A stretch of 64,000 nt of DNA from an uncultured Acidobacteriaceae bacterium (lineage in GTDB: Bacteria > Acidobacteriota > Terriglobia > Terriglobales > Acidobacteriaceae): positions 254,557 to 318,556 of the forward strand of contig CAWGDB010000007.1 in assembly GCA_963821295.1 (NCBI GenBank), in the 5' to 3' direction. The notes under the pieces are model-generated. The model ran no database searches, was not told the DNA's origin, and worked only from the letters and a program-made list of their open reading frames with translations. The stretch's first letter is position 1. Each line of letters begins with the position of its first letter. This document shows, piece by piece, positions 1 through 64,000 of the stretch. The position numbers were made by a program, and so were the translations under genes.

Positions 1-476
1 AGCACAACCACGTCGCGTTTCTGAGTTTCATCCATGTCGTTGAGCCATCGCCCCAGGTTTACCGGCAAGAAACGGATTCCGTTATATTGCGGTTCCGCGC
101 CGACAAGTTGTCCGCTGGCGCTAGCGAATTCGCTGACCGCATGCACATCGTTGGTCGACAGGATGGGCGTGATAGCGCGGATGTGGGGAGATTCCCTGCG
201 GGCGTCGAGATAATCCCGGTAGGTAATCCGATAGGTGCGCGCGGAGTTGATGCTGCCTTTCACCACCGGGGCACGTCCGGGAAAAATCATCATCAGGTTT
301 TCGCCAAACTCGGAGATATCGCGCTTGTTGCCGGCGCGGAAGCCTTCGCCCAGTCCTACCAGAAGAAGCAGGGAACCAACTCCCCAGGCGATCCCGAACA
401 TGGTGAGGAACGAACGCAGTTTGTGCGCCCAGAGGGTGCGAAAGATCTGCGCGAAAACATCGATGACCATCTGCAT
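1..476 (-). CDS. ABC transporter permease, MacB/FtsX family (N-terminal part; gene runs off the left edge)
   Basis: Hand translation of the minus strand from the ATG at 476..474 gives MQMVIDVFAQIFRTLWAHKLRSFLTMFGIAWGVGSLLLLVGLGEGF... This is the KLRSxLTxxGIxxGV first-TM signature of MacB-type permeases, followed by a periplasmic domain. The frame stays open to position 1. It is absent from the ORF track because it has no stop in the window. Confidence 0.6.
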   Translation of the reverse strand, partial: MQMVIDVFAQIFRTLWAHKLRSFLTMFGIAWGVGSLLLLVGLGEGFRAGNKRDISEFGENLMMIFPGRAPVVKGSINSARTYRITYRDYLDARRESPHIRAITPILSTNDVHAVSEFASASGQLVGAEPQYNGIRFLPVNLGRWLNDMDETQKRDVVV

Positions 477-627
477 GGAATTTCGGCAGCTTACTGGTTG
501 CGATTGTAGCGAAGGTCTTGCGCGCTGTCAGTTCGAGATCCAGGCTGGCGAAATGCCAGTTTGTCGCTTATCCGCGGAGCCGAGCCCTGGCCAAAGTCAT
601 CCAATTGCGTCAGGGGGTGGCGCAAAG

Positions 628-960
628 ATGCATCACGTACGGCACGAGAATCTGCCTTTTGTCGGTAGTTCGCATGAGTTTATCGGAGCCGAACAGGGTA
701 ACACCGCTGTTTCGGTGTTTCTGTTCAATGGAAAACCCGGATCAGGGCCGGGTCCGCACCGGCATCCTTACGACGAGATCCAGTTCATCCGTGAAGGTCG
801 GGGAGTGTGGACGGTAAGCGGCCAGACCTTCGAGGGCGGCGCAGGAGATATCTTTATCATCAAAGCTGGCGAGATCCACAGCTTTAAGGCGGTTGGTGAT
901 TCGCCACTCGTGCAACTCGACATTCACCTCAGCCCACGCTTTATCCAGGAAAACCTTTAG
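628..960 (+). CDS. cupin domain protein
   Basis: C-terminal part of ORF 235..960. The internal ATG at 628 starts MHHVRHENL... Both cupin motifs are present: GPGPHRHPYDEIQFIREG and GDIFIIKAGEIHSF. The upstream part of the ORF overlaps the minus-strand permease and is probably not translated. Confidence 0.6.
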   Translation: MHHVRHENLPFVGSSHEFIGAEQGNTAVSVFLFNGKPGSGPGPHRHPYDEIQFIREGRGVWTVSGQTFEGGAGDIFIIKAGEIHSFKAVGDSPLVQLDIHLSPRFIQENL

Positions 961-1145
961 AAAAGTTGCCGGGGAAGATCGCGAATCTGGGCCATCGAAT
1001 TGAGTCATCGAATCATTGAGGCATTCAAAACCAATGAACTCAATACCTCAATACGTCAGCGTAGGGAACGCAACAAGCTTGGCCGCACGCAGATTCAAGC
1101 CGTGCGACGACCCGTATTGGGGAACTGCCGCTGTTCACTCTATGG

Positions 1146-2423
1146 TTAGCAGGCGAGTTGGTCCCGGGTCAGCCTGAGGCCCGTCAGATTACCCAGGATG
1201 GTGACGGCAATCTGTTCGGTGCGGAAGAACTCCTCGGCGGTTTGGCGCAGGTCTTCCGCGGTTACGGCTTCGATGCGGTCGATCAGCTCGTCGAGTCCGT
1301 AGAAGCGGTCATAGTACATTTCCTGGCGCGCGAGGTTCGACATGCGGGCCATGGAAGATTCGAGCGAGAGCATCAGGCTGCCTTTAAGTTGGTCTTTCGA
1401 GCGGCGCAGCTCTTCTTCGGGCACGGGCGTCGATTTCAGGTCACGGAATTCGGCGACCACGCACTCCACCACCTTGACGGCGGACTCTCGCGAGGTGCCG
1501 GCGTACACGCACATGGAGCCGGTATCGCGATAGGGATTCAGATCGCTGTAAATCGAGTAAGCCAGCCCCTGGCGCTCGCGGATGTTCTGGAACAGGCGCG
1601 AACTCATGCCTCCGCCAAGCAATGTGTTCAGGATGTAGGAGGCGTAGCGGCGCTCGTGCGCGATCGGATGGGACGGAACTCCGATGCAGATTTGGACCTG
1701 CTCCAGCGATTTCTTGTTGCGCAGGTTGATGCGGAACGAGGTTTTCGGCGCGGGTGAGTGCAGGCCGTTCTTAGCCGGTTTCACTCGTTCGAAATGCTTT
1801 GCGACCAGGTCGACAAAGTTCTGGTGGTTGAGGTTGCCGGCGGCGCAGACCACCAGATTGCCGGGGGCAAAGTGGTGTCCATAAAAATGTGAGACTACCG
1901 GGCGTTCGAATTTCCTGACGGTGTCGCGCGTGCCGAGAATCGGGAGGCCGAGCGCATGGTCCTTCCAGAAGCTCTGTGTAAAGATTTCGTGGACCAGATA
2001 GTCGGGATTGTCCTGATCCATTTTGATTTCTTCGAGGATTACGCCGCGCTCTTTCGCGATGTCTCCGGCATCGAAGACCGGGTGCAGGACGAGATCGCTG
2101 AGAACGTCCATGGCCAGCGGGAGGTGCTCGTCGAGAACCTTGATGTTGAAACAGATGCATTCCTTGGCGGTGAAGGCATCCATGTTGCCGCCGATCGAAT
2201 CAACCTGGCGGGCGATGGCTTCGGCGGAGCGGGTTTCGGTGCCCTTGAACACCATGTGCTCAATGAAGTGGGAGATGCCGTTCCATTCGGAATCCTCGTC
2301 GCGCGAGCCGGTCTTCAGCCAGATACCAACTGACACCGAGCGGATGTGCGACATCTGCTCGGTGATGACGGTCAGGCCGTTCGGCAGAACGTGACGGTGA
2401 ATGTTACGGGTTTCTTTTACCAT
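1146..2423 (-). CDS. M16 family zinc peptidase (insulinase/pitrilysin-like)
   Basis: 425-aa ORF with the inverted zinc motif HFIEHMVFKGT (HxxEH) near the N-terminus. Length is typical of the M16B family. Confidence 0.9.
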   Translation of the reverse strand: MVKETRNIHRHVLPNGLTVITEQMSHIRSVSVGIWLKTGSRDEDSEWNGISHFIEHMVFKGTETRSAEAIARQVDSIGGNMDAFTAKECICFNIKVLDEHLPLAMDVLSDLVLHPVFDAGDIAKERGVILEEIKMDQDNPDYLVHEIFTQSFWKDHALGLPILGTRDTVRKFERPVVSHFYGHHFAPGNLVVCAAGNLNHQNFVDLVAKHFERVKPAKNGLHSPAPKTSFRINLRNKKSLEQVQICIGVPSHPIAHERRYASYILNTLLGGGMSSRLFQNIRERQGLAYSIYSDLNPYRDTGSMCVYAGTSRESAVKVVECVVAEFRDLKSTPVPEEELRRSKDQLKGSLMLSLESSMARMSNLARQEMYYDRFYGLDELIDRIEAVTAEDLRQTAEEFFRTEQIAVTILGNLTGLRLTRDQLAC

Positions 2424-2589
2424 TCAGTTCGTTTTCCTGTTGTTCAGGTTTAAATGTTTAAAGGCAGGTCGCTTCCTATATTTTCCCACAAACTGCGATC
2501 GGGGGTGACCGATTGCAGTTTAGTATTTATTTTCTTACACTTACGGGCAATTGTCCGCCTTGCGAACCGGAATTACACTAAAACAGACC

Positions 2590-3747
2590 ATGCCGACTCA
2601 TGCTTCGAATTCGCTACTGGGCCTGAATCTTGAAGAACTCACGAACCTGGCGCTGGAGTCGGGTGAGCCAGCCTATCGAGGGCAACAACTATTTGATGCG
2701 ATATATCGGCAAAGGATGGAGCGCCTGGATCAGGTTTCGACCCTGCCATTGGAGTATCGCGCCGGACTGGCGGCGCAAGGGTGGAGGGTCGGCAACGTCT
2801 CGATTGACCGCAAGTTCGTTTCGAGCGATGGGACCGTGCGCTACCTGATTGGGCTGGCCGACGGCGAAACGGTGGAGACGGTCTGGATGCCGGAAGGCGA
2901 TGGCGGAGAGAGCGGCGATGGGAGCGAAGCGGGCGACGAGGAGGGCGGGTCAGATAACGGAGGCGCGAAGGTTACGCCCTGGCGGCGGACCACGATTTGC
3001 GTGTCAAGCCAGGTGGGTTGCGCGGTGAATTGCAAGTTCTGCTTTACGGCGCTGCTGGGAGTGAAGCGAAATCTCGAGGCGGGAGAAATCGTGGGTCAGA
3101 TCGTGGCCGTGCTGCGCGATCAGGGAGTGGCTCCGCCGCTGCAACGGGTCAACATCGTTTTCATGGGGATGGGCGAGCCTTTTCTGAACTACGAGAACTT
3201 CATGAAGTCGGTGCGGCTGTTGGCGGAAGGAGTGGGGATTCCGGAGTCGCGAATGACGGTTTCGACGGCCGGCATCGTGCCGCGGATCTATGACTTTGGG
3301 CGCGAAACATTGCGTCCGAAGCTGGCCATTTCGTTGAATGCGTCGAATGATGCGTTGCGCAGCGAAGTCATGCCGCTGAACCGGAAGTGGAATCTCGCGG
3401 AACTCATGAAGGCCGCGCGGGAGTTTCCGCTGCGCGCGCGGGAGCGGCTCACGTTTGAGTATGTGCTGCTCGCGGGAGTGAACGACGCCGCCGAACAGGC
3501 TCGCGAAGTGGTGGAGTTAGTGCGCGGCATGCGGGCGAAGGTGAATCTGATCGCGCTGAACCCGGGATCGGAGTTGCCCTATCGGACGCCCGAGCAGGAG
3601 CGCGTGCTGGCGTTTCAGGGGATTCTGGTGGCGGCGGGGATTCCTGCGTTTGTGCGGCGGCCGCGGGGTCGAGATATTTTTGCCGCATGCGGGCAGCTGA
3701 AGAGGGAGGGTCTCAAGGCTTCAGAGATTTCAAAGCTTCAAGGTTAA
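2590..3747 (+). CDS. rlmN: 23S rRNA/tRNA adenine-C2 methyltransferase RlmN (radical SAM)
   Basis: N-terminal GEPAYRGQQLFDAIY, radical-SAM cluster motif SSQVGCAVNCKFCFT, and C-terminal IFAACGQL. The ATG at 2590 is preferred over the TTG at 2551. Confidence 0.9.
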   Translation: MPTHASNSLLGLNLEELTNLALESGEPAYRGQQLFDAIYRQRMERLDQVSTLPLEYRAGLAAQGWRVGNVSIDRKFVSSDGTVRYLIGLADGETVETVWMPEGDGGESGDGSEAGDEEGGSDNGGAKVTPWRRTTICVSSQVGCAVNCKFCFTALLGVKRNLEAGEIVGQIVAVLRDQGVAPPLQRVNIVFMGMGEPFLNYENFMKSVRLLAEGVGIPESRMTVSTAGIVPRIYDFGRETLRPKLAISLNASNDALRSEVMPLNRKWNLAELMKAAREFPLRARERLTFEYVLLAGVNDAAEQAREVVELVRGMRAKVNLIALNPGSELPYRTPEQERVLAFQGILVAAGIPAFVRRPRGRDIFAACGQLKREGLKASEISKLQG

Positions 3748-4115
3748 CTCGCGGCACCGGCCTTTTCCTTGAAACTCTGAAGCCTTGAAACTTGAGAACC
3801 TTTCTTGCGATGCGTCCCGGACCTGGAATGTATGGTGAGAGTTGTCTTCATCCTCAGCCGATCCGAGTAGGTCAGCAGCTTCTCCACGCTCACTTTGGCT
3901 ATCTTTCCTCGCGTCAGGTTGCTGACCGAAGGCTGATATTCGTCGAGAATCTCGGCGAGTTGGCTCTGCGTGTAACCCTGCTTCTCGATTTCCCGGAGAA
4001 TCGCATCGAGCAGCGTCGCCTTTACCTTCAACGCCGATGCTTCAGAGCGAGACAATCCTAGATCGTCGAAGACATCCCCCTTGGTGATGTGGTTTGGCCG
4101 GTTGTGGGACTTCAC
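3744..4115 (-). CDS. XRE-family helix-turn-helix protein (HigA-like antitoxin-type regulator), orphan
   Basis: ITKGDVFDDLGL N-terminus followed by the HTH segment YTQSQLAEILDEYQPSVSNLTRGK. Its stop shares the TTAA at 3744..3747 with the convergent rlmN stop. Confidence 0.75.
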   Translation of the reverse strand: MKSHNRPNHITKGDVFDDLGLSRSEASALKVKATLLDAILREIEKQGYTQSQLAEILDEYQPSVSNLTRGKIAKVSVEKLLTYSDRLRMKTTLTIHSRSGTHRKKGSQVSRLQSFKEKAGAAS

Positions 4116-4264
4116 CTGTTTTTCTCCTTCGAATCTCCCTCCCAGTGAATCTCTGCCAGCGCGCCTTGTCTGCGGGCCTCCTTCACGATGGTTTTATATT
4201 ATACAATATTTGCTATAGATCCCGACAAGGAAGGTTCAAGAGCTTGAGGCCGTCGCAACCCTGC

Positions 4265-6016
4265 TCAATAACCGCTGTGAGCGGCGGCCCTTTCGGGCTG
4301 TGACAGGGGGGATTTCACCGCAATGGGCAGTTCCAGCTGGAAAGCGAGGAGGCTCATGGCGGACGGCCGCGATAGCCGGCCGCCGTGTTCTTCGACAATT
4401 CGACAACAAGCGCTGAGCGAAAGCGTGGAGGGTTTGTCGATCCCTTCGGAGGTCAGGCGGGTATCGCACAAAGGGGGCACGAAGGGAGTGCCCTCGTAGA
4501 AATCGATCACGACCGAGCTTCGGTTCTGGCGTGTGCGAACACATAGTTGAGAATCCAGTTCAGAACTAAGGTGGCCACCGATCTGTCCGGCAAGATGCAG
4601 ACAAACGTGCAGAAGCTGGTTGGAGTCCGCGAGCACCGGCGGCAGTGAAGGCGCCAGTTCGAGGCGCATGGCGATAGATCGCTCCTCGAGTTGGAGCGCA
4701 ACCAGGCGCATGGCGGTCTGTACCACGGAATTGGCGTCAACCGCTGCGAGTTTTGCGGGGGCTTGGCGGGCGAATGTCAGCAAGCTGGCCACCAGTGTTT
4801 TCGTGCGCCGAACCTGCTCGCTGATGTTCGTGGCCTGCCGCTTTTCCAGAGCGGGCATTTCGGACGCGCTGAGCAAGTCGGAATATCCCAGCATGGCAGT
4901 GAGCGGATTGTTGATCTCGTGCGCCGCTCCACCCACCAACTGGCCGAGTGAGGCGAGTTTTTCGGATTGAATGAGTTGCTGCTGCAAGGCTTTCAGATCG
5001 TCGAACGAGCGGTTGGACTTATCCAGGAAATAAGCGAGTTCGCCGCCGAGCAGGCGCTGGCGCCAGAAGACCATGACACCCATAACTGCCGTCGCCAGCA
5101 AGCTTACGATGATGCGGAAGGTTCTGACCGAGCCCGGCACGGTCGAATCCAGTTCGGAATGGAGCGCCGCCCAGGGCAGAGTGAACAAGGCGAGCATGCT
5201 CACGCGCGTGATCCAGATTCCGAGCATCGGTTTCGAGGGTTTGTCACCCGATAAATCGTAGTGCGCGGCGAATAAGGGAGTCGCTGCCATCCAGGCGATC
5301 GAAACCGTCAATGGGATGTCATAGACGCTGCCGCTGTAGTACGTCTTGCGGCCGATCGCCCAATTGGCGACGTAGGAACTGGAGGCATAGAGGGCGCTGG
5401 CCCCGAGGAGTTGTCCGTAAAGGTGCCGCCATCCGCCCTTCCCCGAATAGGCGAGCACGATCAGGGAGGCGAGAAGAACTATCTTTTCCGTCAGATACGC
5501 AAAGTTGAAATTGGCGCTGTAGGTTGCTTCGTCGATCGACACGGTCTGCCACGGGATCACCAGGTAGACGTAAACGAACACCCACCATGTGAGCAGAAGA
5601 GTAAAGTCGAGCATGCGGCTGCGTTCGTTGTGGTCATCTTCCTTCAAATGCGGAAGCACGGCGAGAGCGGCGATCATGGGCACCAGATGCAGGAACAGAA
5701 CGATGTCTCCCAGGAACGGATCGGGCACATCCTGGCGCCGGATGACTTCGAAGTAATTCCACATTCCCTGGTAGGTGAGCCAGAAGATCATGCCCGCGCT
5801 CATGAGGATCCAGAAGAGCCGGGTGTGAAAAGCGGTGGAACGGGAGCGGGCAATGTTAGGCAGGTAGGCCGCCGTCGCTACCAACAGCAGCAGACCCTGG
5901 ATCAGGTCACTGGTAATCGTCAGAGCCGGGCCTCGCCGCATGAACAGAGAAGCTGCTACCTGGGCCAGCGGCAGCGCGATCAGCCATAAGGCCCAGATGT
6001 TATTGCGTTTTACCAA
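4265..6016 (-). CDS. membrane sensor histidine kinase with degenerate ATPase domain
   Basis: About 8 predicted TM helices in the N-terminal 300 aa. HisKA H-box GGAAHEINNPLTAMLGYSDLL is present. The C-terminal region keeps a HATPase-like length but lacks clear N, G1 and G2 boxes. Confidence 0.8.
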   Translation of the reverse strand: MVKRNNIWALWLIALPLAQVAASLFMRRGPALTITSDLIQGLLLLVATAAYLPNIARSRSTAFHTRLFWILMSAGMIFWLTYQGMWNYFEVIRRQDVPDPFLGDIVLFLHLVPMIAALAVLPHLKEDDHNERSRMLDFTLLLTWWVFVYVYLVIPWQTVSIDEATYSANFNFAYLTEKIVLLASLIVLAYSGKGGWRHLYGQLLGASALYASSSYVANWAIGRKTYYSGSVYDIPLTVSIAWMAATPLFAAHYDLSGDKPSKPMLGIWITRVSMLALFTLPWAALHSELDSTVPGSVRTFRIIVSLLATAVMGVMVFWRQRLLGGELAYFLDKSNRSFDDLKALQQQLIQSEKLASLGQLVGGAAHEINNPLTAMLGYSDLLSASEMPALEKRQATNISEQVRRTKTLVASLLTFARQAPAKLAAVDANSVVQTAMRLVALQLEERSIAMRLELAPSLPPVLADSNQLLHVCLHLAGQIGGHLSSELDSQLCVRTRQNRSSVVIDFYEGTPFVPPLCDTRLTSEGIDKPSTLSLSACCRIVEEHGGRLSRPSAMSLLAFQLELPIAVKSPLSQPERAAAHSGY

Positions 6017-6275
6017 GCGGACGACTCCCGCTCCATTCTAGGGCGGCAAGCGGGAGGGTGCAGATTACCGAAGTCATGTGTCAATCCGCGGAGAATTCCA
6101 TTAGGGTCGGGCCGGGGCGGTTTTGCGAAGGCTGTAATTTTCGCCGTCGATTGCGCGGCGGAAACAAGCTCACTCGCGTAAGATGGAGTTCTTCGAAATA
6201 AGCATTGGAGTGGCCGGCTAACTTTGCTGACTAACTTCTTTAACTAACGACGAGTTTAACCAACGACGAGAGACC

Positions 6276-8099
6276 GTGTCCTGGACTATCCCTCGAAACC
6301 GTGATTTATGGCGCTTCCGCGCGCCCCTGAGCGCGGACGAGATTCGGCGCACCGAGCGCTGGCTGGCGACGGCTCGGGTCGCATTGACCATTGCCGCGCT
6401 CGTCACTATGGTGATGGAGCCTGTTCGCGGCTTTGCCTATTCACGCGGCCTGTTCTGGCTTTTGACCGTCTATCTGGCGCACGCCGTAGTGGTGCTGCTG
6501 CTGGTGCGGGTGCGTCCCGAGTCCACGCGGGCTTTTCGCCTGGTGGTGCACGGGGCTGACATCGTGTGGCCGGTGCTGATTGCGATGTTTGCGCCGGCAC
6601 AGCGCGGACAGTTCTTTCTGTTTTTCGTTTTCGTGATGGCCGAGGCGGCCTATCGCTGGGGCTTGTGGGAGACGGTTGGCACGGCGGGGGCGGCGGTGGC
6701 GCTTTTATGGATCGAGTCGCTCGCGATGCGAGGCGGACTCGAATCGGCGGCCGACCATTGGCTGGCGCTCGTTCACCTTCCGCCGCTTGGCATCAGCGTG
6801 CAGGAATTAAATCCGCAACAGCTGGTGATGAGTTCTGTCTACCTGCTGGTGCTGGGCTTCCTGCTCGGCTACATGGCAGAGAACCAGAAGAAGATCAGAG
6901 CAGAGCGCGCGGTGATCACGCGCGTTCTCAGTTCTACCCGGGTTGAAGAGGGGCTGACGGGAACGATGCAGCACATACTCGGGGAGGTGATGAGCATCTA
7001 CGGCGCCCGGCGAGTGATGAGCGCCTCGCAGGAGGCGCACAGCTATCGGGTATTTTTGGCCGAGATCAATCATGCCGCGGACGGGACGCAGCCGCTGCGC
7101 TGGCGCGAGGCTGCGCCTGAAAACGCGGCCGCATATCTGTTCGATTCCCCGGCCGAGGCGATATACGCCGCGCGGACTCCCGGCGGTTTTCAAACGGTAT
7201 TACTGGATCGCAGCGGAAACCGGCTGCGTGATGTCAATCAAAAGTTCCTCGATGCGGTGGCTCAAGTGGAACCCTTTGAGGCACTGGCTTCCGTAGCCCT
7301 TGCGTTCGGGGAAGAATGGTCAGGCCGCGTGTTTCTTTTCGATCCGCAACTGATGGGTGCGCCCGAAGAGGAACTGCGCTTTCTGCAGGAATTCGCGCAG
7401 CAGGTTGGGCCGGCGATCTATAACGTCTACCTGGTGCGGCGTTTGCGGGAGCGCGCGGGTGCCGTGGAGCGGGCGCGCTTTGCCCGCGAGCTGCATGACG
7501 GCGCCATTCAATCGCTGATTGCCGTGGAAATGCAAGTCGACGTTCTGCGACGTCAGTCGGGAACCCAGGCTCCGGTTGTGAATGCGGAATTGGGAAGGAT
7601 CCAGAAGCTGCTTCGCGAAGAAGTGCTAAAGTTGCGTGAATTGATGCAGGAGATGAAGTCTTTCGAGGTGAACGCCGACCGGCTTCTGGGATTTATCACC
7701 GATATGGTGGAGCGGTTCCGGCGCGAGACTGGCGTTTCCGCGCAATTTGTCAGCGAACTGGAGCGCGTCGATCTGCCGCAGAAGGTGTGCCGGGAACTGG
7801 CTCGTATTGTGCAGGAGAGCCTGGTGAATGTGCGCAAGCACAGCGGCGCGCGCAACGTGCTGGTGCGCCTGGGGCAGAGAGCGGATAAATTGCAGTTGAC
7901 GGTTGAGGACGATGGGCGCGGGTTCCCGTTTTCGGGAACCATGTCGCAAACGCAACTGGACACATCTGGAAAGGGACCGGCGGTAATCCGGGAACGGGTT
8001 CGCTTGCTTGCAGGCGAACTCACGATAGAATCGAATCCGGGACACGGTGCTCGGCTGGAGATTCGCATTCCGCCGGCAAGAAAGAGCAATCATGGATAA
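6276..8099 (+). CDS. sensor histidine kinase, HisKA_3 (NarX/LiaS) type
   Basis: GTG start. N-terminal TM helices. H-box ARELHDGAIQSL (HisKA_3). HATPase motifs VNVRKHSGA, EDDGRGFP and GHGARLEIRIP. Confidence 0.85.
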   Translation: MSWTIPRNRDLWRFRAPLSADEIRRTERWLATARVALTIAALVTMVMEPVRGFAYSRGLFWLLTVYLAHAVVVLLLVRVRPESTRAFRLVVHGADIVWPVLIAMFAPAQRGQFFLFFVFVMAEAAYRWGLWETVGTAGAAVALLWIESLAMRGGLESAADHWLALVHLPPLGISVQELNPQQLVMSSVYLLVLGFLLGYMAENQKKIRAERAVITRVLSSTRVEEGLTGTMQHILGEVMSIYGARRVMSASQEAHSYRVFLAEINHAADGTQPLRWREAAPENAAAYLFDSPAEAIYAARTPGGFQTVLLDRSGNRLRDVNQKFLDAVAQVEPFEALASVALAFGEEWSGRVFLFDPQLMGAPEEELRFLQEFAQQVGPAIYNVYLVRRLRERAGAVERARFARELHDGAIQSLIAVEMQVDVLRRQSGTQAPVVNAELGRIQKLLREEVLKLRELMQEMKSFEVNADRLLGFITDMVERFRRETGVSAQFVSELERVDLPQKVCRELARIVQESLVNVRKHSGARNVLVRLGQRADKLQLTVEDDGRGFPFSGTMSQTQLDTSGKGPAVIRERVRLLAGELTIESNPGHGARLEIRIPPARKSNHG

Positions 8100-8784
8100 A
8101 CGTGCGAGCTCCATTCGGATCGTGATCGCCGACGACCATCCCATCTTCCGCGATGGGCTGCGCCGCCTGCTCGAATCGGAAGACGATATGAAGGTGGTGG
8201 GCGAAGCCTGTGACGGCCGCGAAGCCGTGAAGCTGGCCACCGAGATCAAACCCGACGTCCTTCTGCTGGATCTGGCCATGCCGCACCACACCGGCCTGGA
8301 CGCGCTCCGCGATCTGAGCGCGCGCAGCGGAACCTCGGCGGCGGTGGTGCGCATCATCCTGCTTACTGCGGCAGTCGAAAAGAAACAAATCGTCGAAGCC
8401 TTGCAGTTGGGAGCGCGCGGCGTGGTGCTGAAGGATTCCGCTACCCAACTTCTGCTCAAGGCCATTCATGCCGTGATGGGTGGCGAGTACTGGGTGGGGC
8501 GGGACTGCGTTTCCAACCTCGTCCAATATTTGCGGAACCTGATGCAGACTACGAACGAAGAAACGAAGCAGAAAAAATTCGGTCTGACGCCGCGCGAACT
8601 GGAGATCGTCTCGGCGGTAGTCGCGGGCTATGCCAACCGGGAAATTGCCGAGTACTTCAAGATCAGCGAGGATACCGTGAAGCACCACCTCAGCAATATT
8701 TTCGACAAACTGGGAGTTTCCACGCGTCTCGAACTGGCCCTGTTCGCGGTCAATCAGGGGCTGCCTCTGAAGACAATCGTGTAA
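8092..8784 (+). CDS. response regulator, NarL/FixJ (LuxR HTH) family
   Basis: Receiver domain IRIVIADDHPIF...VLLLDLAMP. LuxR-type HTH LTPRELEIVSAVVAGYANREIAEYFKISEDTVKHHLSNIFDKLGV. The ATG at 8092 overlaps the kinase stop (ATGGATAA). Confidence 0.9.
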   Translation: MDKRASSIRIVIADDHPIFRDGLRRLLESEDDMKVVGEACDGREAVKLATEIKPDVLLLDLAMPHHTGLDALRDLSARSGTSAAVVRIILLTAAVEKKQIVEALQLGARGVVLKDSATQLLLKAIHAVMGGEYWVGRDCVSNLVQYLRNLMQTTNEETKQKKFGLTPRELEIVSAVVAGYANREIAEYFKISEDTVKHHLSNIFDKLGVSTRLELALFAVNQGLPLKTIV

Positions 8785-9034
8785 ACGGCCATTGCATTTA
8801 TACGTGACGTACCGGCGAAAAGCCTCGGGTGTTGTTCCCGCGTAAGTCTGAAAGCCCCAATTTATGACCGGAGGTCCTCGGCATGGCACGAAAGTGCTAT
8901 AGGGGGTCACCCGAGTGCTATTGGGCGGAAGCCATTGTTAACGGTAGTTTAAGAGAACACGACGGCAAACAGTTGCTTGGAGTGCGCAGACTTTTGCGTG
9001 TCCGTCGGCCGGAGACGAGACTGTGATCAAGATA

Positions 9035-9193
9035 ATGCGTCAATTGTGGAGTGAGGAAAGCGGTCAGGACGTCGCCGAGTACGCCGTGATGCTAGCAGTA
9101 ATCCTCGTAATCGTTATTGGTACCGTGCGTCTGATCGGCACCAACGCAAACGCTGTGTTTTCGCAAGTCGGAAGCCAGTTGTTGCCGCAGTAG
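9035..9193 (+). CDS. flp: Flp/Fap family type IVb pilin (52 aa)
   Basis: Hand translation gives MRQLWSEESGQDVAEYAVMLAVILVIVIGTVRLIGTNANAVFSQVGSQLLPQ*. The prepilin cleavage/processing motif G/QDVAEY is followed by a hydrophobic helix. It is below the ORF-track length cutoff. Confidence 0.75.
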   Translation: MRQLWSEESGQDVAEYAVMLAVILVIVIGTVRLIGTNANAVFSQVGSQLLPQ

Positions 9194-9334
9194 CAGTTCA
9201 CCTTGCCAATTACGAAGTGCCGCGGTCTTCCCGTGGATTTTTCCCGAGCGAGTTCTCTGTTTTGAATTTGGCCTGAGTCCGATCTTTCCCCAGGAGTTTT
9301 GCGTTTTCGAGCGCCGGCAATTCCGAACTGCAAC

Positions 9335-11077
9335 TTAATGGGACGGAGATGCCGCTGCCGTTTTCTCCGGTGTAGCGGGAGCTGCCTTCTCAGCGTCAAA
9401 TCTGGTCAAGAAGGGGAAAAATGGCGTAACTTCGAACGGCATCTTTTCGGATGCCGAGGTGACCGCCACTGGTTTCGTTTTGACCAGTTCAGCCTGATCG
9501 GTCCAGGGATTCACTCGGACGCGTCCTCCCAGTGGAAGCGCGGCGATCTGGTCGGCCTTCTTCGGGTCAAATTGCGGTGAGGCGGTCATCAAAGCGGACA
9601 TGCGGGTCGCGTCGCCATTCAGGAGGCTATCTCCAAGGTGGGCCCGGATCAGATTTTTCAATTGTGGAGCGCGCGCCTGCACTGCCTTGAGGAACAGGCC
9701 GGCGTTGGCGAGTTTGTCTTTGTAGGGCGAGTTGTTGAGCAGTTCGATCGCCTTCTTATCCGCTGCTTCTTCTTCGCTGCGATCCCGCGCGAAATCCATA
9801 CGCTGGAAAGTCCGCTCATCCGGGAAGAACATGCGATCGTTGAACGCCATCTTTGTGTTCAGGTGGTGGCCCAGGGCGATGTGCGCCAATTCGTGGGTCA
9901 GAATCATGGCCAGGGCAGCTTCGTCGGGCAACACGTCAATCATGCCGCGACTGATGACGATGGTGTGGCCAATCGTGAAGGATTCCAGCGGCGTAGTCAG
10001 CAGCACGCGGCATTTGATTTCAGGCTGAAAATCGAGATTGTTGGTCACCATCACGTTGTTGACCACGGTCTGCAGAACCTTGTCGATGTCGCCTTCCGGA
10101 GCCAGCAGCCCGATCTGTTGCAGACGGTCCAGCACGTTGAATTCAGCCTGGCGTTCCCAGGCGCGCTGGGCCTCGATGGGCGACGCATCCTGGGCTGCTT
10201 GGCTCTGGTCCTGGACTGACTGCGGCGCATCGACCGTGATCTCCGTGAATTCGGAGTTGCGGCGAAGGTCTTTCAGGTTGTAGCCCCAGAGGCGGGTCTG
10301 CGCCTTGTAGTTCAAGGTCTGGCCGAGCTTGTATTTGAGGTCGGACTCCTCGGAATAAATCAGCGATGGCAACCAAACACCGGGGCGAAGATTCTGGCGC
10401 CAGCTGTCAAAGTGCAGGTAGTAGGCGGCGCGCGGATGAGGATAATAGGTGCCGTTGAAGCGAACGATATTGTAGTCCTGATCTTCAACCCACACCCGTC
10501 CCAGAAAACGGCCATTTCCAGCGTTTTTCTTGGGTGCGACATCGATGACAACGCAGCGTACTTCGCCCAAAAACTCGCGGCGGACAAACGTAAAGTCGTA
10601 GTACTTGCGCTGAAAGTCCTCGTCGAGGATCACCATCTGTGCAAATCCAAGCGGAAGGAACTTCATCGAGTAAACGTTGCTCAGCTTGCTGAGCATCCGC
10701 TTGCCGAGCCCGGCCGTGGTTGGAGAGACGAAGGTATGATCGTCGGCCTCCCCATTGCTCATATCGAGCCGGCCCAGGAAATAAACGTCGCTCACCGGCA
10801 CGGGTGCGTTCAGCTCCTTGTCTTGCTTAAGATTCTGGAGATAGGTTTCCACCAGAGGGTGCAGTTGCTTCATCTGGGCCACAAAGAAATGCTCGCGTTC
10901 AATCATGCGGTCGACCACTTGGTCGAAGCTGGCAGCGGCAGCCGAAGCCTGTTGCGTGGCCTCATCGCGAGCGGCAAGCTGCGGCGCCTGCGGCGGTGCC
11001 TGAGCGATCATGAAGGTTGTGCAGATGAGGGCGCAGAGTAGAAAAAGAGCGATCAAAAAGACAGGGGAGTGGCGCAT
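9335..11077 (-). CDS. secreted M48-like zinc metallopeptidase
   Basis: Signal peptide MRHSPVFLIALFLLCALICTTFMIAQA. HExxH motif ILTHELAHIALGHH in the C-terminal half. Confidence 0.75.
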   Translation of the reverse strand: MRHSPVFLIALFLLCALICTTFMIAQAPPQAPQLAARDEATQQASAAAASFDQVVDRMIEREHFFVAQMKQLHPLVETYLQNLKQDKELNAPVPVSDVYFLGRLDMSNGEADDHTFVSPTTAGLGKRMLSKLSNVYSMKFLPLGFAQMVILDEDFQRKYYDFTFVRREFLGEVRCVVIDVAPKKNAGNGRFLGRVWVEDQDYNIVRFNGTYYPHPRAAYYLHFDSWRQNLRPGVWLPSLIYSEESDLKYKLGQTLNYKAQTRLWGYNLKDLRRNSEFTEITVDAPQSVQDQSQAAQDASPIEAQRAWERQAEFNVLDRLQQIGLLAPEGDIDKVLQTVVNNVMVTNNLDFQPEIKCRVLLTTPLESFTIGHTIVISRGMIDVLPDEAALAMILTHELAHIALGHHLNTKMAFNDRMFFPDERTFQRMDFARDRSEEEAADKKAIELLNNSPYKDKLANAGLFLKAVQARAPQLKNLIRAHLGDSLLNGDATRMSALMTASPQFDPKKADQIAALPLGGRVRVNPWTDQAELVKTKPVAVTSASEKMPFEVTPFFPFLTRFDAEKAAPATPEKTAAASPSH

Positions 11078-11111
11078 TTTTCAGTTCCGTTTCAATTGGG
11101 ATACAAGTTAA

Positions 11112-12197
11112 CTACGACGCAAGTTGGAAAACAATATGCAACACCGCCTGAAAATCGGCGGGATGCCCGTCCCTCAAAGCCGGCTTGAACTGAATTTTCT
11201 GCGCAGCTTGAATCGCAGATTCATCCAGCCCGTGGCCAAGCCCTTGTACGACTTTCATGATCTTGATCTGTCCGGTCGCCGTGAAGACGACATCGAGTAG
11301 AACCTCGCCTTCTACCTTGAGCTGGCGTCCTTCTTCAGTGTAAACCGGACGGGGCTTATAAGTGATCTCAGCCGGGACCGTTTTCACAACGGGTGCGGCG
11401 GATTTCTTGGCCCCAGGGTCCGCGACCACATCCGCGTCCCCGAAACCACCCTGACGTACGGTACCACGCGAGGCGGAAACTTTGCCCGAATTGTCACCCG
11501 TGGCAACGCCATTTCCAAAGCCAGCGCTCGCGATTACACCGCGTGCTCCGTGCGCTCCACCCGTGCCATTGCCGTAACCGGGACCATTGGGCATGTCGAA
11601 GCTGCCCGCCTGCGCAATCGTAATCGGACGCCCGTGATTCTCGCGCGCCGCTACGCCGTTCGGATCTCCAAAGCCGCCGGTCTGCACCTTCTCGGGCGCC
11701 GCAGCCATGGTCGGCGTGGCCGAACTTCCGGTGGAAAAGACGTTGGTCTTGACGAGTTGCTTCGGGATGATTGGTTTCACGTCCGGCAGCGATTCCTTGT
11801 TGGCCACCATCATCACCTTCGGCGGCTGAATGTCGGCAGGCAGAGGCGTCTTGTGGGTCACAAGTTCGACCGGAACGCGCAAAGCCTGCGGGCGCGGCGT
11901 CACGACCTCTGCGAGCTTGGGCTCGGGCCTCGGGAAATTCTTGACCGGGGCCGGTTCTTGCGGGATTGGAGGCGGCGTATCCACCAAGCGGACAAAATGG
12001 TAATCGTGCGCGGGAAGAACGAGCACTTCAGGGTAGGCGATGGCCGCGATCAGAAAAAACGTTATCGCCAGCGACTGTACGCCGTAACTGAGAAGCAACT
12101 TTCCCCACGGGGGTCGCTGTTCGGGAAGAAGGCCAAGCGTCAGTTGCGCAACCTGAGTATCCATGTCCGGCACCTCAAAATAACTACCCGCCGGCAT
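11112..12197 (-). CDS. tonB: TonB family energy transducer
   Basis: One N-terminal TM helix, a Pro-rich spacer (PPPIPQEPAPVKNFPRPEPK) and a TonB_C-like end (VEGEVLLDVVFTATGQIKIMKVVQGLGHGLDESAIQAAQKIQFKPA). The start could instead be the ATG at 12164. Confidence 0.8.
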   Translation of the reverse strand: MPAGSYFEVPDMDTQVAQLTLGLLPEQRPPWGKLLLSYGVQSLAITFFLIAAIAYPEVLVLPAHDYHFVRLVDTPPPIPQEPAPVKNFPRPEPKLAEVVTPRPQALRVPVELVTHKTPLPADIQPPKVMMVANKESLPDVKPIIPKQLVKTNVFSTGSSATPTMAAAPEKVQTGGFGDPNGVAARENHGRPITIAQAGSFDMPNGPGYGNGTGGAHGARGVIASAGFGNGVATGDNSGKVSASRGTVRQGGFGDADVVADPGAKKSAAPVVKTVPAEITYKPRPVYTEEGRQLKVEGEVLLDVVFTATGQIKIMKVVQGLGHGLDESAIQAAQKIQFKPALRDGHPADFQAVLHIVFQLAS

Positions 12198-12617
12198 GTT
12201 TGCCAGCAGAAGCGCTGAACCCCACGAGCGGCAGTTTCAGAACTGCGGAGAAGGTTCGAGAGAACCACACTTCCGATCAAGTGAAGTGCACGCCGAAGGC
12301 CATTTTCGACGAACACCCTTCACTTTAAGCTGCGGTGAAACGGCGACTTACATCGGGATGTGCCTATCCTAACAGACCGAAAAGGCTCGCTTGCAATGTT
12401 TTTCCTATTTGGGAGGGAAAAATCGGAAAGGGAATGGGAAGATTTTCCCGAACTGGCAAGGCCCAACATGTCAGCTTCCAAACCGCGATATGTGGCCCCA
12501 AAACGCGGCAAACATGCACTTCTGAGTACGGTTCCAGGTAGCCAACCGAGGCCTAAAGAACCTCCTCAAGAATTGAGGGAACTTTGGAATAGAAATGCCC
12601 CGAAGCCGGCCGAATCC

Positions 12618-12908
12618 CTACTCGGCCTCTTCTTCCTCGAGCTTGATGCGCAGGGATTTGAGAAACTTCAAATCCTGATCGCTGATCTTCAATTCCGGGT
12701 TGGTAGTGAGCGTGGAAACAAGCGATTCCTTGTCGGTCGTGCGTTCGCCCTGCTTGCTGACGCCAATGGTCGCTTCGAGAACCAGAAAAATGTCGTAGCC
12801 GCCTTCCTTGATGCGGGCCACGACTTCGGCGATCTGTTCGGAATCGGAGAGCGATCCATTGATCGCCTCGCCAAGCTCCTTCATAAGCTGCTTCAGTTGC
12901 TGGTCCAC
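12618..12908 (-). CDS. small acidic hypothetical protein
   Basis: 96-aa ORF with coding-like composition and no motif I recognise. The overlapping + strand ORF 12360..13403 looks non-coding across this span. Confidence 0.5.
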   Translation of the reverse strand: MDQQLKQLMKELGEAINGSLSDSEQIAEVVARIKEGGYDIFLVLEATIGVSKQGERTTDKESLVSTLTTNPELKISDQDLKFLKSLRIKLEEEEAE

Positions 12909-12995
12909 TCACTCCCCCGATTTGCTGCCCAAGGATTTATTGCCTTTTTCCTGCCTTCTCAGAGCCGCCGCCGAACCCCGTCACAACCCGTTGTG

Positions 12996-13403
12996 ATGCC
13001 AGCCACCGTTATTGTACGCTCGGCCACTGCTAAAATCATCAGAATGATCGCGAGAATGACCGCGGCCTGGAAAGAGAAAACGAAGGTGAAAAAGCTTGCA
13101 CTGGTCATGCGCGTGGCCGGCCAACAAGTTGCGCGCAGCCGGACAGGTGGCGCGCTGGTCAAGGGATTGCGCGCGACGGCCGCCTCGTTCGGGAAGGTGT
13201 TGCACCAGCTCTGGCTCGAAGTCACTGGATTCACCTTTCTGGCGATCGCCGCCATCGGGGCGATCGAAGGGTATCGCGAATACGGGAAGTATCATGCCGG
13301 GCTGGAGGCGGGTCCTGGCAGGGTGATTCTGGCTGTGTGCTTTACGCTTTCGTTCGCCTGGTTCGGCCTGACTTCGTTTATCCGGATCAAAAGAAAGCAA
13401 TAA
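12996..13403 (+). CDS. hypothetical two-TM membrane protein
   Basis: Only the 3' third of ORF 12360..13403 looks coding: ...WLEVTGFTFLAIAAIGAIEGY...VILAVCFTLSFAWFGLTSFIRIKRKQ. The start is at ATG 12996 or 13044. It ends 15 nt before the mutase gene. Confidence 0.45.
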   Translation: MPATVIVRSATAKIIRMIARMTAAWKEKTKVKKLALVMRVAGQQVARSRTGGALVKGLRATAASFGKVLHQLWLEVTGFTFLAIAAIGAIEGYREYGKYHAGLEAGPGRVILAVCFTLSFAWFGLTSFIRIKRKQ

Positions 13404-13418
13404 TTCGAGGTTCCCAAT

Positions 13419-15066
13419 ATGAGTGACGCCGTCAAGGCGGTCGATCCGATCGCGAAGCCTCCCGCCAAGCCGAAGCCGCCAGCGGCCGAGCAGCAGACCT
13501 CATCTCACATTTCGGTCCGCCCACTTTATACGCCCACTGATCTAGCCGGCTCCGATTACGACCGCGACCTCGGCTACCCGGGCGAGTTTCCCTTCACGCG
13601 CGGCGTGCAGGCCACCATGTATCGCGGCCGCCTGTGGACGATGCGCCAATATGCAGGCATGGGCGATGCCGAGGAATCGAACAAGCGCTACAAGTATCTG
13701 CTCGCGAACGGCACCACGGGCTTGTCGGTGGCCTTCGATCTGCCCACGCAAATTGGCCTCGATTCCGACAATGCCGCTGGCCATGGGCGAGGTGGGCAAA
13801 GTCGGCGTGGCGATCGATTCGATTGAAGACATGCAGCGCCTGTTCGACGGCATCGAACTGACCACGATTTCGACCTCGATGACGATCAATGCCACGGCGT
13901 CGATTCTGCTGGCTTTGTATGTTGCGGTCGCGCGGCGGCAGGGCGCGGACATCCGCAAGCTCTCCGGCACCGTGCAGAACGATGTGCTCAAGGAGTACAT
14001 TGCGCGCGGAACTTATATTTATCCGCCGCAGCAGGCCATGCGCATCATTACCGACCTGTTTGCCTGGACGAACGAGAATGTCCCTGACTGGAATACGATC
14101 TCGATCTCCGGCTACCACATGCGCGAAGCGGGATCGACCGCGGTACAGGAGGTCGCTTTCACGCTGGGTAACGGCATTGCATATGTAGAGGCCGCGATCA
14201 AGGCTGGGCTCGACGTGGATAAGTTCGCCCCCCGGCTCTCCTTCTTCTTCAATGCCCACAGCAACTTCCTGGAAGAGGTAGCAAAGTTCCGCGCCGCCCG
14301 CCGCATGTGGGCGAAGATCATGCGCGACCACTTCAAGGCAAAGAATCCAAAATCGTGGATGCTGCGCTTCCACACGCAAACGGCTGGCTCCACGCTAACC
14401 GCGCAGCAGCCCGAGAACAACATTGTGCGCACGGCGATCCAGGCGATGGCGGCGGTGCTCGGTGGGACGCAGTCTCTGCATACCAATTCGTTTGACGAGG
14501 CGCTCGCCCTGCCGACCGAAGCTTCGGCGCGGATCGCGTTGCGCACGCAGCAGGTCATTGCGTTTGAATCTGGCGTGCCGCAGACGGTCGATCCGCTGGC
14601 GGGCTCGTACTACGTCGAATCGCTGACCAATGAAATCGAGAAGCGCGCCAGCGACTATCTCACGAAGATCGAAACCATGGGCGGAATGCTGAAGGCGATC
14701 GAACGCGGATACGTGCAGCAGGAGATCCAGAACGCGGCCTATGAATATCAGCAATCGGTCGATCGCGAATATTCGGTGGTGGTCGGCGTGAACCGGTTCC
14801 AGGCCCATGAAGAGAAGTCGGTGCCACTGCAGCGCATCGATCCGGCGCTCGAGCCGAAACAGATAGAGCGGTTGCGGGCGCTGCGTGCGAAACGCAATCC
14901 GCAGACCTGGCAGGCGGCAATCAAAGCTGTCGAAGACACCGCCCGCTCAGGGGATAACCTGATGCCGCGCATTCTGGCCGCCGTGGAAGCCAACGCCACC
15001 GTGGGCGAGATCTCCGACGCCATGCGAAGAGTCTATGGGGAATACAAAGAAGCGGTCGTGATTTAG
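13419..15066 (+). pseudogene. methylmalonyl-CoA mutase catalytic (N-terminal TIM-barrel) subunit, interrupted by a +1 frameshift near 13773
   Basis: ORF 13419..13826 encodes ...[51 protein letters not shown] 13651..15066, one frame over, continues [20 protein letters not shown]...[20 protein letters not shown]... Deleting one nt around G13773 restores the conserved [16 protein letters not shown] block. No B12-binding domain is present, so this is the split-type large subunit. Confidence 0.8.
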
Positions 15067-15082
15067 ACGGCTGCGGAAGGTC

Positions 15083-15295
15083 CTATTCTCGATCGTGCGA
15101 CTTCTGTCGGCTCATCGATTCTACCGTCTTGTAATCGCAGGCCGTCCGGCAAACTTCGCAGTAGAGCAAGCCGTCTGTACACAAGTGCACGTCGAGTTCT
15201 GACTGGCAGAGGATGCAAAATTTGTCGCAGCAGCAACTCGACTCAGGCTGCTCGCATTGCGCGCAGAGGACGCGGCGAACTGTATCCGTGGACAT
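15083..15295 (-). CDS. Cys-rich mini-protein (70 aa, putative zinc ribbon)
   Basis: The internal ATG at 15295 of ORF 15083..15706 gives MSTDTVRRVLCAQCEQPESSCCCDKFCILCQSELDVHLCTDGLLYCEVCRTACDYK... It has 12 Cys, including three CxxC pairs. The longer upstream part of the ORF crosses a repeat element and is unlikely to be coding. Confidence 0.45.
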   Translation of the reverse strand: MSTDTVRRVLCAQCEQPESSCCCDKFCILCQSELDVHLCTDGLLYCEVCRTACDYKTVESMSRQKSHDRE

Positions 15296-15346
15296 ATTTG
15301 CAGTGTAGCGTCCCGGGACCGGGCCGCGAAACGTGACAGAGGTAAC

Positions 15347-15453
15347 ACGGCAAGTCAAAAGTAAAAATTCAAATTGTAGAAGTAAACTACACGACTGTGC
15401 GGAACTAGAGGCTTTTACTTCCGCAATTTGACTTCTGCCTTTTGACTTGCCGT
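15347..15453. repeat. long imperfect palindromic repeat element (copy A)
   Basis: The arms at 15347..15386 and 15413..15453 are reverse complements at about 34 of 40 positions. The element shares the core TTTACTTC(T/C)GCAATTTGACTTCTG with copy B at 17162..17272. Confidence 0.6.
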
Positions 15454-15539
15454 TCTGACCTTGCTGCTTCTCCAGCCCAGGTGATAACTTAATCAGTTCC
15501 AGATACCCGGCAGCCCAGCCCTGTCGACCGAGGCTTCTC

Positions 15540-16691
15540 TTGTCCGCCGCCCCAGTGATTCCGCCGACTGTTCGCAAGACCGCGCTGAACGCGGTCCATC
15601 GCCAGATGGGCGCGAAAATGGTTGAGTTCAACGGCTGGGATATGCCGGTCGAATATCCTGCGTCCATCGGATGCGGCATCGTTAACGAGCACATGGCCGT
15701 CCGCACCGGCGTCGGAATTTTTGACGTCAGTCACATGGGTGACATTCGGCTCGCCGGCCCCGGCGCCCTCGCCGCTGTGCAGCATATCTCGATGAATGAC
15801 GCCTCACGCCTCGCCATCGGCCAGGCGCAATATTCCGCGCTGCTTTATCCCGAAGGAACGTTTGTGGACGACGTCATCGTTCACCGCCTGGGCGAAGATG
15901 AATACCTGCTCGTGATCAACGCCGGCACGCGCGAAAAAGATTTCAACTGGGTGCGGGACAATACGCGCCAGTTCGATTGCAAGGTCGAACATCTCTCCGA
16001 CGATTTCACCCAGATTGCGATTCAGGGCCCGAAGGGCGTGAACCTGCTGCAGAAACTCACCGACGCCGATCTGAGCGCGGTGAAATTCTATTGGGTGACG
16101 CGCGGAACCTTATGTGGCCTGAAGAATATCCTGATGGGCCGCACCGGCTACACCGCCGAAGATGGCTTCGAAGTTTATATCCCGTCCGATGAAGCCACCA
16201 GCGCCCGCGTCTGGTACGCGATTCTCGATGCGGGCAAAGAGTTTGGCGTTGTCCCCTGCGGATTGGGTGCGCGCAACACGCTTCGCCTCGAAGGCAAACT
16301 GCCGCTCTACGGACACGAAATCTCCGACACGATCAACGTCTGGGAAGCGGGCCTCGACCGCTGGTGCAAAATGGAAAAGCCGGAGTTCATCGGACGCGCA
16401 GCACTGGAGAAAGCTCGCAGTGAAGGCTTGAAGCGTACGCTAGTCGGCCTTGAAATGATTGATCGCGGCATCGCCCGCGACGGCTATAAAGTTCTTGACG
16501 ATAGTGGCCGCGAAATCGGCTACGTCACCAGTGGATCGCCCGCGCCGTTCCTGAAAAAGAATATCGCGCTCGCCTATGTGCCGCCCGCGCACGCCGCGCT
16601 TGGAGCGACAGTGAGAGTTGACATCCGCGGACAAGGCGTAAAGGCGCAAGTCGTGCCGACGCCGTTTTACAAGCGTCCAAAGAAAGTTTGA
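15540..16691 (+). CDS. gcvT: glycine cleavage system aminomethyltransferase (T protein)
   Basis: TTG start. Motifs: HRQMGAKMVEFNGWDMPVEY, GIFDVSHMG, and a C-terminal barrel ending FYKRPKK. Confidence 0.9.
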   Translation: MSAAPVIPPTVRKTALNAVHRQMGAKMVEFNGWDMPVEYPASIGCGIVNEHMAVRTGVGIFDVSHMGDIRLAGPGALAAVQHISMNDASRLAIGQAQYSALLYPEGTFVDDVIVHRLGEDEYLLVINAGTREKDFNWVRDNTRQFDCKVEHLSDDFTQIAIQGPKGVNLLQKLTDADLSAVKFYWVTRGTLCGLKNILMGRTGYTAEDGFEVYIPSDEATSARVWYAILDAGKEFGVVPCGLGARNTLRLEGKLPLYGHEISDTINVWEAGLDRWCKMEKPEFIGRAALEKARSEGLKRTLVGLEMIDRGIARDGYKVLDDSGREIGYVTSGSPAPFLKKNIALAYVPPAHAALGATVRVDIRGQGVKAQVVPTPFYKRPKKV

Positions 16692-16693
16692 CC

Positions 16694-16731
16694 GTAGCGC
16701 CGGCATTTTGCCGCCGGGACGGCGGCGCTAC
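16694..16731. repeat. GC-rich REP-like hairpin (GTAGCGCCG...CGGCGCTAC)
   Basis: Perfect 9-bp stem, 16694..16702 with 16723..16731. An alternative inner stem pairs GCCGCC with GGCGGC. The opening GTAGCGC(C/G)GGCAT is shared with the element at 26181..26204. Confidence 0.5.
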
Positions 16732-16776
16732 CAAGATCGAAGCGCTACGAAGATCCAAGTCAGGAGCCATAATCGA

Positions 16777-17157
16777 ATGTCATATCCGGCCGACCGCAAA
16801 TATACGAAAGAACATGAATGGATCTCCACCGATGGCAAAATCGGCATCACCGCCCATGCCCAGGATTCTCTGGGAGACATCGTTTTCGTGGAACTCCCCA
16901 AGGTGGGCGCCGAACTTTCCGCGGGAAAGACATTTGGCACAGTTGAATCAGTCAAGGCCGTTTCGGATTTGTATGCTCCCGCCTCCGGAACCGTGACCGA
17001 AGTGAATGGCGAACTGGCCACCGCTCCCGAAAAAGTCAACAAAGACGCCCACGCCGCCTGGATGGTCAAGATCGCGATCAAAGATCCGGCTCAACTGAAC
17101 GCTCTGCTTTCGGCCGCCGACTACGAAAAATTTGTAAGCGAAGAGGCCGGACACTGA
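16777..17157 (+). CDS. gcvH: glycine cleavage system H protein (lipoyl carrier)
   Basis: MSYPADRKYTKEHEWI start and lipoyl-lysine motif GTVESVKAVSDLYAPASGTV. The ATG at 16777 is preferred over the listed 16708. Confidence 0.9.
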   Translation: MSYPADRKYTKEHEWISTDGKIGITAHAQDSLGDIVFVELPKVGAELSAGKTFGTVESVKAVSDLYAPASGTVTEVNGELATAPEKVNKDAHAAWMVKIAIKDPAQLNALLSAADYEKFVSEEAGH

Positions 17158-17161
17158 AAGG

Positions 17162-17272
17162 CATTGCAGAAGTTAGAAGTCAGATTGAAGAAGTAAAAGC
17201 CTGCGCTTTCAGCCGCAGCGGTGGGATCGAGGGCCTTTACTTCTGCAATTTGACTTCTGACTTCTGCAATTG
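17162..17272. repeat. long imperfect palindromic repeat element (copy B)
   Basis: The arms at 17162..17201 and 17232..17272 are near-perfect reverse complements (CATTGCAGAAGTTAGAAGTCAGATTGAAGAAGTAAAAGCC / GGCCTTTACTTCTGCAATTTGACTTCTGACTTCTGCAATTG). The loop is about 30 nt. The element sits between gcvH and gcvPA. Confidence 0.65.
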
Positions 17273-17349
17273 TGACGCGCCTCACGTCGTTCCGTTCCTC
17301 AACGTGCCACAATCGAAGCGACGGCTGCCGACATCAAATTAGGGTTCTT

Positions 17350-18723
17350 ATGAGATATCTTCCCAAATCTCCCTCCGATCGCGAAGCCATGCTGAAGGCG
17401 ATCGGGATCCGTTCCGTGGACGATCTTTTCTCGCCCATCCCCCCGCAATTTCGCGTGACGCGCGATCTGGCCATCCACCGCCAAATGGCGGAGTCCGAGA
17501 TTGTCGACTGGTTCAAGCAGCGCGCGCAGGAAAACGGGGAGGGCTACACCAGCTTCCTCGGCGCGGGAGCGTACTTCCACTACCGGCCGGTTGTGATCGA
17601 CGCCCTCGTGCAGCGCGGCGAATTTCTCACCTCGTATACGCCCTACCAGGCCGAGTTCGCGCAGGGAACGTTGCAGGCCATCTTCGAATTTCAAACCATG
17701 ATCGCCGACCTCACCGGTATGGACCTCGCGAATGCCTCCATGTATGACGGTTCGACGGGCGCGGCCGAAGCCGTGATGATGGCCGTCCGCATCACCGGCA
17801 AGCGCGGAGCGGTGGTGGCGCGGAGCCTGCATCCCGAATACCACGAAGTCATCCGCACCTACGCGACTCACCAGAGCATTCCGTTGTCGTCGATCGATTA
17901 CACCGACTCGGGACGAATCGACCTGAAAGCGCTCGAAGCAGCCATCGGCAACGACACCGCGTGCGTGCTCATTCAGTCGCCAAATTTCTTTGGGACTATC
18001 GAGGATGTGGACGCGGTTGCCGAAATCGCCCACAAACACGGAGCGTTGCTGATCGTTTCGATCGCCGAGGCTGTGTCGCTCGGCATCGTCGAACCGCCAC
18101 GCTCTGCCGACATCGTCGCCATGGAGGCGCAATCGTTCGGCGTTCCTCTAGGTTTCGGAGGGCCATACTGCGGAGTTCTCGCGACCAAAGAAAAATTCGT
18201 GCGCCAGATGCCGGGCCGTCTCGCCGGCCAAACCGTCGACAAGAATGGCAAGCGCGGATTCGTCCTCACCCTCGCCACCCGCGAGCAGCATATCCGGCGC
18301 GAGAAGGCGACCTCCAACATCTGCACCAACCAGGCGCTGGTCGCCCTGATGGTGAACATCTTCATGACCGTCTACGGCAAAGTCGGACTCAAAGAGCTGG
18401 CAAAACAAAACCTGGCGAAGACCGCATATGCGGCCGGCCAGTTCTCGAAGCACGCCAAGGTCCTGTTCGCGGGCGCGCCCCGCTTCAATGAGTTTGTGGT
18501 TGAGTCGAGCGAAGATCCCTACGCGATCAACTCCCGCCTGCTCGGCCACAAAATTGTCGGAGGCCTGCCGCTCAAAAAGTTCTATCCCGAACTCGGCCAC
18601 GCCGCCCTGTGGTGCTGTACCGAACTGACCACGCGTTCGATGATCGACACCGCCGTCGGCCTCGTCGCCGACAGCGAACGCGCTGTACGAAGTATGAAGG
18701 AAGTCGAAGAAGTGACGCGATGA
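17350..18723 (+). CDS. gcvPA: glycine dehydrogenase (decarboxylating) subunit 1
   Basis: [19 protein letters not shown] start, [23 protein letters not shown], and [24 protein letters not shown] at 17350. Confidence 0.9.
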
Positions 18724-18727
18724 ACCA

Positions 18728-18985
18728 GTGGCAAGCGGCAGGGATTGGACGCTATTCATGCCCGATATGCATACAGTTCTAAGGCCGCCATATATTTTCT
18801 TGGTCCTTGGGTGCATCTCCATGTCCGTCGGTGTAATTTCGACGTGTTCCGGAGAAACGTGGGCACGCTATGGTCGTGTGATCCGCCGTGACAAAGAACC
18901 GAAGCAGTTTTGGGAGGACGTCGTAGCCTCTTATCTCATTGGTGTTTGTTTCATTGGCTACTTCTTGTATAAGGTTTCAAACTGA
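18728..18985 (+). CDS. small hypothetical two-TM protein inserted between gcvPA and gcvPB
   Basis: 85-aa ORF (GTG 18728; alternative ATGs at 18758 and 18767). Hydrophobic segments: YIFLVLGCISMSVGVISTC and VVASYLIGVCFIGYFLYKV. By eye it is AT-richer than the flanking genes. Confidence 0.4.
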   Translation: MASGRDWTLFMPDMHTVLRPPYIFLVLGCISMSVGVISTCSGETWARYGRVIRRDKEPKQFWEDVVASYLIGVCFIGYFLYKVSN

Positions 18986-19011
18986 GCAGTCCAATTGATT
19001 TGCCAATAACT

Positions 19012-20502
19012 ATGAAACACATCACTCGCAAAGCCACGCGTCACATCAGCCAGAACGAAGGCCTGATCTTCGAGAAGTCCTCGCCCGGCAAAGCCGCCTG
19101 GAAACTTCCGCCGCTCGATGTCCCCGAAGTCGACACGGCGAAACTCCTCGGCAAACACGAGCGCCAGGACATGGGCTCCCTGCCCGAAGTCAGCGAGATC
19201 GAAATCATCCGCCACTTCACGCGCCTTTCCACCTGGAATTACGCCATCGATCTCGGCATGTATCCGCTCGGCTCCTGCACCATGAAGTACAACCCGCGCG
19301 TCAACGAATTCGTCTCGCGCATCGAAGGCCTCGCCAACGGACATCCCTACCAGCCCGAAAAGGTCTCGCAGGGCGCGATGCGCATCATGAAGACGCTGAG
19401 CGATTGCCTGCTTGAAATCACCGGCATGGATGCGATCACTCTTCAACCCGCTGCCGGCGCCCACGGAGAACTGACCGGCCTTCTGATGGTGCGCGCCTAC
19501 CATCACGCGAAAGGGCGTCCGCGCAAGAAGATTCTGATTCCCGATTCCGCTCACGGCACCAATCCCGCGACGGCCGCCATGGTTGGCTACGCGGTCGAAA
19601 ATTTGAAGTCGGACAGCCGCGGCATGGTCGACGTAGCCGCGCTCGAATCGCAGATGAACGAAGACGTGGCCGCGCTCATGGTCACCAATCCCAACACGCT
19701 CGGCGTCTTCGAGCAGGAGATTCACAAGATCGCCGAACTCATGCACGCCAAAGGCGGCCTCCTCTACATGGATGGCGCGAACATGAACGCGCTCGTCGGC
19801 AAGACTCGCCCCGGCGATTTCGGCGTGGATCTCATGCACCTGAACCTGCATAAAACTTTTTCCACGCCGCATGGTGGAGGCGGTCCCGGCTCCGGCCCGG
19901 TCGCGGTGAAAAAAATTCTCGAGCCCTTCCTGCCCACGCCCGTCCTGATCACCAAGCCCGAGGGCACGCTCGGCTTCGAATACAACCGTCCGCAATCAGT
20001 GGGCCGCGTGCGGGCCTTCTACGGAAACTTCGGAATGTTCATCCGCGCGCTCGCCTACATTTTTGCCAACGGCCCCGACGGTCTTCGCCAGACCACCGAA
20101 GATGCCGTGCTCAACGCCAACTACATCCGCAAAGGTTTGGAGGGCGTATACGACCTGCCGTACGACACGCCCTCCATGCACGAAGTTGTCTTCAGCGATA
20201 AAGTGCAGTCGAAAAAAGGCGTCCGCACCATGGACCTGGCCAAACGCTTGATCGACTACGGATTCCACCCCTACACAACGGCGTTTCCATTGATCGTCGC
20301 AGGCGCGCTCATGATCGAGCCAACCGAGAGCGAGCCAAAAGAAGAACTCGATCTGTTCATCGAGGCCATGAAGTCGATTGCGGAAGAGGTGGAAGAAGAT
20401 CCGCAGTTCGTGCTCGATGCTCCGCACAACACGCGTATCTCACGCCTCGATGAGACCGCCGCTGCAAGGAAGCCGATCCTGCGCTGGAAGCCAGAAGCCT
20501 AG
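19012..20502 (+). CDS. gcvPB: glycine dehydrogenase (decarboxylating) subunit 2
   Basis: EVSEIEIIRHFTRLS, and the PLP-lysine region HLNLHKTFSTPHGGGGPG. The ATG at 19012 is preferred over the TTG at 19000. Confidence 0.9.
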   Translation: MKHITRKATRHISQNEGLIFEKSSPGKAAWKLPPLDVPEVDTAKLLGKHERQDMGSLPEVSEIEIIRHFTRLSTWNYAIDLGMYPLGSCTMKYNPRVNEFVSRIEGLANGHPYQPEKVSQGAMRIMKTLSDCLLEITGMDAITLQPAAGAHGELTGLLMVRAYHHAKGRPRKKILIPDSAHGTNPATAAMVGYAVENLKSDSRGMVDVAALESQMNEDVAALMVTNPNTLGVFEQEIHKIAELMHAKGGLLYMDGANMNALVGKTRPGDFGVDLMHLNLHKTFSTPHGGGGPGSGPVAVKKILEPFLPTPVLITKPEGTLGFEYNRPQSVGRVRAFYGNFGMFIRALAYIFANGPDGLRQTTEDAVLNANYIRKGLEGVYDLPYDTPSMHEVVFSDKVQSKKGVRTMDLAKRLIDYGFHPYTTAFPLIVAGALMIEPTESEPKEELDLFIEAMKSIAEEVEEDPQFVLDAPHNTRISRLDETAAARKPILRWKPEA

Positions 20503-20516
20503 GGACGTGTGGCAAT

Positions 20517-20530
20517 TGTGTGTGTGTGTG
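20517..20530. repeat. (TG)7 dinucleotide microsatellite
   Basis: TGTGTGTGTGTGTG read directly, 15 nt after the gcvPB stop. Confidence 0.8.
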
Positions 20531-20546
20531 TTAGATGGTCGTGTGG

Positions 20547-20586
20547 GGACGGGCGCCTCGCCCGTCCAAGCCGAGCGAAGCTCGGC
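20547..20586. terminator. tandem perfect GC-rich hairpins (REP-like), likely bidirectional terminator between gcvPB and the GGDEF gene
   Basis: GGACGGGCG-CCT-CGCCCGTCC (9-bp stem) is followed by GCCGAGC-GAA-GCTCGGC (7-bp stem). The first hairpin recurs at 25397..25415, and a variant occurs at 26152..26166. Confidence 0.55.
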
Positions 20587-20589
20587 AGC

Positions 20590-21663
20590 TCACGCCTTCT
20601 GCGCGCGCGCCTTCTGTTTCTGCTTATACATCGCGGCGTCGGCGTGTTCCACCACATCCTTGAGCGTCTGTCCCGGCTGCCATTCAGTCAGCCCGATCGC
20701 GGCGTCGATGTGGACCTTCACCTCGCCCGTCCCCTTACCGGTTTTGATCGTGTAGTCGCCGAATACCCACTTATTCACGCGCTCGATTTGAGCGGTCCCT
20801 CCGGCGAGGTCGCAGTCCATCACCAGCATGAATTCATCTCCGCCCCAGCGCCCGATCAGGCCACTGCCCCGCATGGCCGAGCGCAGTTCCTGGGCAAACT
20901 GTTGCAGCAGGCTGTCGCCGGCCAGGTGTCCCTGCTGGTCATTGATCCGCTTCAGCTTGTTGACGTCGAGCATGGCCGCGCAAAAAGGCTGCTTGCTGGC
21001 AATGCGTTGTTCGATCCTTCCCTCGAGGTTGCGCCGGTTGGCGAGCCCGGTGAGCGCGTCGCGTAAGGCAAGCTCTTCCACTTCTTTCAGTTTTGTTTCG
21101 TAGGTCGAAACCTCGGTCTTCAGTTGGCTCACTAACTTGTTGCTGTCCTGCTCCATCTTGTCCACATAACTCTTCAGTTCGAGCGCTTCCTTGACCAGCG
21201 ATGCGCGGACTTTCGTCAGATCCTCAAGGCTCGAAATGGTCTTCAGACGGTCTGTGAACTGGCCGAACTGGGCGGTGTAATGATGGTCGCGTTCTCCCAC
21301 CGATTCGGCGGTGCGCGCCAACATGGTTAGCAGCTCTTTCACTTCCGTGGTTCTTGCCTGGTAGAACTTCTTGGTGCGGTCCTCCCAGAGCGCGAATTGC
21401 TCGCCCACCCCGCACTCGGCCTCCTGCAAAGTAGGAACTGTGAGCGCGCCCTCCAGCCGATTTTCAACCTGGGAAAGATTCTGTTGCAGATCGCAGCCCA
21501 CCGGCGGACAAGCCTGCGCAGCGCTCGTACCTGCTGCCGTCAGCGCGGAGCGATAGGCCTGCAAGGTCGCCGCCAGCAATTCGGTAGGGTCTTCGGTCTT
21601 TGTCTTTGTTTTTGCCGAAGCCTCCTCTGGATTCATCTCCAGATATTTTTTTAACGAGATCAC
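20590..21663 (-). CDS. diguanylate cyclase (coiled-coil N-terminus + GGDEF domain)
   Basis: C-terminal DALTGLANRRNL...DVNKLKRINDQQGHLAGD...GRWGGDEFMLVM. I see no RxxD I-site immediately upstream of GGDEF. Confidence 0.85.
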   Translation of the reverse strand: MISLKKYLEMNPEEASAKTKTKTEDPTELLAATLQAYRSALTAAGTSAAQACPPVGCDLQQNLSQVENRLEGALTVPTLQEAECGVGEQFALWEDRTKKFYQARTTEVKELLTMLARTAESVGERDHHYTAQFGQFTDRLKTISSLEDLTKVRASLVKEALELKSYVDKMEQDSNKLVSQLKTEVSTYETKLKEVEELALRDALTGLANRRNLEGRIEQRIASKQPFCAAMLDVNKLKRINDQQGHLAGDSLLQQFAQELRSAMRGSGLIGRWGGDEFMLVMDCDLAGGTAQIERVNKWVFGDYTIKTGKGTGEVKVHIDAAIGLTEWQPGQTLKDVVEHADAAMYKQKQKARAQKA

Positions 21664-21976
21664 GATTCAGTTTCTCCTGCTCCAAGGTTCGGAGCGCAAA
21701 CGCCGGCATGAACACATATCCTATCGATCTATCGGCACTTCTCTTTGTAACCTTAGTTACTTCCGGTGAATTGGCTACCAATCCACTTCTAATCTTCCGC
21801 TAAGCATGACTGCCGGATAGATGTCTATGGGAGAAGAAATCTGCACGAAATGCCGATATGGCCCTAGCACTATCGCAAGGGCATGCTACCTGGCGGCTAT
21901 CTATGAGAGTCGCGAGTGAGGATGCCAGTCGGCTGTAAGTCAAAACAGCGTAGCTTGCCAGTCGAAAGGCAATTTT

Positions 21977-23248
21977 ATGAAGCCTGCTTCGGTTGGCCGT
22001 TTCCCCCGCGGCTTGTTTCTTATGTTTGTCCTGGTTGTTTCGCCCACTCTAAGCCTGGCCCAACCTGCTGTCGATTTTGTTGCTCCACGCTCGCCTTCAC
22101 CGTCGCACTGCGGTAACGGTGTTCCCACTTACCTTGGTGGATACCTTTCGGACGGCAAGTTTCATCCAGCTTCCACGCATTCCTGCAGCCCACAGGGGAA
22201 ATCTTCATCGCGCTACAAGCCAACCCGCGAGGCTGGATTGCGATCGGCTGAGGTGCCTCCCTTCGTTGACCTTCATCCCCTCGAATATGTGATCGAAAAC
22301 TATCAACCTCCAGCCCGCGCCCAGAGACCTCCGAAGCGCCGGCTCGCCCTCGCGAGTCTGCGGGATGGAATTGTCACCGCGGTCTACGGTCGCGAAAAAG
22401 CTCTGCTTGCTCCCCAACACGTGACCGTCGACTCTCACGGTCGCGTCATCATCTCCGATCCTGGCGCCGGGGCCGTCCACGTGTTGGATGGCACTCAGTC
22501 CTTCCGCATCGCAGCCGGTGCAAACCGCCGCTTGCTCCAGCCCGGCGGAGTCGACGTCGATGCCGACGATAACATCTACGTCGCGGATCCTCTTGGTGGC
22601 GCGGTTGTAGTCTACGATCGTCTTGGAAACTTCCTGCACGACATCGGAAAAATCGGCGATGAGACTCTCTTCCACTCCCCAACTGCCATCGCCGTCGACC
22701 GCAAGAATGGCCGCTTGTATGTTCTCGACACTCCCCGCGACGTTCTCTTCATAACCGATCTGGAAGGCAATATTCTCAAGCGGTTTGGCAAGGGAAGAGG
22801 TTCCCCGATCGGGCGATATGTACACGCGGTAATTCCCATGGATCTCAACACACCTACGGAAATTGCACTCGGCAACAACAAGTTAGCTGTGTTGGATTCC
22901 AACTCATCGCGAATCCGCATCCTGGATCTGCAGTGTAACGTTCTCGGTCAATTCAATATTCGAGATCTCCCGGGACTCGAACCTCCGGATGCGGCCGGCC
23001 TGGGCTGGGACTCAACAGGCAATCTCTATGTCAGCGACGCCAGCGGTTCCATCATCCAAAGATACGATCAGGGAGGGCATCTGATAAGTTCGTTCGGACG
23101 GTTTGGCTATGGCAGCGGCGAATTCGATGCTCCGTCAGGCCTATGGATTGATGCGACAAACCGGATGTATGTCGCGGACACCAATAACCGCAGAGTCCAG
23201 ATGTTTCAGCTGGATACTTCTTCGGATCCAAAGATAGTCCGCAAATAA
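21977..23248 (+). CDS. secreted NHL-repeat beta-propeller protein
   Basis: Signal peptide, followed by repeated NHL-type blades: NIYVADPLGGAVVVYD, RLYVLDTPRDVLFITD, KLAVLDSNSSRIRILD, NLYVSDASGSIIQRYD and RMYVADTNNRRVQMFQ. Confidence 0.8.
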   Translation: MKPASVGRFPRGLFLMFVLVVSPTLSLAQPAVDFVAPRSPSPSHCGNGVPTYLGGYLSDGKFHPASTHSCSPQGKSSSRYKPTREAGLRSAEVPPFVDLHPLEYVIENYQPPARAQRPPKRRLALASLRDGIVTAVYGREKALLAPQHVTVDSHGRVIISDPGAGAVHVLDGTQSFRIAAGANRRLLQPGGVDVDADDNIYVADPLGGAVVVYDRLGNFLHDIGKIGDETLFHSPTAIAVDRKNGRLYVLDTPRDVLFITDLEGNILKRFGKGRGSPIGRYVHAVIPMDLNTPTEIALGNNKLAVLDSNSSRIRILDLQCNVLGQFNIRDLPGLEPPDAAGLGWDSTGNLYVSDASGSIIQRYDQGGHLISSFGRFGYGSGEFDAPSGLWIDATNRMYVADTNNRRVQMFQLDTSSDPKIVRK

Positions 23249-23271
23249 AGAAGCACATAGACGCGACCAGC

Positions 23272-23312
23272 AAAAAAAGCCCCGGGAGTGTCCGGCTCCC
23301 GGGGGCTGTTTG
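23272..23312. terminator. bidirectional rho-independent terminator
   Basis: AAAAAAAG-CCCCGGGAG-tgtccgg-CTCCCGGGG-GCTGTTT. The 9-bp GC stem is flanked by an A-run on one side and a T-rich tract on the other. It lies between the convergent NHL and NrfD-like genes. Confidence 0.65.
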
Positions 23313-23329
23313 GTGAACGATCTAGGATC

Positions 23330-24541
23330 TTATGCTTCCGCCGCAGCGCCTTTGATCGTCCACCGTAACTGCGGCGGCAACTTTGCTGTATTCTTCGGCA
23401 AAATATCCAGATAGATTACCGCGTACCGGAAGATCATCACCGCGGCCGTCAGCACCATCAGCGTGGCCGCAAACTCAGTCCACTGCGGCACGTAGTAGAC
23501 TCCCGAGCTACGCTGCAACCCGGTCACCGAGACATCCACCCGGTTCGTCATGAAGCCGCCCACGATCATGGCGCAGGTCCAGTACAGCTTTTGCGGATCG
23601 TTGCGCACCTTCTCTATGCTCAGCAGCACGACCGGCGCAATTACCAGTAGCGCGGCCTCCAGCCAGAAGGAGAGTGTCTCTTCCCGCCACATGAACATAT
23701 ACCGCAGCGCCTCGTTCCGCGACAGGTCGACCACGCGAAAGATCGCATAGATAGCCAGGAGTGGCGCGATCACCCGGCTCACTTCCGCCAGGATGCGCGG
23801 ATCGAGCTTCACATCCAGCGACCGGATCGAAAGATACAGCGCCATGATCGTGACCGCCAGGCCAGCCGGGATCGCCGACAGGTAGAAAAGCGTCGTGAGG
23901 TTCGGGCTGTACCACAGTGGATCAAGCTTGCCCTCGGTCAGCAAGTAAAGGCCGCCGAGAAAGGACTGGTGCAGTGAGGAGAGAACCACGCCGATCAGCA
24001 CCAGCGCGATTAATACTTCGTGGTGCCACTTCAGGTACCAGTCGCGCAATCTCACAAATGGAATTTTCTCCACCAGCGCCGGTGAGAATTCCAGCGCCAG
24101 CACGGTCGAGTAGAGCATCACGCACCAGGAAACCTCGAACAGCATCGAGTGCCGGTTCCACATGACAATTGGGTGCCAGATGCGCCACGGCAATCCCAGT
24201 TCGTACATCATGCCGGCAATCACGCTCGAGTATCCGAGGAAAGACACCAGAACCGCCGCGCGCAGTACTGGCCGGTAGCGTTCGAAGCCGAGCAGATAGA
24301 CAGCTGCCGCAATCGCGAATCCTCCCGCCGAGAGTCCCACACCGCACAGCGTGCCGATTCCGACCCACAGCCCCCAGGGTTGCGCGTCAGTTAGATGCGT
24401 TGCCCGAGCGAAGCCCAGTGCGAACCGGGCATAAGTGGCATAAAGTCCAGCCGCGAAGATCAGCGCCACAATCACGCGCCACAATGTCACTGTGGGAAGA
24501 GTCACCTTCGAAAAATCAAATTTGGGCAGGTTGCGAGTCAT
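23330..24541 (-). CDS. NrfD/PsrC-family polytopic quinone-interacting membrane subunit
   Basis: 403 aa, about 10 hydrophobic helices. Size and helix pattern match the polysulfide reductase NrfD family. It lies 3 nt downstream of the Fe-S subunit gene. Confidence 0.75.
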   Translation of the reverse strand: MTRNLPKFDFSKVTLPTVTLWRVIVALIFAAGLYATYARFALGFARATHLTDAQPWGLWVGIGTLCGVGLSAGGFAIAAAVYLLGFERYRPVLRAAVLVSFLGYSSVIAGMMYELGLPWRIWHPIVMWNRHSMLFEVSWCVMLYSTVLALEFSPALVEKIPFVRLRDWYLKWHHEVLIALVLIGVVLSSLHQSFLGGLYLLTEGKLDPLWYSPNLTTLFYLSAIPAGLAVTIMALYLSIRSLDVKLDPRILAEVSRVIAPLLAIYAIFRVVDLSRNEALRYMFMWREETLSFWLEAALLVIAPVVLLSIEKVRNDPQKLYWTCAMIVGGFMTNRVDVSVTGLQRSSGVYYVPQWTEFAATLMVLTAAVMIFRYAVIYLDILPKNTAKLPPQLRWTIKGAAAEA

Positions 24542-24544
24542 AAC

Positions 24545-25372
24545 CTAGCTCCTTTCCGTATCGTTATTGTTAACGTTGTCGCTGTCGTCGTTGCGGCCAA
24601 CGCCGCGGCCATTGTCGTGGTTCGAGACGCGCGGCCTAGGGTATGCAATCGTGCCTTCCGCCCGAGCGACCGCCTCTCGCCGTTGAGTGATCCAGTACAA
24701 GCCCGAGAGCAGACTGCCGCCTACCAGCACCACCGTGGGCACATCGCCCAGAGCATTGGCGGTCAGCACTGGCATCGGCTGTTTCGGAGGCGCCGCGAAC
24801 CCCAACTTCTCAAACGGCACATCGGAGATGAAGAACACCGAAGTGCCGCCAGCTTCTTCGCTCCCGTAGATGTGCTTGACATAGCCGCCGCCCAGAATCC
24901 GGCGCTCCGCCTCGTCAAGAATGTCGTCGCGCCATCCGACGGTAGACGCTCCCGTAGGACAAGCTTCCACGCACGCCGGAGGCTTTCCCGCCATCTGCCG
25001 CGCCGCGCACATGTCGCATTTCTTGACGAATGGCACCAGCTTGTTCCACTCGTAGCGCGGCACGCTGAACGGGCAGGCCACCAGGCAGTATCGGCATCCG
25101 ATGCATTTGCTCGCGTCGTAGGTCACCGGTCCGAGTGCTGTTTTCTTCAGTGCGCCCACCAGGCAGGCCGACGCGCAGGCCGGCTGCTGGCAGTGATTAC
25201 ACAGTTTGCGGACGAACTTCTCGCCATGCTCTTCGATCACCGTTAAGTTGGTGGGCGAGAGCTTCGGCTCGCTCTCTGCCGGAAAGCCGTGTACCTGCTT
25301 GCAAGCCTGTTCGCAGCTCCGGCATCCGATGCATTTGGTGATGTCCACCAGGATTGCTTTTGTGCGTTCCAT
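24545..25372 (-). CDS. 4x[4Fe-4S] ferredoxin-type subunit (NrfC/HybA/DsrO-like) with C-terminal TM anchor, no Tat signal
   Basis: Four Cys clusters: CIGCRSCEQAC, CNHCQQPACASAC, CIGCRYCLVACP and CDMCAARQMAGKPPACVEACP. The first cluster begins at residue 14, which leaves no room for a signal peptide. A TM helix VPTVVLVGGSLLSGLYWI lies near the C-terminus. Confidence 0.85.
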   Translation of the reverse strand: MERTKAILVDITKCIGCRSCEQACKQVHGFPAESEPKLSPTNLTVIEEHGEKFVRKLCNHCQQPACASACLVGALKKTALGPVTYDASKCIGCRYCLVACPFSVPRYEWNKLVPFVKKCDMCAARQMAGKPPACVEACPTGASTVGWRDDILDEAERRILGGGYVKHIYGSEEAGGTSVFFISDVPFEKLGFAAPPKQPMPVLTANALGDVPTVVLVGGSLLSGLYWITQRREAVARAEGTIAYPRPRVSNHDNGRGVGRNDDSDNVNNNDTERS

Positions 25373-25396
25373 AATTTCCTCTTTCTCGTGTGGAGC

Positions 25397-25415
25397 GACG
25401 GGCGCCTCGCCCGTC
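25397..25415. repeat. REP-like hairpin inside the operon spacer
   Basis: GACGGGCG-CCT-CGCCCGTC, the same core as 20547..20567. It lies in the 52-nt gap between the GcvH-like gene and the Fe-S gene. Confidence 0.55.
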
Positions 25416-25424
25416 CAGTTCTAC

Positions 25425-26093
25425 TTATGCCAGGAAGAACTCACGCAGCAGGCTTTGCCGAGTCTCGGGTGCAACCCGCGTCAGCAGGCCCCGTTCCGGC
25501 AGACCGCCATCGGCGGCCATGGCCTGCGACATCTCCGGAACCATGCTCGTCAGCCGCGTCAGGCAGTTCTGCATCCAGGGAGCGACCATCGGTCCTTGCA
25601 CCAGGTTCTTCTGGTTCACCTGCAGGTCAGGAGATTTCAACAGCGCGATCCACCCTTTTTCGTAGGGATCGCGCACAATGGTCTTCGGATCTTCGACCGC
25701 ATCGTGGTTGACGGCCATGATTACGCCTTCGACGGGAGAAACCATGTCGATCGCGGTCTTGCCGCAGTGGATCGTCATGATCTTCTGGCCCTGACGCACC
25801 CATCGGTTCTCGCCAATCACATCGATCCTGTCGATCTGCCCAATCAGGTTGGCAGCGAAGCTGTCGATTCCAATGCGCGCATCATTGGGGCTTTCTCTCA
25901 ACCCCCAGGTGTGCCCGGGATGAAACCAGTACCCCTGCGGTATCGCCAGACCGGCCGAGCCCTCCATCCTGGGAGTAGCGATCGGTCCCAGCGCCGGCTG
26001 CGGACGTGCGGCCAGTTCATAAACCTCCGGCGAGCGGAAATAACTGATCGTGATGATCACGAGAAACATCAGCAGGACAAAAAGAATAGACAT
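25425..26093 (-). CDS. membrane-anchored GcvH-like (lipoyl/biotinyl-attachment fold) protein
   Basis: N-terminal TM helix MSILFVLLMFLVIITISYF. A GcvH-like core follows: HPGHTWGL...ARIGIDSFAANLIGQIDRIDV...IHCGKTAIDMVSPVEGVIMAVN...DPYEKGWI. Its Lys aligns with the lipoyl-Lys of the bona fide gcvH at 16777 (ESVKAVSDLYAPASGTVTEVN). It also has a C-terminal extension of about 60 aa. Confidence 0.65.
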   Translation of the reverse strand: MSILFVLLMFLVIITISYFRSPEVYELAARPQPALGPIATPRMEGSAGLAIPQGYWFHPGHTWGLRESPNDARIGIDSFAANLIGQIDRIDVIGENRWVRQGQKIMTIHCGKTAIDMVSPVEGVIMAVNHDAVEDPKTIVRDPYEKGWIALLKSPDLQVNQKNLVQGPMVAPWMQNCLTRLTSMVPEMSQAMAADGGLPERGLLTRVAPETRQSLLREFFLA

Positions 26094-26142
26094 ATCGCTC
26101 CTCCTAAGTGCTCGGGGCTGTAGCGCAGCTCCGGAAATCGTC

Positions 26143-26204
26143 GTGTGGCTGCGGGCGACTCGCCCGTAAGGCGTGGCCGTGTAGCGCGGGCATTCTTGCC
26201 CGCG
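26143..26204. repeat. cluster of GC-rich REP-like hairpins
   Basis: TCGTGTGGCTGCGGGCGACTCGCCCGT is a variant of the 20541 and 25391 element. CGCGGGCA-TTCT-TGCCCGCG follows at 26185..26204 (8-bp stem). Confidence 0.45.
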
Positions 26205-26523
26205 TTTCCAGTGAGCGGCAGGATTCCGCTTTCCTCGTTCTCGCTCGCAGTCCCCGCGTTTGCATCGCCTGAATCACACTGTCTATGTGCACGCGCGTGC
26301 CAAACTTTTGAGCAGGGAAGAGCACCACAAGAATCATCAGCTTGGGAGGAAGTTCAACGAGTTAGCGGAGCGAGCGTTACGCTAGCCCCAGCAATTTGCT
26401 AATGCGTTCTGCGGACCGAAGGTAGGTACTGCATTTTGCAGTGGTCGCGTGCCGAGGGTGCAAACGGAGTAGAGACAGGGCTTGCCCGTCTCCGCTCTTG
26501 CTAGAATCGCGAGGGACCGAAAA

Positions 26524-26871
26524 ATGCCCGACCGCCAGCAGGCCGAACACCACTACTATGCCGCCCTCGACCACGTAGCCGAAGGCAACGACGAACAGGC
26601 CGTTGAGGACTATCGCCAATCCCTGGCCGCCGACCCCACCTTCACCGACGCCCTTCACGGCCTGAGCCGCGCCCTCCAGAATCTAAACCGCCTCGACGAA
26701 GCGATCGAAGTCTCCAACCGCCTCGCGGAATTAGATCCCGACGACGTCCTCGCCCATACCAGCCTGTCGATCATCTATCAGAAGAAGGGAATGGTTCCCG
26801 AAGCCGAAGCCGAAGCCAACAAGGCCCGCATTCTGGGGTGGAAGCAGCAGTTGAAGAAGGGAAGTGGCTAG
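26524..26871 (+). CDS. small TPR-repeat protein
   Basis: MPDRQQAEHHYYAALDHVAEGNDEQAVEDYRQSLAADPTFTDALHGLSRAL... shows TPR-type periodicity. The ATG at 26524 is preferred. Confidence 0.7.
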   Translation: MPDRQQAEHHYYAALDHVAEGNDEQAVEDYRQSLAADPTFTDALHGLSRALQNLNRLDEAIEVSNRLAELDPDDVLAHTSLSIIYQKKGMVPEAEAEANKARILGWKQQLKKGSG

Positions 26872-27055
26872 TGCTTTTCGGCACCGTTGCCGGTGTTGAC
26901 GATCACCCAGATGGCGAAGCTCGACCCGCAGAGGCCGGTAGGCGAGTGGCGTCACGCGTAGGGTTGTACCTCTCAATTGTGGCGTGGGCTAAGCGTCCGT
27001 CTGTATTTCCAGGTCGCTGTGCTCCCAACCCTCGCTGCGGGTTTAGAATTGCCTC

Positions 27056-28234
27056 ATGCGTGAAGTCATTATCGCTTCCTCCGTCCGTACTCCTGTCGGC
27101 CGCGCCTTCAAAGGGACGCTGCGCGCTACCCGTCCCGACGAACTCGCCGCTGTTGCGATCAAGGGCGCGCTTGACCGCCTGCCGCAACTTGATCGGAAAG
27201 AGATTGAAGACGTCATCCTCGGCTGCGCCATGCCAGAGGCTGAGCAGGGAATGAACGTCGCCCGCATCGCCTCGCTGCGCGCGGGATTGCCGGTTGAAGT
27301 TTCGGCCGTCACCATCAACCGCTTCTGCTCCTCGGGACTGCAAGCCATTGCTATGGCGGCCGAACGCATCATGAGCGGCGGCGCGGAGGTCATGGTCGCG
27401 GGAGGGACCGAATCGATGTCGCTGATCCCGATGGGCGGCAACAAGATTTCGCCCAATCCCTGGCTCGTCGATCATTATCCCGACGCGTATCTTTCCATGG
27501 GCCTGACCGCCGAGCGAGTTGCCGAGCGCTTCGACATCACACGCGAGCAGTGCGATGAATTCTCGCTGCGCAGCCACCAGAAAGCGCTCGCCGCCATTGC
27601 CGCCGGCAAGTTTGAAGAGGAGACAGTGCCTGTGCCGGTGAGTTTTACCACTCCAAACGGCTCGAAACCGAAACGCCAGGAAATTACCTTCAAAGCCGAC
27701 GAAGGCCCGCGCGCCGATACGTCACTCGAAGCGCTCCGCGCGCTCAAGCCGGCCTTTCACATGAAAGGCGTGACCACCGCGGGTAATTCCTCTCAGATGT
27801 CTGACGGAGCCGCAGCCGCGGTCGTCATGTCGGCCGAGCGGGCGAAGGCGCTGGGAATCACACCGATCGCGCGCTATGTCGCTTTCGCCACGGCCGGATA
27901 TAAGCCGGAAGAAATGGGACTCGGCCCCGTGTTTGCCATCCCCAAGGCGCTCAAACTGGCCGGGCTGAAGCTCTCGGACATCGACGTGATCGAACTGAAC
28001 GAAGCATTCGCAGCGCAGTCGCTGGCGGTCATTAAAGAGGCTGGCCTCGATCCGGACCGAGTAAATCCCAACGGAGGCGCGATCGCACTAGGGCATCCGC
28101 TGGGCTGCACGGGCGCAAAATTGACGGCGAGCGTGATCCGCGAAATGAAGCGCCGCAAGGCCCGTTACGGCATGGTGACCATGTGCGTCGGTGGAGGCAT
28201 GGGCGCGGCAGGGATTTTCGAGAACCTGGCCTGA
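27056..28234 (+). CDS. acetyl-CoA C-acyltransferase (thiolase)
   Basis: Active-site Cys region [14 protein letters not shown]-terminal [18 protein letters not shown] and [10 protein letters not shown]. Confidence 0.9.
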
Positions 28235-28383
28235 AGTTTTACGCAACTTTACGCAGTAAGCATGCTCGTTAGTCCAGTTTTGCAGTAACCTTATAAGTGG
28301 CAGGAAACGTAAAGCAAGCAAGCCAAGGCAAGCGAACGACAATGATGTCGGCCCATCGGTTTCAGTCGTTTCGGAGGTGCTTT

Positions 28384-29097
28384 ATGCGGCTCTCCGCTCT
28401 TGTCATTGTTGTTATTGTCTCCATTCTGTTCCTTTCATCGCCTCTCATCGCGGAACATTCGTCGAGCGGGGGCGGCTCAGCAAGTTCGAGTGGGTCGTCC
28501 AGTTCGGGCGCCTCGCACAGCAGCTTTTCGAGTGGGTCGAGTTCATCAGCTGGCGCGGCGAGCAGCCACAGCTTCAGTTCGTCAGGAACAAGCGCTCGCA
28601 ATTCCGCTTCGCATTTCGCGAGCGCTGGGGCTGCATCCTCGAGAACGCTGCCATTGCCATCCTTCAAAATGTCACCAACAAGTAAGAATGCAGTCCAGGA
28701 AAAGCGCAGCGCGCGCACGTTCTGGCATCCTTTCAGAAAGGCAAAGCCAGTTCTTACCGAATTTCACCGTCCGACACGTTGCCTGAAGCAACCGTGCGCT
28801 TGCCCGCCCGGCGGATCGCGCAAGGGCGCATGCCTGACCACGAGCAACTTCTGTAGCCCGGGACAATCCTGGAACGGAGTTGGCTGCAGCCCGCAATACT
28901 GGTTTCACGACTGCAGCGACCTGGCCCGTCAACTGGAGGCTCAGAGGCAACAAATGCGCGGACGCAATGATCCCGGCCAGAGCCTGGTCTACCGGAACCT
29001 GCAAGACCAGTATGATCAGTGCATGGAGCGCTTTGGGCTGCAGCCCTTCGGTTCTTTTGCGTTTGGCGATGCACTCCTGGCCGACATGGTGCCTTAG
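28384..29097 (+). CDS. secreted Ser-rich low-complexity protein with Cys-rich C-terminal domain
   Basis: Signal/anchor MRLSALVIVVIVSILFLSSPLIA. A roughly 90-aa S/G/A tract follows, then a domain with about 9 Cys (CLKQPCACPPGG...CSPGQSWNGVGCSPQYWFHDC). Start uncertain (28342 or 28384). Confidence 0.5.
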   Translation: MRLSALVIVVIVSILFLSSPLIAEHSSSGGGSASSSGSSSSGASHSSFSSGSSSSAGAASSHSFSSSGTSARNSASHFASAGAASSRTLPLPSFKMSPTSKNAVQEKRSARTFWHPFRKAKPVLTEFHRPTRCLKQPCACPPGGSRKGACLTTSNFCSPGQSWNGVGCSPQYWFHDCSDLARQLEAQRQQMRGRNDPGQSLVYRNLQDQYDQCMERFGLQPFGSFAFGDALLADMVP

Positions 29098-29318
29098 ACG
29101 GTGCGACCCGGTCACTGACCATCCGACATTTGCCGGACAAGCCGGGGGGGGTATCCATTTTGTCGCACCCGGGCGGTAGAATAGTGGCGTTAGAATAGAA
29201 ATGAGCGGCTTGAATTTCATGCCCGGCAGTCTTTTAAATCAAAATAGCAATTGAACTCGACGATGGTGCAGACAAGTTCGTTCGAACATCTGTGTCCAGA
29301 TAATCGTTGTCCTGAGGA

Positions 29319-31121
29319 ATGAATATGGCTACTACTGCGATTCCAAAGACCAAGATTCTTGGCGGCGGCTTCCTGCTCGAAGAACGGCAGACCGCCGAAG
29401 TGTTTACTCCCGAAGATTTTACCGATCAGCACCAGATGATCGGCCAAACCACCGAAGAGTTTGCGGTCAACGAGATTCTTCCGAACGCGGAGAAGATCGA
29501 GCATAAGGATTTCGCCATTTCGCGCGATCTGCTGAAAAAAGCCGGCGAACTCGGCCTGAGCGGGGCCGAAATCCCCGAAGCCTACGGCGGGCTCGAGATG
29601 GACAAGGTAACAGCGGCGGTCATCGCCGACCACATGGCCAAGTATGCCGGTTTCGCCACGACCTGGGGTGCGCACAGCGGCATCGGCTTGTTGCCCATCG
29701 TTTACTTTGGCACCGAAGCGCAGAAGCAAAAGTATCTGCCCCAGCTTGCTGCGGGAGAGATCGTCGGCGCCTATGCCTTGTCGGAAGCCTCTTCCGGTTC
29801 TGATGCCATGAACTGCCGCGCTCGCGCCGAACTTTCGCCGGATGGCAAGCACTACATCCTGAACGGCGAGAAGATGTGGATTACCAACGCCGGCTTCGCG
29901 GACCTGTTCACGGTGTTCGCGAAGGTTAATGGCGAGAAATTCTCCGCGTTCCTCGTCGAAAGAACCTTCCCCGGATTCTCGGTCGGCGCGGAAGAGCACA
30001 AGATGGGCATTCGCGGGTCATCGACCTGCCCGATCATCCTCAATGATTGCAAAGTGCCAGTCGAGAACTTGCTGGGCGAAATCGGCAAAGGCGCGACCAT
30101 CGCCTTCAACATCCTCAACATCGGCCGTTTCAAACTCGGCGCCATGTGTGTAGGAGGCGCGCGCGTGTCGGTCGAGCATGCCGTGGCCTATGCCAAGCAG
30201 CGCAAGGCGTTCGGCAAGGTCATAGGCGACTTCGGACTGGTGCGCGAGAAGATCGCGAATATGGCGACGCTGATTTATGTCGGCGAGTCGCTCGTCTATC
30301 GCACGGTCGGCATGATGGATACGCTGTTGTCGGAGATCGACAAGACGAGTCCGGACGCGTCGAAAGAGATGCGCAAGGCGATCGAGGAGTACGCCGTCGA
30401 GTGCTCCATTCTCAAAGTCTGGGGCTCGGAGATGATCGACTATGTCGTCGACGAGACCGTGCAGATCTATGCGGGCTATGGCTTTGTCGAGGAATATCCG
30501 GCGGAACGCGCCTATCGCGATGCGCGCATCAACCGTATTTTCGAGGGAACCAACGAAATCAACCGGCTCATCATTACGGGGTTCCTGCTGAAGCGAGCCA
30601 TGAGCGGCCAGTTGCCGCTGATGCCGGCGATCAAAAAGCTGATGGACGAAGTGCTGAGTGGGCCCTCGATGGGCGACGAAATCGAAGGGCCGCTGGCCGA
30701 AGAGCGCAAGCAGGTCGCGAACGCCAAGAAGCTGGGACTGTTCGTGTCCGGAGCAGCCACGCAGAAATACATGACGACCATCCAGGATCAGCAGGAAGTG
30801 ATGGGCGCCATCGCCGATATGACGATCGAGATTTACGCCATGGAGTCGGCGGTGTTGCGCGCGCAAAAACTCGTCGAGCAGAAGGGCGAAGGCGCTGCTG
30901 CGTTGCCGATTGCGATGACGCAGGTCTACATGACGCAGGCGCTCGAAAAGATCGAAGCGGCTGCGAAAAAGGTGATCGCCGATGTGGCCGAGGGCGACAT
31001 GCTGCGGACTCAACTGGCAATCGTCCGGCGACTGGCAAAGCACGAGCCGTTCAACACAATTCCGCTGCGCCAGCAGATCGCGCAGAAGACGATGGAGCGG
31101 GGAAAATACTCGCTGATGTAA
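29319..31121 (+). CDS. acyl-CoA dehydrogenase, long (~600 aa) FadE-like form
   Basis: ACAD N, middle and C-terminal domains: YALSEASSGSDA, KMWITNAG, and IYAGYGFVEEYPAERAYRDARINRIFEGTNEINR. An extra C-terminal helical domain is also present. Confidence 0.9.
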   Translation: MNMATTAIPKTKILGGGFLLEERQTAEVFTPEDFTDQHQMIGQTTEEFAVNEILPNAEKIEHKDFAISRDLLKKAGELGLSGAEIPEAYGGLEMDKVTAAVIADHMAKYAGFATTWGAHSGIGLLPIVYFGTEAQKQKYLPQLAAGEIVGAYALSEASSGSDAMNCRARAELSPDGKHYILNGEKMWITNAGFADLFTVFAKVNGEKFSAFLVERTFPGFSVGAEEHKMGIRGSSTCPIILNDCKVPVENLLGEIGKGATIAFNILNIGRFKLGAMCVGGARVSVEHAVAYAKQRKAFGKVIGDFGLVREKIANMATLIYVGESLVYRTVGMMDTLLSEIDKTSPDASKEMRKAIEEYAVECSILKVWGSEMIDYVVDETVQIYAGYGFVEEYPAERAYRDARINRIFEGTNEINRLIITGFLLKRAMSGQLPLMPAIKKLMDEVLSGPSMGDEIEGPLAEERKQVANAKKLGLFVSGAATQKYMTTIQDQQEVMGAIADMTIEIYAMESAVLRAQKLVEQKGEGAAALPIAMTQVYMTQALEKIEAAAKKVIADVAEGDMLRTQLAIVRRLAKHEPFNTIPLRQQIAQKTMERGKYSLM

Positions 31122-31126
31122 CTATC

Positions 31127-31159
31127 CGCGGCGTGATGCGTTGCGTGCAGCACGCCGCG
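31127..31159. terminator. hairpin between convergent genes (possible bidirectional terminator)
   Basis: CGCGGCGTG-(15 nt)-CACGCCGCG, a perfect 9-bp stem followed by TTATCTCTATT. Confidence 0.4.
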
Positions 31160-31168
31160 TTATCTCTA

Positions 31169-31813
31169 TTAATCTTTCGGAAAATTCGGATCCGCCTTGA
31201 CCTCTTCGATCTGCTTGGTGTGCCTCTCGCTGTGTGCTGAAATGAATAGAATCCACTGGTAAGAGTCCAACAGGCCGAATACCGGATGCGGGCCAAAGTG
31301 ATCGCGCAGATCGTCCTGCGTGGTCCTGACATAGTCCATAGTGGCTTTGCGTGCTTCTTCGAAGGCATGGGTGACTTCCTCGCGATTGGCCCAGCGTCCG
31401 GTGGGCCTAAGAAACTCGGGCGCTTGCGCCTTGTGGGTCCTGTCGGGCACCATTTTCAGAACCTGCTCGTCCGTAACTTTCACTGCGGCGCGCTTTTCGG
31501 GCATGGCTGGGCCGGCCATGAATTTTTGCCGTACTATACCGAAAATAGACGACTCAGCTACCGCTATGTGTTCTGAGACCTCCGCTGCGGACCAGCGGTC
31601 GGGAGCGGGCTTGAACCTCCATTGTTTTTCGGAGAGGCCCGCGATCGACGCCAGAAATGCGTCGTGCGTCGCCTGAAGGCTCTTAAGAGCGGCGTCGCGC
31701 TCTTCCGAAGTGATCGTCGTGGAAGCGGGCGTGGCGGTCTGCGCCACCGAGAAGCCGATACCGATAAGACAGAATGCCACTAAAGAAAGCAAGGGGGATA
31801 GCGCGAACTTCAT
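31169..31813 (-). CDS. secreted DinB-family (DinB_2) metalloprotein
   Basis: Signal peptide. His-containing DinB motifs WSAAEVSEHIAVAE and FISAHSERHTKQIEEV. Confidence 0.75.
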   Translation of the reverse strand: MKFALSPLLSLVAFCLIGIGFSVAQTATPASTTITSEERDAALKSLQATHDAFLASIAGLSEKQWRFKPAPDRWSAAEVSEHIAVAESSIFGIVRQKFMAGPAMPEKRAAVKVTDEQVLKMVPDRTHKAQAPEFLRPTGRWANREEVTHAFEEARKATMDYVRTTQDDLRDHFGPHPVFGLLDSYQWILFISAHSERHTKQIEEVKADPNFPKD

Positions 31814-31910
31814 GGTTCCTCCGATTCGGATCGTTAGTTTAACTGAAAGTTTCAGCGAGCCGTTCAGGAAGGCCGCTGAGACTTCACGAACGGCTCACCT
31901 TGCCGATGTT

Positions 31911-32672
31911 TTACTTGCCTGGAATGTAGCTCAAATCCGCCCGAAACTCGACAATTTCGCTGTAGGTGTGATCGATCGAGCCGTTGAGCCTCTCAATTAC
32001 CGACATGGCTTCCTGCTCACCAAATGCTTCCCGTAGCACATCGCGCAGCGGCTTGATGGCGGGATCGTCCTCGAAAGAAGCCCAGTTGGCATGGTCCACC
32101 AGAAGAGCGTATGTGCCTCCGGGCCCGCCGTTGGCAAGTCTTACCCAGTTGTAGTGGAAGGGCCACTTGGTTTTTTCCGCGGCGTCGTGCATGCGTGCGA
32201 TCGCGCTGCGGAAATCGTCGCCTTTGCCATACCGGAGGTGAAAGGTCGTGACGCTGGTGTATTTGGCGCCCATGTCGCGGCTCGGATTGCTCACCTTGGG
32301 CATCGTTTCATAGTAGGAAGCGGTGCGGGTCTCCACGTAGGGAGCGATCACCTTGTTGTACTCCTCTTCATCGGCGGCATCGGGAACGGAGGGCTTGTCG
32401 AGATCCGCCCAGTGCATCCCATCCCGTCCCACGATGTAGGAGCCGGTGTGCTCGCCGGTGAGCACCTGCAGAACCCACAGCATCTGCGAATCTTTCTGCT
32501 CCTTGTGCCATGCGACCTTCGCCTTGCGGCCTGCTTCGTATTGCTGAATCATGCCATTCTTGGGTGTTTGAAATTCCAGTGAGGTGACAGTGCTCTTGTC
32601 TCCCTGCGCGACTGCCGAAAGCGCAGCCAGCAACATGCTGACGCTGACTGATAGGACCGTAGTCAATTTCAT
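31911..32672 (-). CDS. secreted hypothetical protein
   Basis: The internal ATG at 32672 gives the signal peptide MKLTTVLSVSVSMLLAALSAVAQG. No motif recognised. Confidence 0.55.
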   Translation of the reverse strand: MKLTTVLSVSVSMLLAALSAVAQGDKSTVTSLEFQTPKNGMIQQYEAGRKAKVAWHKEQKDSQMLWVLQVLTGEHTGSYIVGRDGMHWADLDKPSVPDAADEEEYNKVIAPYVETRTASYYETMPKVSNPSRDMGAKYTSVTTFHLRYGKGDDFRSAIARMHDAAEKTKWPFHYNWVRLANGGPGGTYALLVDHANWASFEDDPAIKPLRDVLREAFGEQEAMSVIERLNGSIDHTYSEIVEFRADLSYIPGK

Positions 32673-33005
32673 CTCTCTCCTCCAAATTGTGGATTGGAAT
32701 CCGGCGATGCGAAATGCGCCGGAGTCTACTTTCAGGGCCTGGAAAACAGCCGCCATTCTACACACATTTCACTCGCGTGGGGGTGGATGTCGGCTACGGA
32801 CTGAAACCGGGAAGACTAGTTCAAGGCAGGGGAGCGCAGGCCAGGCTCCTCGCTTACCGTTTACCCTGCACGCCAGAAGCTGGCTCCGGAAGTTGCCCAG
32901 AAGTCCTCTTCGACGAGATCGCCCTTAATCTTCTCCAAGGATCCAGGTACTTGCCCACTTTCTGGGGCAGAGAATTTAGGCTACTATGCGCCTGTAGGTG
33001 CAGTC

Positions 33006-34181
33006 ATGGGAAGCTCAGCTGGGAAGTTGCGGTTGCGGAGGCGAGCGGTCACCATTGCCTTCGCCTCTTTTGAAATATGTCTTCTACAGTTCTTCATTTG
33101 GGTAATGGGCGCCTGTAATTCGAACCCAGGGCCCCCGGCCGCCTTGACCATGGAGAAGGCAACCGATCTTGGAACGATACAGACCAATCCAGATATCCTC
33201 GGCAGGGATGGCGGATACAGCGCTGTATTTCATGGCTATTCCGTATGGCTCTACGGAGACACGTTCCTGGCCAATCCCAACGCCAATGGCCGCGGGTTGA
33301 TCAGCGATTCCTGGTCCTTCACGACGGATCTCAACGTCCAAGACGGCATCACCGGCTTTCAAGAACGGCTGGATTCCGCCGGCGCGCCCAGTATGATTCT
33401 GGTCGAGACGACGGCGGAGTTTGCATTCAACCAGGCACACAATGGCGATCCATGCCAGGAGCAGCCTTGTGGCGCTCGCTGGGCCCTGTGGCCTATGTCG
33501 ATCGTTACCGATCCGACCAGCAATCAGGCGCTGGTTTTCTATATGGTCGTTTATGCGCAGCCCGGGAGTTTCAACTTCCAGGGTGTAGGCAGCTCCGTCG
33601 CACTGTGGCAAGACTTTACCCAATCGCCGGTGCGGCCCACATTCAATCCTCCCATTGTGGCCGACCATCCTGACTTGATGTTCAACCAGAACGAACCCGG
33701 TTTCGGTTCGGCGGCTATCATTAGCGGTGGGACGCTCTATGCCTATGGTTGCGATTACTCCGATGGCTGCAAGTTGGGCAAAGTCGCCCCATCGAGTGTC
33801 CAAACTCGCAGCGCCTGGAGTTTCTACGCCGGCAACGGCAACTGGTCTTCGCAAATCGGCGATGCCATTTCTGTATTTGCTGACGCCAATATTCTGAGTG
33901 TCTCGTGGAATAGTTTTCTGCAGCAATACATTGCCGTCTACAGCCCCGCCTTCTCACAAAATGTCGTGCTGCGGACATCGCCCAATCCAGAAGGCCCGTG
34001 GTCGCGCGAAGTTACCGCATTCGTTGCCATGCAACCGGCGTCTGGAAATGTCTACGACGCGCATGCGCATTCCGAATATGACGCGAACGACGGGCAGACG
34101 ATTTTCGTAACCTACTCGCGCGCTACTGGCACGTTCACGAGCGAAGTTCGCCTGGTCTCAGTCCAACTGCAGCGTCAGTAG
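33006..34181 (+). CDS. secreted/lipoprotein DUF4185-like beta-propeller protein
   Basis: Possible lipobox WVMGAC. GRDGGYSAVFHGYSVWLYGDTFL resembles the DUF4185 N-terminal signature. The family assignment is from memory only. Confidence 0.5.
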   Translation: MGSSAGKLRLRRRAVTIAFASFEICLLQFFIWVMGACNSNPGPPAALTMEKATDLGTIQTNPDILGRDGGYSAVFHGYSVWLYGDTFLANPNANGRGLISDSWSFTTDLNVQDGITGFQERLDSAGAPSMILVETTAEFAFNQAHNGDPCQEQPCGARWALWPMSIVTDPTSNQALVFYMVVYAQPGSFNFQGVGSSVALWQDFTQSPVRPTFNPPIVADHPDLMFNQNEPGFGSAAIISGGTLYAYGCDYSDGCKLGKVAPSSVQTRSAWSFYAGNGNWSSQIGDAISVFADANILSVSWNSFLQQYIAVYSPAFSQNVVLRTSPNPEGPWSREVTAFVAMQPASGNVYDAHAHSEYDANDGQTIFVTYSRATGTFTSEVRLVSVQLQRQ

Positions 34182-34243
34182 GATAGACATGACGACCTCA
34201 TGGAGGATGGTGCGGGGAATCATCTCAACTACCACAACTCATC

Positions 34244-35494
34244 TCATGCCAGCGCCGCGAGCAACCTGTCGATATCTTTCATATCATTGAACACAGAAGG
34301 TGATATCCGGATGTAGCGTTCGGAAACGCGTGCGTTGACGCCGGCTTTCTGAAGCCGCTGTCGCACCGTTTTGTGGTCCTTCACGGCGAAGGTTACGAGC
34401 GCCGAGGTCGATTCCGGCGGCGTTAGAGGCTGGAATCCAAGTCGCGGCATTTCTTCTTGCAGGCGCTTCAGCATGGGCTGCCGGTACGCCATGATATTTT
34501 CTGCGCCCAGTTTACGGATGTAAGGCAGGGATTGCGCCAGCACATGTGCGGCGCCGATTGCAGGCGTGCCGACTTCAAAATGTCCGGATGCGTTATTCTC
34601 AAGCGCGAATGAGTACGCTGCAGGGTTGGGCGGATCACCCGGAAGAAAATGCGATTCCATCGTGCTGGCCTGGTAGTAGCCGTATTGCGATCGCTGAACG
34701 ACACGGTCGAGCAGACCTTCCTTTACGAAAAGAAAGCCCAAGCCGAAATCGGCCATGAGCCATTTAAAACTGGAGCAGGCGCAGAAATCGACGCCGCTGG
34801 CGCGGACATCGATTGGAGTATTCCCAGCGGCCTGTACGATGTCGGCATACACATAGGCGTCGTGCGCGTGCGCAAGATCGCAGACTGCCTTCAAATCATG
34901 CTGAAAACCGTTGTGCATCGCCACCAGCGAAACTTCGATCAACTTGGTTCTTTTGTCGACTACGCGCTCCAGGTCTTTCAAGTCGATCCGCCAATCGCGC
35001 GGCATTACGACCCGGAGATCGAGGCCAAATCGTTGTTGAAGCGCCTGAAGATGCAAAAGCGCACCCTCAAAATGCAGCGCGTCGGTAACAACGTTGTCGG
35101 ACTTATAGTCAATGTCCAGCCCATTCACGATCAGATTCTCGCCGGTGCTGGTGTTCGGGACATAACTGATCTCCGATTCCTTGGCATTGATCAGCCCTGC
35201 AAATTCAGCTTTGATGTTGATCAGTTTCTTAGGCTGGGATACGACCTGCGGTTGGGAGCGAAAGTCCGCCCATTCGCGCAGCGCTGCCGCCGCCGCCACT
35301 GGCATCGGATGGGTATAGGCGCTGTTGATGTAGGACACGCCATCGGGAATCGCGAAATCCTGCTTCGCCGGCAGAGAAGGTGCTGTGTGAGTCGAGGAAG
35401 TTGCCGGCGAATTCGTGATGGAATTCAAGGGAGCTGCAATTCCGGCAGCTGCCAGAGTGCCGAGACCTGCCAGGATTTCGCGCCGGCTAATCAT
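34244..35494 (-). CDS. class V aminotransferase-fold PLP enzyme with twin-arginine (Tat) signal
   Basis: MISRREILAGLGTLAAAGIAAPL fits S-R-R-x-[FI]-L. The PLP-Lys region is FCACSSFKWLMADFGLGFLFV. The ATG at 35494 is preferred over 35536. Confidence 0.75.
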   Translation of the reverse strand: MISRREILAGLGTLAAAGIAAPLNSITNSPATSSTHTAPSLPAKQDFAIPDGVSYINSAYTHPMPVAAAAALREWADFRSQPQVVSQPKKLINIKAEFAGLINAKESEISYVPNTSTGENLIVNGLDIDYKSDNVVTDALHFEGALLHLQALQQRFGLDLRVVMPRDWRIDLKDLERVVDKRTKLIEVSLVAMHNGFQHDLKAVCDLAHAHDAYVYADIVQAAGNTPIDVRASGVDFCACSSFKWLMADFGLGFLFVKEGLLDRVVQRSQYGYYQASTMESHFLPGDPPNPAAYSFALENNASGHFEVGTPAIGAAHVLAQSLPYIRKLGAENIMAYRQPMLKRLQEEMPRLGFQPLTPPESTSALVTFAVKDHKTVRQRLQKAGVNARVSERYIRISPSVFNDMKDIDRLLAALA

Positions 35495-35581
35495 GAATGG
35501 TGTTCCTCGGTAACGTCGCCGAGTTTTTTTCGACAAGCATAATGATTTCGCATAATCGGTCTCCCTGCCAGCAGTTTTATT

Positions 35582-37156
35582 TCAGGGAGAATTATGGCCT
35601 GCCGTTACAAATGCCCGAACGTCGCGAGCCAGCATCTGACGCCCCTCAGTGCCAAGATAGGGCATGTGCCCGGAAGGATAGAGATGCATCTCCGTAGCAG
35701 CCATCGGGATGCGAGCGTGAGCGATGACATAGTCGGCTGAACCGAGCGGCGTGACCAGATCGTAATAGCCTTCCCCTACCATCAACCGTAAATGCGGATT
35801 GCGCCGCATGGCAATGCTAAGATCATCTGCGTAGTTAGTGTCGCCGCCCGCGCCCGGGCCACGGCCGTAATCCCATCGGCCATTGACCGCGCGAAAAGAG
35901 ATAGGCTCATAAGTCTCGTCAATTGACACCCCGAGCTCGTCGCGGGCATACATGTTGTAGCTGGCAACGAAGCCGGGGACGTATTGACCCATGGCCGGAT
36001 CGTCGGCCACAGGATCTTTGCCGTTTGGTGAGAGCGGAAGCGTATAGCGCGCGTCATAGAGCCCGACCTGCTCCCCGCGGTCTTTTAATATCTCCTGCGC
36101 GAACGCCGGCGCATGAATCCGCAAATCGTTCCGGCGAATGTAATCGGGCGAAAGACCGGTAAGCGCCGCCAGCCGAGCCGCGATCGCGTCCCGTTCAGCC
36201 GAGGGCAGATCGCTTCCTTTGTAGAGCGCCTTGAAATATTCATCGGCAGCGAACTTTTTGGCTTCCGCTACTTGGTTAGCCGCGGTGCAGCCAGCGGCTG
36301 CTTTGCCGTGATAGCACGCCGTAGCTGCGAGCGTTGGCAGCAGGTTGAGATACCCGCCGTCTTCTCCGGCCGAGCCTTTGAAGTCCATTGCCTGGCCCAG
36401 AAGAATGATCCCGTTTAGAGTCATCCCATCCATGTTGCCAGTCTCGGTAGGTCCGCCTGCCATTAGTCGCGAGACAACAGCAGCGCGAATTGTGCCATAA
36501 CTCTCCGCCACCAGATATTTCGGTGAGTTCCAACGCTCGTTTTCCCTTACCCAGCGTTCGATAAGCTCAACGGTCATCTTGGCGTCCTGCTGAGTGCCGT
36601 AGAATTCCTCAGGCTTGCCGTCGGGAAGGACGCGGCTGAAACCTGTTCCCGGTGGATCAATCAGCACGATGTCCGCAACATCGAGAGGGCTCTCTGTGTT
36701 ATCCACAATGCGAAAAGGCGGAACCGTTTCCGGCTTTACTACGTCAGTGAAGTCGATCCGGCGCGGTCCCAGAAAACCCATCTGCAGCCAAACCGATGAC
36801 GACCCCGGTCCGCCGTTGAAGGCGAATATCACGGGACGACTCGTTCCTTTTGGAACATCGGTGCGGATGTAGCTCGTCGTTAAGACGCTGGCGGTGCGCT
36901 TTCCCGCTGGATCTGTGGTGAAGTTTTCGGCCACAACTGCCTTGTAGCGTATCTGCTGTCCGCCGAAAATGCCCTGGTGGTTCGTCTCAAAACGTCGCGG
37001 TGGGGCAAGGGTCTTCTGGGCTCCTTCCACACCCGTGGACTTGAGAACCTCGGGAGGGACCGCCTGCGCTGCCATAACAGGGAAAACCAACAGGTTCAGG
37101 ATTATTCCCAGGTTCAGAAATATTCCAATGATCGAGCACATTATCGTGTGTCGCAT
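35582..37156 (-). CDS. S10-family serine carboxypeptidase paralogue A
   Basis: Signal peptide. Nucleophile motif YLVAESYGTIRAA. C-terminal His motif LYPSGHMPYL. Confidence 0.8.
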   Translation of the reverse strand: MRHTIMCSIIGIFLNLGIILNLLVFPVMAAQAVPPEVLKSTGVEGAQKTLAPPRRFETNHQGIFGGQQIRYKAVVAENFTTDPAGKRTASVLTTSYIRTDVPKGTSRPVIFAFNGGPGSSSVWLQMGFLGPRRIDFTDVVKPETVPPFRIVDNTESPLDVADIVLIDPPGTGFSRVLPDGKPEEFYGTQQDAKMTVELIERWVRENERWNSPKYLVAESYGTIRAAVVSRLMAGGPTETGNMDGMTLNGIILLGQAMDFKGSAGEDGGYLNLLPTLAATACYHGKAAAGCTAANQVAEAKKFAADEYFKALYKGSDLPSAERDAIAARLAALTGLSPDYIRRNDLRIHAPAFAQEILKDRGEQVGLYDARYTLPLSPNGKDPVADDPAMGQYVPGFVASYNMYARDELGVSIDETYEPISFRAVNGRWDYGRGPGAGGDTNYADDLSIAMRRNPHLRLMVGEGYYDLVTPLGSADYVIAHARIPMAATEMHLYPSGHMPYLGTEGRQMLARDVRAFVTAGHNSP

Positions 37157-38706
37157 CCCGTGTCTCCTCCCCGTTTCTCACCCATTCGCGATGCAACGGC
37201 CTTACTGGTAGATGTAACAAGTGTCCGTACATCACCGGTAAATTTCCTGGCGCTGCGCTCTACGGTGTAGGCCATGTGCCCGCCCTCATAAAAAGAAAAA
37301 GTGGCTCGGCCTTCCGGCCAACCGGACTGCCGCACAGCATATTCCGCAGCTCCAACTGTCGTTTGCGTGTCGTGATAACCATTGCCGATCAAGACGTGGA
37401 AACGTGGATTAGCTTTCATCATCATCATGAGGCGGTCGCTATACGGCCAATCGGCAAAAGGGCCGCTGCCGCCCCATTTCCATCCATCCAATTCCGCCCC
37501 TTTAAAAAGGACATATTCGTCAGTCCAGTCGATGCCCAGATCGTTGCGAACATACTCTCCGAAAAGACGCCGGAATGCCGGCATGATCTTGTCCGATGGA
37601 TCTGCTGCCAGCCCTTTGCTTGTCATTGGGGCAACGTAGCGGCCGTCGTTGCGACCGAGTAGCAGCCCGCGATCTTTAAGTAGCTCACCGCGATATTCTT
37701 CCTTACTGATGCGAAGGCCATGCTCGCGGTAATACGCCGCAGGAATACCGCTCAGTTCCTCAAGCCGCTTGGCTACTCGATCCCGTTCCGCTGGTTCGAT
37801 GGAATCCCCTTTGAAAAGCGCCGTCAGATAGTCGGTCTGCGCAAAGCCCCATGCTTCACGCTCGAACTCTTCAAATGTCTTGTCTCCACGGCCAACCTTC
37901 TGGTGATACCAGCCCAGTGCCGCCAGGGTCGGCAGCGAGACGGCATAGCTGATAATGTTCTGCGGCCGCTGGCGGTATTCGATGATGTTGATTGCCTGCC
38001 CCATCAGCACGACGCCTTGCAGCAGGATTGGCTTTGGCAATTCGGCAAGTTGGGCCGCAACTTCCGCGGCGCGAATGGTGCCGTAACTCTCGCCAAGCAC
38101 GTAAGCCGGTGACGACAGGCGGCCATGCTGCGTCAGCCACGCGGAGATAAATGCCGTTACTTGCTGCCCATCCGCGGCGACGGAGAAATAACTCTCCGGC
38201 GCAGTGCCAGGCAGTACGCGGCTGTAGCCCGTCGAAGCTGGATCGATAAATACAAGATCGGTGGCGTCCAGCGGCGAATAAACGTTGTCCACTAATCGGT
38301 AAGTATTCGGATCCGCGGTCAGATCGTCGGGGACAGCTACGCGCTTCGGTCCCATCACTCCGATGTGCAGCCACAACGACGCTGTAATCGGTCCTCCGTT
38401 GAAAACAAACATTACCGGTCGTGCTGCCGCGTTCCCCAGATCATCGGCGGTATAGGCGAAGCTCACCAGTCGCGCCGCAGGTCTGCCCTTCATGTCGGCA
38501 ACATCGATCGCCTCCACCGTCGCCGTGTATCGGATTTCCTCGCCGTTGAAGGTTCCGGTGTGGTGAGTAATTACCGTCGGGTGAGAGACAACCTGCGCAG
38601 CTGCCGGAAGGGCCGTTGTTTGCCCATGCGCAGTTTGGCCTATGGCGGGAGATAATACGAATATTGCTACCAGCAATGCAATAAAACCGGTAGTTCGTCT
38701 GCCCAT
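37141..38706 (-). CDS. S10-family serine carboxypeptidase paralogue B
   Basis: The internal ATG at 38706 gives the signal peptide MGRRTTGFIALLVAIFVLSPAIG. Motifs: YVLGESYGTIRAA and FYEGGHMAYT. Confidence 0.8.
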   Translation of the reverse strand: MGRRTTGFIALLVAIFVLSPAIGQTAHGQTTALPAAAQVVSHPTVITHHTGTFNGEEIRYTATVEAIDVADMKGRPAARLVSFAYTADDLGNAAARPVMFVFNGGPITASLWLHIGVMGPKRVAVPDDLTADPNTYRLVDNVYSPLDATDLVFIDPASTGYSRVLPGTAPESYFSVAADGQQVTAFISAWLTQHGRLSSPAYVLGESYGTIRAAEVAAQLAELPKPILLQGVVLMGQAINIIEYRQRPQNIISYAVSLPTLAALGWYHQKVGRGDKTFEEFEREAWGFAQTDYLTALFKGDSIEPAERDRVAKRLEELSGIPAAYYREHGLRISKEEYRGELLKDRGLLLGRNDGRYVAPMTSKGLAADPSDKIMPAFRRLFGEYVRNDLGIDWTDEYVLFKGAELDGWKWGGSGPFADWPYSDRLMMMMKANPRFHVLIGNGYHDTQTTVGAAEYAVRQSGWPEGRATFSFYEGGHMAYTVERSARKFTGDVRTLVTSTSKAVASRMGEKRGGDTGCDTR

Positions 38707-38873
38707 CTTCGATACGCTATCCAGCTGGCCGTTCCCTCCTGATTTCATTAGTCGCATTTCGGAGTTAGCGTCCGCATGACGCTGACACACATCCCGACCT
38801 CCAGCATGCTCCTGTATGTATCGCCTTTCGAAAGACCCTGGCTGCCTTAAGTCATAACAAACGCCCGCCCGGC

Positions 38874-41800
38874 TCAAAAATTAAGTTTCAATGCGAGTTG
38901 GCCGACGCGCGGGGCCACAGTGGTGCTGGTGATTTGACCGAATGCCGGCGCGCCATCGCTGAAGCTGGTGTCTGGATTGGCAAATTGTGTGCTGTTAAAG
39001 GCGTTAAAAAATTCGGCCCGGAACTCAAGAGCCATCCGCTCTGTGAGCGGAGTTTTCTTTCTCAGCGAAAGGTCAACGTTGTGCTGCGATGGTCCGCGCA
39101 TCAGTCCCGGCTTCGTGTTCCCGAAAGCCGTTCCTCCATCTGGGCTGATCATCGGCGGTTCGGTGAAACAATTGGTGTTGAAATACTCGTCCCGGCGACT
39201 CTGCACCGAACCACTCAGGCCGAGGTTTCCGTTGCATCCAGTGTTAGTAAGGTCGAGATACGCAAAGTCACTCGACGTGCCGAAGAGATTGTTCGAGTTG
39301 GTATTGAGGAATGTGAGCGGCGTCCCGGATTGGAGCGTAATAACCGCAGAGATGGCCCACCCGCTCGAAACTTTGCCAGCAAAGCCCGCTCCGTGGTTGA
39401 AACCGGGCAGTTCATAGATAGGACTCACAATCAATCGGTGCCGACGGCTGAAATTAGCTTCGCCGTACCCTGCGTAAAGATTGTTCTGATCTCCGATTGT
39501 TCCCCCTCCAAAGGTGCTCCCAACAACGCTTGCCGCTCCGGTTGACATGGTCTTCGACCACGTATATGCCGACAAAAACTGCAATCCGTGGCTGAGATTC
39601 TTTTTGAGAGTGACTTCCATCGCATTGAAGTTCGACCGCCCTTCCGAGCCCTGTCCCAGGAAGTTGGCTGCGTCCCAGCCTTCGTATGGAACTCTCAGGG
39701 TAAGGTTCGACAAAGTGCTGGTGGTTTCTCCGCGGATAGGATTCGTGGGAGTAGCCAGCCCCGCCTGGTTGATGGAGTGTGAGTAGATCAAATGGTTGGC
39801 GTTCGATCCGACATAGCCCACTTGCAGAGCCAGGGTTGGAGTAATTGCGGTTTGCATATTCAGAGCGAACTCCTGCGTTATCCCAGGCCGGATGGTTTGC
39901 TGCGTGGCAATAGAGCTGAGGTCGCTGTATGGCGAATAGGGCGCGAAGAATGGAAACGCGCTAAGCGGTGGAATCGGTTCCTGGAAGGGCTGCGCCCAGG
40001 AGGCAGCGCCGTTGAGAGGAGGTATAAAAATACCAAGATCGGCCCACGGCAGGCCCGGGATGGATTGGAACTGGCTGTTGCCGGTGACCGCCGAATAGTA
40101 GATTCCGTATCCGCCGCGCAGCACTACGCGGTCACTGTCAGGCAGCACACTGTAGGCGAAGCCCAGTCTCGGGCCCCACGTATTGTTTCCGCTCCCCGGC
40201 ACGAATCCGTTAATCCCGGATTTCACGACGCCCGCTGGAACAGGATAGGTCCAGTCCGCCGGCACCACGTATCCCGCCAGACTGCCCGTCACGGGAGGAT
40301 TGGGATCGATCAAAGCGGGGTTAATGTTGGTGTCCCGGCCTCCGAGATTTGTAAATGGCGGCAGCCACTCCCAGCGCAGCCCAAGGTTCAGCGTCAGCTT
40401 GGAAGTGACGCGCCAGTCGTCCTGACCATAAGCGGAGATTTCCCACGTGCGTCCATGTCCGGCCAGCACACCCAGCAATTCCACCGAGTCCAGCACATTG
40501 CTAAAACCATTCGGCGGAAAAACCGGAATACCGGCGGTTCCGTTCTGCGCTCCGTTCATTCCGAGGAGAAAATCGGGCCAGCTTGGGAAGGTCACCTGGC
40601 CGTAGTATTGTTCCCCGCTGTTCACCAGATAATTTCTGACAACGCCACCTCCAAATCGAAAACTATGATGACCGCGCACCCAGGCGATGTCGTCTTCAAA
40701 ATTAAAAAGGTCCTGCGCGTTCGGCGAATAAATACCGGCATTGAAGTTATCGGAGCCGGAAATCGTAATCGAGGGTTGGCTGTTGTTCTGGGTGGAACTG
40801 TCTACCCCGATTCCCGAGAACGTAAGCGGCGAATCCGGAGTAATACGCGCGCTGATCCGGTCGTAGCCCACCCGCACCTGGTTGAACAGGTTCGGCGTGA
40901 TCATGTAGTTATCGCTCATCGACGCCACCAGATAGCTTGATTTGTTGGTGGAGGGCGTGCCGGGCAAATTCGCTCCATTCCCTGTGCCAAAACCGAATGG
41001 ATCGATCCCCTTGCTGGGAGCCGTGAAGAACCGGCCCTGAATCGTGTTCCTTGGCGACTGGATGTAATCGAAATTCGCCATGACTTGGTCTTCCCGGAAT
41101 TGGGAGGGGGACGAGAGCGAGACCAGATTATTCGTGGGGTTCGCCGTTGGAAACAGAAATTGCCCATTGGGCAATTTCTCCTGCAGAAGTGTCAGCGCAA
41201 CCGGATTGATATTGTAGGGAAAGACATCTCCGGGGGAGTTCGTGGGATCGATCGCCGGTCCAAAGCCCGGCGGTCCGAAGATGTATTGCAGCCCCTGCTG
41301 TCCAGCGAAGAGCGTGGCAATCGACGCCGCAGAACGGTCATTGGTCGTAAGCGGCGAGAAGAACGTTACACGGTTAAATACTCCATTCACCTGGCGCGTC
41401 CCCTGATAGGAGGCGAAGAAGAAGAGCTTGTTTTTTATAATCGGCCCGCCGAATGTTCCCCCAAATTGGTTCTGCTTCAGTTCCGGGCGCGGCGCTCCGT
41501 TTAGATTCTGGAAAAAGTCATTAGCATTGAGAACGTCGTTGCGCCAAAACTCAAACACATTGCCGTGAAATGCGTTCGAACCCGTCTTCGTGACCAGATT
41601 CACATTCGCCCCGGCGTCCCGCCCGTATTCCGCGTCATACATCCCGGTTTGTACTTTGAATTCCTGAATCGTGTCAGGATTCGGGATCGGCACGCCCGCG
41701 CCCGACCCATCGTAGTCATTGACGTCTACCCCATCCATTCGAAAATTAATATCACTCGCTCGCGCGCCGTTGATGTTTTCGCCCCCGCCTTCATTAAACG

Positions 41801-42386
41801 GGATCTGCCCCCCACTTCCGCGCCCAACCTCGTCAGCACGAGTCACACTGGCAATAACACCAGAGGACAGGGTCATGATCTGGGTGAAATTGCGGTTCAC
41901 CAGTGGCAGCGATTCGACCTGCTCGCCAGTGACAACGTCACCGAGAGCGTTGGTGCTCGTCTCAACCAGCGGGGCGGTGACCTTAACCTCGACGGTGGTG
42001 GAGGTAGTTCCGACCTTAAGAGAGACGTTTTCGACGGTCGTTTCGGTTACGGTTAAGACGACGCCTTTCAGCGTGGCGCGCGCGAAGCCACTGGCGTCGA
42101 TATCGACCTGATAGCTGCCCGGTGGAAGCAGGGGAATGACGTAAGAGCCATCCTGGCCTGACTTCACTGCCCGTCCCTCGTGGGTAGCCTCATTGCTGGC
42201 GCGAACATCGGCATTGGCCACGGCTCGGCCGGACGGATCGGTGACCTGCCCCTTTAGAAGACCGGTGGTGGAGGTTTGAGCAAAAGCCATGGGAATGACG
42301 CACAAAACAGCGACCGCCAAGAAGGTCGATCGCAACCAATCTCGGCCCCGTAGGGGGATTGCAACCCTCGACGACATCCTTTGCAT
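38874..42386 (-). CDS. TonB-dependent outer-membrane receptor with N-terminal carboxypeptidase-regulatory-like domain
   Basis: 1170 aa. Signal peptide. CarboxypepD_reg segment LKGQVTDPSGRAVANADVRASN...GSYVIPLLPPGSYQVDIDASGF. Plug-like region, long beta-barrel, terminal LKLNF. Confidence 0.9.
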   Translation of the reverse strand: MQRMSSRVAIPLRGRDWLRSTFLAVAVLCVIPMAFAQTSTTGLLKGQVTDPSGRAVANADVRASNEATHEGRAVKSGQDGSYVIPLLPPGSYQVDIDASGFARATLKGVVLTVTETTVENVSLKVGTTSTTVEVKVTAPLVETSTNALGDVVTGEQVESLPLVNRNFTQIMTLSSGVIASVTRADEVGRGSGGQIPFNEGGGENINGARASDINFRMDGVDVNDYDGSGAGVPIPNPDTIQEFKVQTGMYDAEYGRDAGANVNLVTKTGSNAFHGNVFEFWRNDVLNANDFFQNLNGAPRPELKQNQFGGTFGGPIIKNKLFFFASYQGTRQVNGVFNRVTFFSPLTTNDRSAASIATLFAGQQGLQYIFGPPGFGPAIDPTNSPGDVFPYNINPVALTLLQEKLPNGQFLFPTANPTNNLVSLSSPSQFREDQVMANFDYIQSPRNTIQGRFFTAPSKGIDPFGFGTGNGANLPGTPSTNKSSYLVASMSDNYMITPNLFNQVRVGYDRISARITPDSPLTFSGIGVDSSTQNNSQPSITISGSDNFNAGIYSPNAQDLFNFEDDIAWVRGHHSFRFGGGVVRNYLVNSGEQYYGQVTFPSWPDFLLGMNGAQNGTAGIPVFPPNGFSNVLDSVELLGVLAGHGRTWEISAYGQDDWRVTSKLTLNLGLRWEWLPPFTNLGGRDTNINPALIDPNPPVTGSLAGYVVPADWTYPVPAGVVKSGINGFVPGSGNNTWGPRLGFAYSVLPDSDRVVLRGGYGIYYSAVTGNSQFQSIPGLPWADLGIFIPPLNGAASWAQPFQEPIPPLSAFPFFAPYSPYSDLSSIATQQTIRPGITQEFALNMQTAITPTLALQVGYVGSNANHLIYSHSINQAGLATPTNPIRGETTSTLSNLTLRVPYEGWDAANFLGQGSEGRSNFNAMEVTLKKNLSHGLQFLSAYTWSKTMSTGAASVVGSTFGGGTIGDQNNLYAGYGEANFSRRHRLIVSPIYELPGFNHGAGFAGKVSSGWAISAVITLQSGTPLTFLNTNSNNLFGTSSDFAYLDLTNTGCNGNLGLSGSVQSRRDEYFNTNCFTEPPMISPDGGTAFGNTKPGLMRGPSQHNVDLSLRKKTPLTERMALEFRAEFFNAFNSTQFANPDTSFSDGAPAFGQITSTTVAPRVGQLALKLNF

Positions 42387-42675
42387 GACTACCTCCCAGG
42401 TGTTCTACTTCCGCGTCGTTCAAAGTTGACTTTTTGTAATGTCACCCGAAATTCAATTCAAGGAACAATTGCCAGTGAAATCACCTGCTAACGTACTTAG
42501 AATCAACTGAAGATCGGGATGGGAAGCGAGTCTATTCAACAAATAATCCAATGTCAAGGCGCGAAATTTAAAATATTATTTGACTGCTGAGCGCGTGCAG
42601 CAGTAAGGTCTCACGCATGTCGCTCACGTTCGTTGCTGGTGATGAAGTCAGTGATTTCACGAAAAGGAGCGTTCG

Positions 42676-44760
42676 GTGTCTCATCGAATACTTGAGAAGG
42701 CGGCGATTCGAGAGGCCGCTCTACTGTTTTGGTGCCTGACTGCGTTTGCCGGTCGGGGCAACGCAACCTCGGTAGAGAAGCTTTCGATCATCCAGGGCGA
42801 GACGACCGTAGGCACGATCTCCGCGACCACCGAAGGCGCCGTCATTAACGTGGACTATGCCGTCAGCGAAAACGGCCGCGGTCCCAAGCACCATGAAACG
42901 ATTCATCTCGGCCCCAATTTCATTCCCATCGAGTGGACGGTCGCCGGTACTTCGCTGATGGGCGGGCCAGTCTCGGAGAGATATTCCTGGCAATCGGGCA
43001 AAGCCACCTGGATAAGTCAAGCGGACCATGGCGACGCAGCAGTCCCAAAGCCTCCTCTTTATGTCGTCAACGACGACAGTCCCTGGGCGTTGTTTGTCTA
43101 CGCGCGCGCGCTCCTCAAAACATCCAGCCACGCACTGGATGTATTGCCCAGCGGCACGATGAAACTGGCCGAGGTTCGCGCCCTGACTGTTGGTACCGGG
43201 AAAAATGCTGTCTCCGTCACGATCTATCGTATCGACGGAGCGAAGTTGGAATCGGACTACGTCATGCTTGACCGGTCCGGGCGACTGTTTGCTTCGTTTG
43301 GGGGAGGTGCCCTGACTCTGCGCCAGGGCCACGAAGACGATGCGGACCTGATCTCCAGGATTTCCCATGATCTCGGTTTCGAGCTGGCTCGCGATGAGCA
43401 GCGCAAACTAGGGCATCAATTCGACGCGCCAGTGCGGATCCGTGACGTTCGCATCTTCGATCCCGGGACCGGAAAACTGAGCGCTCCTTCCACAGTCGTA
43501 GTGATGCGCGGCCGGATTGCCGAAATACTGCCGCTCGCCGACGCCACATCCGACCCAGCCGACGAGGTGCTGATCGATGGCGCAGGCGGCACGCTCGTGC
43601 CTGGCCTGCATGACATGCATTCTCACTCCACGCTGCAATCGGGTTTGTTTTACCTTGCCGCCGGCGTCACTTCGACACGCGATATGGGGAATGACAATCG
43701 TTTCTTGCACCGTCTCATCGAACAAATCGACTCGGGCGAAATCGCCGGCCCGCGCATCACCCCCAACGGCTTTCTCGAAGGCAAAAGTCAATACTCGGCT
43801 CGCACCGGATTTGTTGCCGAGTCGCTCGCCGACGCCTTGCGCGATGTGCACTGGTATGCCGATCGCGGCTACTTTCAGATAAAAATCTACAATTCGATGA
43901 ACCCCGACTGGGTCAAACCCATAGCGGCCGAAGCGCACCATTTGGGTATGACCGTGACTGGCCACATTCCAGCCTTTGATACTCCCGATCGGGCGATTCG
44001 TGATGGCTATGACGAAATCACTCACACCAATCAACTCATGCTTGGCTGGCTTCTCAAACCGGGAGAAGACACGCGTACTCCGTTGCGCCTGACCGCGATG
44101 GCGCGCGCCGCTACGCTGGACCTTTCGTCAGAACCGGTGCAGACCACGCTGTCTCTGATGAAAACGCGCCATATCGCTCACGATCCAACGGCGGTAATCC
44201 TGGAACGGCTGATGTTGAGCCGCGCTGGTACCGTGCAGCCCGGTGACATCGCCTATCTTGATCACATGCCGATTGCCTATCAGCGCTATCGCAGACGGAC
44301 CTTCGTTCCCATCAGCAACAAGGCTGAGGACGACGCATATCGTGCGTCTTTCGCCAAAGTAATCGATACGCTCAGAATGCTGCACGAGAACGGTATTCGT
44401 TTGTTCCCTGGTACGGACGACGGAACCGGTTTCACACTCCACCGCGAACTCGAGCTCTACGTCGAGGCAGGGATGACACCTGCCGAGGCGCTGCGTGCCG
44501 GAACATTATTGCCCGAACAGTATTTCGGCCATTCGGATGATCTGGGCACGATCGAGCGGGGGAAGATTGCGGACTTCTTCCTGGTTGCTGGCGATCCGAC
44601 GGAAGACATTCGAGTGATCGAATCGCCGCAGATGGTGTCGAAGGGGGACTCGATCTATTTCCCGAGCGAGATATATCAGGCACTGAGCATCAAGCCGTTC
44701 GCCCTCCCACCAGCAATTCGGCCCGCCGCATCCAACGGCAAGGAAATCAACAAAATGTAA
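42676..44760 (+). CDS. secreted amidohydrolase-superfamily metallohydrolase with ~270-aa N-terminal extra domain
   Basis: HxH metal motif LVPGLHDMHSHS. Later GHIPAF, ITHTNQ and LFPGTDDGTGF, typical of the amidohydrolase fold. GTG start. Confidence 0.8.
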   Translation: MSHRILEKAAIREAALLFWCLTAFAGRGNATSVEKLSIIQGETTVGTISATTEGAVINVDYAVSENGRGPKHHETIHLGPNFIPIEWTVAGTSLMGGPVSERYSWQSGKATWISQADHGDAAVPKPPLYVVNDDSPWALFVYARALLKTSSHALDVLPSGTMKLAEVRALTVGTGKNAVSVTIYRIDGAKLESDYVMLDRSGRLFASFGGGALTLRQGHEDDADLISRISHDLGFELARDEQRKLGHQFDAPVRIRDVRIFDPGTGKLSAPSTVVVMRGRIAEILPLADATSDPADEVLIDGAGGTLVPGLHDMHSHSTLQSGLFYLAAGVTSTRDMGNDNRFLHRLIEQIDSGEIAGPRITPNGFLEGKSQYSARTGFVAESLADALRDVHWYADRGYFQIKIYNSMNPDWVKPIAAEAHHLGMTVTGHIPAFDTPDRAIRDGYDEITHTNQLMLGWLLKPGEDTRTPLRLTAMARAATLDLSSEPVQTTLSLMKTRHIAHDPTAVILERLMLSRAGTVQPGDIAYLDHMPIAYQRYRRRTFVPISNKAEDDAYRASFAKVIDTLRMLHENGIRLFPGTDDGTGFTLHRELELYVEAGMTPAEALRAGTLLPEQYFGHSDDLGTIERGKIADFFLVAGDPTEDIRVIESPQMVSKGDSIYFPSEIYQALSIKPFALPPAIRPAASNGKEINKM

Positions 44761-45041
44761 GAGGCTGGCTTCGTTTTACAAAAACATTTGACTATGGGCC
44801 ATGCCTTGCGTATTGTTACCAGGCTTGAAGTCAGGGGAACATATATGCTGTTTCTCGCGCAATCTGCGAAAGCGCCAATGTGCCAGAAACTTGCTCTTTG
44901 GCGCTCGCCTTGAGGTGTAAGGGATTGCCCTGGAGTTGTAGGGGCTGTTCTTGTTAGGGCTAGACCAGAAAAGATGGGCAGAATTGCTGGTTATTTTGAT
45001 GGCGGAGCCTCATAAGTTGCAGGAAATTCCGGAGAATTACA

Positions 45042-45704
45042 ATGAAATCAAGTGAGAAAGAGTACCTTCTCAATTTTGTCTCCAGGCTTGTAAGTGCATT
45101 GGGCCAGACGTTCGGGAAGTATTGTGAAATCGTTGTTCACGATTTCAGCTCTCCTGAGAGATCCATCATTGCAATTGAAGGCGATCTTACTGGCCGGGAG
45201 GTTGGCGACACCCTGGATGCACTCGGATTCCAGTTGCTGAAGACTCATCCGGCATCGGATCTGCTCAATTACCGCACCAAGACCAAAGAGGGCAAGGAAT
45301 TGCGCTCTTCCAGCGTCTTTCTCCGCGATGAAAAGGGTCAAATTTTCGGAGCACTATGCGTGAATATTGATGTCTCTGGTCTGCTGAAGGCGCAGGAATT
45401 CCTCCAGGAAGCCCTGGGTTCCACCAGCACCACAATCGACGAGAGATTTGAACACTCTGTCGACGAAGTATTGGAGAACTTGATTCAGAACGCCATCTCC
45501 AGCATCGGCAAAAAGACGGCCGATATGACTCGCGACGACAAAGTTGCAATCGTCGCATATCTGGAGGCGAAGGGGGCGTTTCTCATCCGTTACTCGGTAG
45601 AGCGCGTGGCTGACCTTCTGGGCATGACAAAATACACGATCTATAACTACCTTGATGAAATTCGGAAGAAACAGGACGTAGAGCTAGAGCCCTCCGGGAC
45701 TTAG
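45042..45704 (+). CDS. YheO/DauR-family transcriptional regulator (PAS-like + C-terminal HTH)
   Basis: N-terminal LVSALGQTFGKYCEIVVHDFSSPERSIIAIEG. C-terminal DKVAIVAYLEAKGAFLIRYSVERVADLLGMTKYTIYNYLDEIR. Confidence 0.75.
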   Translation: MKSSEKEYLLNFVSRLVSALGQTFGKYCEIVVHDFSSPERSIIAIEGDLTGREVGDTLDALGFQLLKTHPASDLLNYRTKTKEGKELRSSSVFLRDEKGQIFGALCVNIDVSGLLKAQEFLQEALGSTSTTIDERFEHSVDEVLENLIQNAISSIGKKTADMTRDDKVAIVAYLEAKGAFLIRYSVERVADLLGMTKYTIYNYLDEIRKKQDVELEPSGT

Positions 45705-45724
45705 TTTGCCGCAGGTCTCGTAGA

Positions 45725-45751
45725 TATCTATCTATCTATCTATCTATCTAT
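45725..45751. repeat. (TATC)6 tetranucleotide microsatellite
   Basis: Six perfect TATC units plus a partial seventh, read directly. The repeat contains the last sense codon and the TAG stop of the minus-strand peptidase gene. Confidence 0.9.
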
Positions 45752-47249
45752 TCCCGTCAATAAGTGCCTTCACGTCTCGGCTCAAGTCGGTTCGCGCGGG
45801 CGCGTCCTCGTACATCGCGTGACCTCCAACATAGCATTTGAAGGTAATTGACTTCTGCAGCTGCGGCGGTACCTGGCGCGCAATCTCAGCCCCAGTAGCG
45901 CAAGGCAGGAAAGAATCGTACATACCAGCGGCGACCAGCACCTTCATGTGCGGATTGATCGCAATCGCTTCCTCAGTTCCCGGCAACGGCGGACCCAGAC
46001 GCGGCGGTCCGTCGCCGCGCTTGCTCGCCGCTTCCACGGCGGCCTTGAATTCCCCCGGCGTGACCTTGGCAGTGGCGTAGTTCCAGCGTGCGTTCACTGT
46101 CTCCGGATAAGTACCCGTCGGCGCAAAGCCCTGGTCTATTTCCTCGATCCCGAGGTACGGCAGGCTGGTGTGATAATTGAGTTCGCGGTGGAAATAGCGA
46201 AGGATTGCTGGCGTGCTATTTGCCGGCGCCGTGGTGCGCCGCGTATCGAAGATATACGGCTCCTTGCCCCGGTCCTTCAAAAGGCCGGCCCGAAACTGGC
46301 GAGGCGTAATGGCCAGCGTCTTGCGGTCGATCTGCTCCGGCGGAAGCCCCGTGAAGCGCGACAACTGCGCCACAATCGCCGTTCGTTCCGCCACCGAAAG
46401 ACTCTCGACTCGGGCCAAAGCAGGAGCGTAACTTGCACGCACCCAGGTTTCAGCCACTCGCCGCAGGCCAGCCCGATCCTGACCCAGGTCGGGCGCCGTT
46501 TTGTGGTAATAGAGGGCAGTGGTGGCCATGTCTACGATGCGCAGCGCAGAGAGCAATGCCCCGGAACCGTAACTCTTGCTGAGTCCCCATCCACCTGAGA
46601 TGAGCACCACTCCGTTGACCGTGATGCCGCGCTTCTCCAGAGCATACGCCACGCTGGCCGCGCGGCCCGCGCCCCAACTCTCGCCCGCGAGAAAAACAGG
46701 CGCGTCGTCGGCGCCATGAAGCAAACGCCAGGCGCGCACGAATTCCGTGACCGAGGCGACATCGCCGACCGTACTGTAGAATTCAGAACCGTACTCAGCC
46801 CTCACCGGCCGGCTGAATCCGGTGCCGATGGGATCGACCAGCACGAGGTCCGTTGCGGGAAGCCAGCTGTCAGGGTTGTCGACCACATGCCCGCCTTGCA
46901 CCAGCTTCGGGCCGACGATCGAGAAATGCAGCAATGAAGAATTAGCACCCGGGCCGCCATTCCATACGAATGTTACCGGTCGAGTTTTGCTCGCCGAAGC
47001 CATGCGATACGCGGTGTAGAACATGTATCCATGCGGCTCGCCAGTCTCAACATCGCGTATCGCGATCCGGCCAACTTCTGCCGTATATCTCAGCAACTTA
47101 TCGCCGATCTTGGCATGCTGTTGTGTCACGATCGGTACCTCTTCGCTGAGCGCAAAGGTTGTCAAAGAGAGAATAACAATGACCACGGTCGCGCGGGCCA
47201 GTCCAATCAGGCTCCACTCGCTATGTTTCCTCCGCTTCACCAATTTCAT
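45744..47249 (-). CDS. S10-family serine carboxypeptidase paralogue C
   Basis: The ATG at 47249 gives MKLVKRRKHSEWSLIGLARATVVIVILSLTTFALS. Motifs: FLAGESWGAGRAA and CYVGGHAMYE. Confidence 0.8.
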   Translation of the reverse strand: MKLVKRRKHSEWSLIGLARATVVIVILSLTTFALSEEVPIVTQQHAKIGDKLLRYTAEVGRIAIRDVETGEPHGYMFYTAYRMASASKTRPVTFVWNGGPGANSSLLHFSIVGPKLVQGGHVVDNPDSWLPATDLVLVDPIGTGFSRPVRAEYGSEFYSTVGDVASVTEFVRAWRLLHGADDAPVFLAGESWGAGRAASVAYALEKRGITVNGVVLISGGWGLSKSYGSGALLSALRIVDMATTALYYHKTAPDLGQDRAGLRRVAETWVRASYAPALARVESLSVAERTAIVAQLSRFTGLPPEQIDRKTLAITPRQFRAGLLKDRGKEPYIFDTRRTTAPANSTPAILRYFHRELNYHTSLPYLGIEEIDQGFAPTGTYPETVNARWNYATAKVTPGEFKAAVEAASKRGDGPPRLGPPLPGTEEAIAINPHMKVLVAAGMYDSFLPCATGAEIARQVPPQLQKSITFKCYVGGHAMYEDAPARTDLSRDVKALIDGNR

Positions 47250-47350
47250 CGTCCTCTCCTGCAAGTAGGAAACGCAGAACTCCTCCATCGATTTGTGGGC
47301 CGTTGCTCCTCATCGAGCGAAGTCGGTGACGAAACTGCCGTTATGGAACA

Positions 47351-48844
47351 CTATTTCGCGTCCCGGATGAAGTTGCGTACATCGTTGTCGAATTCTGTCC
47401 GGTTGTCGGCGCCGTCATAGACCTCGTGCGGTCCGGGGAACAAATCGACGGTGAGGCGGTTGCCCGGAACGCCGTTTGCGGCGAAGCCCGCCCCGTCAGA
47501 ACTGCCCAGGTCGTAAATTCCGCTGACCGCAAAAAGCCTGAGTTTGGGATCGGCCTTCATGGCACGAGCCATGATGGCTGCGGTGCTCTCGTTCTCCTCG
47601 CCAGAAGGAGTGTAGAACACCCACTGCGAGTTGGCGGTAAAGTTGACGCCATAGTAGGGATCGGTCGACGGGAACTTTAAGTCTTCCGAAATATATCGGC
47701 CTACCGCGGGACTAATCACCGGCCCGACCGACGCCGGTGTCGGCACTACGCCGCCCGTCTTGGGCGTGACCACTCCCAGAGATGGGTCGTCGATGCCGCC
47801 GGCCGCATTTGGTTTCAGTTCCGAGGTCACTCGGGTATCCAGCGCCCCGGTGCGCAGCCCCTTGTCCTTCAGAAGGTTGAACATATAAGTGTTTGCATCG
47901 ATCTTGAGGTCTTTCGATTCGATCAAGTTGACGGGCAATCCGATATACATAGAAAGCCGTTCGGCCGCTCGATGGCGCTCTGTCGCGTTCAGGCTCGCGC
48001 CCTGCGCGAGGGCATCGGCATATTCGCCGCGGGCGAATTTCATCGCCTCCCCGTAGAACTGCTGCACCGTCAGCCCGCGTTGATCTACCTTCTTGTGGTA
48101 CCAGGCCCCGGCGGCCATGGACCCAACAGAATTGATATCGCGCGTGTTTGGCCCGGTAGAGCCGGACCCTCCCGACACCAGCAGCACTCCGCTGAACTTC
48201 AACTCAGGCGCGTATTTGACGATCAAGCCCGCGCGTGTAGTACCGTAACTCTCGCCGCAAAGAAACAACGGCGATCCCTCGCGATGATGGAGCTTGAACC
48301 AATCCTTGATCACCGTGGCGACCGCAAGCGCGTCGCTCTTGCCGTTGTACCATTGCTTGGGATCCACACCCGGTAAAGCGCGGCTGAACCCGGTCGATAC
48401 CGGATCGATGAACACCAGGTCAGTGACGTCGAGAGGCGTGGTGAGGTTCTCGCTCAGCTCCATCGAGGTTCGATCTTTGGGGTAGGCACGGATAACCGGC
48501 CCCAGCCCGCTCATATGTAATGGTGAGGACGAAGCCCCAGGTCCGCCATTGAAGATGAACATCACCGGGCGATGGATAAGGTCATTCACCCCGTCGCGTG
48601 TGTAGGCGATAGTGACGATGGCCGCACCCGGCTGATTCTTGTTGTCCTTAATAATGTCGTCGGCGACAGTGGTCGTGTACCTGATAGCTTGCCCCTCAAC
48701 GTGGACAACATGCTCGGTAATCGCCACGCGAGGGACTGGCGCGGCCGCGGGCCCGGTCGACTGGGCATTCGTGCCCTGGGAGAACAGAGCATGCGTGCCG
48801 GCCTGCAACACCAGACTCAGGACTGCGGCGTTCATCCTCTTCAT
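47351..48844 (-). CDS. S10-family serine carboxypeptidase paralogue D
   Basis: Signal peptide MKRMNAAVLSLVLQAGTHALF. Motifs: FLCGESYGTTRAG and LFPGPHEVYD. Confidence 0.8.
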   Translation of the reverse strand: MKRMNAAVLSLVLQAGTHALFSQGTNAQSTGPAAAPVPRVAITEHVVHVEGQAIRYTTTVADDIIKDNKNQPGAAIVTIAYTRDGVNDLIHRPVMFIFNGGPGASSSPLHMSGLGPVIRAYPKDRTSMELSENLTTPLDVTDLVFIDPVSTGFSRALPGVDPKQWYNGKSDALAVATVIKDWFKLHHREGSPLFLCGESYGTTRAGLIVKYAPELKFSGVLLVSGGSGSTGPNTRDINSVGSMAAGAWYHKKVDQRGLTVQQFYGEAMKFARGEYADALAQGASLNATERHRAAERLSMYIGLPVNLIESKDLKIDANTYMFNLLKDKGLRTGALDTRVTSELKPNAAGGIDDPSLGVVTPKTGGVVPTPASVGPVISPAVGRYISEDLKFPSTDPYYGVNFTANSQWVFYTPSGEENESTAAIMARAMKADPKLRLFAVSGIYDLGSSDGAGFAANGVPGNRLTVDLFPGPHEVYDGADNRTEFDNDVRNFIRDAK

Positions 48845-49242
48845 CGCTATTTCCTTGCTCCAACTAGAGCGGTTCCGCAGCTGGTGTATCCATCACGCAC
48901 GCTTTAGGCTACGCGTGCCACGTGGGACAGCCGCCCCCGGCTGTCTGGCGGAAGCAGAACTCCGCAACGGCTTCTTGGAAACCGCAATAGATCGCAAGAA
49001 TAGACGACACGTGATACAAAGCCGCCGAATTGCCGGATGCATTTGTCCTTGCGGGGATTCGCGGTTTACCGAACCCGAACGGTGTGCCTGACAATATCCA
49101 AAACAGAGGTTTGTAGTCAACTATTCTTAGAAATTGTGATTTTTGTGTTAACTTTTTGTTGATTTGTAAATCATCTCGATTCAAAACTTCGGCCCGACGC
49201 AACATCGCTGCCGCCACGATGGAATCTACAAGGGAGAAAAAC

Positions 49243-51000
49243 ATGCGCAGATTTTTTCTGGGTACGGCCGTGCGACCTCTGGCTGTCTATCTATCGTTTC
49301 TCTTTCTCCCGCTGGCCGGATGGGCCGCGGACTCAGGTGCCCTTCCTCTCACGATTACTTTGCGGCCGGCCGCCGCCAATTCCCATCGGTTAGTGCCGTA
49401 TGTAGACATCGTACTCACCTATACAACTCCTCCTGTCGCCCCGGGCCACGCATTCCTGAAAATACCGCTTGTGACGTCGAATGTGTTGACCGTCGCACAG
49501 GCAATCGAGGGTTTTTCCGTAGAAGATGTAAATGGCCCAGTTCCTGTGACAGTAAAGGACGACTCCGAGGACAGTGCCGCGCCCTGCCGTCACTGGATTT
49601 CCTCTCGCTCTACCAGAGGTGCCCTGACCGTTCACTACCGTGCGCCCATCTCCAATATCGCGGCCCCGCGCGGTGCTGCGCCCCCGCTGGAGCTGCGCTC
49701 CGACAGCGGTGCATTTTCCGGAGCCGGCGAAACTTTTCTGGTCTTGCCGGAGGCCGATTCACCAACGCCAGCCTTCCAGCCTATCGAGGTTCGCTGGAAT
49801 CTCAGCGACATGGCCAAAGGCTCGGTCGGAATCTCCAGCTTCGGGAGCGGCGACGTCACGCTGTCTGGAACGGGCGGACTCCACTCTTTGCAATCTTCTT
49901 TCTTTATGGCGGGCAAAGTAGAACTCTATCCCCCAACTCCTCCCAGAACCGGATTCTTTTCCGCCTGGCACGGAACCGCACCCTTCGACCTGCGCGAGCT
50001 CATGAACTCTGAAGAGAAGCTCTATGCCTTCTACGGAAAATTCTTCAAGCGGCCGCCGACCGCTCCCTATGGCGTTTTCCTGCGCGAAAATCCGGTCAAT
50101 GCCGGCGGCGGCATGGAACTGTCCGGATCGTTCGTCGCCACCTTCGGACCAAAAACCAAACTCGATGAATTGAAGATCACCCTTGCCCACGAGATGTTGC
50201 ACACTTTCGTCGGCGGACTCGAGAAGCCCGAAGGATTGCTGAGTTCATGGTTCTCAGAGGGGATGGCAGTCTACTACGCTCGCCTGCTGTCGTGGCGAGC
50301 CGGCCAGATTACCCCGGCGCAGTTCCTCGAAGATCTGAACACGACCGCGGGGCGCTATTACACCGACGCTTTGATCGCCACGCCCAACGCCGAAATTCCG
50401 GCGCGTTTCTGGGCGGATACACGGGTCCGGGTGCTCCCCTATGACCGGGGCTCGATGTACTTCGCGGTCGTCGATGGAGAAGTGCGTGCCGCCTCCGGCG
50501 GAAAGCGCACGCTCGACGATTTGCTCCTTGCCATGCTGAATCGGCGCCAGCAGAAGCTGCCAGTCGATGAAGCGTCGTGGGTCGATCTGGTTACAAAAGA
50601 ATTGGGCGAACGTGGAAAAGCGGAGTTCGAGGCAATGCTGGCGGGTGCGACACAACTTCCCGAACCCGGCGGCTTTGGGCCATGCTTCACGCGCACGACG
50701 AAGATGCTTCGCCGCTATCAGCTGGGCTTTGAGCCGAAGGTCCTGATCGAGCCCAAGCGCATCGTTCGCGGTCTGATTCCTGGTTCAGCGGCTGAGCGGG
50801 CCGGCGTGCGCGACGGAGACGAAATCACCCAGCCCGTTCCCCAGGACCGAATCCAGGGTGAGCAGGATGGAGTTTTGACCCTCAAATTGGTCCGCGATGG
50901 CAAGCCGCTCGAAATCAGTTATGTTCCCCGCGGGGAAGCGGTCGAAGCTTATCAGTGGATCAGAAGCGGGAATCTGCCAGACAGTGCCTGCGAATTCTAA
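49243..51000 (+). CDS. secreted M61-like metallopeptidase with C-terminal PDZ domain
   Basis: ATG at 49243 with AGGGAG upstream. Signal peptide. Zinc motif LAHEMLHTFVGG, then WFSEGMAVYYA. PDZ-like segment GLIPGSAAERAGVRDGDEI. Confidence 0.75.
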   Translation: MRRFFLGTAVRPLAVYLSFLFLPLAGWAADSGALPLTITLRPAAANSHRLVPYVDIVLTYTTPPVAPGHAFLKIPLVTSNVLTVAQAIEGFSVEDVNGPVPVTVKDDSEDSAAPCRHWISSRSTRGALTVHYRAPISNIAAPRGAAPPLELRSDSGAFSGAGETFLVLPEADSPTPAFQPIEVRWNLSDMAKGSVGISSFGSGDVTLSGTGGLHSLQSSFFMAGKVELYPPTPPRTGFFSAWHGTAPFDLRELMNSEEKLYAFYGKFFKRPPTAPYGVFLRENPVNAGGGMELSGSFVATFGPKTKLDELKITLAHEMLHTFVGGLEKPEGLLSSWFSEGMAVYYARLLSWRAGQITPAQFLEDLNTTAGRYYTDALIATPNAEIPARFWADTRVRVLPYDRGSMYFAVVDGEVRAASGGKRTLDDLLLAMLNRRQQKLPVDEASWVDLVTKELGERGKAEFEAMLAGATQLPEPGGFGPCFTRTTKMLRRYQLGFEPKVLIEPKRIVRGLIPGSAAERAGVRDGDEITQPVPQDRIQGEQDGVLTLKLVRDGKPLEISYVPRGEAVEAYQWIRSGNLPDSACEF

Positions 51001-51198
51001 ATGGGTCCTCTTCATTTCCCAATTGTCGTTTGCGCGAGAACCGCCATTTCGTCTAGCCACCCTCTGTTTTCCACCCATGTGGCGGATGTGTCTTCCGTTG
51101 CGATCTGGGATCCTATTCTACCAATCCAGTCATTCCCTCAACACCTTGTCTCCGGCGTTAACTTCTGGGCCGTACCTTATACTTCGTTATCGAACAAA

Positions 51199-51387
51199 AT
51201 GAGTGCCGAGATTCAATTTGCGTTTGGGAGAAACCGTTGGCTGGCAGCGAAGAGCGCCTCGATTGGCGCAATTCAGAGCGGCAGCCTCGGCATTCAGGGA
51301 CACTTCGCAAATGCGCTCGCAGCGCTGTACATCGCTTGTGGCCAGGCTCGTGGACGGCAATCCGGGGAGCTGGTCGCAAATGGCTAA
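51199..51387 (+). pseudogene. relic fragment of an HMG-CoA-reductase-like gene
   Basis: The tail of ORF 51001..51387 reads ...SGSLGIQGHFANALAALYIACGQ. This matches the conserved class I HMGR block GS(I/L)GG.[18 protein letters not shown]. No HMGR-like sequence occurs upstream, and the frame ends where the UbiA gene starts. Confidence 0.4.
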
Positions 51388-52300
51388 CCGCTGGTGGACT
51401 TACCAGCGCGAGCGTTTTCCAGTCTTCGCTCACACTCCAATAATTGCGGCCTTCAGCCTCTCCGCAGTCAGCTACTCGGCGTTGATACGTGGCGCGTACC
51501 ATGTCCCTGGGTGGAAGCCTTGTGTTGTAGCCTTTGCCAGTTCATTCCTTTTCTTCCTCCAGCTTCGGATTGCCGATGAATTCAAGGACTTCGAGGAAGA
51601 TTCGCTCTATCGGCCATATCGTCCTGTGCCGCGCGGCCTGATCACTCTTCGCCATCTCGGCTGGGTGTGGGCTGGCTCCATCGGTCTCCAACTTACGCTC
51701 GCGCTGTGGCTTGCACCGCGACTTATTATGTTGTTGCTGCTTCCCTGGCTATACCTCTGCCTGATGAGCAAGGAATTTTTCGCGCGGCGCTGGCTGAAGG
51801 CGCGACCCATTACCTACATGGTTACGCACATGGCCATCATGCCGCTGGTTGACCTCTACACCACATCCTGCGATTGGGTTCCCGCCGGTTTCGTTCGCCC
51901 GCCCCCCGGATTGCTGTGGTTTCTCCTCGTCAGTTTTTTCAATGGCATGGTGGTTGAAATCGGGAGGAAAATTCGTTCCCCTCAAGACGAAGAAACCGGA
52001 GTGGAAACCTACAGCTTCCTGTGGGGCCGGCGGAATGCCATCCTTGTATGGTTGGGCACGCTGGTTTGCACAGGCGGGTTCGCCTTTATCGCCGCTCGAG
52101 GCATCGGTTTTGCTCGCCCTGTCATTATTCTATTGCTGATTTTATTCTTAGCGGCGTTGGCAGTGGCGGTGTACTTTCTGCAAGGTGCGGTCGAAAAACG
52201 TGGCAAGTATGTCGAGACGATGGCCGGCGTTTGGAGTCTCCTCATGTATCTGAGCCTGGGCTTCATTCCGATGGTCTTGCGGCATTGGGGTGGGGCATGA
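51380..52300 (+). CDS. UbiA-superfamily intramembrane prenyltransferase
   Basis: ATG at 51380 (MANRWWTYQRERFPVF). First acidic motif plus RPxPxG: LRIADEFKDFEEDSLYRPYRPVPRG. Second acidic motif: RSPQDEETGVETYSFLWG. About 8 TM helices. Confidence 0.75.
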   Translation: MANRWWTYQRERFPVFAHTPIIAAFSLSAVSYSALIRGAYHVPGWKPCVVAFASSFLFFLQLRIADEFKDFEEDSLYRPYRPVPRGLITLRHLGWVWAGSIGLQLTLALWLAPRLIMLLLLPWLYLCLMSKEFFARRWLKARPITYMVTHMAIMPLVDLYTTSCDWVPAGFVRPPPGLLWFLLVSFFNGMVVEIGRKIRSPQDEETGVETYSFLWGRRNAILVWLGTLVCTGGFAFIAARGIGFARPVIILLLILFLAALAVAVYFLQGAVEKRGKYVETMAGVWSLLMYLSLGFIPMVLRHWGGA

Positions 52301-55008
52301 GTTTCGTTTTTCAAGAAGGCGGATTGAAGGAACTCGGTGGAAAGGCGCTCGCCCTGCTGCAGTTGGAGCAGGCCGGTTTGTCCATACCCCCGTGGTTCGT
52401 GATCGCGCCATCAGCGTTCACCGCCAGTTTGGCCACTGCCGGTCTGACCGTGAAACAAGCTGAAGCGCTTGCATGCGAGCAAGCCGAAGAGTTGAACTCA
52501 GCACTGCTCTCGCTTCGACCGTCGGTTGAAATCGAACGCGAGGTCAACGACGCATTGCGGCACTTGGCCGTTGAAGGCAGTCGTTTCGCGGTTCGGTCAT
52601 CGGCCGTCGAGGAAGATGGCTCCCAGCATTCGTTCGCGGGGCAATTCGACACCTTTCTCTTCGTCGACCAGACTGGAATCTGCAGTAAAGTTGCCGCCGT
52701 TTGGAGGTCGGGATTCAGCGGCCGCGTAGTCGAATATCGCCGCCAGCACGGGCTTTCGAACGCGACGTTTGCGGCTCCGGCAGTGCTTGTGCAGAGGATG
52801 GTAAACGCGACGGCCTCGGGAGTGGCCTTCAGCGCTGATCCGGTCACCGGCCGGCGTTCCGTTGCTGTGGTCTCGGCAGTTCTCGGACTTGGGACGGCGC
52901 TCGTCGGCGGCGAAGCGGCGGCGGATGTCTTCAAGGTCGATCGTGCTGGGGTGCTTATTGATAGAACGATTGTGCGAAAGAACATTTCCCATCGCTTTGA
53001 TCCCGCCGCTGGCGAGGGCGTCTCTGCGGTCAACTTAAGCGCGGATGAAGGTTCGAGACCCACGCTCACTGACGCACAAGCGATAGCGGTAGCAACTCTC
53101 GCTCGCCGCGCTGCCCATGCTTTCGGGAAACCGCAGGATATTGAGTGGGCTATCGAGGGTGATCAGTTGTTTCTGTTGCAGTCGCGTCCGATCACGACTC
53201 TCGCTGATCTCGCCGACCCCGAAGGCACCCTTAATCTTTGGGACAACAGCAACATCACAGAGAGCTACAACGGCGTCACCACACCACTGACATTTTCTTT
53301 CGCGCGTTACATCTACCAGGGCGTGTATCGGCAGTTCTGCTTCATCCTACGCGTGCCGAAGCACAAGATCGCCGCCAATGAGAACACTTTTAGCCGGATG
53401 CTCGGGCTGATTAGGGGACGGGTCTACTACAACCTGCTTAATTGGTATCGCGTGCTGGCGCTGCTGCCGGGATTCACTCTGAATCGCCGCTTCATGGAAC
53501 AGATGATGGGCGTCCGCGAGACTCTTCCCGACGAAATTACCCGCGAATTGCAGCAGGCCAGCACGCGAGATCGAATGATAGACGCGCTGCGCAGCCTGCG
53601 TATGGCGGCCGGCCTGGCACGAAACTACGTAACGCTGGACCGTCAGATCGAGCGATTCTATGTCCGTCTCAATCAGGCGCTGGCCGCGCCCGAGCCAAGG
53701 TTTGAGGATATGCGCTTCGACGAATTAGTGGCGCATTACTACAAGCTTGAACAGCAACTCCTCTCCCGCTGGGACGCGCCCCTGGTCAACGATTTTTTCG
53801 CCATGATCTTTCATGGCGCTTTCCGAAAACTCACCGAACGCTGGTGCGGAGACGCCAATGGGATGCTAGCCAACGATGCCCTCCGAGGACAGAGTGACAT
53901 TATCAGCCTGGAACCAGCTGCGCGCGTTCGCGAGATGGCCAGCGCGGCGGCCGCCCATCCCGAGTTGGTTGTCGCTCTGCGCCAAGCTTCAACCCACGAT
54001 GCGGTACGTGTCCTGCGGAAGTATCCTGATTTTTCCGTGCTCTACGACTCTTACCTTTCCAAGTTCGGCGATCGTTGTTTGGAAGAGTTAAAGCTGGAGA
54101 GCAAAACTCTCCATGAGGATCCTCTGGTACTACTGAGGAGCATTGGGGAAGTTGCGCGTGCCGCTTCGATCTCGCGTACGCCCCAGGCTGAGATTCTCTC
54201 CCGTGATCAAACTCATGGTGATCAGACCCCCGGCGATCAAGCTGAGAAGAAAATGAGGGCTGCTCTGCGCGGTTCGCCCGTTCGCCGCGCGGTGTTGTGG
54301 TGGGTCATGCGCCAGGCCCGCATGCGGGTGCGCAACCGGGAAAATCTCCGCTTCGAACGCACGCGTCTGTTCGGCACCATCCGCCGCCTGTTTCTGGAAG
54401 CGGGTCACCGCCTGCAAGCCATCAGGTGTCTCGACGACGCGCGGGACATCTTTTACCTCGAACTGGAAGAGATTCTTGCCTTCAACGACGGCACGGCAAC
54501 GACCACCGATTTGCGCTCCCTTGCCGCCGCGAGGAAACAGGAATTTGCCGGGTACCGCGATGGTCCGGCTCCCGCCGAGCGCTTCGAGACGCGCGGCCCC
54601 GTATATCATGCGCAACCGTATCGTTCGACCAAACCGGCTCCGGCGACGGAATCGGGTGGCGACGAGCGGAAAGGCTTGGGGTGTTGTCCCGGAGTTGTGC
54701 GCGGAAAAGCTTGCGTGGTGCGCGATCCCAAGCATGCGCTGTTAACTGCCGGTTGCATCCTGGTGGCCGACCATACCGATCCCGGTTGGATCATGTTGTT
54801 TCCTTCCGCCAGTGGCCTGCTTGTGGAACGCGGCAGTCTGCTCTCGCACTCGGCGATTGTGGCGCGAGAACTGGGGATTCCCGCTGTGATTTCGATCCCG
54901 GGCCTCCTCGAATGGCTCCACGATGGGGATGAGCTCGAGTTGGATGGCGCTGCGGGCATCGTTCGCCGGATCGTTGACGTTGCCGCGGCCAGGGAAGCCA
55001 ATGCGTAG
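52297..55008 (+). CDS. PEP-utilising-family dikinase with rifampin-phosphotransferase-like three-domain layout
   Basis: ATG at 52297 overlaps the UbiA stop (ATGA). PPDK_N ATP-grasp domain: LGGKALALLQLEQAGLSIPPWFVI, VRSSAVEEDGSQHSFAGQFDTFL, DIEWAIEGDQLFLLQSRPIT. Middle region of about 490 aa. C-terminal swivel domain with catalytic His: ERGSLLSHSAIVARELGIPAV. Confidence 0.85.
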   Translation: MSFVFQEGGLKELGGKALALLQLEQAGLSIPPWFVIAPSAFTASLATAGLTVKQAEALACEQAEELNSALLSLRPSVEIEREVNDALRHLAVEGSRFAVRSSAVEEDGSQHSFAGQFDTFLFVDQTGICSKVAAVWRSGFSGRVVEYRRQHGLSNATFAAPAVLVQRMVNATASGVAFSADPVTGRRSVAVVSAVLGLGTALVGGEAAADVFKVDRAGVLIDRTIVRKNISHRFDPAAGEGVSAVNLSADEGSRPTLTDAQAIAVATLARRAAHAFGKPQDIEWAIEGDQLFLLQSRPITTLADLADPEGTLNLWDNSNITESYNGVTTPLTFSFARYIYQGVYRQFCFILRVPKHKIAANENTFSRMLGLIRGRVYYNLLNWYRVLALLPGFTLNRRFMEQMMGVRETLPDEITRELQQASTRDRMIDALRSLRMAAGLARNYVTLDRQIERFYVRLNQALAAPEPRFEDMRFDELVAHYYKLEQQLLSRWDAPLVNDFFAMIFHGAFRKLTERWCGDANGMLANDALRGQSDIISLEPAARVREMASAAAAHPELVVALRQASTHDAVRVLRKYPDFSVLYDSYLSKFGDRCLEELKLESKTLHEDPLVLLRSIGEVARAASISRTPQAEILSRDQTHGDQTPGDQAEKKMRAALRGSPVRRAVLWWVMRQARMRVRNRENLRFERTRLFGTIRRLFLEAGHRLQAIRCLDDARDIFYLELEEILAFNDGTATTTDLRSLAAARKQEFAGYRDGPAPAERFETRGPVYHAQPYRSTKPAPATESGGDERKGLGCCPGVVRGKACVVRDPKHALLTAGCILVADHTDPGWIMLFPSASGLLVERGSLLSHSAIVARELGIPAVISIPGLLEWLHDGDELELDGAAGIVRRIVDVAAAREANA

Positions 55009-56104
55009 CGAAGCTGCCGACCGCGCCGACTTTTCCGGTATTCGTTACGCGCAATGCTGGGAAGACGCCGACGTTCTGCTCGCTGCCCTCGAACCTGCGC
55101 CGGGGAAACGCTGCGTTTCGATTGCCTCGGCAGGAGACAACACGCTAGCCCTTTTGTCTCGCGATCCAGAGAGCGTGCTTGCGCTCGATCTCAGCTCCGC
55201 CCAGATTGCGTGCCTGGAATTGCGCGTGGCGGCATATCGCGAGCTCCAACATGGGGAACTGCTCGCACTCATGGGCTCCGTCGAGAGCAGCGCCCGACCG
55301 CGCCTTTATCAAACCTGCCGCAAGCACCTTTCGGTCGGCGCTCTGGCGTTCTGGGATGAGCGGCCGGACTTGATCGCCGCTGGAATTGGCGCGGCCGGTA
55401 AATTCGAGCATTACTTCAGACTCTTCCGCGAGCGGGTGCTCTCGCTCGTACGCTCAAAAGACCACATCCAGCAGCTTCTGCGCCCCAAATCGACAGCCGA
55501 GCGGATGTCGTTCTATGACCAGCGGTGGAACAATCTTCGCTGGCGGCTCATGTTTCGAATGTTTTTCTCGCGCAGGCTGATGGGCCTGCTCGGCCGCGAC
55601 CCGAAGTTTTTTCGCTATGTCGAGGGCAGCGTTTCTGAGCGCATCCTCAAACGCACCGAGTACGCGCTGACCGAACTGGATCCGGCGGCCAACCCCTACA
55701 TCCAATGGATATTGACGGGCCGCCATAACGGCGTGCTGCCTGCCGCATTGCGCGAAGAAAACTTCGAGCCGATTCGCCGCAATCTTGACCGCCTGGAGTG
55801 GCGCTGCGGTGCGCTCGAAGAATCGCTCAAGGTCGACCGGAAGTTTGATTGCTTCAACCTGAGCGACATCTTTGAATACATGTCGCCATCGTCCTACGAA
55901 CAACTGTTGAAACTTATAGTGTCGAGCGCTCGCCCCGGAGCGCGTCTCGCGTACTGGAACATGCTGGCGCCGCGGCACCGCCCCGAATCGATGGCGGCAG
56001 ACCTGCGGCCGCTCGCTGAGTTGAGCGCGCAATTGTTCGCCCGCGACCGGGCTTTCTTTTATAGTGCCTTCGTAGTCGAGGAAGTTATGAGGGAAGCCGC
56101 ATGA
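55001..56104 (+). CDS. BtaA-like (DUF3419) SAM-dependent 3-amino-3-carboxypropyl transferase homologue
   Basis: ATG at 55001 overlaps the upstream stop by 8 nt. IRYAQCWEDADVLLAALEPAPGKRCVSIASAGDNTLALLSRDP...LDLSSAQIACLELRVAAY matches the BtaA N-terminal SAM-binding region. C-terminal FNLSDIFEYM. Confidence 0.7.
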   Translation: MRSEAADRADFSGIRYAQCWEDADVLLAALEPAPGKRCVSIASAGDNTLALLSRDPESVLALDLSSAQIACLELRVAAYRELQHGELLALMGSVESSARPRLYQTCRKHLSVGALAFWDERPDLIAAGIGAAGKFEHYFRLFRERVLSLVRSKDHIQQLLRPKSTAERMSFYDQRWNNLRWRLMFRMFFSRRLMGLLGRDPKFFRYVEGSVSERILKRTEYALTELDPAANPYIQWILTGRHNGVLPAALREENFEPIRRNLDRLEWRCGALEESLKVDRKFDCFNLSDIFEYMSPSSYEQLLKLIVSSARPGARLAYWNMLAPRHRPESMAADLRPLAELSAQLFARDRAFFYSAFVVEEVMREAA

Positions 56105-57420
56105 CGCTGCACGATACCGTCGCCCTGGCAATCGTGCTGTCTTGCGCTTTGACGATGCTGTTGTTGCTGCGCCTCTATCGTAAGTGGAGGGGCGCCGATG
56201 GCGAGTGGATACGGAAGTTGGCGCACATCGGGACGGGCCTGCTCTCGATCAGTCTGCCATGGGTATTCGCCACCTCCGATCCGGTTTTCATTATCTGTGG
56301 TGCCTCGATCGCGCTACTGCTTGCGATCCGGTATCTCCCTGCCATCCGTAGTCATTTGTCAGGCGTCCTCGATGACGTCGGTCGCCAGTCTTGGGGAGAA
56401 ATCTATTTTCCGTTGTCCGTTGCGTTGCTCTACCACTTCGCACGTGGCAGCAAACTGTTGTATGCAGTTCCCCTGGTCGTACTTTCCCTGGCGGACGCCG
56501 TTGCCGCGCTGACTGGGAATGAGTACGGAAAACACGGGTACACGGCGACCGGCGCCACTAAGAGCATTGAAGGCTCCGTCGCATTTTTTTGCGTTGCCTT
56601 CTTCAGTGTCAATGTCGCGTTAGTCGTCTTTTCGGATGCGGGACGCATCGAAACTCTGCTCATCTCTCTCAACATCGCGCTCATCGTCATGTTGCTGGAG
56701 GCGATCGCCTGGCGTGGGCTGGACAACATTTTCATTCCTCTCGGGGTATTCATCCTTTTGCGCTTGTATCTCGCAATGTCTCTCGGCCAACTGTGGAACC
56801 GCTTCCAGGTAGGGATGGCATTGGTTATTTTTGTAACTCTCTATGCCAGGAAAACTACGCTAGAGGGTAGTGCGCTGTTGGCATCGGCTTTGGTGCTCTA
56901 CATTTCGTGGGCACTGGGAGGATGGCAATGGCTAATACCGCCGGCCACATTGTTTCTCGCATATACGTTCTTTTTCCCCGGAAAGATCACCGACTCCGAC
57001 CGAACGCACAATGTCCTTGCGGTGCTGAGTATCGCTTCCGTCGGGCTGATGTGGCTGTTTCTTTTCCGTGTCTGGCAGCAGCCCGCGTTGCTGTTCCCTT
57101 ACGCCTTGGCGTTCGCCATCCATCTTGCCCTGATTGCCTGGAGCCTGTTGTGCCCTCGATATTTTTCCGTTCGCCTGATGATGGTTGCTTGCGTCCTGGT
57201 GTCATGGGCATTGATCTTCTTGCCCTATGTACTGATTGAGGGCAGGTCGAGGTTATCGCTGTTGCAAGCCGGGGCAGCCTTGCCTGTCTGCGCCTTCGCA
57301 TTCGGCTTGTTTTACTGGTTTGAACCGCGCCGCGAAGGCATCTACTCTGCGAGCAGCGCCCGCTGGTTGCGGCAGGCCGGTATCGTGCTGTGTGCAACTC
57401 TGGCGGTCAGGATACTTTAA
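56101..57420 (+). CDS. CTP-dependent prenol kinase-like membrane protein (phytol kinase VTE5 / dolichol kinase family) fused to an extra polytopic C-terminal half
   Basis: ATGA overlap with the upstream gene. Motifs in the first ~210 aa: RKLAHIGTG, LSLADAVAALTGNEYGKHGY and KSIEGSVAFF. Residues ~220-439 add about 6 more TM helices without a motif I recognise. Confidence 0.65.
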   Translation: MTLHDTVALAIVLSCALTMLLLLRLYRKWRGADGEWIRKLAHIGTGLLSISLPWVFATSDPVFIICGASIALLLAIRYLPAIRSHLSGVLDDVGRQSWGEIYFPLSVALLYHFARGSKLLYAVPLVVLSLADAVAALTGNEYGKHGYTATGATKSIEGSVAFFCVAFFSVNVALVVFSDAGRIETLLISLNIALIVMLLEAIAWRGLDNIFIPLGVFILLRLYLAMSLGQLWNRFQVGMALVIFVTLYARKTTLEGSALLASALVLYISWALGGWQWLIPPATLFLAYTFFFPGKITDSDRTHNVLAVLSIASVGLMWLFLFRVWQQPALLFPYALAFAIHLALIAWSLLCPRYFSVRLMMVACVLVSWALIFLPYVLIEGRSRLSLLQAGAALPVCAFAFGLFYWFEPRREGIYSASSARWLRQAGIVLCATLAVRIL

Positions 57421-57422
57421 GA

Positions 57423-58415
57423 ATGCGGGTCGTTGATTGCAGTTCGGTTTCGGAAATCGCCAGCTCGACCGCCGCTGCACCCCTGCCGCCCTTCAACCCA
57501 TCGGACTTCGAAACCCAGCGCGCTGATCTTCACCTGCGTGCATTGTCAGACAGCAGCGGCGAAGTGGCGCGTTGCTCGCTATGGTGGAACCACGTCCCCG
57601 CCTACGAGCAACACCGAGTCGGCGTCATTGGACACTACGCCGCGACCAACGATGAAGGCGCTGCAGCCGTTCTGGCCACCGCACAGGAGCGGCTGCGTAC
57701 CGCCGGATGTACGCTCGCCATCGGTCCTATGAATGGGAACACTTGGCGAAGCTACCGCTTTATAACGGTGCGCGGTGCGGAGCCGATGTTTTTCCTTGAA
57801 CCGGCGAACCCCCCGGAATGGCCGCCCCAATTCGAAAGAGCAGGGTTCTCGTCGCTGGCATCCTACTTCTCGGCGCTTAACCGCGATTTGTCCCGTCCTG
57901 ATCCGCGCGTGGCCACGCTCGAAAAAAAGATTGCGGAAGCGGGGGTTGTGATTCGCTCGGCGAATGCCGACCTCCAGCGCGAACTGAAGAACATATATGC
58001 GGTGAGCCAAGTCTCGTTCCGGCACAACTTCTTGTACACCGAGATACCCGAGGCAGAGTTTATTGCCATGTACGAGCCCGTCTTGCCTATGGCGCGCCCT
58101 GAACTTGTGCTTTTTGCCGAACGGGCCGGCGAATGCGTGGGCTATCTGTTCGCCATCCCCGACTTTGCGTTGAAGGCCCGCGGCGATGATGTAAACACGT
58201 TCATCGTCAAGACCGTTTCAATTCTCCCGCATCCCGAACTGCGAGGCTTGGGCACATTGCTGGTGGCTCGGGTCCAGCAACTGGGTCGCGAGATGGGCTT
58301 CCGTCGCTGCATTCACGCGCTCATGTTCGAGAACAACGTCTCGCTCAACATCAGCCGCCATTACGCCACCGTGATGCGCAAGTACACGCTCTATTCGAGG
58401 GACCTCGCAAAATGA
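57423..58415 (+). CDS. two-lobed GNAT-family acyltransferase
   Basis: ATG at 57423, 2 nt after the upstream stop. C-terminal GNAT motif A: VSILPHPELRGLGTLLVARVQQLGREMGF. The N-terminal lobe is also GNAT-like (VGVIGHYAATNDEGAAAVLATAQERLRTAGC). Confidence 0.7.
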   Translation: MRVVDCSSVSEIASSTAAAPLPPFNPSDFETQRADLHLRALSDSSGEVARCSLWWNHVPAYEQHRVGVIGHYAATNDEGAAAVLATAQERLRTAGCTLAIGPMNGNTWRSYRFITVRGAEPMFFLEPANPPEWPPQFERAGFSSLASYFSALNRDLSRPDPRVATLEKKIAEAGVVIRSANADLQRELKNIYAVSQVSFRHNFLYTEIPEAEFIAMYEPVLPMARPELVLFAERAGECVGYLFAIPDFALKARGDDVNTFIVKTVSILPHPELRGLGTLLVARVQQLGREMGFRRCIHALMFENNVSLNISRHYATVMRKYTLYSRDLAK

Positions 58416-60028
58416 ATATCGCCGAGATCCTGTTGCAGCGCGCAGCAGAACTGGGCGGAAACGCGGCCATCGTCGATGTTCATCGAAATCGTGATCGATG
58501 CTTCAGGTTCCGGGAACTCGCTGCCGCGACCGCCAACGTCGCCGCCCAGATGAAAAGCGCGGGCCTCCAGCCGGGTGACGGCATTTTGCTGCTGCACCCG
58601 GTATCCGCGGAGCTCTATGTGGTCCTCATCGCGCTGTTCCGGTTGGGATGCGTAGCGATTTTTCTGGATCCATCCGCCGGGCGGGCACATATCGAGCGCT
58701 GTTGCGCGCTGTTTCCACCCAAGGCCTTTCTGGGCGGTCCCCGCGCCCAGTTGTTGCGGTGGACAATCCCGGCACTTCGCCGTGTTCGCAACGCGTTCTG
58801 TTTTGGTTGGTTTCCAGGTGCGCAGCGGCTGGAACTGCGCACCGATGCAGATGCTACGACCTCACCGGAGGTTTTTCCCGTTTCCTCCGCATCTTCTGCG
58901 CTGGTCACCTTTACCAGTGGCAGTACCCTAGAACCCAAAGCAGCACTTCGTACTCACGGCTTCTTGCTGGCGCAGCATCGGGCTCTGGAGGCAAGCCTTG
59001 CGCTACAACCGGGCAAGCGGGATCTCACAACCTTACCGATTTTTGTACTCGCGAATCTGGCTTCGGGTGTCACCAGCGTCCTCCCCGATGCGGATCTGAG
59101 ATCACCCGGCAAGATAGCTCCGCGGCCAGTGCTGGCGCAAATCGAACGGCACAAAATCGAAACCATCGCAGCGTCGCCCGCCTTCATATCGAGACTCCTG
59201 GACGAATGCGATCGGAGTGGCATCACAATGCCATCTTTGGCGAGCATCTACATGGGCGGCGCGCCGGTTTTCCCAGGACTTCTCCGCAAAGCAAAACAGT
59301 TTTGTCCGCAAGCCGAGATTACGGCTGTCTACGGATCGACCGAAGCCGAACCCATGGCCGAGGTGGCTCTCTCGGATATTTCCAGGGAAGACTTCGACGG
59401 CATGGAGCAGGGCAAAGGGTTGCTCACGGGGCGCCCAGTGCCATCGATTTCGTTGCGCGTCATTCGTGAGCAGTGGGGCGTCCCGATTTCACCGCTCGAT
59501 TCGAGGACCTTCGACCAACTTACGAGGGCTAGCGGAGATCCTGGCGAGATCGTAGTCTCGGGCGCCCACGTCTTACCCGGCTATCTCAACGGAGAAGGTG
59601 ATGCCGAGACGAAATTCGAAGTAGATGGCGCGCGCTGGCATCGCACCGGCGATCTGGGCTACCTGGATCCGACCGGCCGACTTTGGCTGCTCGGCCGGTG
59701 CCGCGGGAAAATCCAGGATGCACGGGGCTCGCTGTATCCGTTCGCGGTCGAGTGCGCCGCGATGCAGACCGCCGGCATTCGGCGGGCCGCATTGGCTGCC
59801 CTTGACAGCCGCCGTGTGCTGGCAATCGAAACTACAGAAGCTCTATCACGCGACGATATTCTGAAGTCTCTATCATGGGCGCAACTCGACGAAGTAGTGT
59901 TCTTGGATCATGTCCCCGTTGACAGGCGTCACAACGCTAAGGTTGATTACGTCGCGCTATTTCGCAAGCTTGACAGAGCGAACAGTCGTCGCCGAACTTC
60001 TCCGCGGAAGCCGAATGCCCGGCTGTGA
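58412..60028 (+). CDS. ANL-superfamily adenylate-forming ligase (acyl/aryl-AMP synthetase)
   Basis: ATGA overlap with the GNAT stop. Core motifs: VTFTSGSTLEPKA, AVYGSTEAEP and WHRTGDLGYLDPTGRLWLLGR. Basic C-terminal tail. Confidence 0.85.
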   Translation: MNIAEILLQRAAELGGNAAIVDVHRNRDRCFRFRELAAATANVAAQMKSAGLQPGDGILLLHPVSAELYVVLIALFRLGCVAIFLDPSAGRAHIERCCALFPPKAFLGGPRAQLLRWTIPALRRVRNAFCFGWFPGAQRLELRTDADATTSPEVFPVSSASSALVTFTSGSTLEPKAALRTHGFLLAQHRALEASLALQPGKRDLTTLPIFVLANLASGVTSVLPDADLRSPGKIAPRPVLAQIERHKIETIAASPAFISRLLDECDRSGITMPSLASIYMGGAPVFPGLLRKAKQFCPQAEITAVYGSTEAEPMAEVALSDISREDFDGMEQGKGLLTGRPVPSISLRVIREQWGVPISPLDSRTFDQLTRASGDPGEIVVSGAHVLPGYLNGEGDAETKFEVDGARWHRTGDLGYLDPTGRLWLLGRCRGKIQDARGSLYPFAVECAAMQTAGIRRAALAALDSRRVLAIETTEALSRDDILKSLSWAQLDEVVFLDHVPVDRRHNAKVDYVALFRKLDRANSRRRTSPRKPNARL

Positions 60029-60099
60029 AATGACGAAGTGCCGGCGTGATCTTCACCCTTGCCTTTTTCCTCCGGAGGCAGGATAAATACAGGTTAATC

Positions 60100-63000
60100 A
60101 TGAGTAGACGTTGGTTCTCTCCACTCCTTAGCTTCGGTCTGATGGCCTCACTGGCTGGTTTCGCCCAGAGTTCCCAGTCTCGATCCCCGGTCAATAGTTC
60201 GCCGCCTCCATCCATTGCAACTGGTGAATATCCGCAGGAAGCCGCGGTGGTTGAACTGATGTCGACTAAAATTGCTTTTGACGAGGATGGGAATTCTGTT
60301 CGTCAGCAGATCACTCGCGTGCGGGTGCAGACCGATGCTGGTGTTAAGCAGTGGGGTCTTCTCAGTTTTCCATTTCAATCCGCAACCCAGACAATTGAGA
60401 TCGATTACGTCCGCGTCCGCAAGGCCGATGGAACCACCATCACTACGCCGCCGGATAATGTGCAGGACTTGGATGCGGAGATCACCCGCAGCGCTCCGTT
60501 CTACAGCGATCTGCGGGAGAAGCACGTTGCAGTAAAGGGTCTTGCCAACGGCGACATTCTTGAGTACTCATTGCAATGGCGCGGGACCAGGCCACTGATT
60601 CCCGGTCAATTCTGGTTCGAATACAATTTCCAGAACGAAGGCATCGTTCTCGATGAGCGGCTGGAATTCAGGGTGCCCGCGGAGCGCGCCGTCAAAGTGA
60701 AGGGGCCCCAGGAATCGGAAACCATCAAAACCGAGGCTGGCTTCCACGTCTATGCCTGGACCCACTCCCGGCTGCAAAGGACCAAGGAACCCGAGAACGG
60801 GCAGAAAAAGGAAACGGAGACGGCGTTGGGGCGACTTCCTCCGCCAGACGTCCAACTGAGCAGCTTTCAAAGCTGGGATGAGGTAGGGCGCTGGTACTGG
60901 AACCTGCAAAAAGACCGGATAGCACCGACGCCGGCCATCCAGGCCAAGACAGCCGAACTTACAAAAGGTTTGACGGATGATCGCGCCAAGGTCCGCGCCA
61001 TTTACAACTTCGTGAGCACTCACTACCGCTACATCGGAATTGCTTTCGGCATCGGGCGATACCAACCGCATGCTGCCGACGATGTGCTTGGAAACAATTA
61101 TGGTGACTGCAAGGATAAGCACACGCTGCTAGCGTCGCTGCTTAGTGCCTCAGGCATTACCCTATATCCGGCGCTAATCAATTCCGGTCGGAAGCTGGAT
61201 CCCGACTTGCCCTCACCGGCGCAATTCGATCATGTGATCGGCTATCTGCCCGGCAAGGAAGCTCTCTGGCTCGACACGACCTCCGAAGTCGCTCCCGTCG
61301 GCGATCTCGTTCAAAAACTGCGAGACAAACAGGCATTGGTAATTGCGGGAGAGAAGTCGATACAGTTGGTCACGACCCCGGCCGATCCGCTCTTGCTGAG
61401 CAGCGAGAAATTCAAGGTCGACGGCAAACTCGACGAAAATGGCGTTTTCGATGCGAAAATCGACTACACGGCCAAGGGGGGAGACAACGAAATCTTGCTG
61501 CGAACAGTTTTCCGGCAGGTACCGCAACCTCAATGGAAAGACCTCGTGCAGCAAATATCGTATCGATTAAACTTCGCGGGCACGGTGGCCGACGTCAATG
61601 CGAGCACACCGGAAGCGATCGATGAACCCTTTCATTTTTCTTATTCCTACAATCGCAAAGATTATCCCGACTGGAGCAATCGCCAGTTCACCGTACCGGG
61701 ACTGCCTTTCTTCATGCCAGCTGTCAAGGATGATGCAAAGTATCCGGTCTGGCTCGGACCTCCTGCCGAGCAGGTGTCCGATGTCAGGATGCAACTCCCG
61801 AAAGATTACCGGCCGGAGGTGCCATCCGACGTGGATTTGAAGTATGACTTCGCCGAATACCACTCCTCCTATTCCGAGGATGCGGGCGTTCTTGTTGCAA
61901 AACGGCGCTTGCTGATCAAACAGCACGAGGTCCCGATAGCCAAGTTCGACGATTATCGAAGCTTCCTGAAAAGCATGCAGAGCGACGTATATCGGTATGT
62001 GCAGACCTCCTCTTCGAAATCCCCGGTTATGCTGGACGGGCCATCCACTCGGGCGATGTCTTCTTTGGTGAACAGCCTCCGAGAGTTGCCTGCCAGCGAA
62101 TCCTCTGAGGCGAACGGCCTGGAAAGCGATGCGCGCAACAAGATGTCGTCCAGTGACGTGCAGGGCGCAGTCGATTCCTTGCATCGTGCTCTTGCTGCGG
62201 ATCCCAAATTTACCCGGGGCTGGGTGTTCCTGGGTGTCTTGCTACTCGGGCAAAAGCAAGTGGACGCCGGAATTGACGCGTTTCATAAGGCGATGGCGCT
62301 TGCCCCCGCGGAAACCGCAATTTACAAGACCCTGGGTTTTGGTCTGATGGGGGACCAGAAATACGAAAAGGCAGTAGGGGTCTGGCAGGACTACACCAAC
62401 GCGCACCCAAATGATGTGGACGGGCCGAGTAATCTGGGCCTTTGCCTGATGAAATTGAAACGTTACTCCGAAGCCGCGGTGGCCTATGAAACGGCGGTGA
62501 AAATCAAGGATGATCAACCCTACCTGCTGGCCAGTCTAGGATCTGCGTATTTACAGGCGGGAGACCGCGAAAAAGCCGGAGCGGCCTTCAGCAAAGTGGG
62601 CGCGTTGGATCCACAGGGAAACTACTTGAATGATGTGGCCTACAAGATGGCGAATTCCGATTTGCAGCTACCGCTCGCTTTAGACTACGCGAACAAGGCA
62701 GTGCGTGCAGCGGAAGAAGACTCGAATAAGACGACCCTGCAGGATCTAACGTTGAAAGATTTAGGAAATGTATTGAAGATGTCGGCATATTGGGACACTC
62801 TGGGTTGGGTAAATGAACGGTTGTCAAACTTGGAAGTGGCCGAACGGTATTTGCGGGCCTCATGGAACCTTACCCAGGATGGAGTGGTGGCGAGTCACTT
62901 GTGTCATCTATATAAGCGCACGCACCAAATCGGAACCGCAGCCGAGATGTGCCGCGTGGCCATCTTCCGCATGTCGATGTCGAAGCAGCTCGCCCCGGAG

Positions 63001-63402
63001 GAGTTTGCAACTGAGATGGCCGCTGCGAAAGAGAACCTCGCTCACTTGACGGGCGGCGGCGTAGCCAAGTCGAACCGCAAAGACGACGGTTCTGACCTCG
63101 TCATCCGCGAACGCACCTTCAAGCTATCGCGATTCCTGCCGGGAACCGAGAGCGCCGAATTCTTTGTGTTGCTCGCTTCCGATGGGAAGAGCAAAGCCTT
63201 CAAAGTCGAAGGTGTGAAATTCATTAGCGGATCTGACAAGATGAAGCTTCAGGCCAAGCAACTGAAGAGCCTCGATTTTAGAGTGCCAGCACCGGACGAG
63301 GTACCTGCGCGGTTCGTGCGCCGAGGGATATTGGGGTGCTACCAGTACACGGGATGCTCCTTCGTGTTGCTTGATCCGGCGTCGGTGCAGTCAGTCAATT
63401 AA
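60100..63402 (+). CDS. secreted DUF3857-like / transglutaminase-core / TPR multidomain protein
   Basis: ATG at 60100 gives the signal peptide MSRRWFSPLLSFGLMASLAGFA. Transglutaminase triad context: NYGDCKDKHTLLASLL, FDHVIGYL and LWLDTT. TPR repeats in the C-terminal third (GWVFLGVLLLGQKQVDAGIDAFHKAMALAP...). Confidence 0.8.
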   Translation: MSRRWFSPLLSFGLMASLAGFAQSSQSRSPVNSSPPPSIATGEYPQEAAVVELMSTKIAFDEDGNSVRQQITRVRVQTDAGVKQWGLLSFPFQSATQTIEIDYVRVRKADGTTITTPPDNVQDLDAEITRSAPFYSDLREKHVAVKGLANGDILEYSLQWRGTRPLIPGQFWFEYNFQNEGIVLDERLEFRVPAERAVKVKGPQESETIKTEAGFHVYAWTHSRLQRTKEPENGQKKETETALGRLPPPDVQLSSFQSWDEVGRWYWNLQKDRIAPTPAIQAKTAELTKGLTDDRAKVRAIYNFVSTHYRYIGIAFGIGRYQPHAADDVLGNNYGDCKDKHTLLASLLSASGITLYPALINSGRKLDPDLPSPAQFDHVIGYLPGKEALWLDTTSEVAPVGDLVQKLRDKQALVIAGEKSIQLVTTPADPLLLSSEKFKVDGKLDENGVFDAKIDYTAKGGDNEILLRTVFRQVPQPQWKDLVQQISYRLNFAGTVADVNASTPEAIDEPFHFSYSYNRKDYPDWSNRQFTVPGLPFFMPAVKDDAKYPVWLGPPAEQVSDVRMQLPKDYRPEVPSDVDLKYDFAEYHSSYSEDAGVLVAKRRLLIKQHEVPIAKFDDYRSFLKSMQSDVYRYVQTSSSKSPVMLDGPSTRAMSSLVNSLRELPASESSEANGLESDARNKMSSSDVQGAVDSLHRALAADPKFTRGWVFLGVLLLGQKQVDAGIDAFHKAMALAPAETAIYKTLGFGLMGDQKYEKAVGVWQDYTNAHPNDVDGPSNLGLCLMKLKRYSEAAVAYETAVKIKDDQPYLLASLGSAYLQAGDREKAGAAFSKVGALDPQGNYLNDVAYKMANSDLQLPLALDYANKAVRAAEEDSNKTTLQDLTLKDLGNVLKMSAYWDTLGWVNERLSNLEVAERYLRASWNLTQDGVVASHLCHLYKRTHQIGTAAEMCRVAIFRMSMSKQLAPEEFATEMAAAKENLAHLTGGGVAKSNRKDDGSDLVIRERTFKLSRFLPGTESAEFFVLLASDGKSKAFKVEGVKFISGSDKMKLQAKQLKSLDFRVPAPDEVPARFVRRGILGCYQYTGCSFVLLDPASVQSVN

Positions 63403-63511
63403 GGTCGTTCACGAACCCGCCCAAACTCCACAGGTCCGTGAACATTGGAACTGCTACCAACTGCCGCCTTGATCCACTCATTTTCGTCTCCCTGGCAGTT
63501 TCATGCGTCAA

Positions 63512-64000
63512 CTACCCACGACGTTGAGAGAACACCCACTTTGGCAACTCGGGTTCAGTGAAAGCCAATTTGTTTGTCCCATCGTGATCCACTCCAGCGT
63601 ACTCGGTGTAGATCGGGTGTCCGCCCGCTTTCCGTCTCGCCGCGATGCGATCACGCGATGAAGACACGGGAACAACTTCGTCGGCATCTCCGTGAAAATC
63701 CCACAAAGGCGTACCAGGCGACCCACTGCCGTCATCGGGAGACTCGCCTCCACTGCAGACTACTGCAGCCGCGAAAAGGTTTGGCCGATTCGCCAATACA
63801 TTCCACACCCCCGCGCCTCCCATGGAATTTCCTGCGATGTAGAGACGGCGCTCATCGACATGAAACTCCCGACACAAGGCATCGACGATCTCCAGAGCCA
63901 ATCGTGCGCCGTCTCCGAAGCCCGGAAGCTCCTTCGCAGGCTGTTGCGAAAAGTCGTATCGAATCCATCCCCGATCGGTCTGCGGCGCCACTACGTAGCA
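63512..64000 (-). CDS. alpha/beta hydrolase (esterase/peptidase-type), probably 5'-truncated by the window edge
   Basis: Nucleophile elbow LYIAGNSMGGAG (GxSxG). Later FHGDADEVVP and AGVDHDG, consistent with a Ser-Asp-His triad. Confidence 0.6.
   Translation of the reverse strand, partial: CYVVAPQTDRGWIRYDFSQQPAKELPGFGDGARLALEIVDALCREFHVDERRLYIAGNSMGGAGVWNVLANRPNLFAAAVVCSGGESPDDGSGSPGTPLWDFHGDADEVVPVSSSRDRIAARRKAGGHPIYTEYAGVDHDGTNKLAFTEPELPKWVFSQRRG

Follow-up and report, generated by a model that had tools for sequence, protein, structure and literature searches.

Organization of the locus

The window, the whole stretch of 64,000 nucleotides analysed here, carries three co-oriented genes for a GcvH-fold protein, an Fe-S subunit and an NrfD-like subunit (Table 1). 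The ORFs and their short spacers were recovered as originally predicted, and the strong terminator proposed to bound the operon was located downstream of the NrfD-like gene; it is bidirectional and common to the operon and a convergent NHL-repeat gene. No minus-strand terminator was called in the spacer between the first two genes, and the hairpin there is not a terminator because the minus strand has no T-run. Three copies of the REP-like element ACGGGCGNCTCGCCCGT lie in the window, where 0.15 would be expected; this spacer holds one and the upstream non-coding region another. That region also includes the palindrome GCACGCGCGTGC at 26289-26300, within a sigma-54-like TGGCAC..TGCA string.

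The order of the three genes was kept in 78 of 80 acidobacterial loci, each from a distinct species, and the two exceptions were loci cut by contig ends; the conserved order is not due to chance. The scanned ORFs of the window included no gene for a molybdopterin, Ni-Fe or cytochrome protein. A catalytic-subunit gene was not a conserved neighbour across the 80 related loci either, and the predicted lack of an adjacent catalytic partner held for the window and for the 78 orthologous loci. The three genes are best read as a single operon encoding a small membrane complex of respiratory type, in the HybA/HybB and HmcB/HmcC lineage.

Table 1. Features of the locus (positions of the window; residues refer to the respective protein).
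Feature	Position	Strand	Details
GcvH-fold protein gene	25425..26093	-	222 aa, single-pass membrane protein
N-terminal TM helix, residues 2-20	26034..26090	-	MSILFVLLMFLVIITISYF-R; nearly invariant among orthologues
GcvH-fold (barrel-sandwich) domain, residues 43-153	25635..25967	-	invariant FHPGHTW motif (H58, H61, W63)
Codon of K112	25758..25760	-	aligned with lipoyl-Lys of true H-proteins; not conserved
Helical C-terminal extension, residues 157-219	25437..25625	-	family-specific
Spacer between GcvH-like and Fe-S genes	25373..25424	-	52 nt; REP-like hairpin 25398-25414 and Shine-Dalgarno (AGAGGA)
Fe-S subunit gene	24545..25372	-	275 aa, HybA/HmcB-like ferredoxin subunit, 16 Cys
C-terminal anchor helix of Fe-S protein, residues 211-228	24689..24742	-	VPTVVLVGGSLLSGLYWI, then conserved T-Q-R-R
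Spacer between Fe-S and NrfD-like genes	24542-24544	-	3 nt
NrfD-like subunit gene	23330..24541	-	403 aa, 10-helix, haem-less, HybB/HmcC-like
Intrinsic terminator, operon end	23280..23304	-	9 pairs and T7 tail on minus strand
Upstream non-coding region	26094..26523	.	REP-like copy at 26151-26167

Fe-S and NrfD-like subunits

The 16 Cys of the Fe-S protein form four ferredoxin-type motifs (4x[4Fe-4S]), the first starting at C14, and the protein ends in a C-terminal anchor region, in agreement with its first description. All 16 Cys were kept in 60-61 of the 61 orthologues. The NCBIfam matches were to HmcB (8.6e-74) and HybA (1.5e-52), both below the cut-off, and the best match among solved structures was FdnH (1kqf_B, 6e-29). 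The ORF is maximal and an in-frame TAG lies 51 nt upstream, which leaves no room for a Tat or Sec signal ahead of the protein; in the alignment its start coincides exactly with the start of mature E. coli HybA. Signal peptides were absent in all the orthologues as well (about 60 N-termini), bearing out the claim of a protein with neither a Tat nor a Sec signal.

The NrfD-like protein matched Pfam NrfD at 1.4e-13, and its best NCBIfam matches were HmcC (1.5e-76) and HybB (7e-64). Together with the matches of the Fe-S protein, these support the NrfC/NrfD-type module named in the original prediction and describe it more precisely as HybA/HybB- or HmcB/HmcC-like. The protein has ten hydrophobic segments and aligns end to end with the ten-helix E. 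coli HybB at 27% identity. The 72 orthologues all keep its residues R94, Y104, E151 and H191-Q-S, which correspond to R89, Y99, E148 and H184 in the proton path proposed for HybB; these HybB residues are reported to be functionally important (PMC8076601). Unlike these, Asp58 of HybB, which PMC8076601 gives among the quinone-site residues, is replaced by Gly in the window protein's clade (69 of the 72 orthologues). The putative quinone site of the NrfD-like subunit is assumed from homology. The K and R residues number 20 on the N-side segments vs 8 on the P-side by a partly manual count, and the orientation is the canonical N-in/C-in one; a KSB1 relative in which an 11th helix leads into a cytochrome domain also supports it. 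The P-side loops are as conserved as the helices, likewise in the Tat-bearing set.

GcvH-fold protein and the lipoyl-lysine position

The first protein matched Pfam GCV_H at 2e-18, and its AlphaFold2 model (122-sequence alignment, pLDDT 86) consists of the TM helix, the GcvH fold and the helical C-terminal extension delimited in Table 1. The best Foldseek match of the model was the Thermus thermophilus H-protein 1onl (target-normalised TM-score 0.90, rmsd 1.6 A). The single N-terminal TM helix and the GcvH fold that had been predicted were confirmed. Homologues fall into 1159 protein clusters, and 277 species genomes contain relatives. Among the orthologues, the invariant columns of the N-terminal part are M1-L11, Y18, F19 and R20. 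The C-terminal extension has a conserved W173, D195-G196-G197 and terminal EFFL, and gave no match to solved structures.

REC-GCV_H fusions occur in relatives, one of them with an N-terminal helix of the type found in the window protein. Because some family copies are fused to receiver (REC) domains, the GcvH-like domain is placed in the cytoplasm, and the N-terminal helix is predicted to be N-out/C-in because in the relative L088 4413-5582 a similar helix is followed by REC and then by the GcvH-like domain. Signal-less, Cys-rich soluble paralogues are also present among the relatives. The N-terminal helix of one single-pass subtype among the relatives had a weak precomputed Pfam match to PF28260 DVU_0533; DVU_0533 is the D. 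vulgaris locus tag for HmcD of the hmc operon, and the match gives these relatives a likeness to HmcD.

The original prediction saw in these proteins a cytoplasm-facing Fe-S subunit that oxidises or reduces a (dihydro)lipoyl arm on K112, as a quinone-linked membrane alternative to the soluble E3/L-protein. The underlying alignment was reproduced: K112 falls opposite the lipoyl-Lys in the window's authentic GcvH (16708-17157) and in solved H-proteins, its counterpart being the K of ESVKA both in the former and in 1onl. The intact GcvH fold, the cytoplasmic placement of the domain and the signal-less Fe-S protein also speak for such an arm. However, Lys fills this column in just 8 of 63 orthologues, the others having Gly (29), Asp (13), Glu (8) or Ser (4), and in 6 of the 111 representatives of the wider family, among which the next position has Arg or Lys interchangeably. 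Lack of conservation of this Lys had been set beforehand as the observation that decides against the lipoyl arm, and as judged from the alignments it refutes the swinging-arm reading at the family level. The counts imply that the GcvH-fold protein is no lipoyl carrier and, its domain not being lipoylated, no redox carrier. The protein also scores far below the NCBIfam GcvH equivalog cut-offs (68.9 vs 117), and the search for nearby lipoate ligases, proposed as a check, was negative: no lipoate ligase, LipA/LipB or sHdr gene was a conserved neighbour in the 80 related acidobacterial loci. Moreover, most family Fe-S subunits are Tat-exported, to the opposite membrane side from the GcvH-like domain. 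A lipoyl substrate is therefore very improbable.

Gene-cluster family and signalling genes

The trio belongs to a large, multi-phylum gene-cluster family that is apparently undescribed; in the literature searched, no paper linked NrfD-type modules with GcvH-like proteins. The family is tied to two-component signalling: alongside the GcvH-like, Fe-S and NrfD genes, its clusters usually contain a sensor kinase with CxxCH haem-c motifs and a sigma-54 response regulator, as well as an M54 peptidase and small multihaem cytochromes. Among 39 metagenome loci, each 5 kb or longer, the Fe-S gene was present in 33, NrfD in 35, the kinase in 23, the sigma-54 regulator in 26, M54 in 21 and the small cytochrome c in 14. 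The CxxCH motif was found in 24 of the 27 long kinases of family loci. The kinase and sigma-54 regulator pair adjoins the trio in about half of the acidobacterial loci, and neither gene lies next to the trio of the window.

Tight linkage of the kinase, sigma-54 regulator and REC-GcvH fusion genes with the cluster across phyla, and the absence of a catalytic subunit, would fit a complex that is mainly a sensor and not an energy-converting enzyme. Such a complex would read the redox state of periplasmic carriers or the quinone pool and relay it through the GcvH-like domain to the kinase and the sigma-54 regulator. We regard this as improbable, since the kinases already have a periplasmic CxxCH sensor domain of their own, the strict conservation of the HybB proton-channel residues fits an energy-coupled enzyme, and the window and its closest relatives are among the loci with no adjacent kinase or regulator.

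Orientation of the Fe-S subunit

Most Fe-S subunits of the family carry Tat signals, classical ones being present on 37 Fe-S subunits of relatives, and are therefore periplasmic. In the tree, the Fe-S protein of the window falls in a single Tat-less clade, sister to the Tat-bearing relatives. The clade spans at least Acidobacteriota and KSB1, and the loss of the signal in it is ancient and stable across phyla. The missing signal makes the original placement of the Fe-S subunit on the cytoplasmic side plausible, but the charge pattern of the anchor, the orientation of the NrfD-like subunit and the precedent of FdnH speak softly against it. For the window protein the two sides are nearly in balance, with the cytoplasm very slightly ahead.

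If the Tat-less subunit stays in the cytoplasm, anchored C-terminally, electrons could pass from a soluble donor, such as ferredoxin or another Fe-S/flavoprotein encoded elsewhere, through the Fe-S subunit to quinone in the NrfD-like subunit, in an orientation analogous to that predicted for SoeABC, and on that side the GcvH-fold domain would act as an adaptor or docking subunit. This arrangement is a tentative possibility. To our knowledge, folded Fe-S proteins cross the membrane only via Tat, and both the uniform lack of a signal among the orthologues and the breadth of the Tat-less clade agree with a cytoplasmic location. So do the absence of a Tat-bearing partner conserved in the clusters, the absence of the small cytochrome c genes of Tat-bearing clusters from the sampled acidobacterial Tat-less clusters, and the replacement of the quinone-site Asp by Gly; SoeABC has been drawn as a cytoplasm-facing NrfD complex (PMC8076601). 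Against it, the anchor has more K/R after the helix than before, with a conserved RR, which is the same positive-inside pattern as in Tat-exported homologues and predicts an outside Fe-S domain. The canonical orientation of the NrfD-like subunit and its conserved P-side loops also tell against it, and a P-side quinone site would be too distant from an N-side cluster. Finally, in the KSB1 representative of the Tat-less clade NrfD runs on into an 11th helix and a tri-haem cytochrome domain, a fusion that carries the cytochrome on the periplasmic side.

The last observation would suit a periplasm-facing complex, in which the Fe-S subunit is exported together with a Tat-signal-bearing partner encoded elsewhere. 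FdnH, the closest solved homologue, has no signal of its own and is exported together with FdnG of formate dehydrogenase-N. Exported in the manner of this pair, the complex could be an oxidoreductase between quinol and a periplasmic acceptor (cytochrome c), or work in reverse, like the Tat-bearing relatives, Nhc, Hmc and Qrc. The Tat export of the sister-clade proteins, the identical type of C-terminal anchor and the P-side loop conservation point in the same direction. We nevertheless consider this variant rather unlikely: no conserved cluster offers a candidate Tat partner, known hitch-hiking pairs are co-encoded, and the signal loss is both old and stable across phyla.

Proposed complex and comparison with known systems

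On balance, the trio probably forms a quinone module of the HybAB/HmcBC type whose GcvH-fold subunit is cytoplasmic, has no redox role and serves as an accessory or regulator. In this complex the Fe-S subunit would form a wire of four [4Fe-4S] clusters held by its C-terminal anchor helix, and the haem-less NrfD-type subunit with its ten helices would bind quinone and carry a proton half-channel, electrons moving between this wire and the quinone pool. The single-pass, non-lipoylated GcvH-fold subunit would expose its domain to the cytoplasm, at the N-side face of the NrfD-like subunit, and might gate that subunit or report on its state. We suggest that this domain is an accessory, either structural or regulatory; domain fusions and the gene neighbourhood point to the regulatory role. 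The outer partner in most relatives would be a small periplasmic multihaem cytochrome c; in the acidobacterial branch of the window, no gene for the partner lies nearby.

The Fe-S protein aligns with E. coli HybA over the whole mature length, sharing all four Cys motifs as well as the C-terminal anchor with RR after it. HybA differs in having 36 extra N-terminal residues with RR, where the window protein has no Tat signal. Unlike hydrogenase-2, the locus has no HybO/HybC hydrogenase or maturation genes, and unlike HybA/HybB the module has an additional GcvH-fold subunit; the HybA and HybB equivalog cut-offs of NCBIfam were not reached (178.7 vs 263 and 216.6 vs 450, respectively).

HmcB and HmcC gave the best NCBIfam matches for both subunits, with scores below the equivalog cut-offs (248 vs 420 and 258 vs 550, respectively), and matched the Tat-bearing relatives more strongly (332 and 420 bits). 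Relatives with adjacent multihaem cytochromes c resemble Hmc and Nhc. The window differs from Hmc in having no cytochrome c gene, HmcE/HmcF or Tat signal, and from both Hmc and Nhc in that its single-pass subunit has a cytoplasmic GcvH-fold domain of 200 residues; we know of no GcvH-fold domain in either system.

With GcvH, LbpA and GcvH-L the first protein shares the barrel-sandwich fold and the N-terminal HxW and SP.xG motifs. It is distinguished from them by the non-conserved lipoyl-Lys of its family, the membrane anchor and the family-specific C-terminal extension of 65 residues. The partners of the family are Fe-S/NrfD and two-component genes, not T/P/L proteins, sHdr or lipoate ligases.

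SoeABC, an NrfD-type sulfite dehydrogenase predicted to face the cytoplasm, is a precedent for signal-less peripheral subunits on an NrfD-type anchor (PMC8076601). It differs from the trio in its molybdopterin catalytic subunit, its 8-helix SoeC and the absence of a GcvH-like subunit. No C-terminal anchor is known to us in SoeB.

The N-terminal domains of NqrA and RnfC are likewise barrel-sandwich hybrids that are neither lipoylated nor biotinylated and have a structural role in respiratory membrane complexes. In contrast to the GcvH-like protein, they belong to large soluble subunits and not to single-pass membrane proteins, and they show no significant sequence relationship to it; two of its relatives had weak NQRA_N matches (E = 0.005 and 0.08).

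Organization and conservation of the trio

The trio encodes an iron-sulfur and NrfD-like pair of the HybAB/HmcBC type, formed by a four-cluster wire (protein 2) and a haem-less NrfD subunit with the proton-path residues of HybB (protein 3), and in addition a single-pass protein whose H-protein-fold domain, predicted to be cytoplasmic, has no conserved lipoyl-Lys (protein 1). The original prediction had described a membrane-anchored GcvH-like protein with a signal-less Fe-S subunit and an NrfD-like subunit lacking a catalytic partner; this anatomy was correct in every particular and its title describes the locus well. The genes of proteins 1 and 2 are separated by 52 nt and those of proteins 2 and 3 by 3 nt, and the terminator downstream is common to the trio and a convergent NHL-repeat gene.

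Features of the window with coordinates and strand
Feature	Position	Strand	Remarks
Glycine-cleavage operon, authentic and complete	15540-20502	plus	gcvT, gcvH, gcvPA, gcvPB
gcvT	15540-16691	plus	
gcvH	16708-17157	plus	ESVKA lipoyl motif
gcvPA	17272-18723	plus	
gcvPB	19000-20502	plus	
REP-like GC-rich palindrome ACGGGCGNCTCGCCCGT, three copies	20549-20565, 25398-25414, 26151-26167		repeat count
Terminator, 9-pair GC-rich hairpin followed by T7	23280-23304	minus	downstream of trio
Protein 3 gene, NrfD-like, 403 aa	23330-24541	minus	ORF
Protein 2 gene, Fe-S, 275 aa	24545-25372	minus	ORF
Protein 1 gene, GcvH-like, 222 aa	25425-26093	minus	ORF
Palindromic motif AAAAGTTTGGCACGCGCGTGCACA	26287-26306	minus	recurrent TTGCAC-N5-GTGCA, also as TGGCAC..TGCA

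Near-identical proteins and loci in the databases place the window in a Terriglobales (Acidobacteriota) genome. Relatives of protein 1, sought in one genome per species, were found in 277 species genomes, and the best 80 were almost all labelled Acidobacteriota. The Fe-S gene and the NrfD-like gene followed in the same order in 78 of these 80 loci, the other two being cut by contig ends. Molybdopterin, Ni-Fe and cytochrome genes were neither present among the scanned ORFs of the window nor conserved as neighbours of the trio in the 80 loci. In about half of the acidobacterial loci a histidine kinase and a sigma-54-dependent response regulator adjoin the trio; the window and its closest relatives are without such an adjoining pair. 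Terriglobales also include a second, paralogous cluster of the fuller type (L084 and L085; L-numbers denote related loci gathered for comparison). In two loci the trio has this cluster of Fe-S, NrfD, kinase, regulator and M54 genes as its immediate neighbour, encoded on the other strand (L021, 85-5563; L029, 1-5349).

Protein 1 and the lipoyl question

Protein 1 matched Pfam GCV_H at 2e-18, and it missed the curated GcvH cut-offs (68.9 bits against 117 for NF002270; 58 against 115.85 for TIGR00527). AlphaFold2 run with 10 sequences gave an unusable model (pLDDT 43), and the model built from a 122-sequence alignment was used (pLDDT 86, pTM 0.77). It consists of an N-terminal helix (residues 2-20), a disordered linker, an H-protein fold (43-153) and four additional C-terminal helices (157-219). 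Foldseek aligned the model to the H-protein 1onl with a target-normalised TM-score of 0.90 and an rmsd of 1.6 Å, and found no solved structure resembling the C-terminal extension. As modelled, protein 1 has the barrel-sandwich fold of H-proteins.

A lipoyl swinging arm had been proposed on K112 (codon 25758-25760), which indeed aligns with the lipoyl-Lys of the true GcvH of the window and of solved H-proteins. Among 63 orthologues, the column held Gly in 29, Asp in 13, Lys and Glu in 8 each, Ser in 4 and Asn in one, and among 111 wider-family representatives, clustered at 50% identity, Lys was present in 6. The following column held Arg in 40 and Lys in 31 of the same representatives; Arg cannot be lipoylated. 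The proposed lipoyl chemistry is therefore almost certainly wrong: the aligned Lys is unconserved among the orthologues, the very observation that the original prediction had named as speaking against it. Conserved residues of protein 1 include H58 and H61 of FHPGHTW, W63, G75, P120, G123, W148 and W173, and in the C-terminal extension D195-G196-G197 and the terminal EFFL. Neither T, P or L proteins nor sHdr or lipoate ligase genes were conserved neighbours of the trio in the 80 loci. Judged by its sequence, protein 1 would fall outside the lipoyl carriers GcvH and LbpA. A functional tie of the trio to the gcvT-H-P operon 8 kb away was also considered and rejected, as the proximity is found in the closest relatives only, and the nearness of the operon to a GcvH-like gene is probably coincidental.

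The Fe-S and NrfD-like subunits

Protein 2 contains 16 Cys arranged in four ferredoxin motifs of the Fer4_11 type (C14...C138), and all of them were kept in 60-61 of the 61 orthologues. Its top NCBIfam matches, HmcB (248.4 bits, cut-off 420) and HybA (178.7 bits, cut-off 263), were both below the cut-offs, and its closest relative among solved structures was FdnH. The alignment with E. coli HybA begins exactly at the mature start of the latter, the 36-residue twin-arginine signal being missing, and the protein ends with a membrane anchor of the HybA/FdnH type followed by RR as in HybA. A mis-called start masking a Tat signal was rejected, since an in-frame TAG 51 nt upstream leaves the ORF not extendable and about 60 orthologues begin with M-x3-4-AILVD.

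Protein 3 matched Pfam NrfD with 51.6 bits (gathering score 25.8), had HmcC and HybB as its best matches, and includes ten hydrophobic segments. Over its full length it aligned with E. coli HybB, the two sharing 27% identity. A single-sequence search of solved structures gave no match, and a profile search gave ActC of ACIII as the sole match (2e-07). Residues R94, Y104, E151 and H191-Q192-S193 were invariant or nearly so in 72 orthologues. R94, Y104, E151 and H191 correspond to R89, Y99, E148 and H184 of the N-side (cytoplasmic) proton path of HybB, where substitutions of these residues are reported to impair hydrogen oxidation (PMC8076601). The equivalent of HybB Asp58, a proposed quinone-site residue (PMC8076601), is G63 of protein 3 (24352-24354), with Gly in 69 of the 72 orthologues; it is Asp in L083-L085, which represent the paralogous and KSB1 clusters.

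Comparison with known systems

Among known systems, hydrogenase-2 with its HybA/HybB anchor and the Hmc/Nhc-type complexes with HmcB/HmcC(/HmcD) come closest. However, hydrogenase-2 (HybOCAB) includes adjacent Ni-Fe large and small subunit genes and maturation genes, of which neither the 80 loci nor the ORFs scanned in the window had any. The Hmc/Nhc operons include a multihaem cytochrome c, whereas none was present in the window or the acidobacterial loci, and neither HmcE nor HmcF of Hmc was found in the window locus. A multihaem cytochrome c does occur in many relatives whose Fe-S subunit has a twin-arginine signal (Tat+), and in candidate division KSB1 it is fused to NrfD. SoeABC, predicted to be a cytoplasm-facing NrfD complex, differs by its molybdopterin catalytic subunit; no such subunit turned up in the window ORFs that were scanned or in the 80 loci. 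Because hydrogenase, cytochrome c, HmcE/HmcF and a Tat signal are all lacking and the scores remain below the cut-offs, the locus is placed outside the complete Hyb and Hmc/Nhc systems. The idea that the trio is what is left of a degenerating hydrogenase or Hmc operon was rejected, as cofactor ligands and channel residues are all kept across many species. The catalogue of about fifteen NrfD-type complex types in PMC8076601 includes none with a GcvH-fold subunit. CbcBA/BccR of Geobacter, a sigma-54-regulated quinone oxidoreductase, offers an analogy only and no homology.

The wider family

Searching 1.84 billion representative proteins with a profile yielded 4879 matches, true GcvH included, many of them full-length proteins of 210-245 aa with the architecture of protein 1; more than 550 metagenome matches to the family were among the matches listed. 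The family is thus large, with thousands of protein clusters, and common in soil and peat Acidobacteriota. It appears to be undescribed; the trio is one of its branches, and the 277 species genomes account for the acidobacterial branch alone. It is divided into two N-terminal types, one with a helix at the start, as in the window, and one starting with MEGFKYVDIFATKGIEYL. Only the latter had weak precomputed matches to Pfam PF28260 (DVU_0533); DVU_0533 is the locus tag of HmcD in the hmc operon of D. vulgaris. A literature search on HmcD/NhcD returned unrelated acronyms only, and no paper tying NrfD-type modules to GcvH-like proteins was found in the literature searched.

In distant members the recurring cluster includes one to three GcvH-like genes with the Fe-S and NrfD genes, very often joined by genes for a histidine kinase with a HAMP domain, for a sigma-54 response regulator and for an M54 peptidase of the archaemetzincin type. 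Among 39 metagenome loci with a length of 5 kb or more, 33 had the Fe-S gene, 35 the NrfD gene, 23 the kinase, 26 the sigma-54 regulator, 21 the M54 peptidase and 14 a small 3-5-haem cytochrome c. In clusters of the L085/L088 type, the gene after the sigma-54 regulator is always the archaemetzincin-like M54 gene. CxxCH motifs were present in 24 of 27 long kinases, and in three kinases read closely they lie ahead of the kinase core, so that the kinases are probably haem-c periplasmic sensors. The HAMP kinases of L085 (12020-13687) and L088 (1599-3491 and 9835-11442) have a conserved CxxCH and C-x4-CH before the kinase core, suggesting that this region, probably a periplasmic sensor domain, is a c-type haem redox sensor.

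Fusions of a receiver domain to the GcvH-like domain (REC-GCV_H) were found in L088 (3536-5582) and, in similar form, in L089, L124, L137 and L167, one REC-GcvH fusion also carrying an N-terminal membrane helix. Such an architecture with GcvH as the output domain appears to be undescribed. In the KSB1 locus L083 (5949-7520), the NrfD-like protein is extended by an 11th helix that leads into a tri-haem domain resembling cytochrome c7 at the C-terminus, with the haem motifs CTGCH, CGKCH and CEFCH, and its gene adjoins a Tat-less Fe-S subunit gene and three GcvH-like genes.

Family proteins are routinely mis-annotated, bearing database names such as 'glycine cleavage system protein H' and 'formate dehydrogenase iron-sulfur subunit', and correcting these would avoid false inference of glycine or formate metabolism in MAG studies. 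In the metatranscriptome supplement of PMC10564751, an acidobacterial 'hydB' is listed as an orphan for which there were 'no accessory proteins identified', and a further entry is an NrfD-cytochrome c7 fusion cluster up-regulated in anoxia. As the entries are given without sequences, they are a lead only to further members of the trio family.

Membrane topology

The NrfD-like protein is predicted to have ten helices in an N-in/C-in arrangement. This follows from its Lys and Arg, 20 in the N-side segments against 8 in the P-side (periplasmic) loops in a partly manual count, and from the KSB1 fusion, where helix 10 is followed by a K/R-rich stretch, the 11th helix and the cytochrome domain, which must be periplasmic. 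The GcvH-like domain is predicted to be cytoplasmic, based on the REC-GCV_H fusions, one of which has the order window-type helix, REC, GcvH-like domain, and on other GcvH-like paralogues that are soluble, signal-less and Cys-rich.

The Fe-S subunits of the family are of two kinds, Tat+ and Tat-less. Textbook Tat signals, for example MDRRSFMKSLGVIGAS, were present in 37 wider-family Fe-S subunits, indicating a periplasmic location for these. The Tat-less proteins are those of the window's clade, of the second acidobacterial paralogue, of KSB1 (L083) and of the related locus L082. A neighbour-joining tree groups them in one clade, with all Tat+ proteins as its sister group. The absence of the signal is therefore ancient and stable and no annotation artefact.

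For the Fe-S subunit of the window's clade a cytoplasmic location seems slightly more probable than a periplasmic one. Folded Fe-S proteins require Tat for crossing the membrane, and neither a Tat signal on protein 2 nor a Tat-bearing partner in its conserved clusters was found; also the acidobacterial Tat-less clusters examined are without small cytochrome c genes. However, the charge pattern around the anchor is the same as in the Tat+ proteins (K/R after and before the helix 2.7 vs 1.6, and 3.3 vs 1.3 in the Tat+ set), with the RR conserved, and in both sets conservation of the NrfD P-side loops equals that of the helices (loop conservation, P-side vs N-side, 0.70 vs 0.48 in the window's set and 0.54 vs 0.33 in the Tat+ set). 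A periplasmic location is further favoured by the periplasmic cytochrome of the KSB1 member of the Tat-less clade and by the precedent of FdnH, a signal-less subunit able to hitch-hike across the membrane.

Proposed role of the complex

The Fe-S/NrfD pair would exchange electrons with the quinone pool, and in the Tat+ relatives the small periplasmic cytochrome c may be what the wire connects to at its other end. NrfD-type modules are a main bacterial route from redox enzymes to the quinone pool. The GcvH-fold domain is not expected to be a redox substrate, since it has no conserved Lys and, in most relatives, is separated from the Fe-S wire by the membrane; it would rather be a structural or regulatory subunit on the N side. 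The REC fusions and the constant company of the kinase, the sigma-54 regulator and the M54 peptidase suggest that the domain is an effector, either relaying signals to the complex or passing on the state of the complex.

The combined reading, in which the GcvH fold was recruited as a cytoplasmic effector and the Fe-S wire shifted to the cytoplasmic side in the Tat-less clade, is tentative and on present evidence rather unlikely. If it were true, the effector, whether tethered by one helix or joined to phospho-receiver domains in a fusion protein, would dock onto a haem-less quinone module of the NrfD type from the N side. The CxxCH haem-c kinase would then switch or tune a respiratory complex post-translationally, making it a two-component-controlled respiratory valve, and the trio would represent a previously unknown class of cytoplasmic-donor:quinone oxidoreductases without a classical catalytic subunit. 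The family offers a tractable case of a cofactor-carrier fold turning into a non-catalytic accessory or signalling domain, and of an exported type of Fe-S subunit that is without a Tat signal yet under strong selection.

Non-coding elements and other genes of the window

The palindrome ACGGGCGNCTCGCCCGT has three copies in the window against 0.15 expected by chance, and one of them forms a hairpin in the 52-nt spacer between the first and second genes of the trio. This hairpin has no T-run on the coding strand and should thus not stop transcription; it could be an mRNA-stabilising hairpin.

The TTGCAC-N5-GTGCA motif, which reads TGGCACGCGCGTGCA in the window, was also found 40-165 nt upstream of the first gene in the related loci L021, L027, L039, L050, L052, L055, L061, L062 and L079. 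It looks like a sigma-54 -24/-12 element and equally like a binding site of the NtrC type. A sigma-54 promoter upstream of the trio was rejected: in the window the GG-N10-GC spacing is one base short, the -24 GG of the recurrent motif is often TG, and the motif is palindromic. Because of these misfits it is kept as a putative regulatory site.

Elsewhere in the window, the region 34244-48844 looks like a peptide-utilisation locus. It includes four paralogous S10-type serine carboxypeptidase-like genes (35582-37156, 37141-38877, 45744-47288 and 47351-48844), which flank the gene of a large CarboxypepD_reg/OMP beta-barrel transporter (38874-42386) and an amidohydrolase gene.
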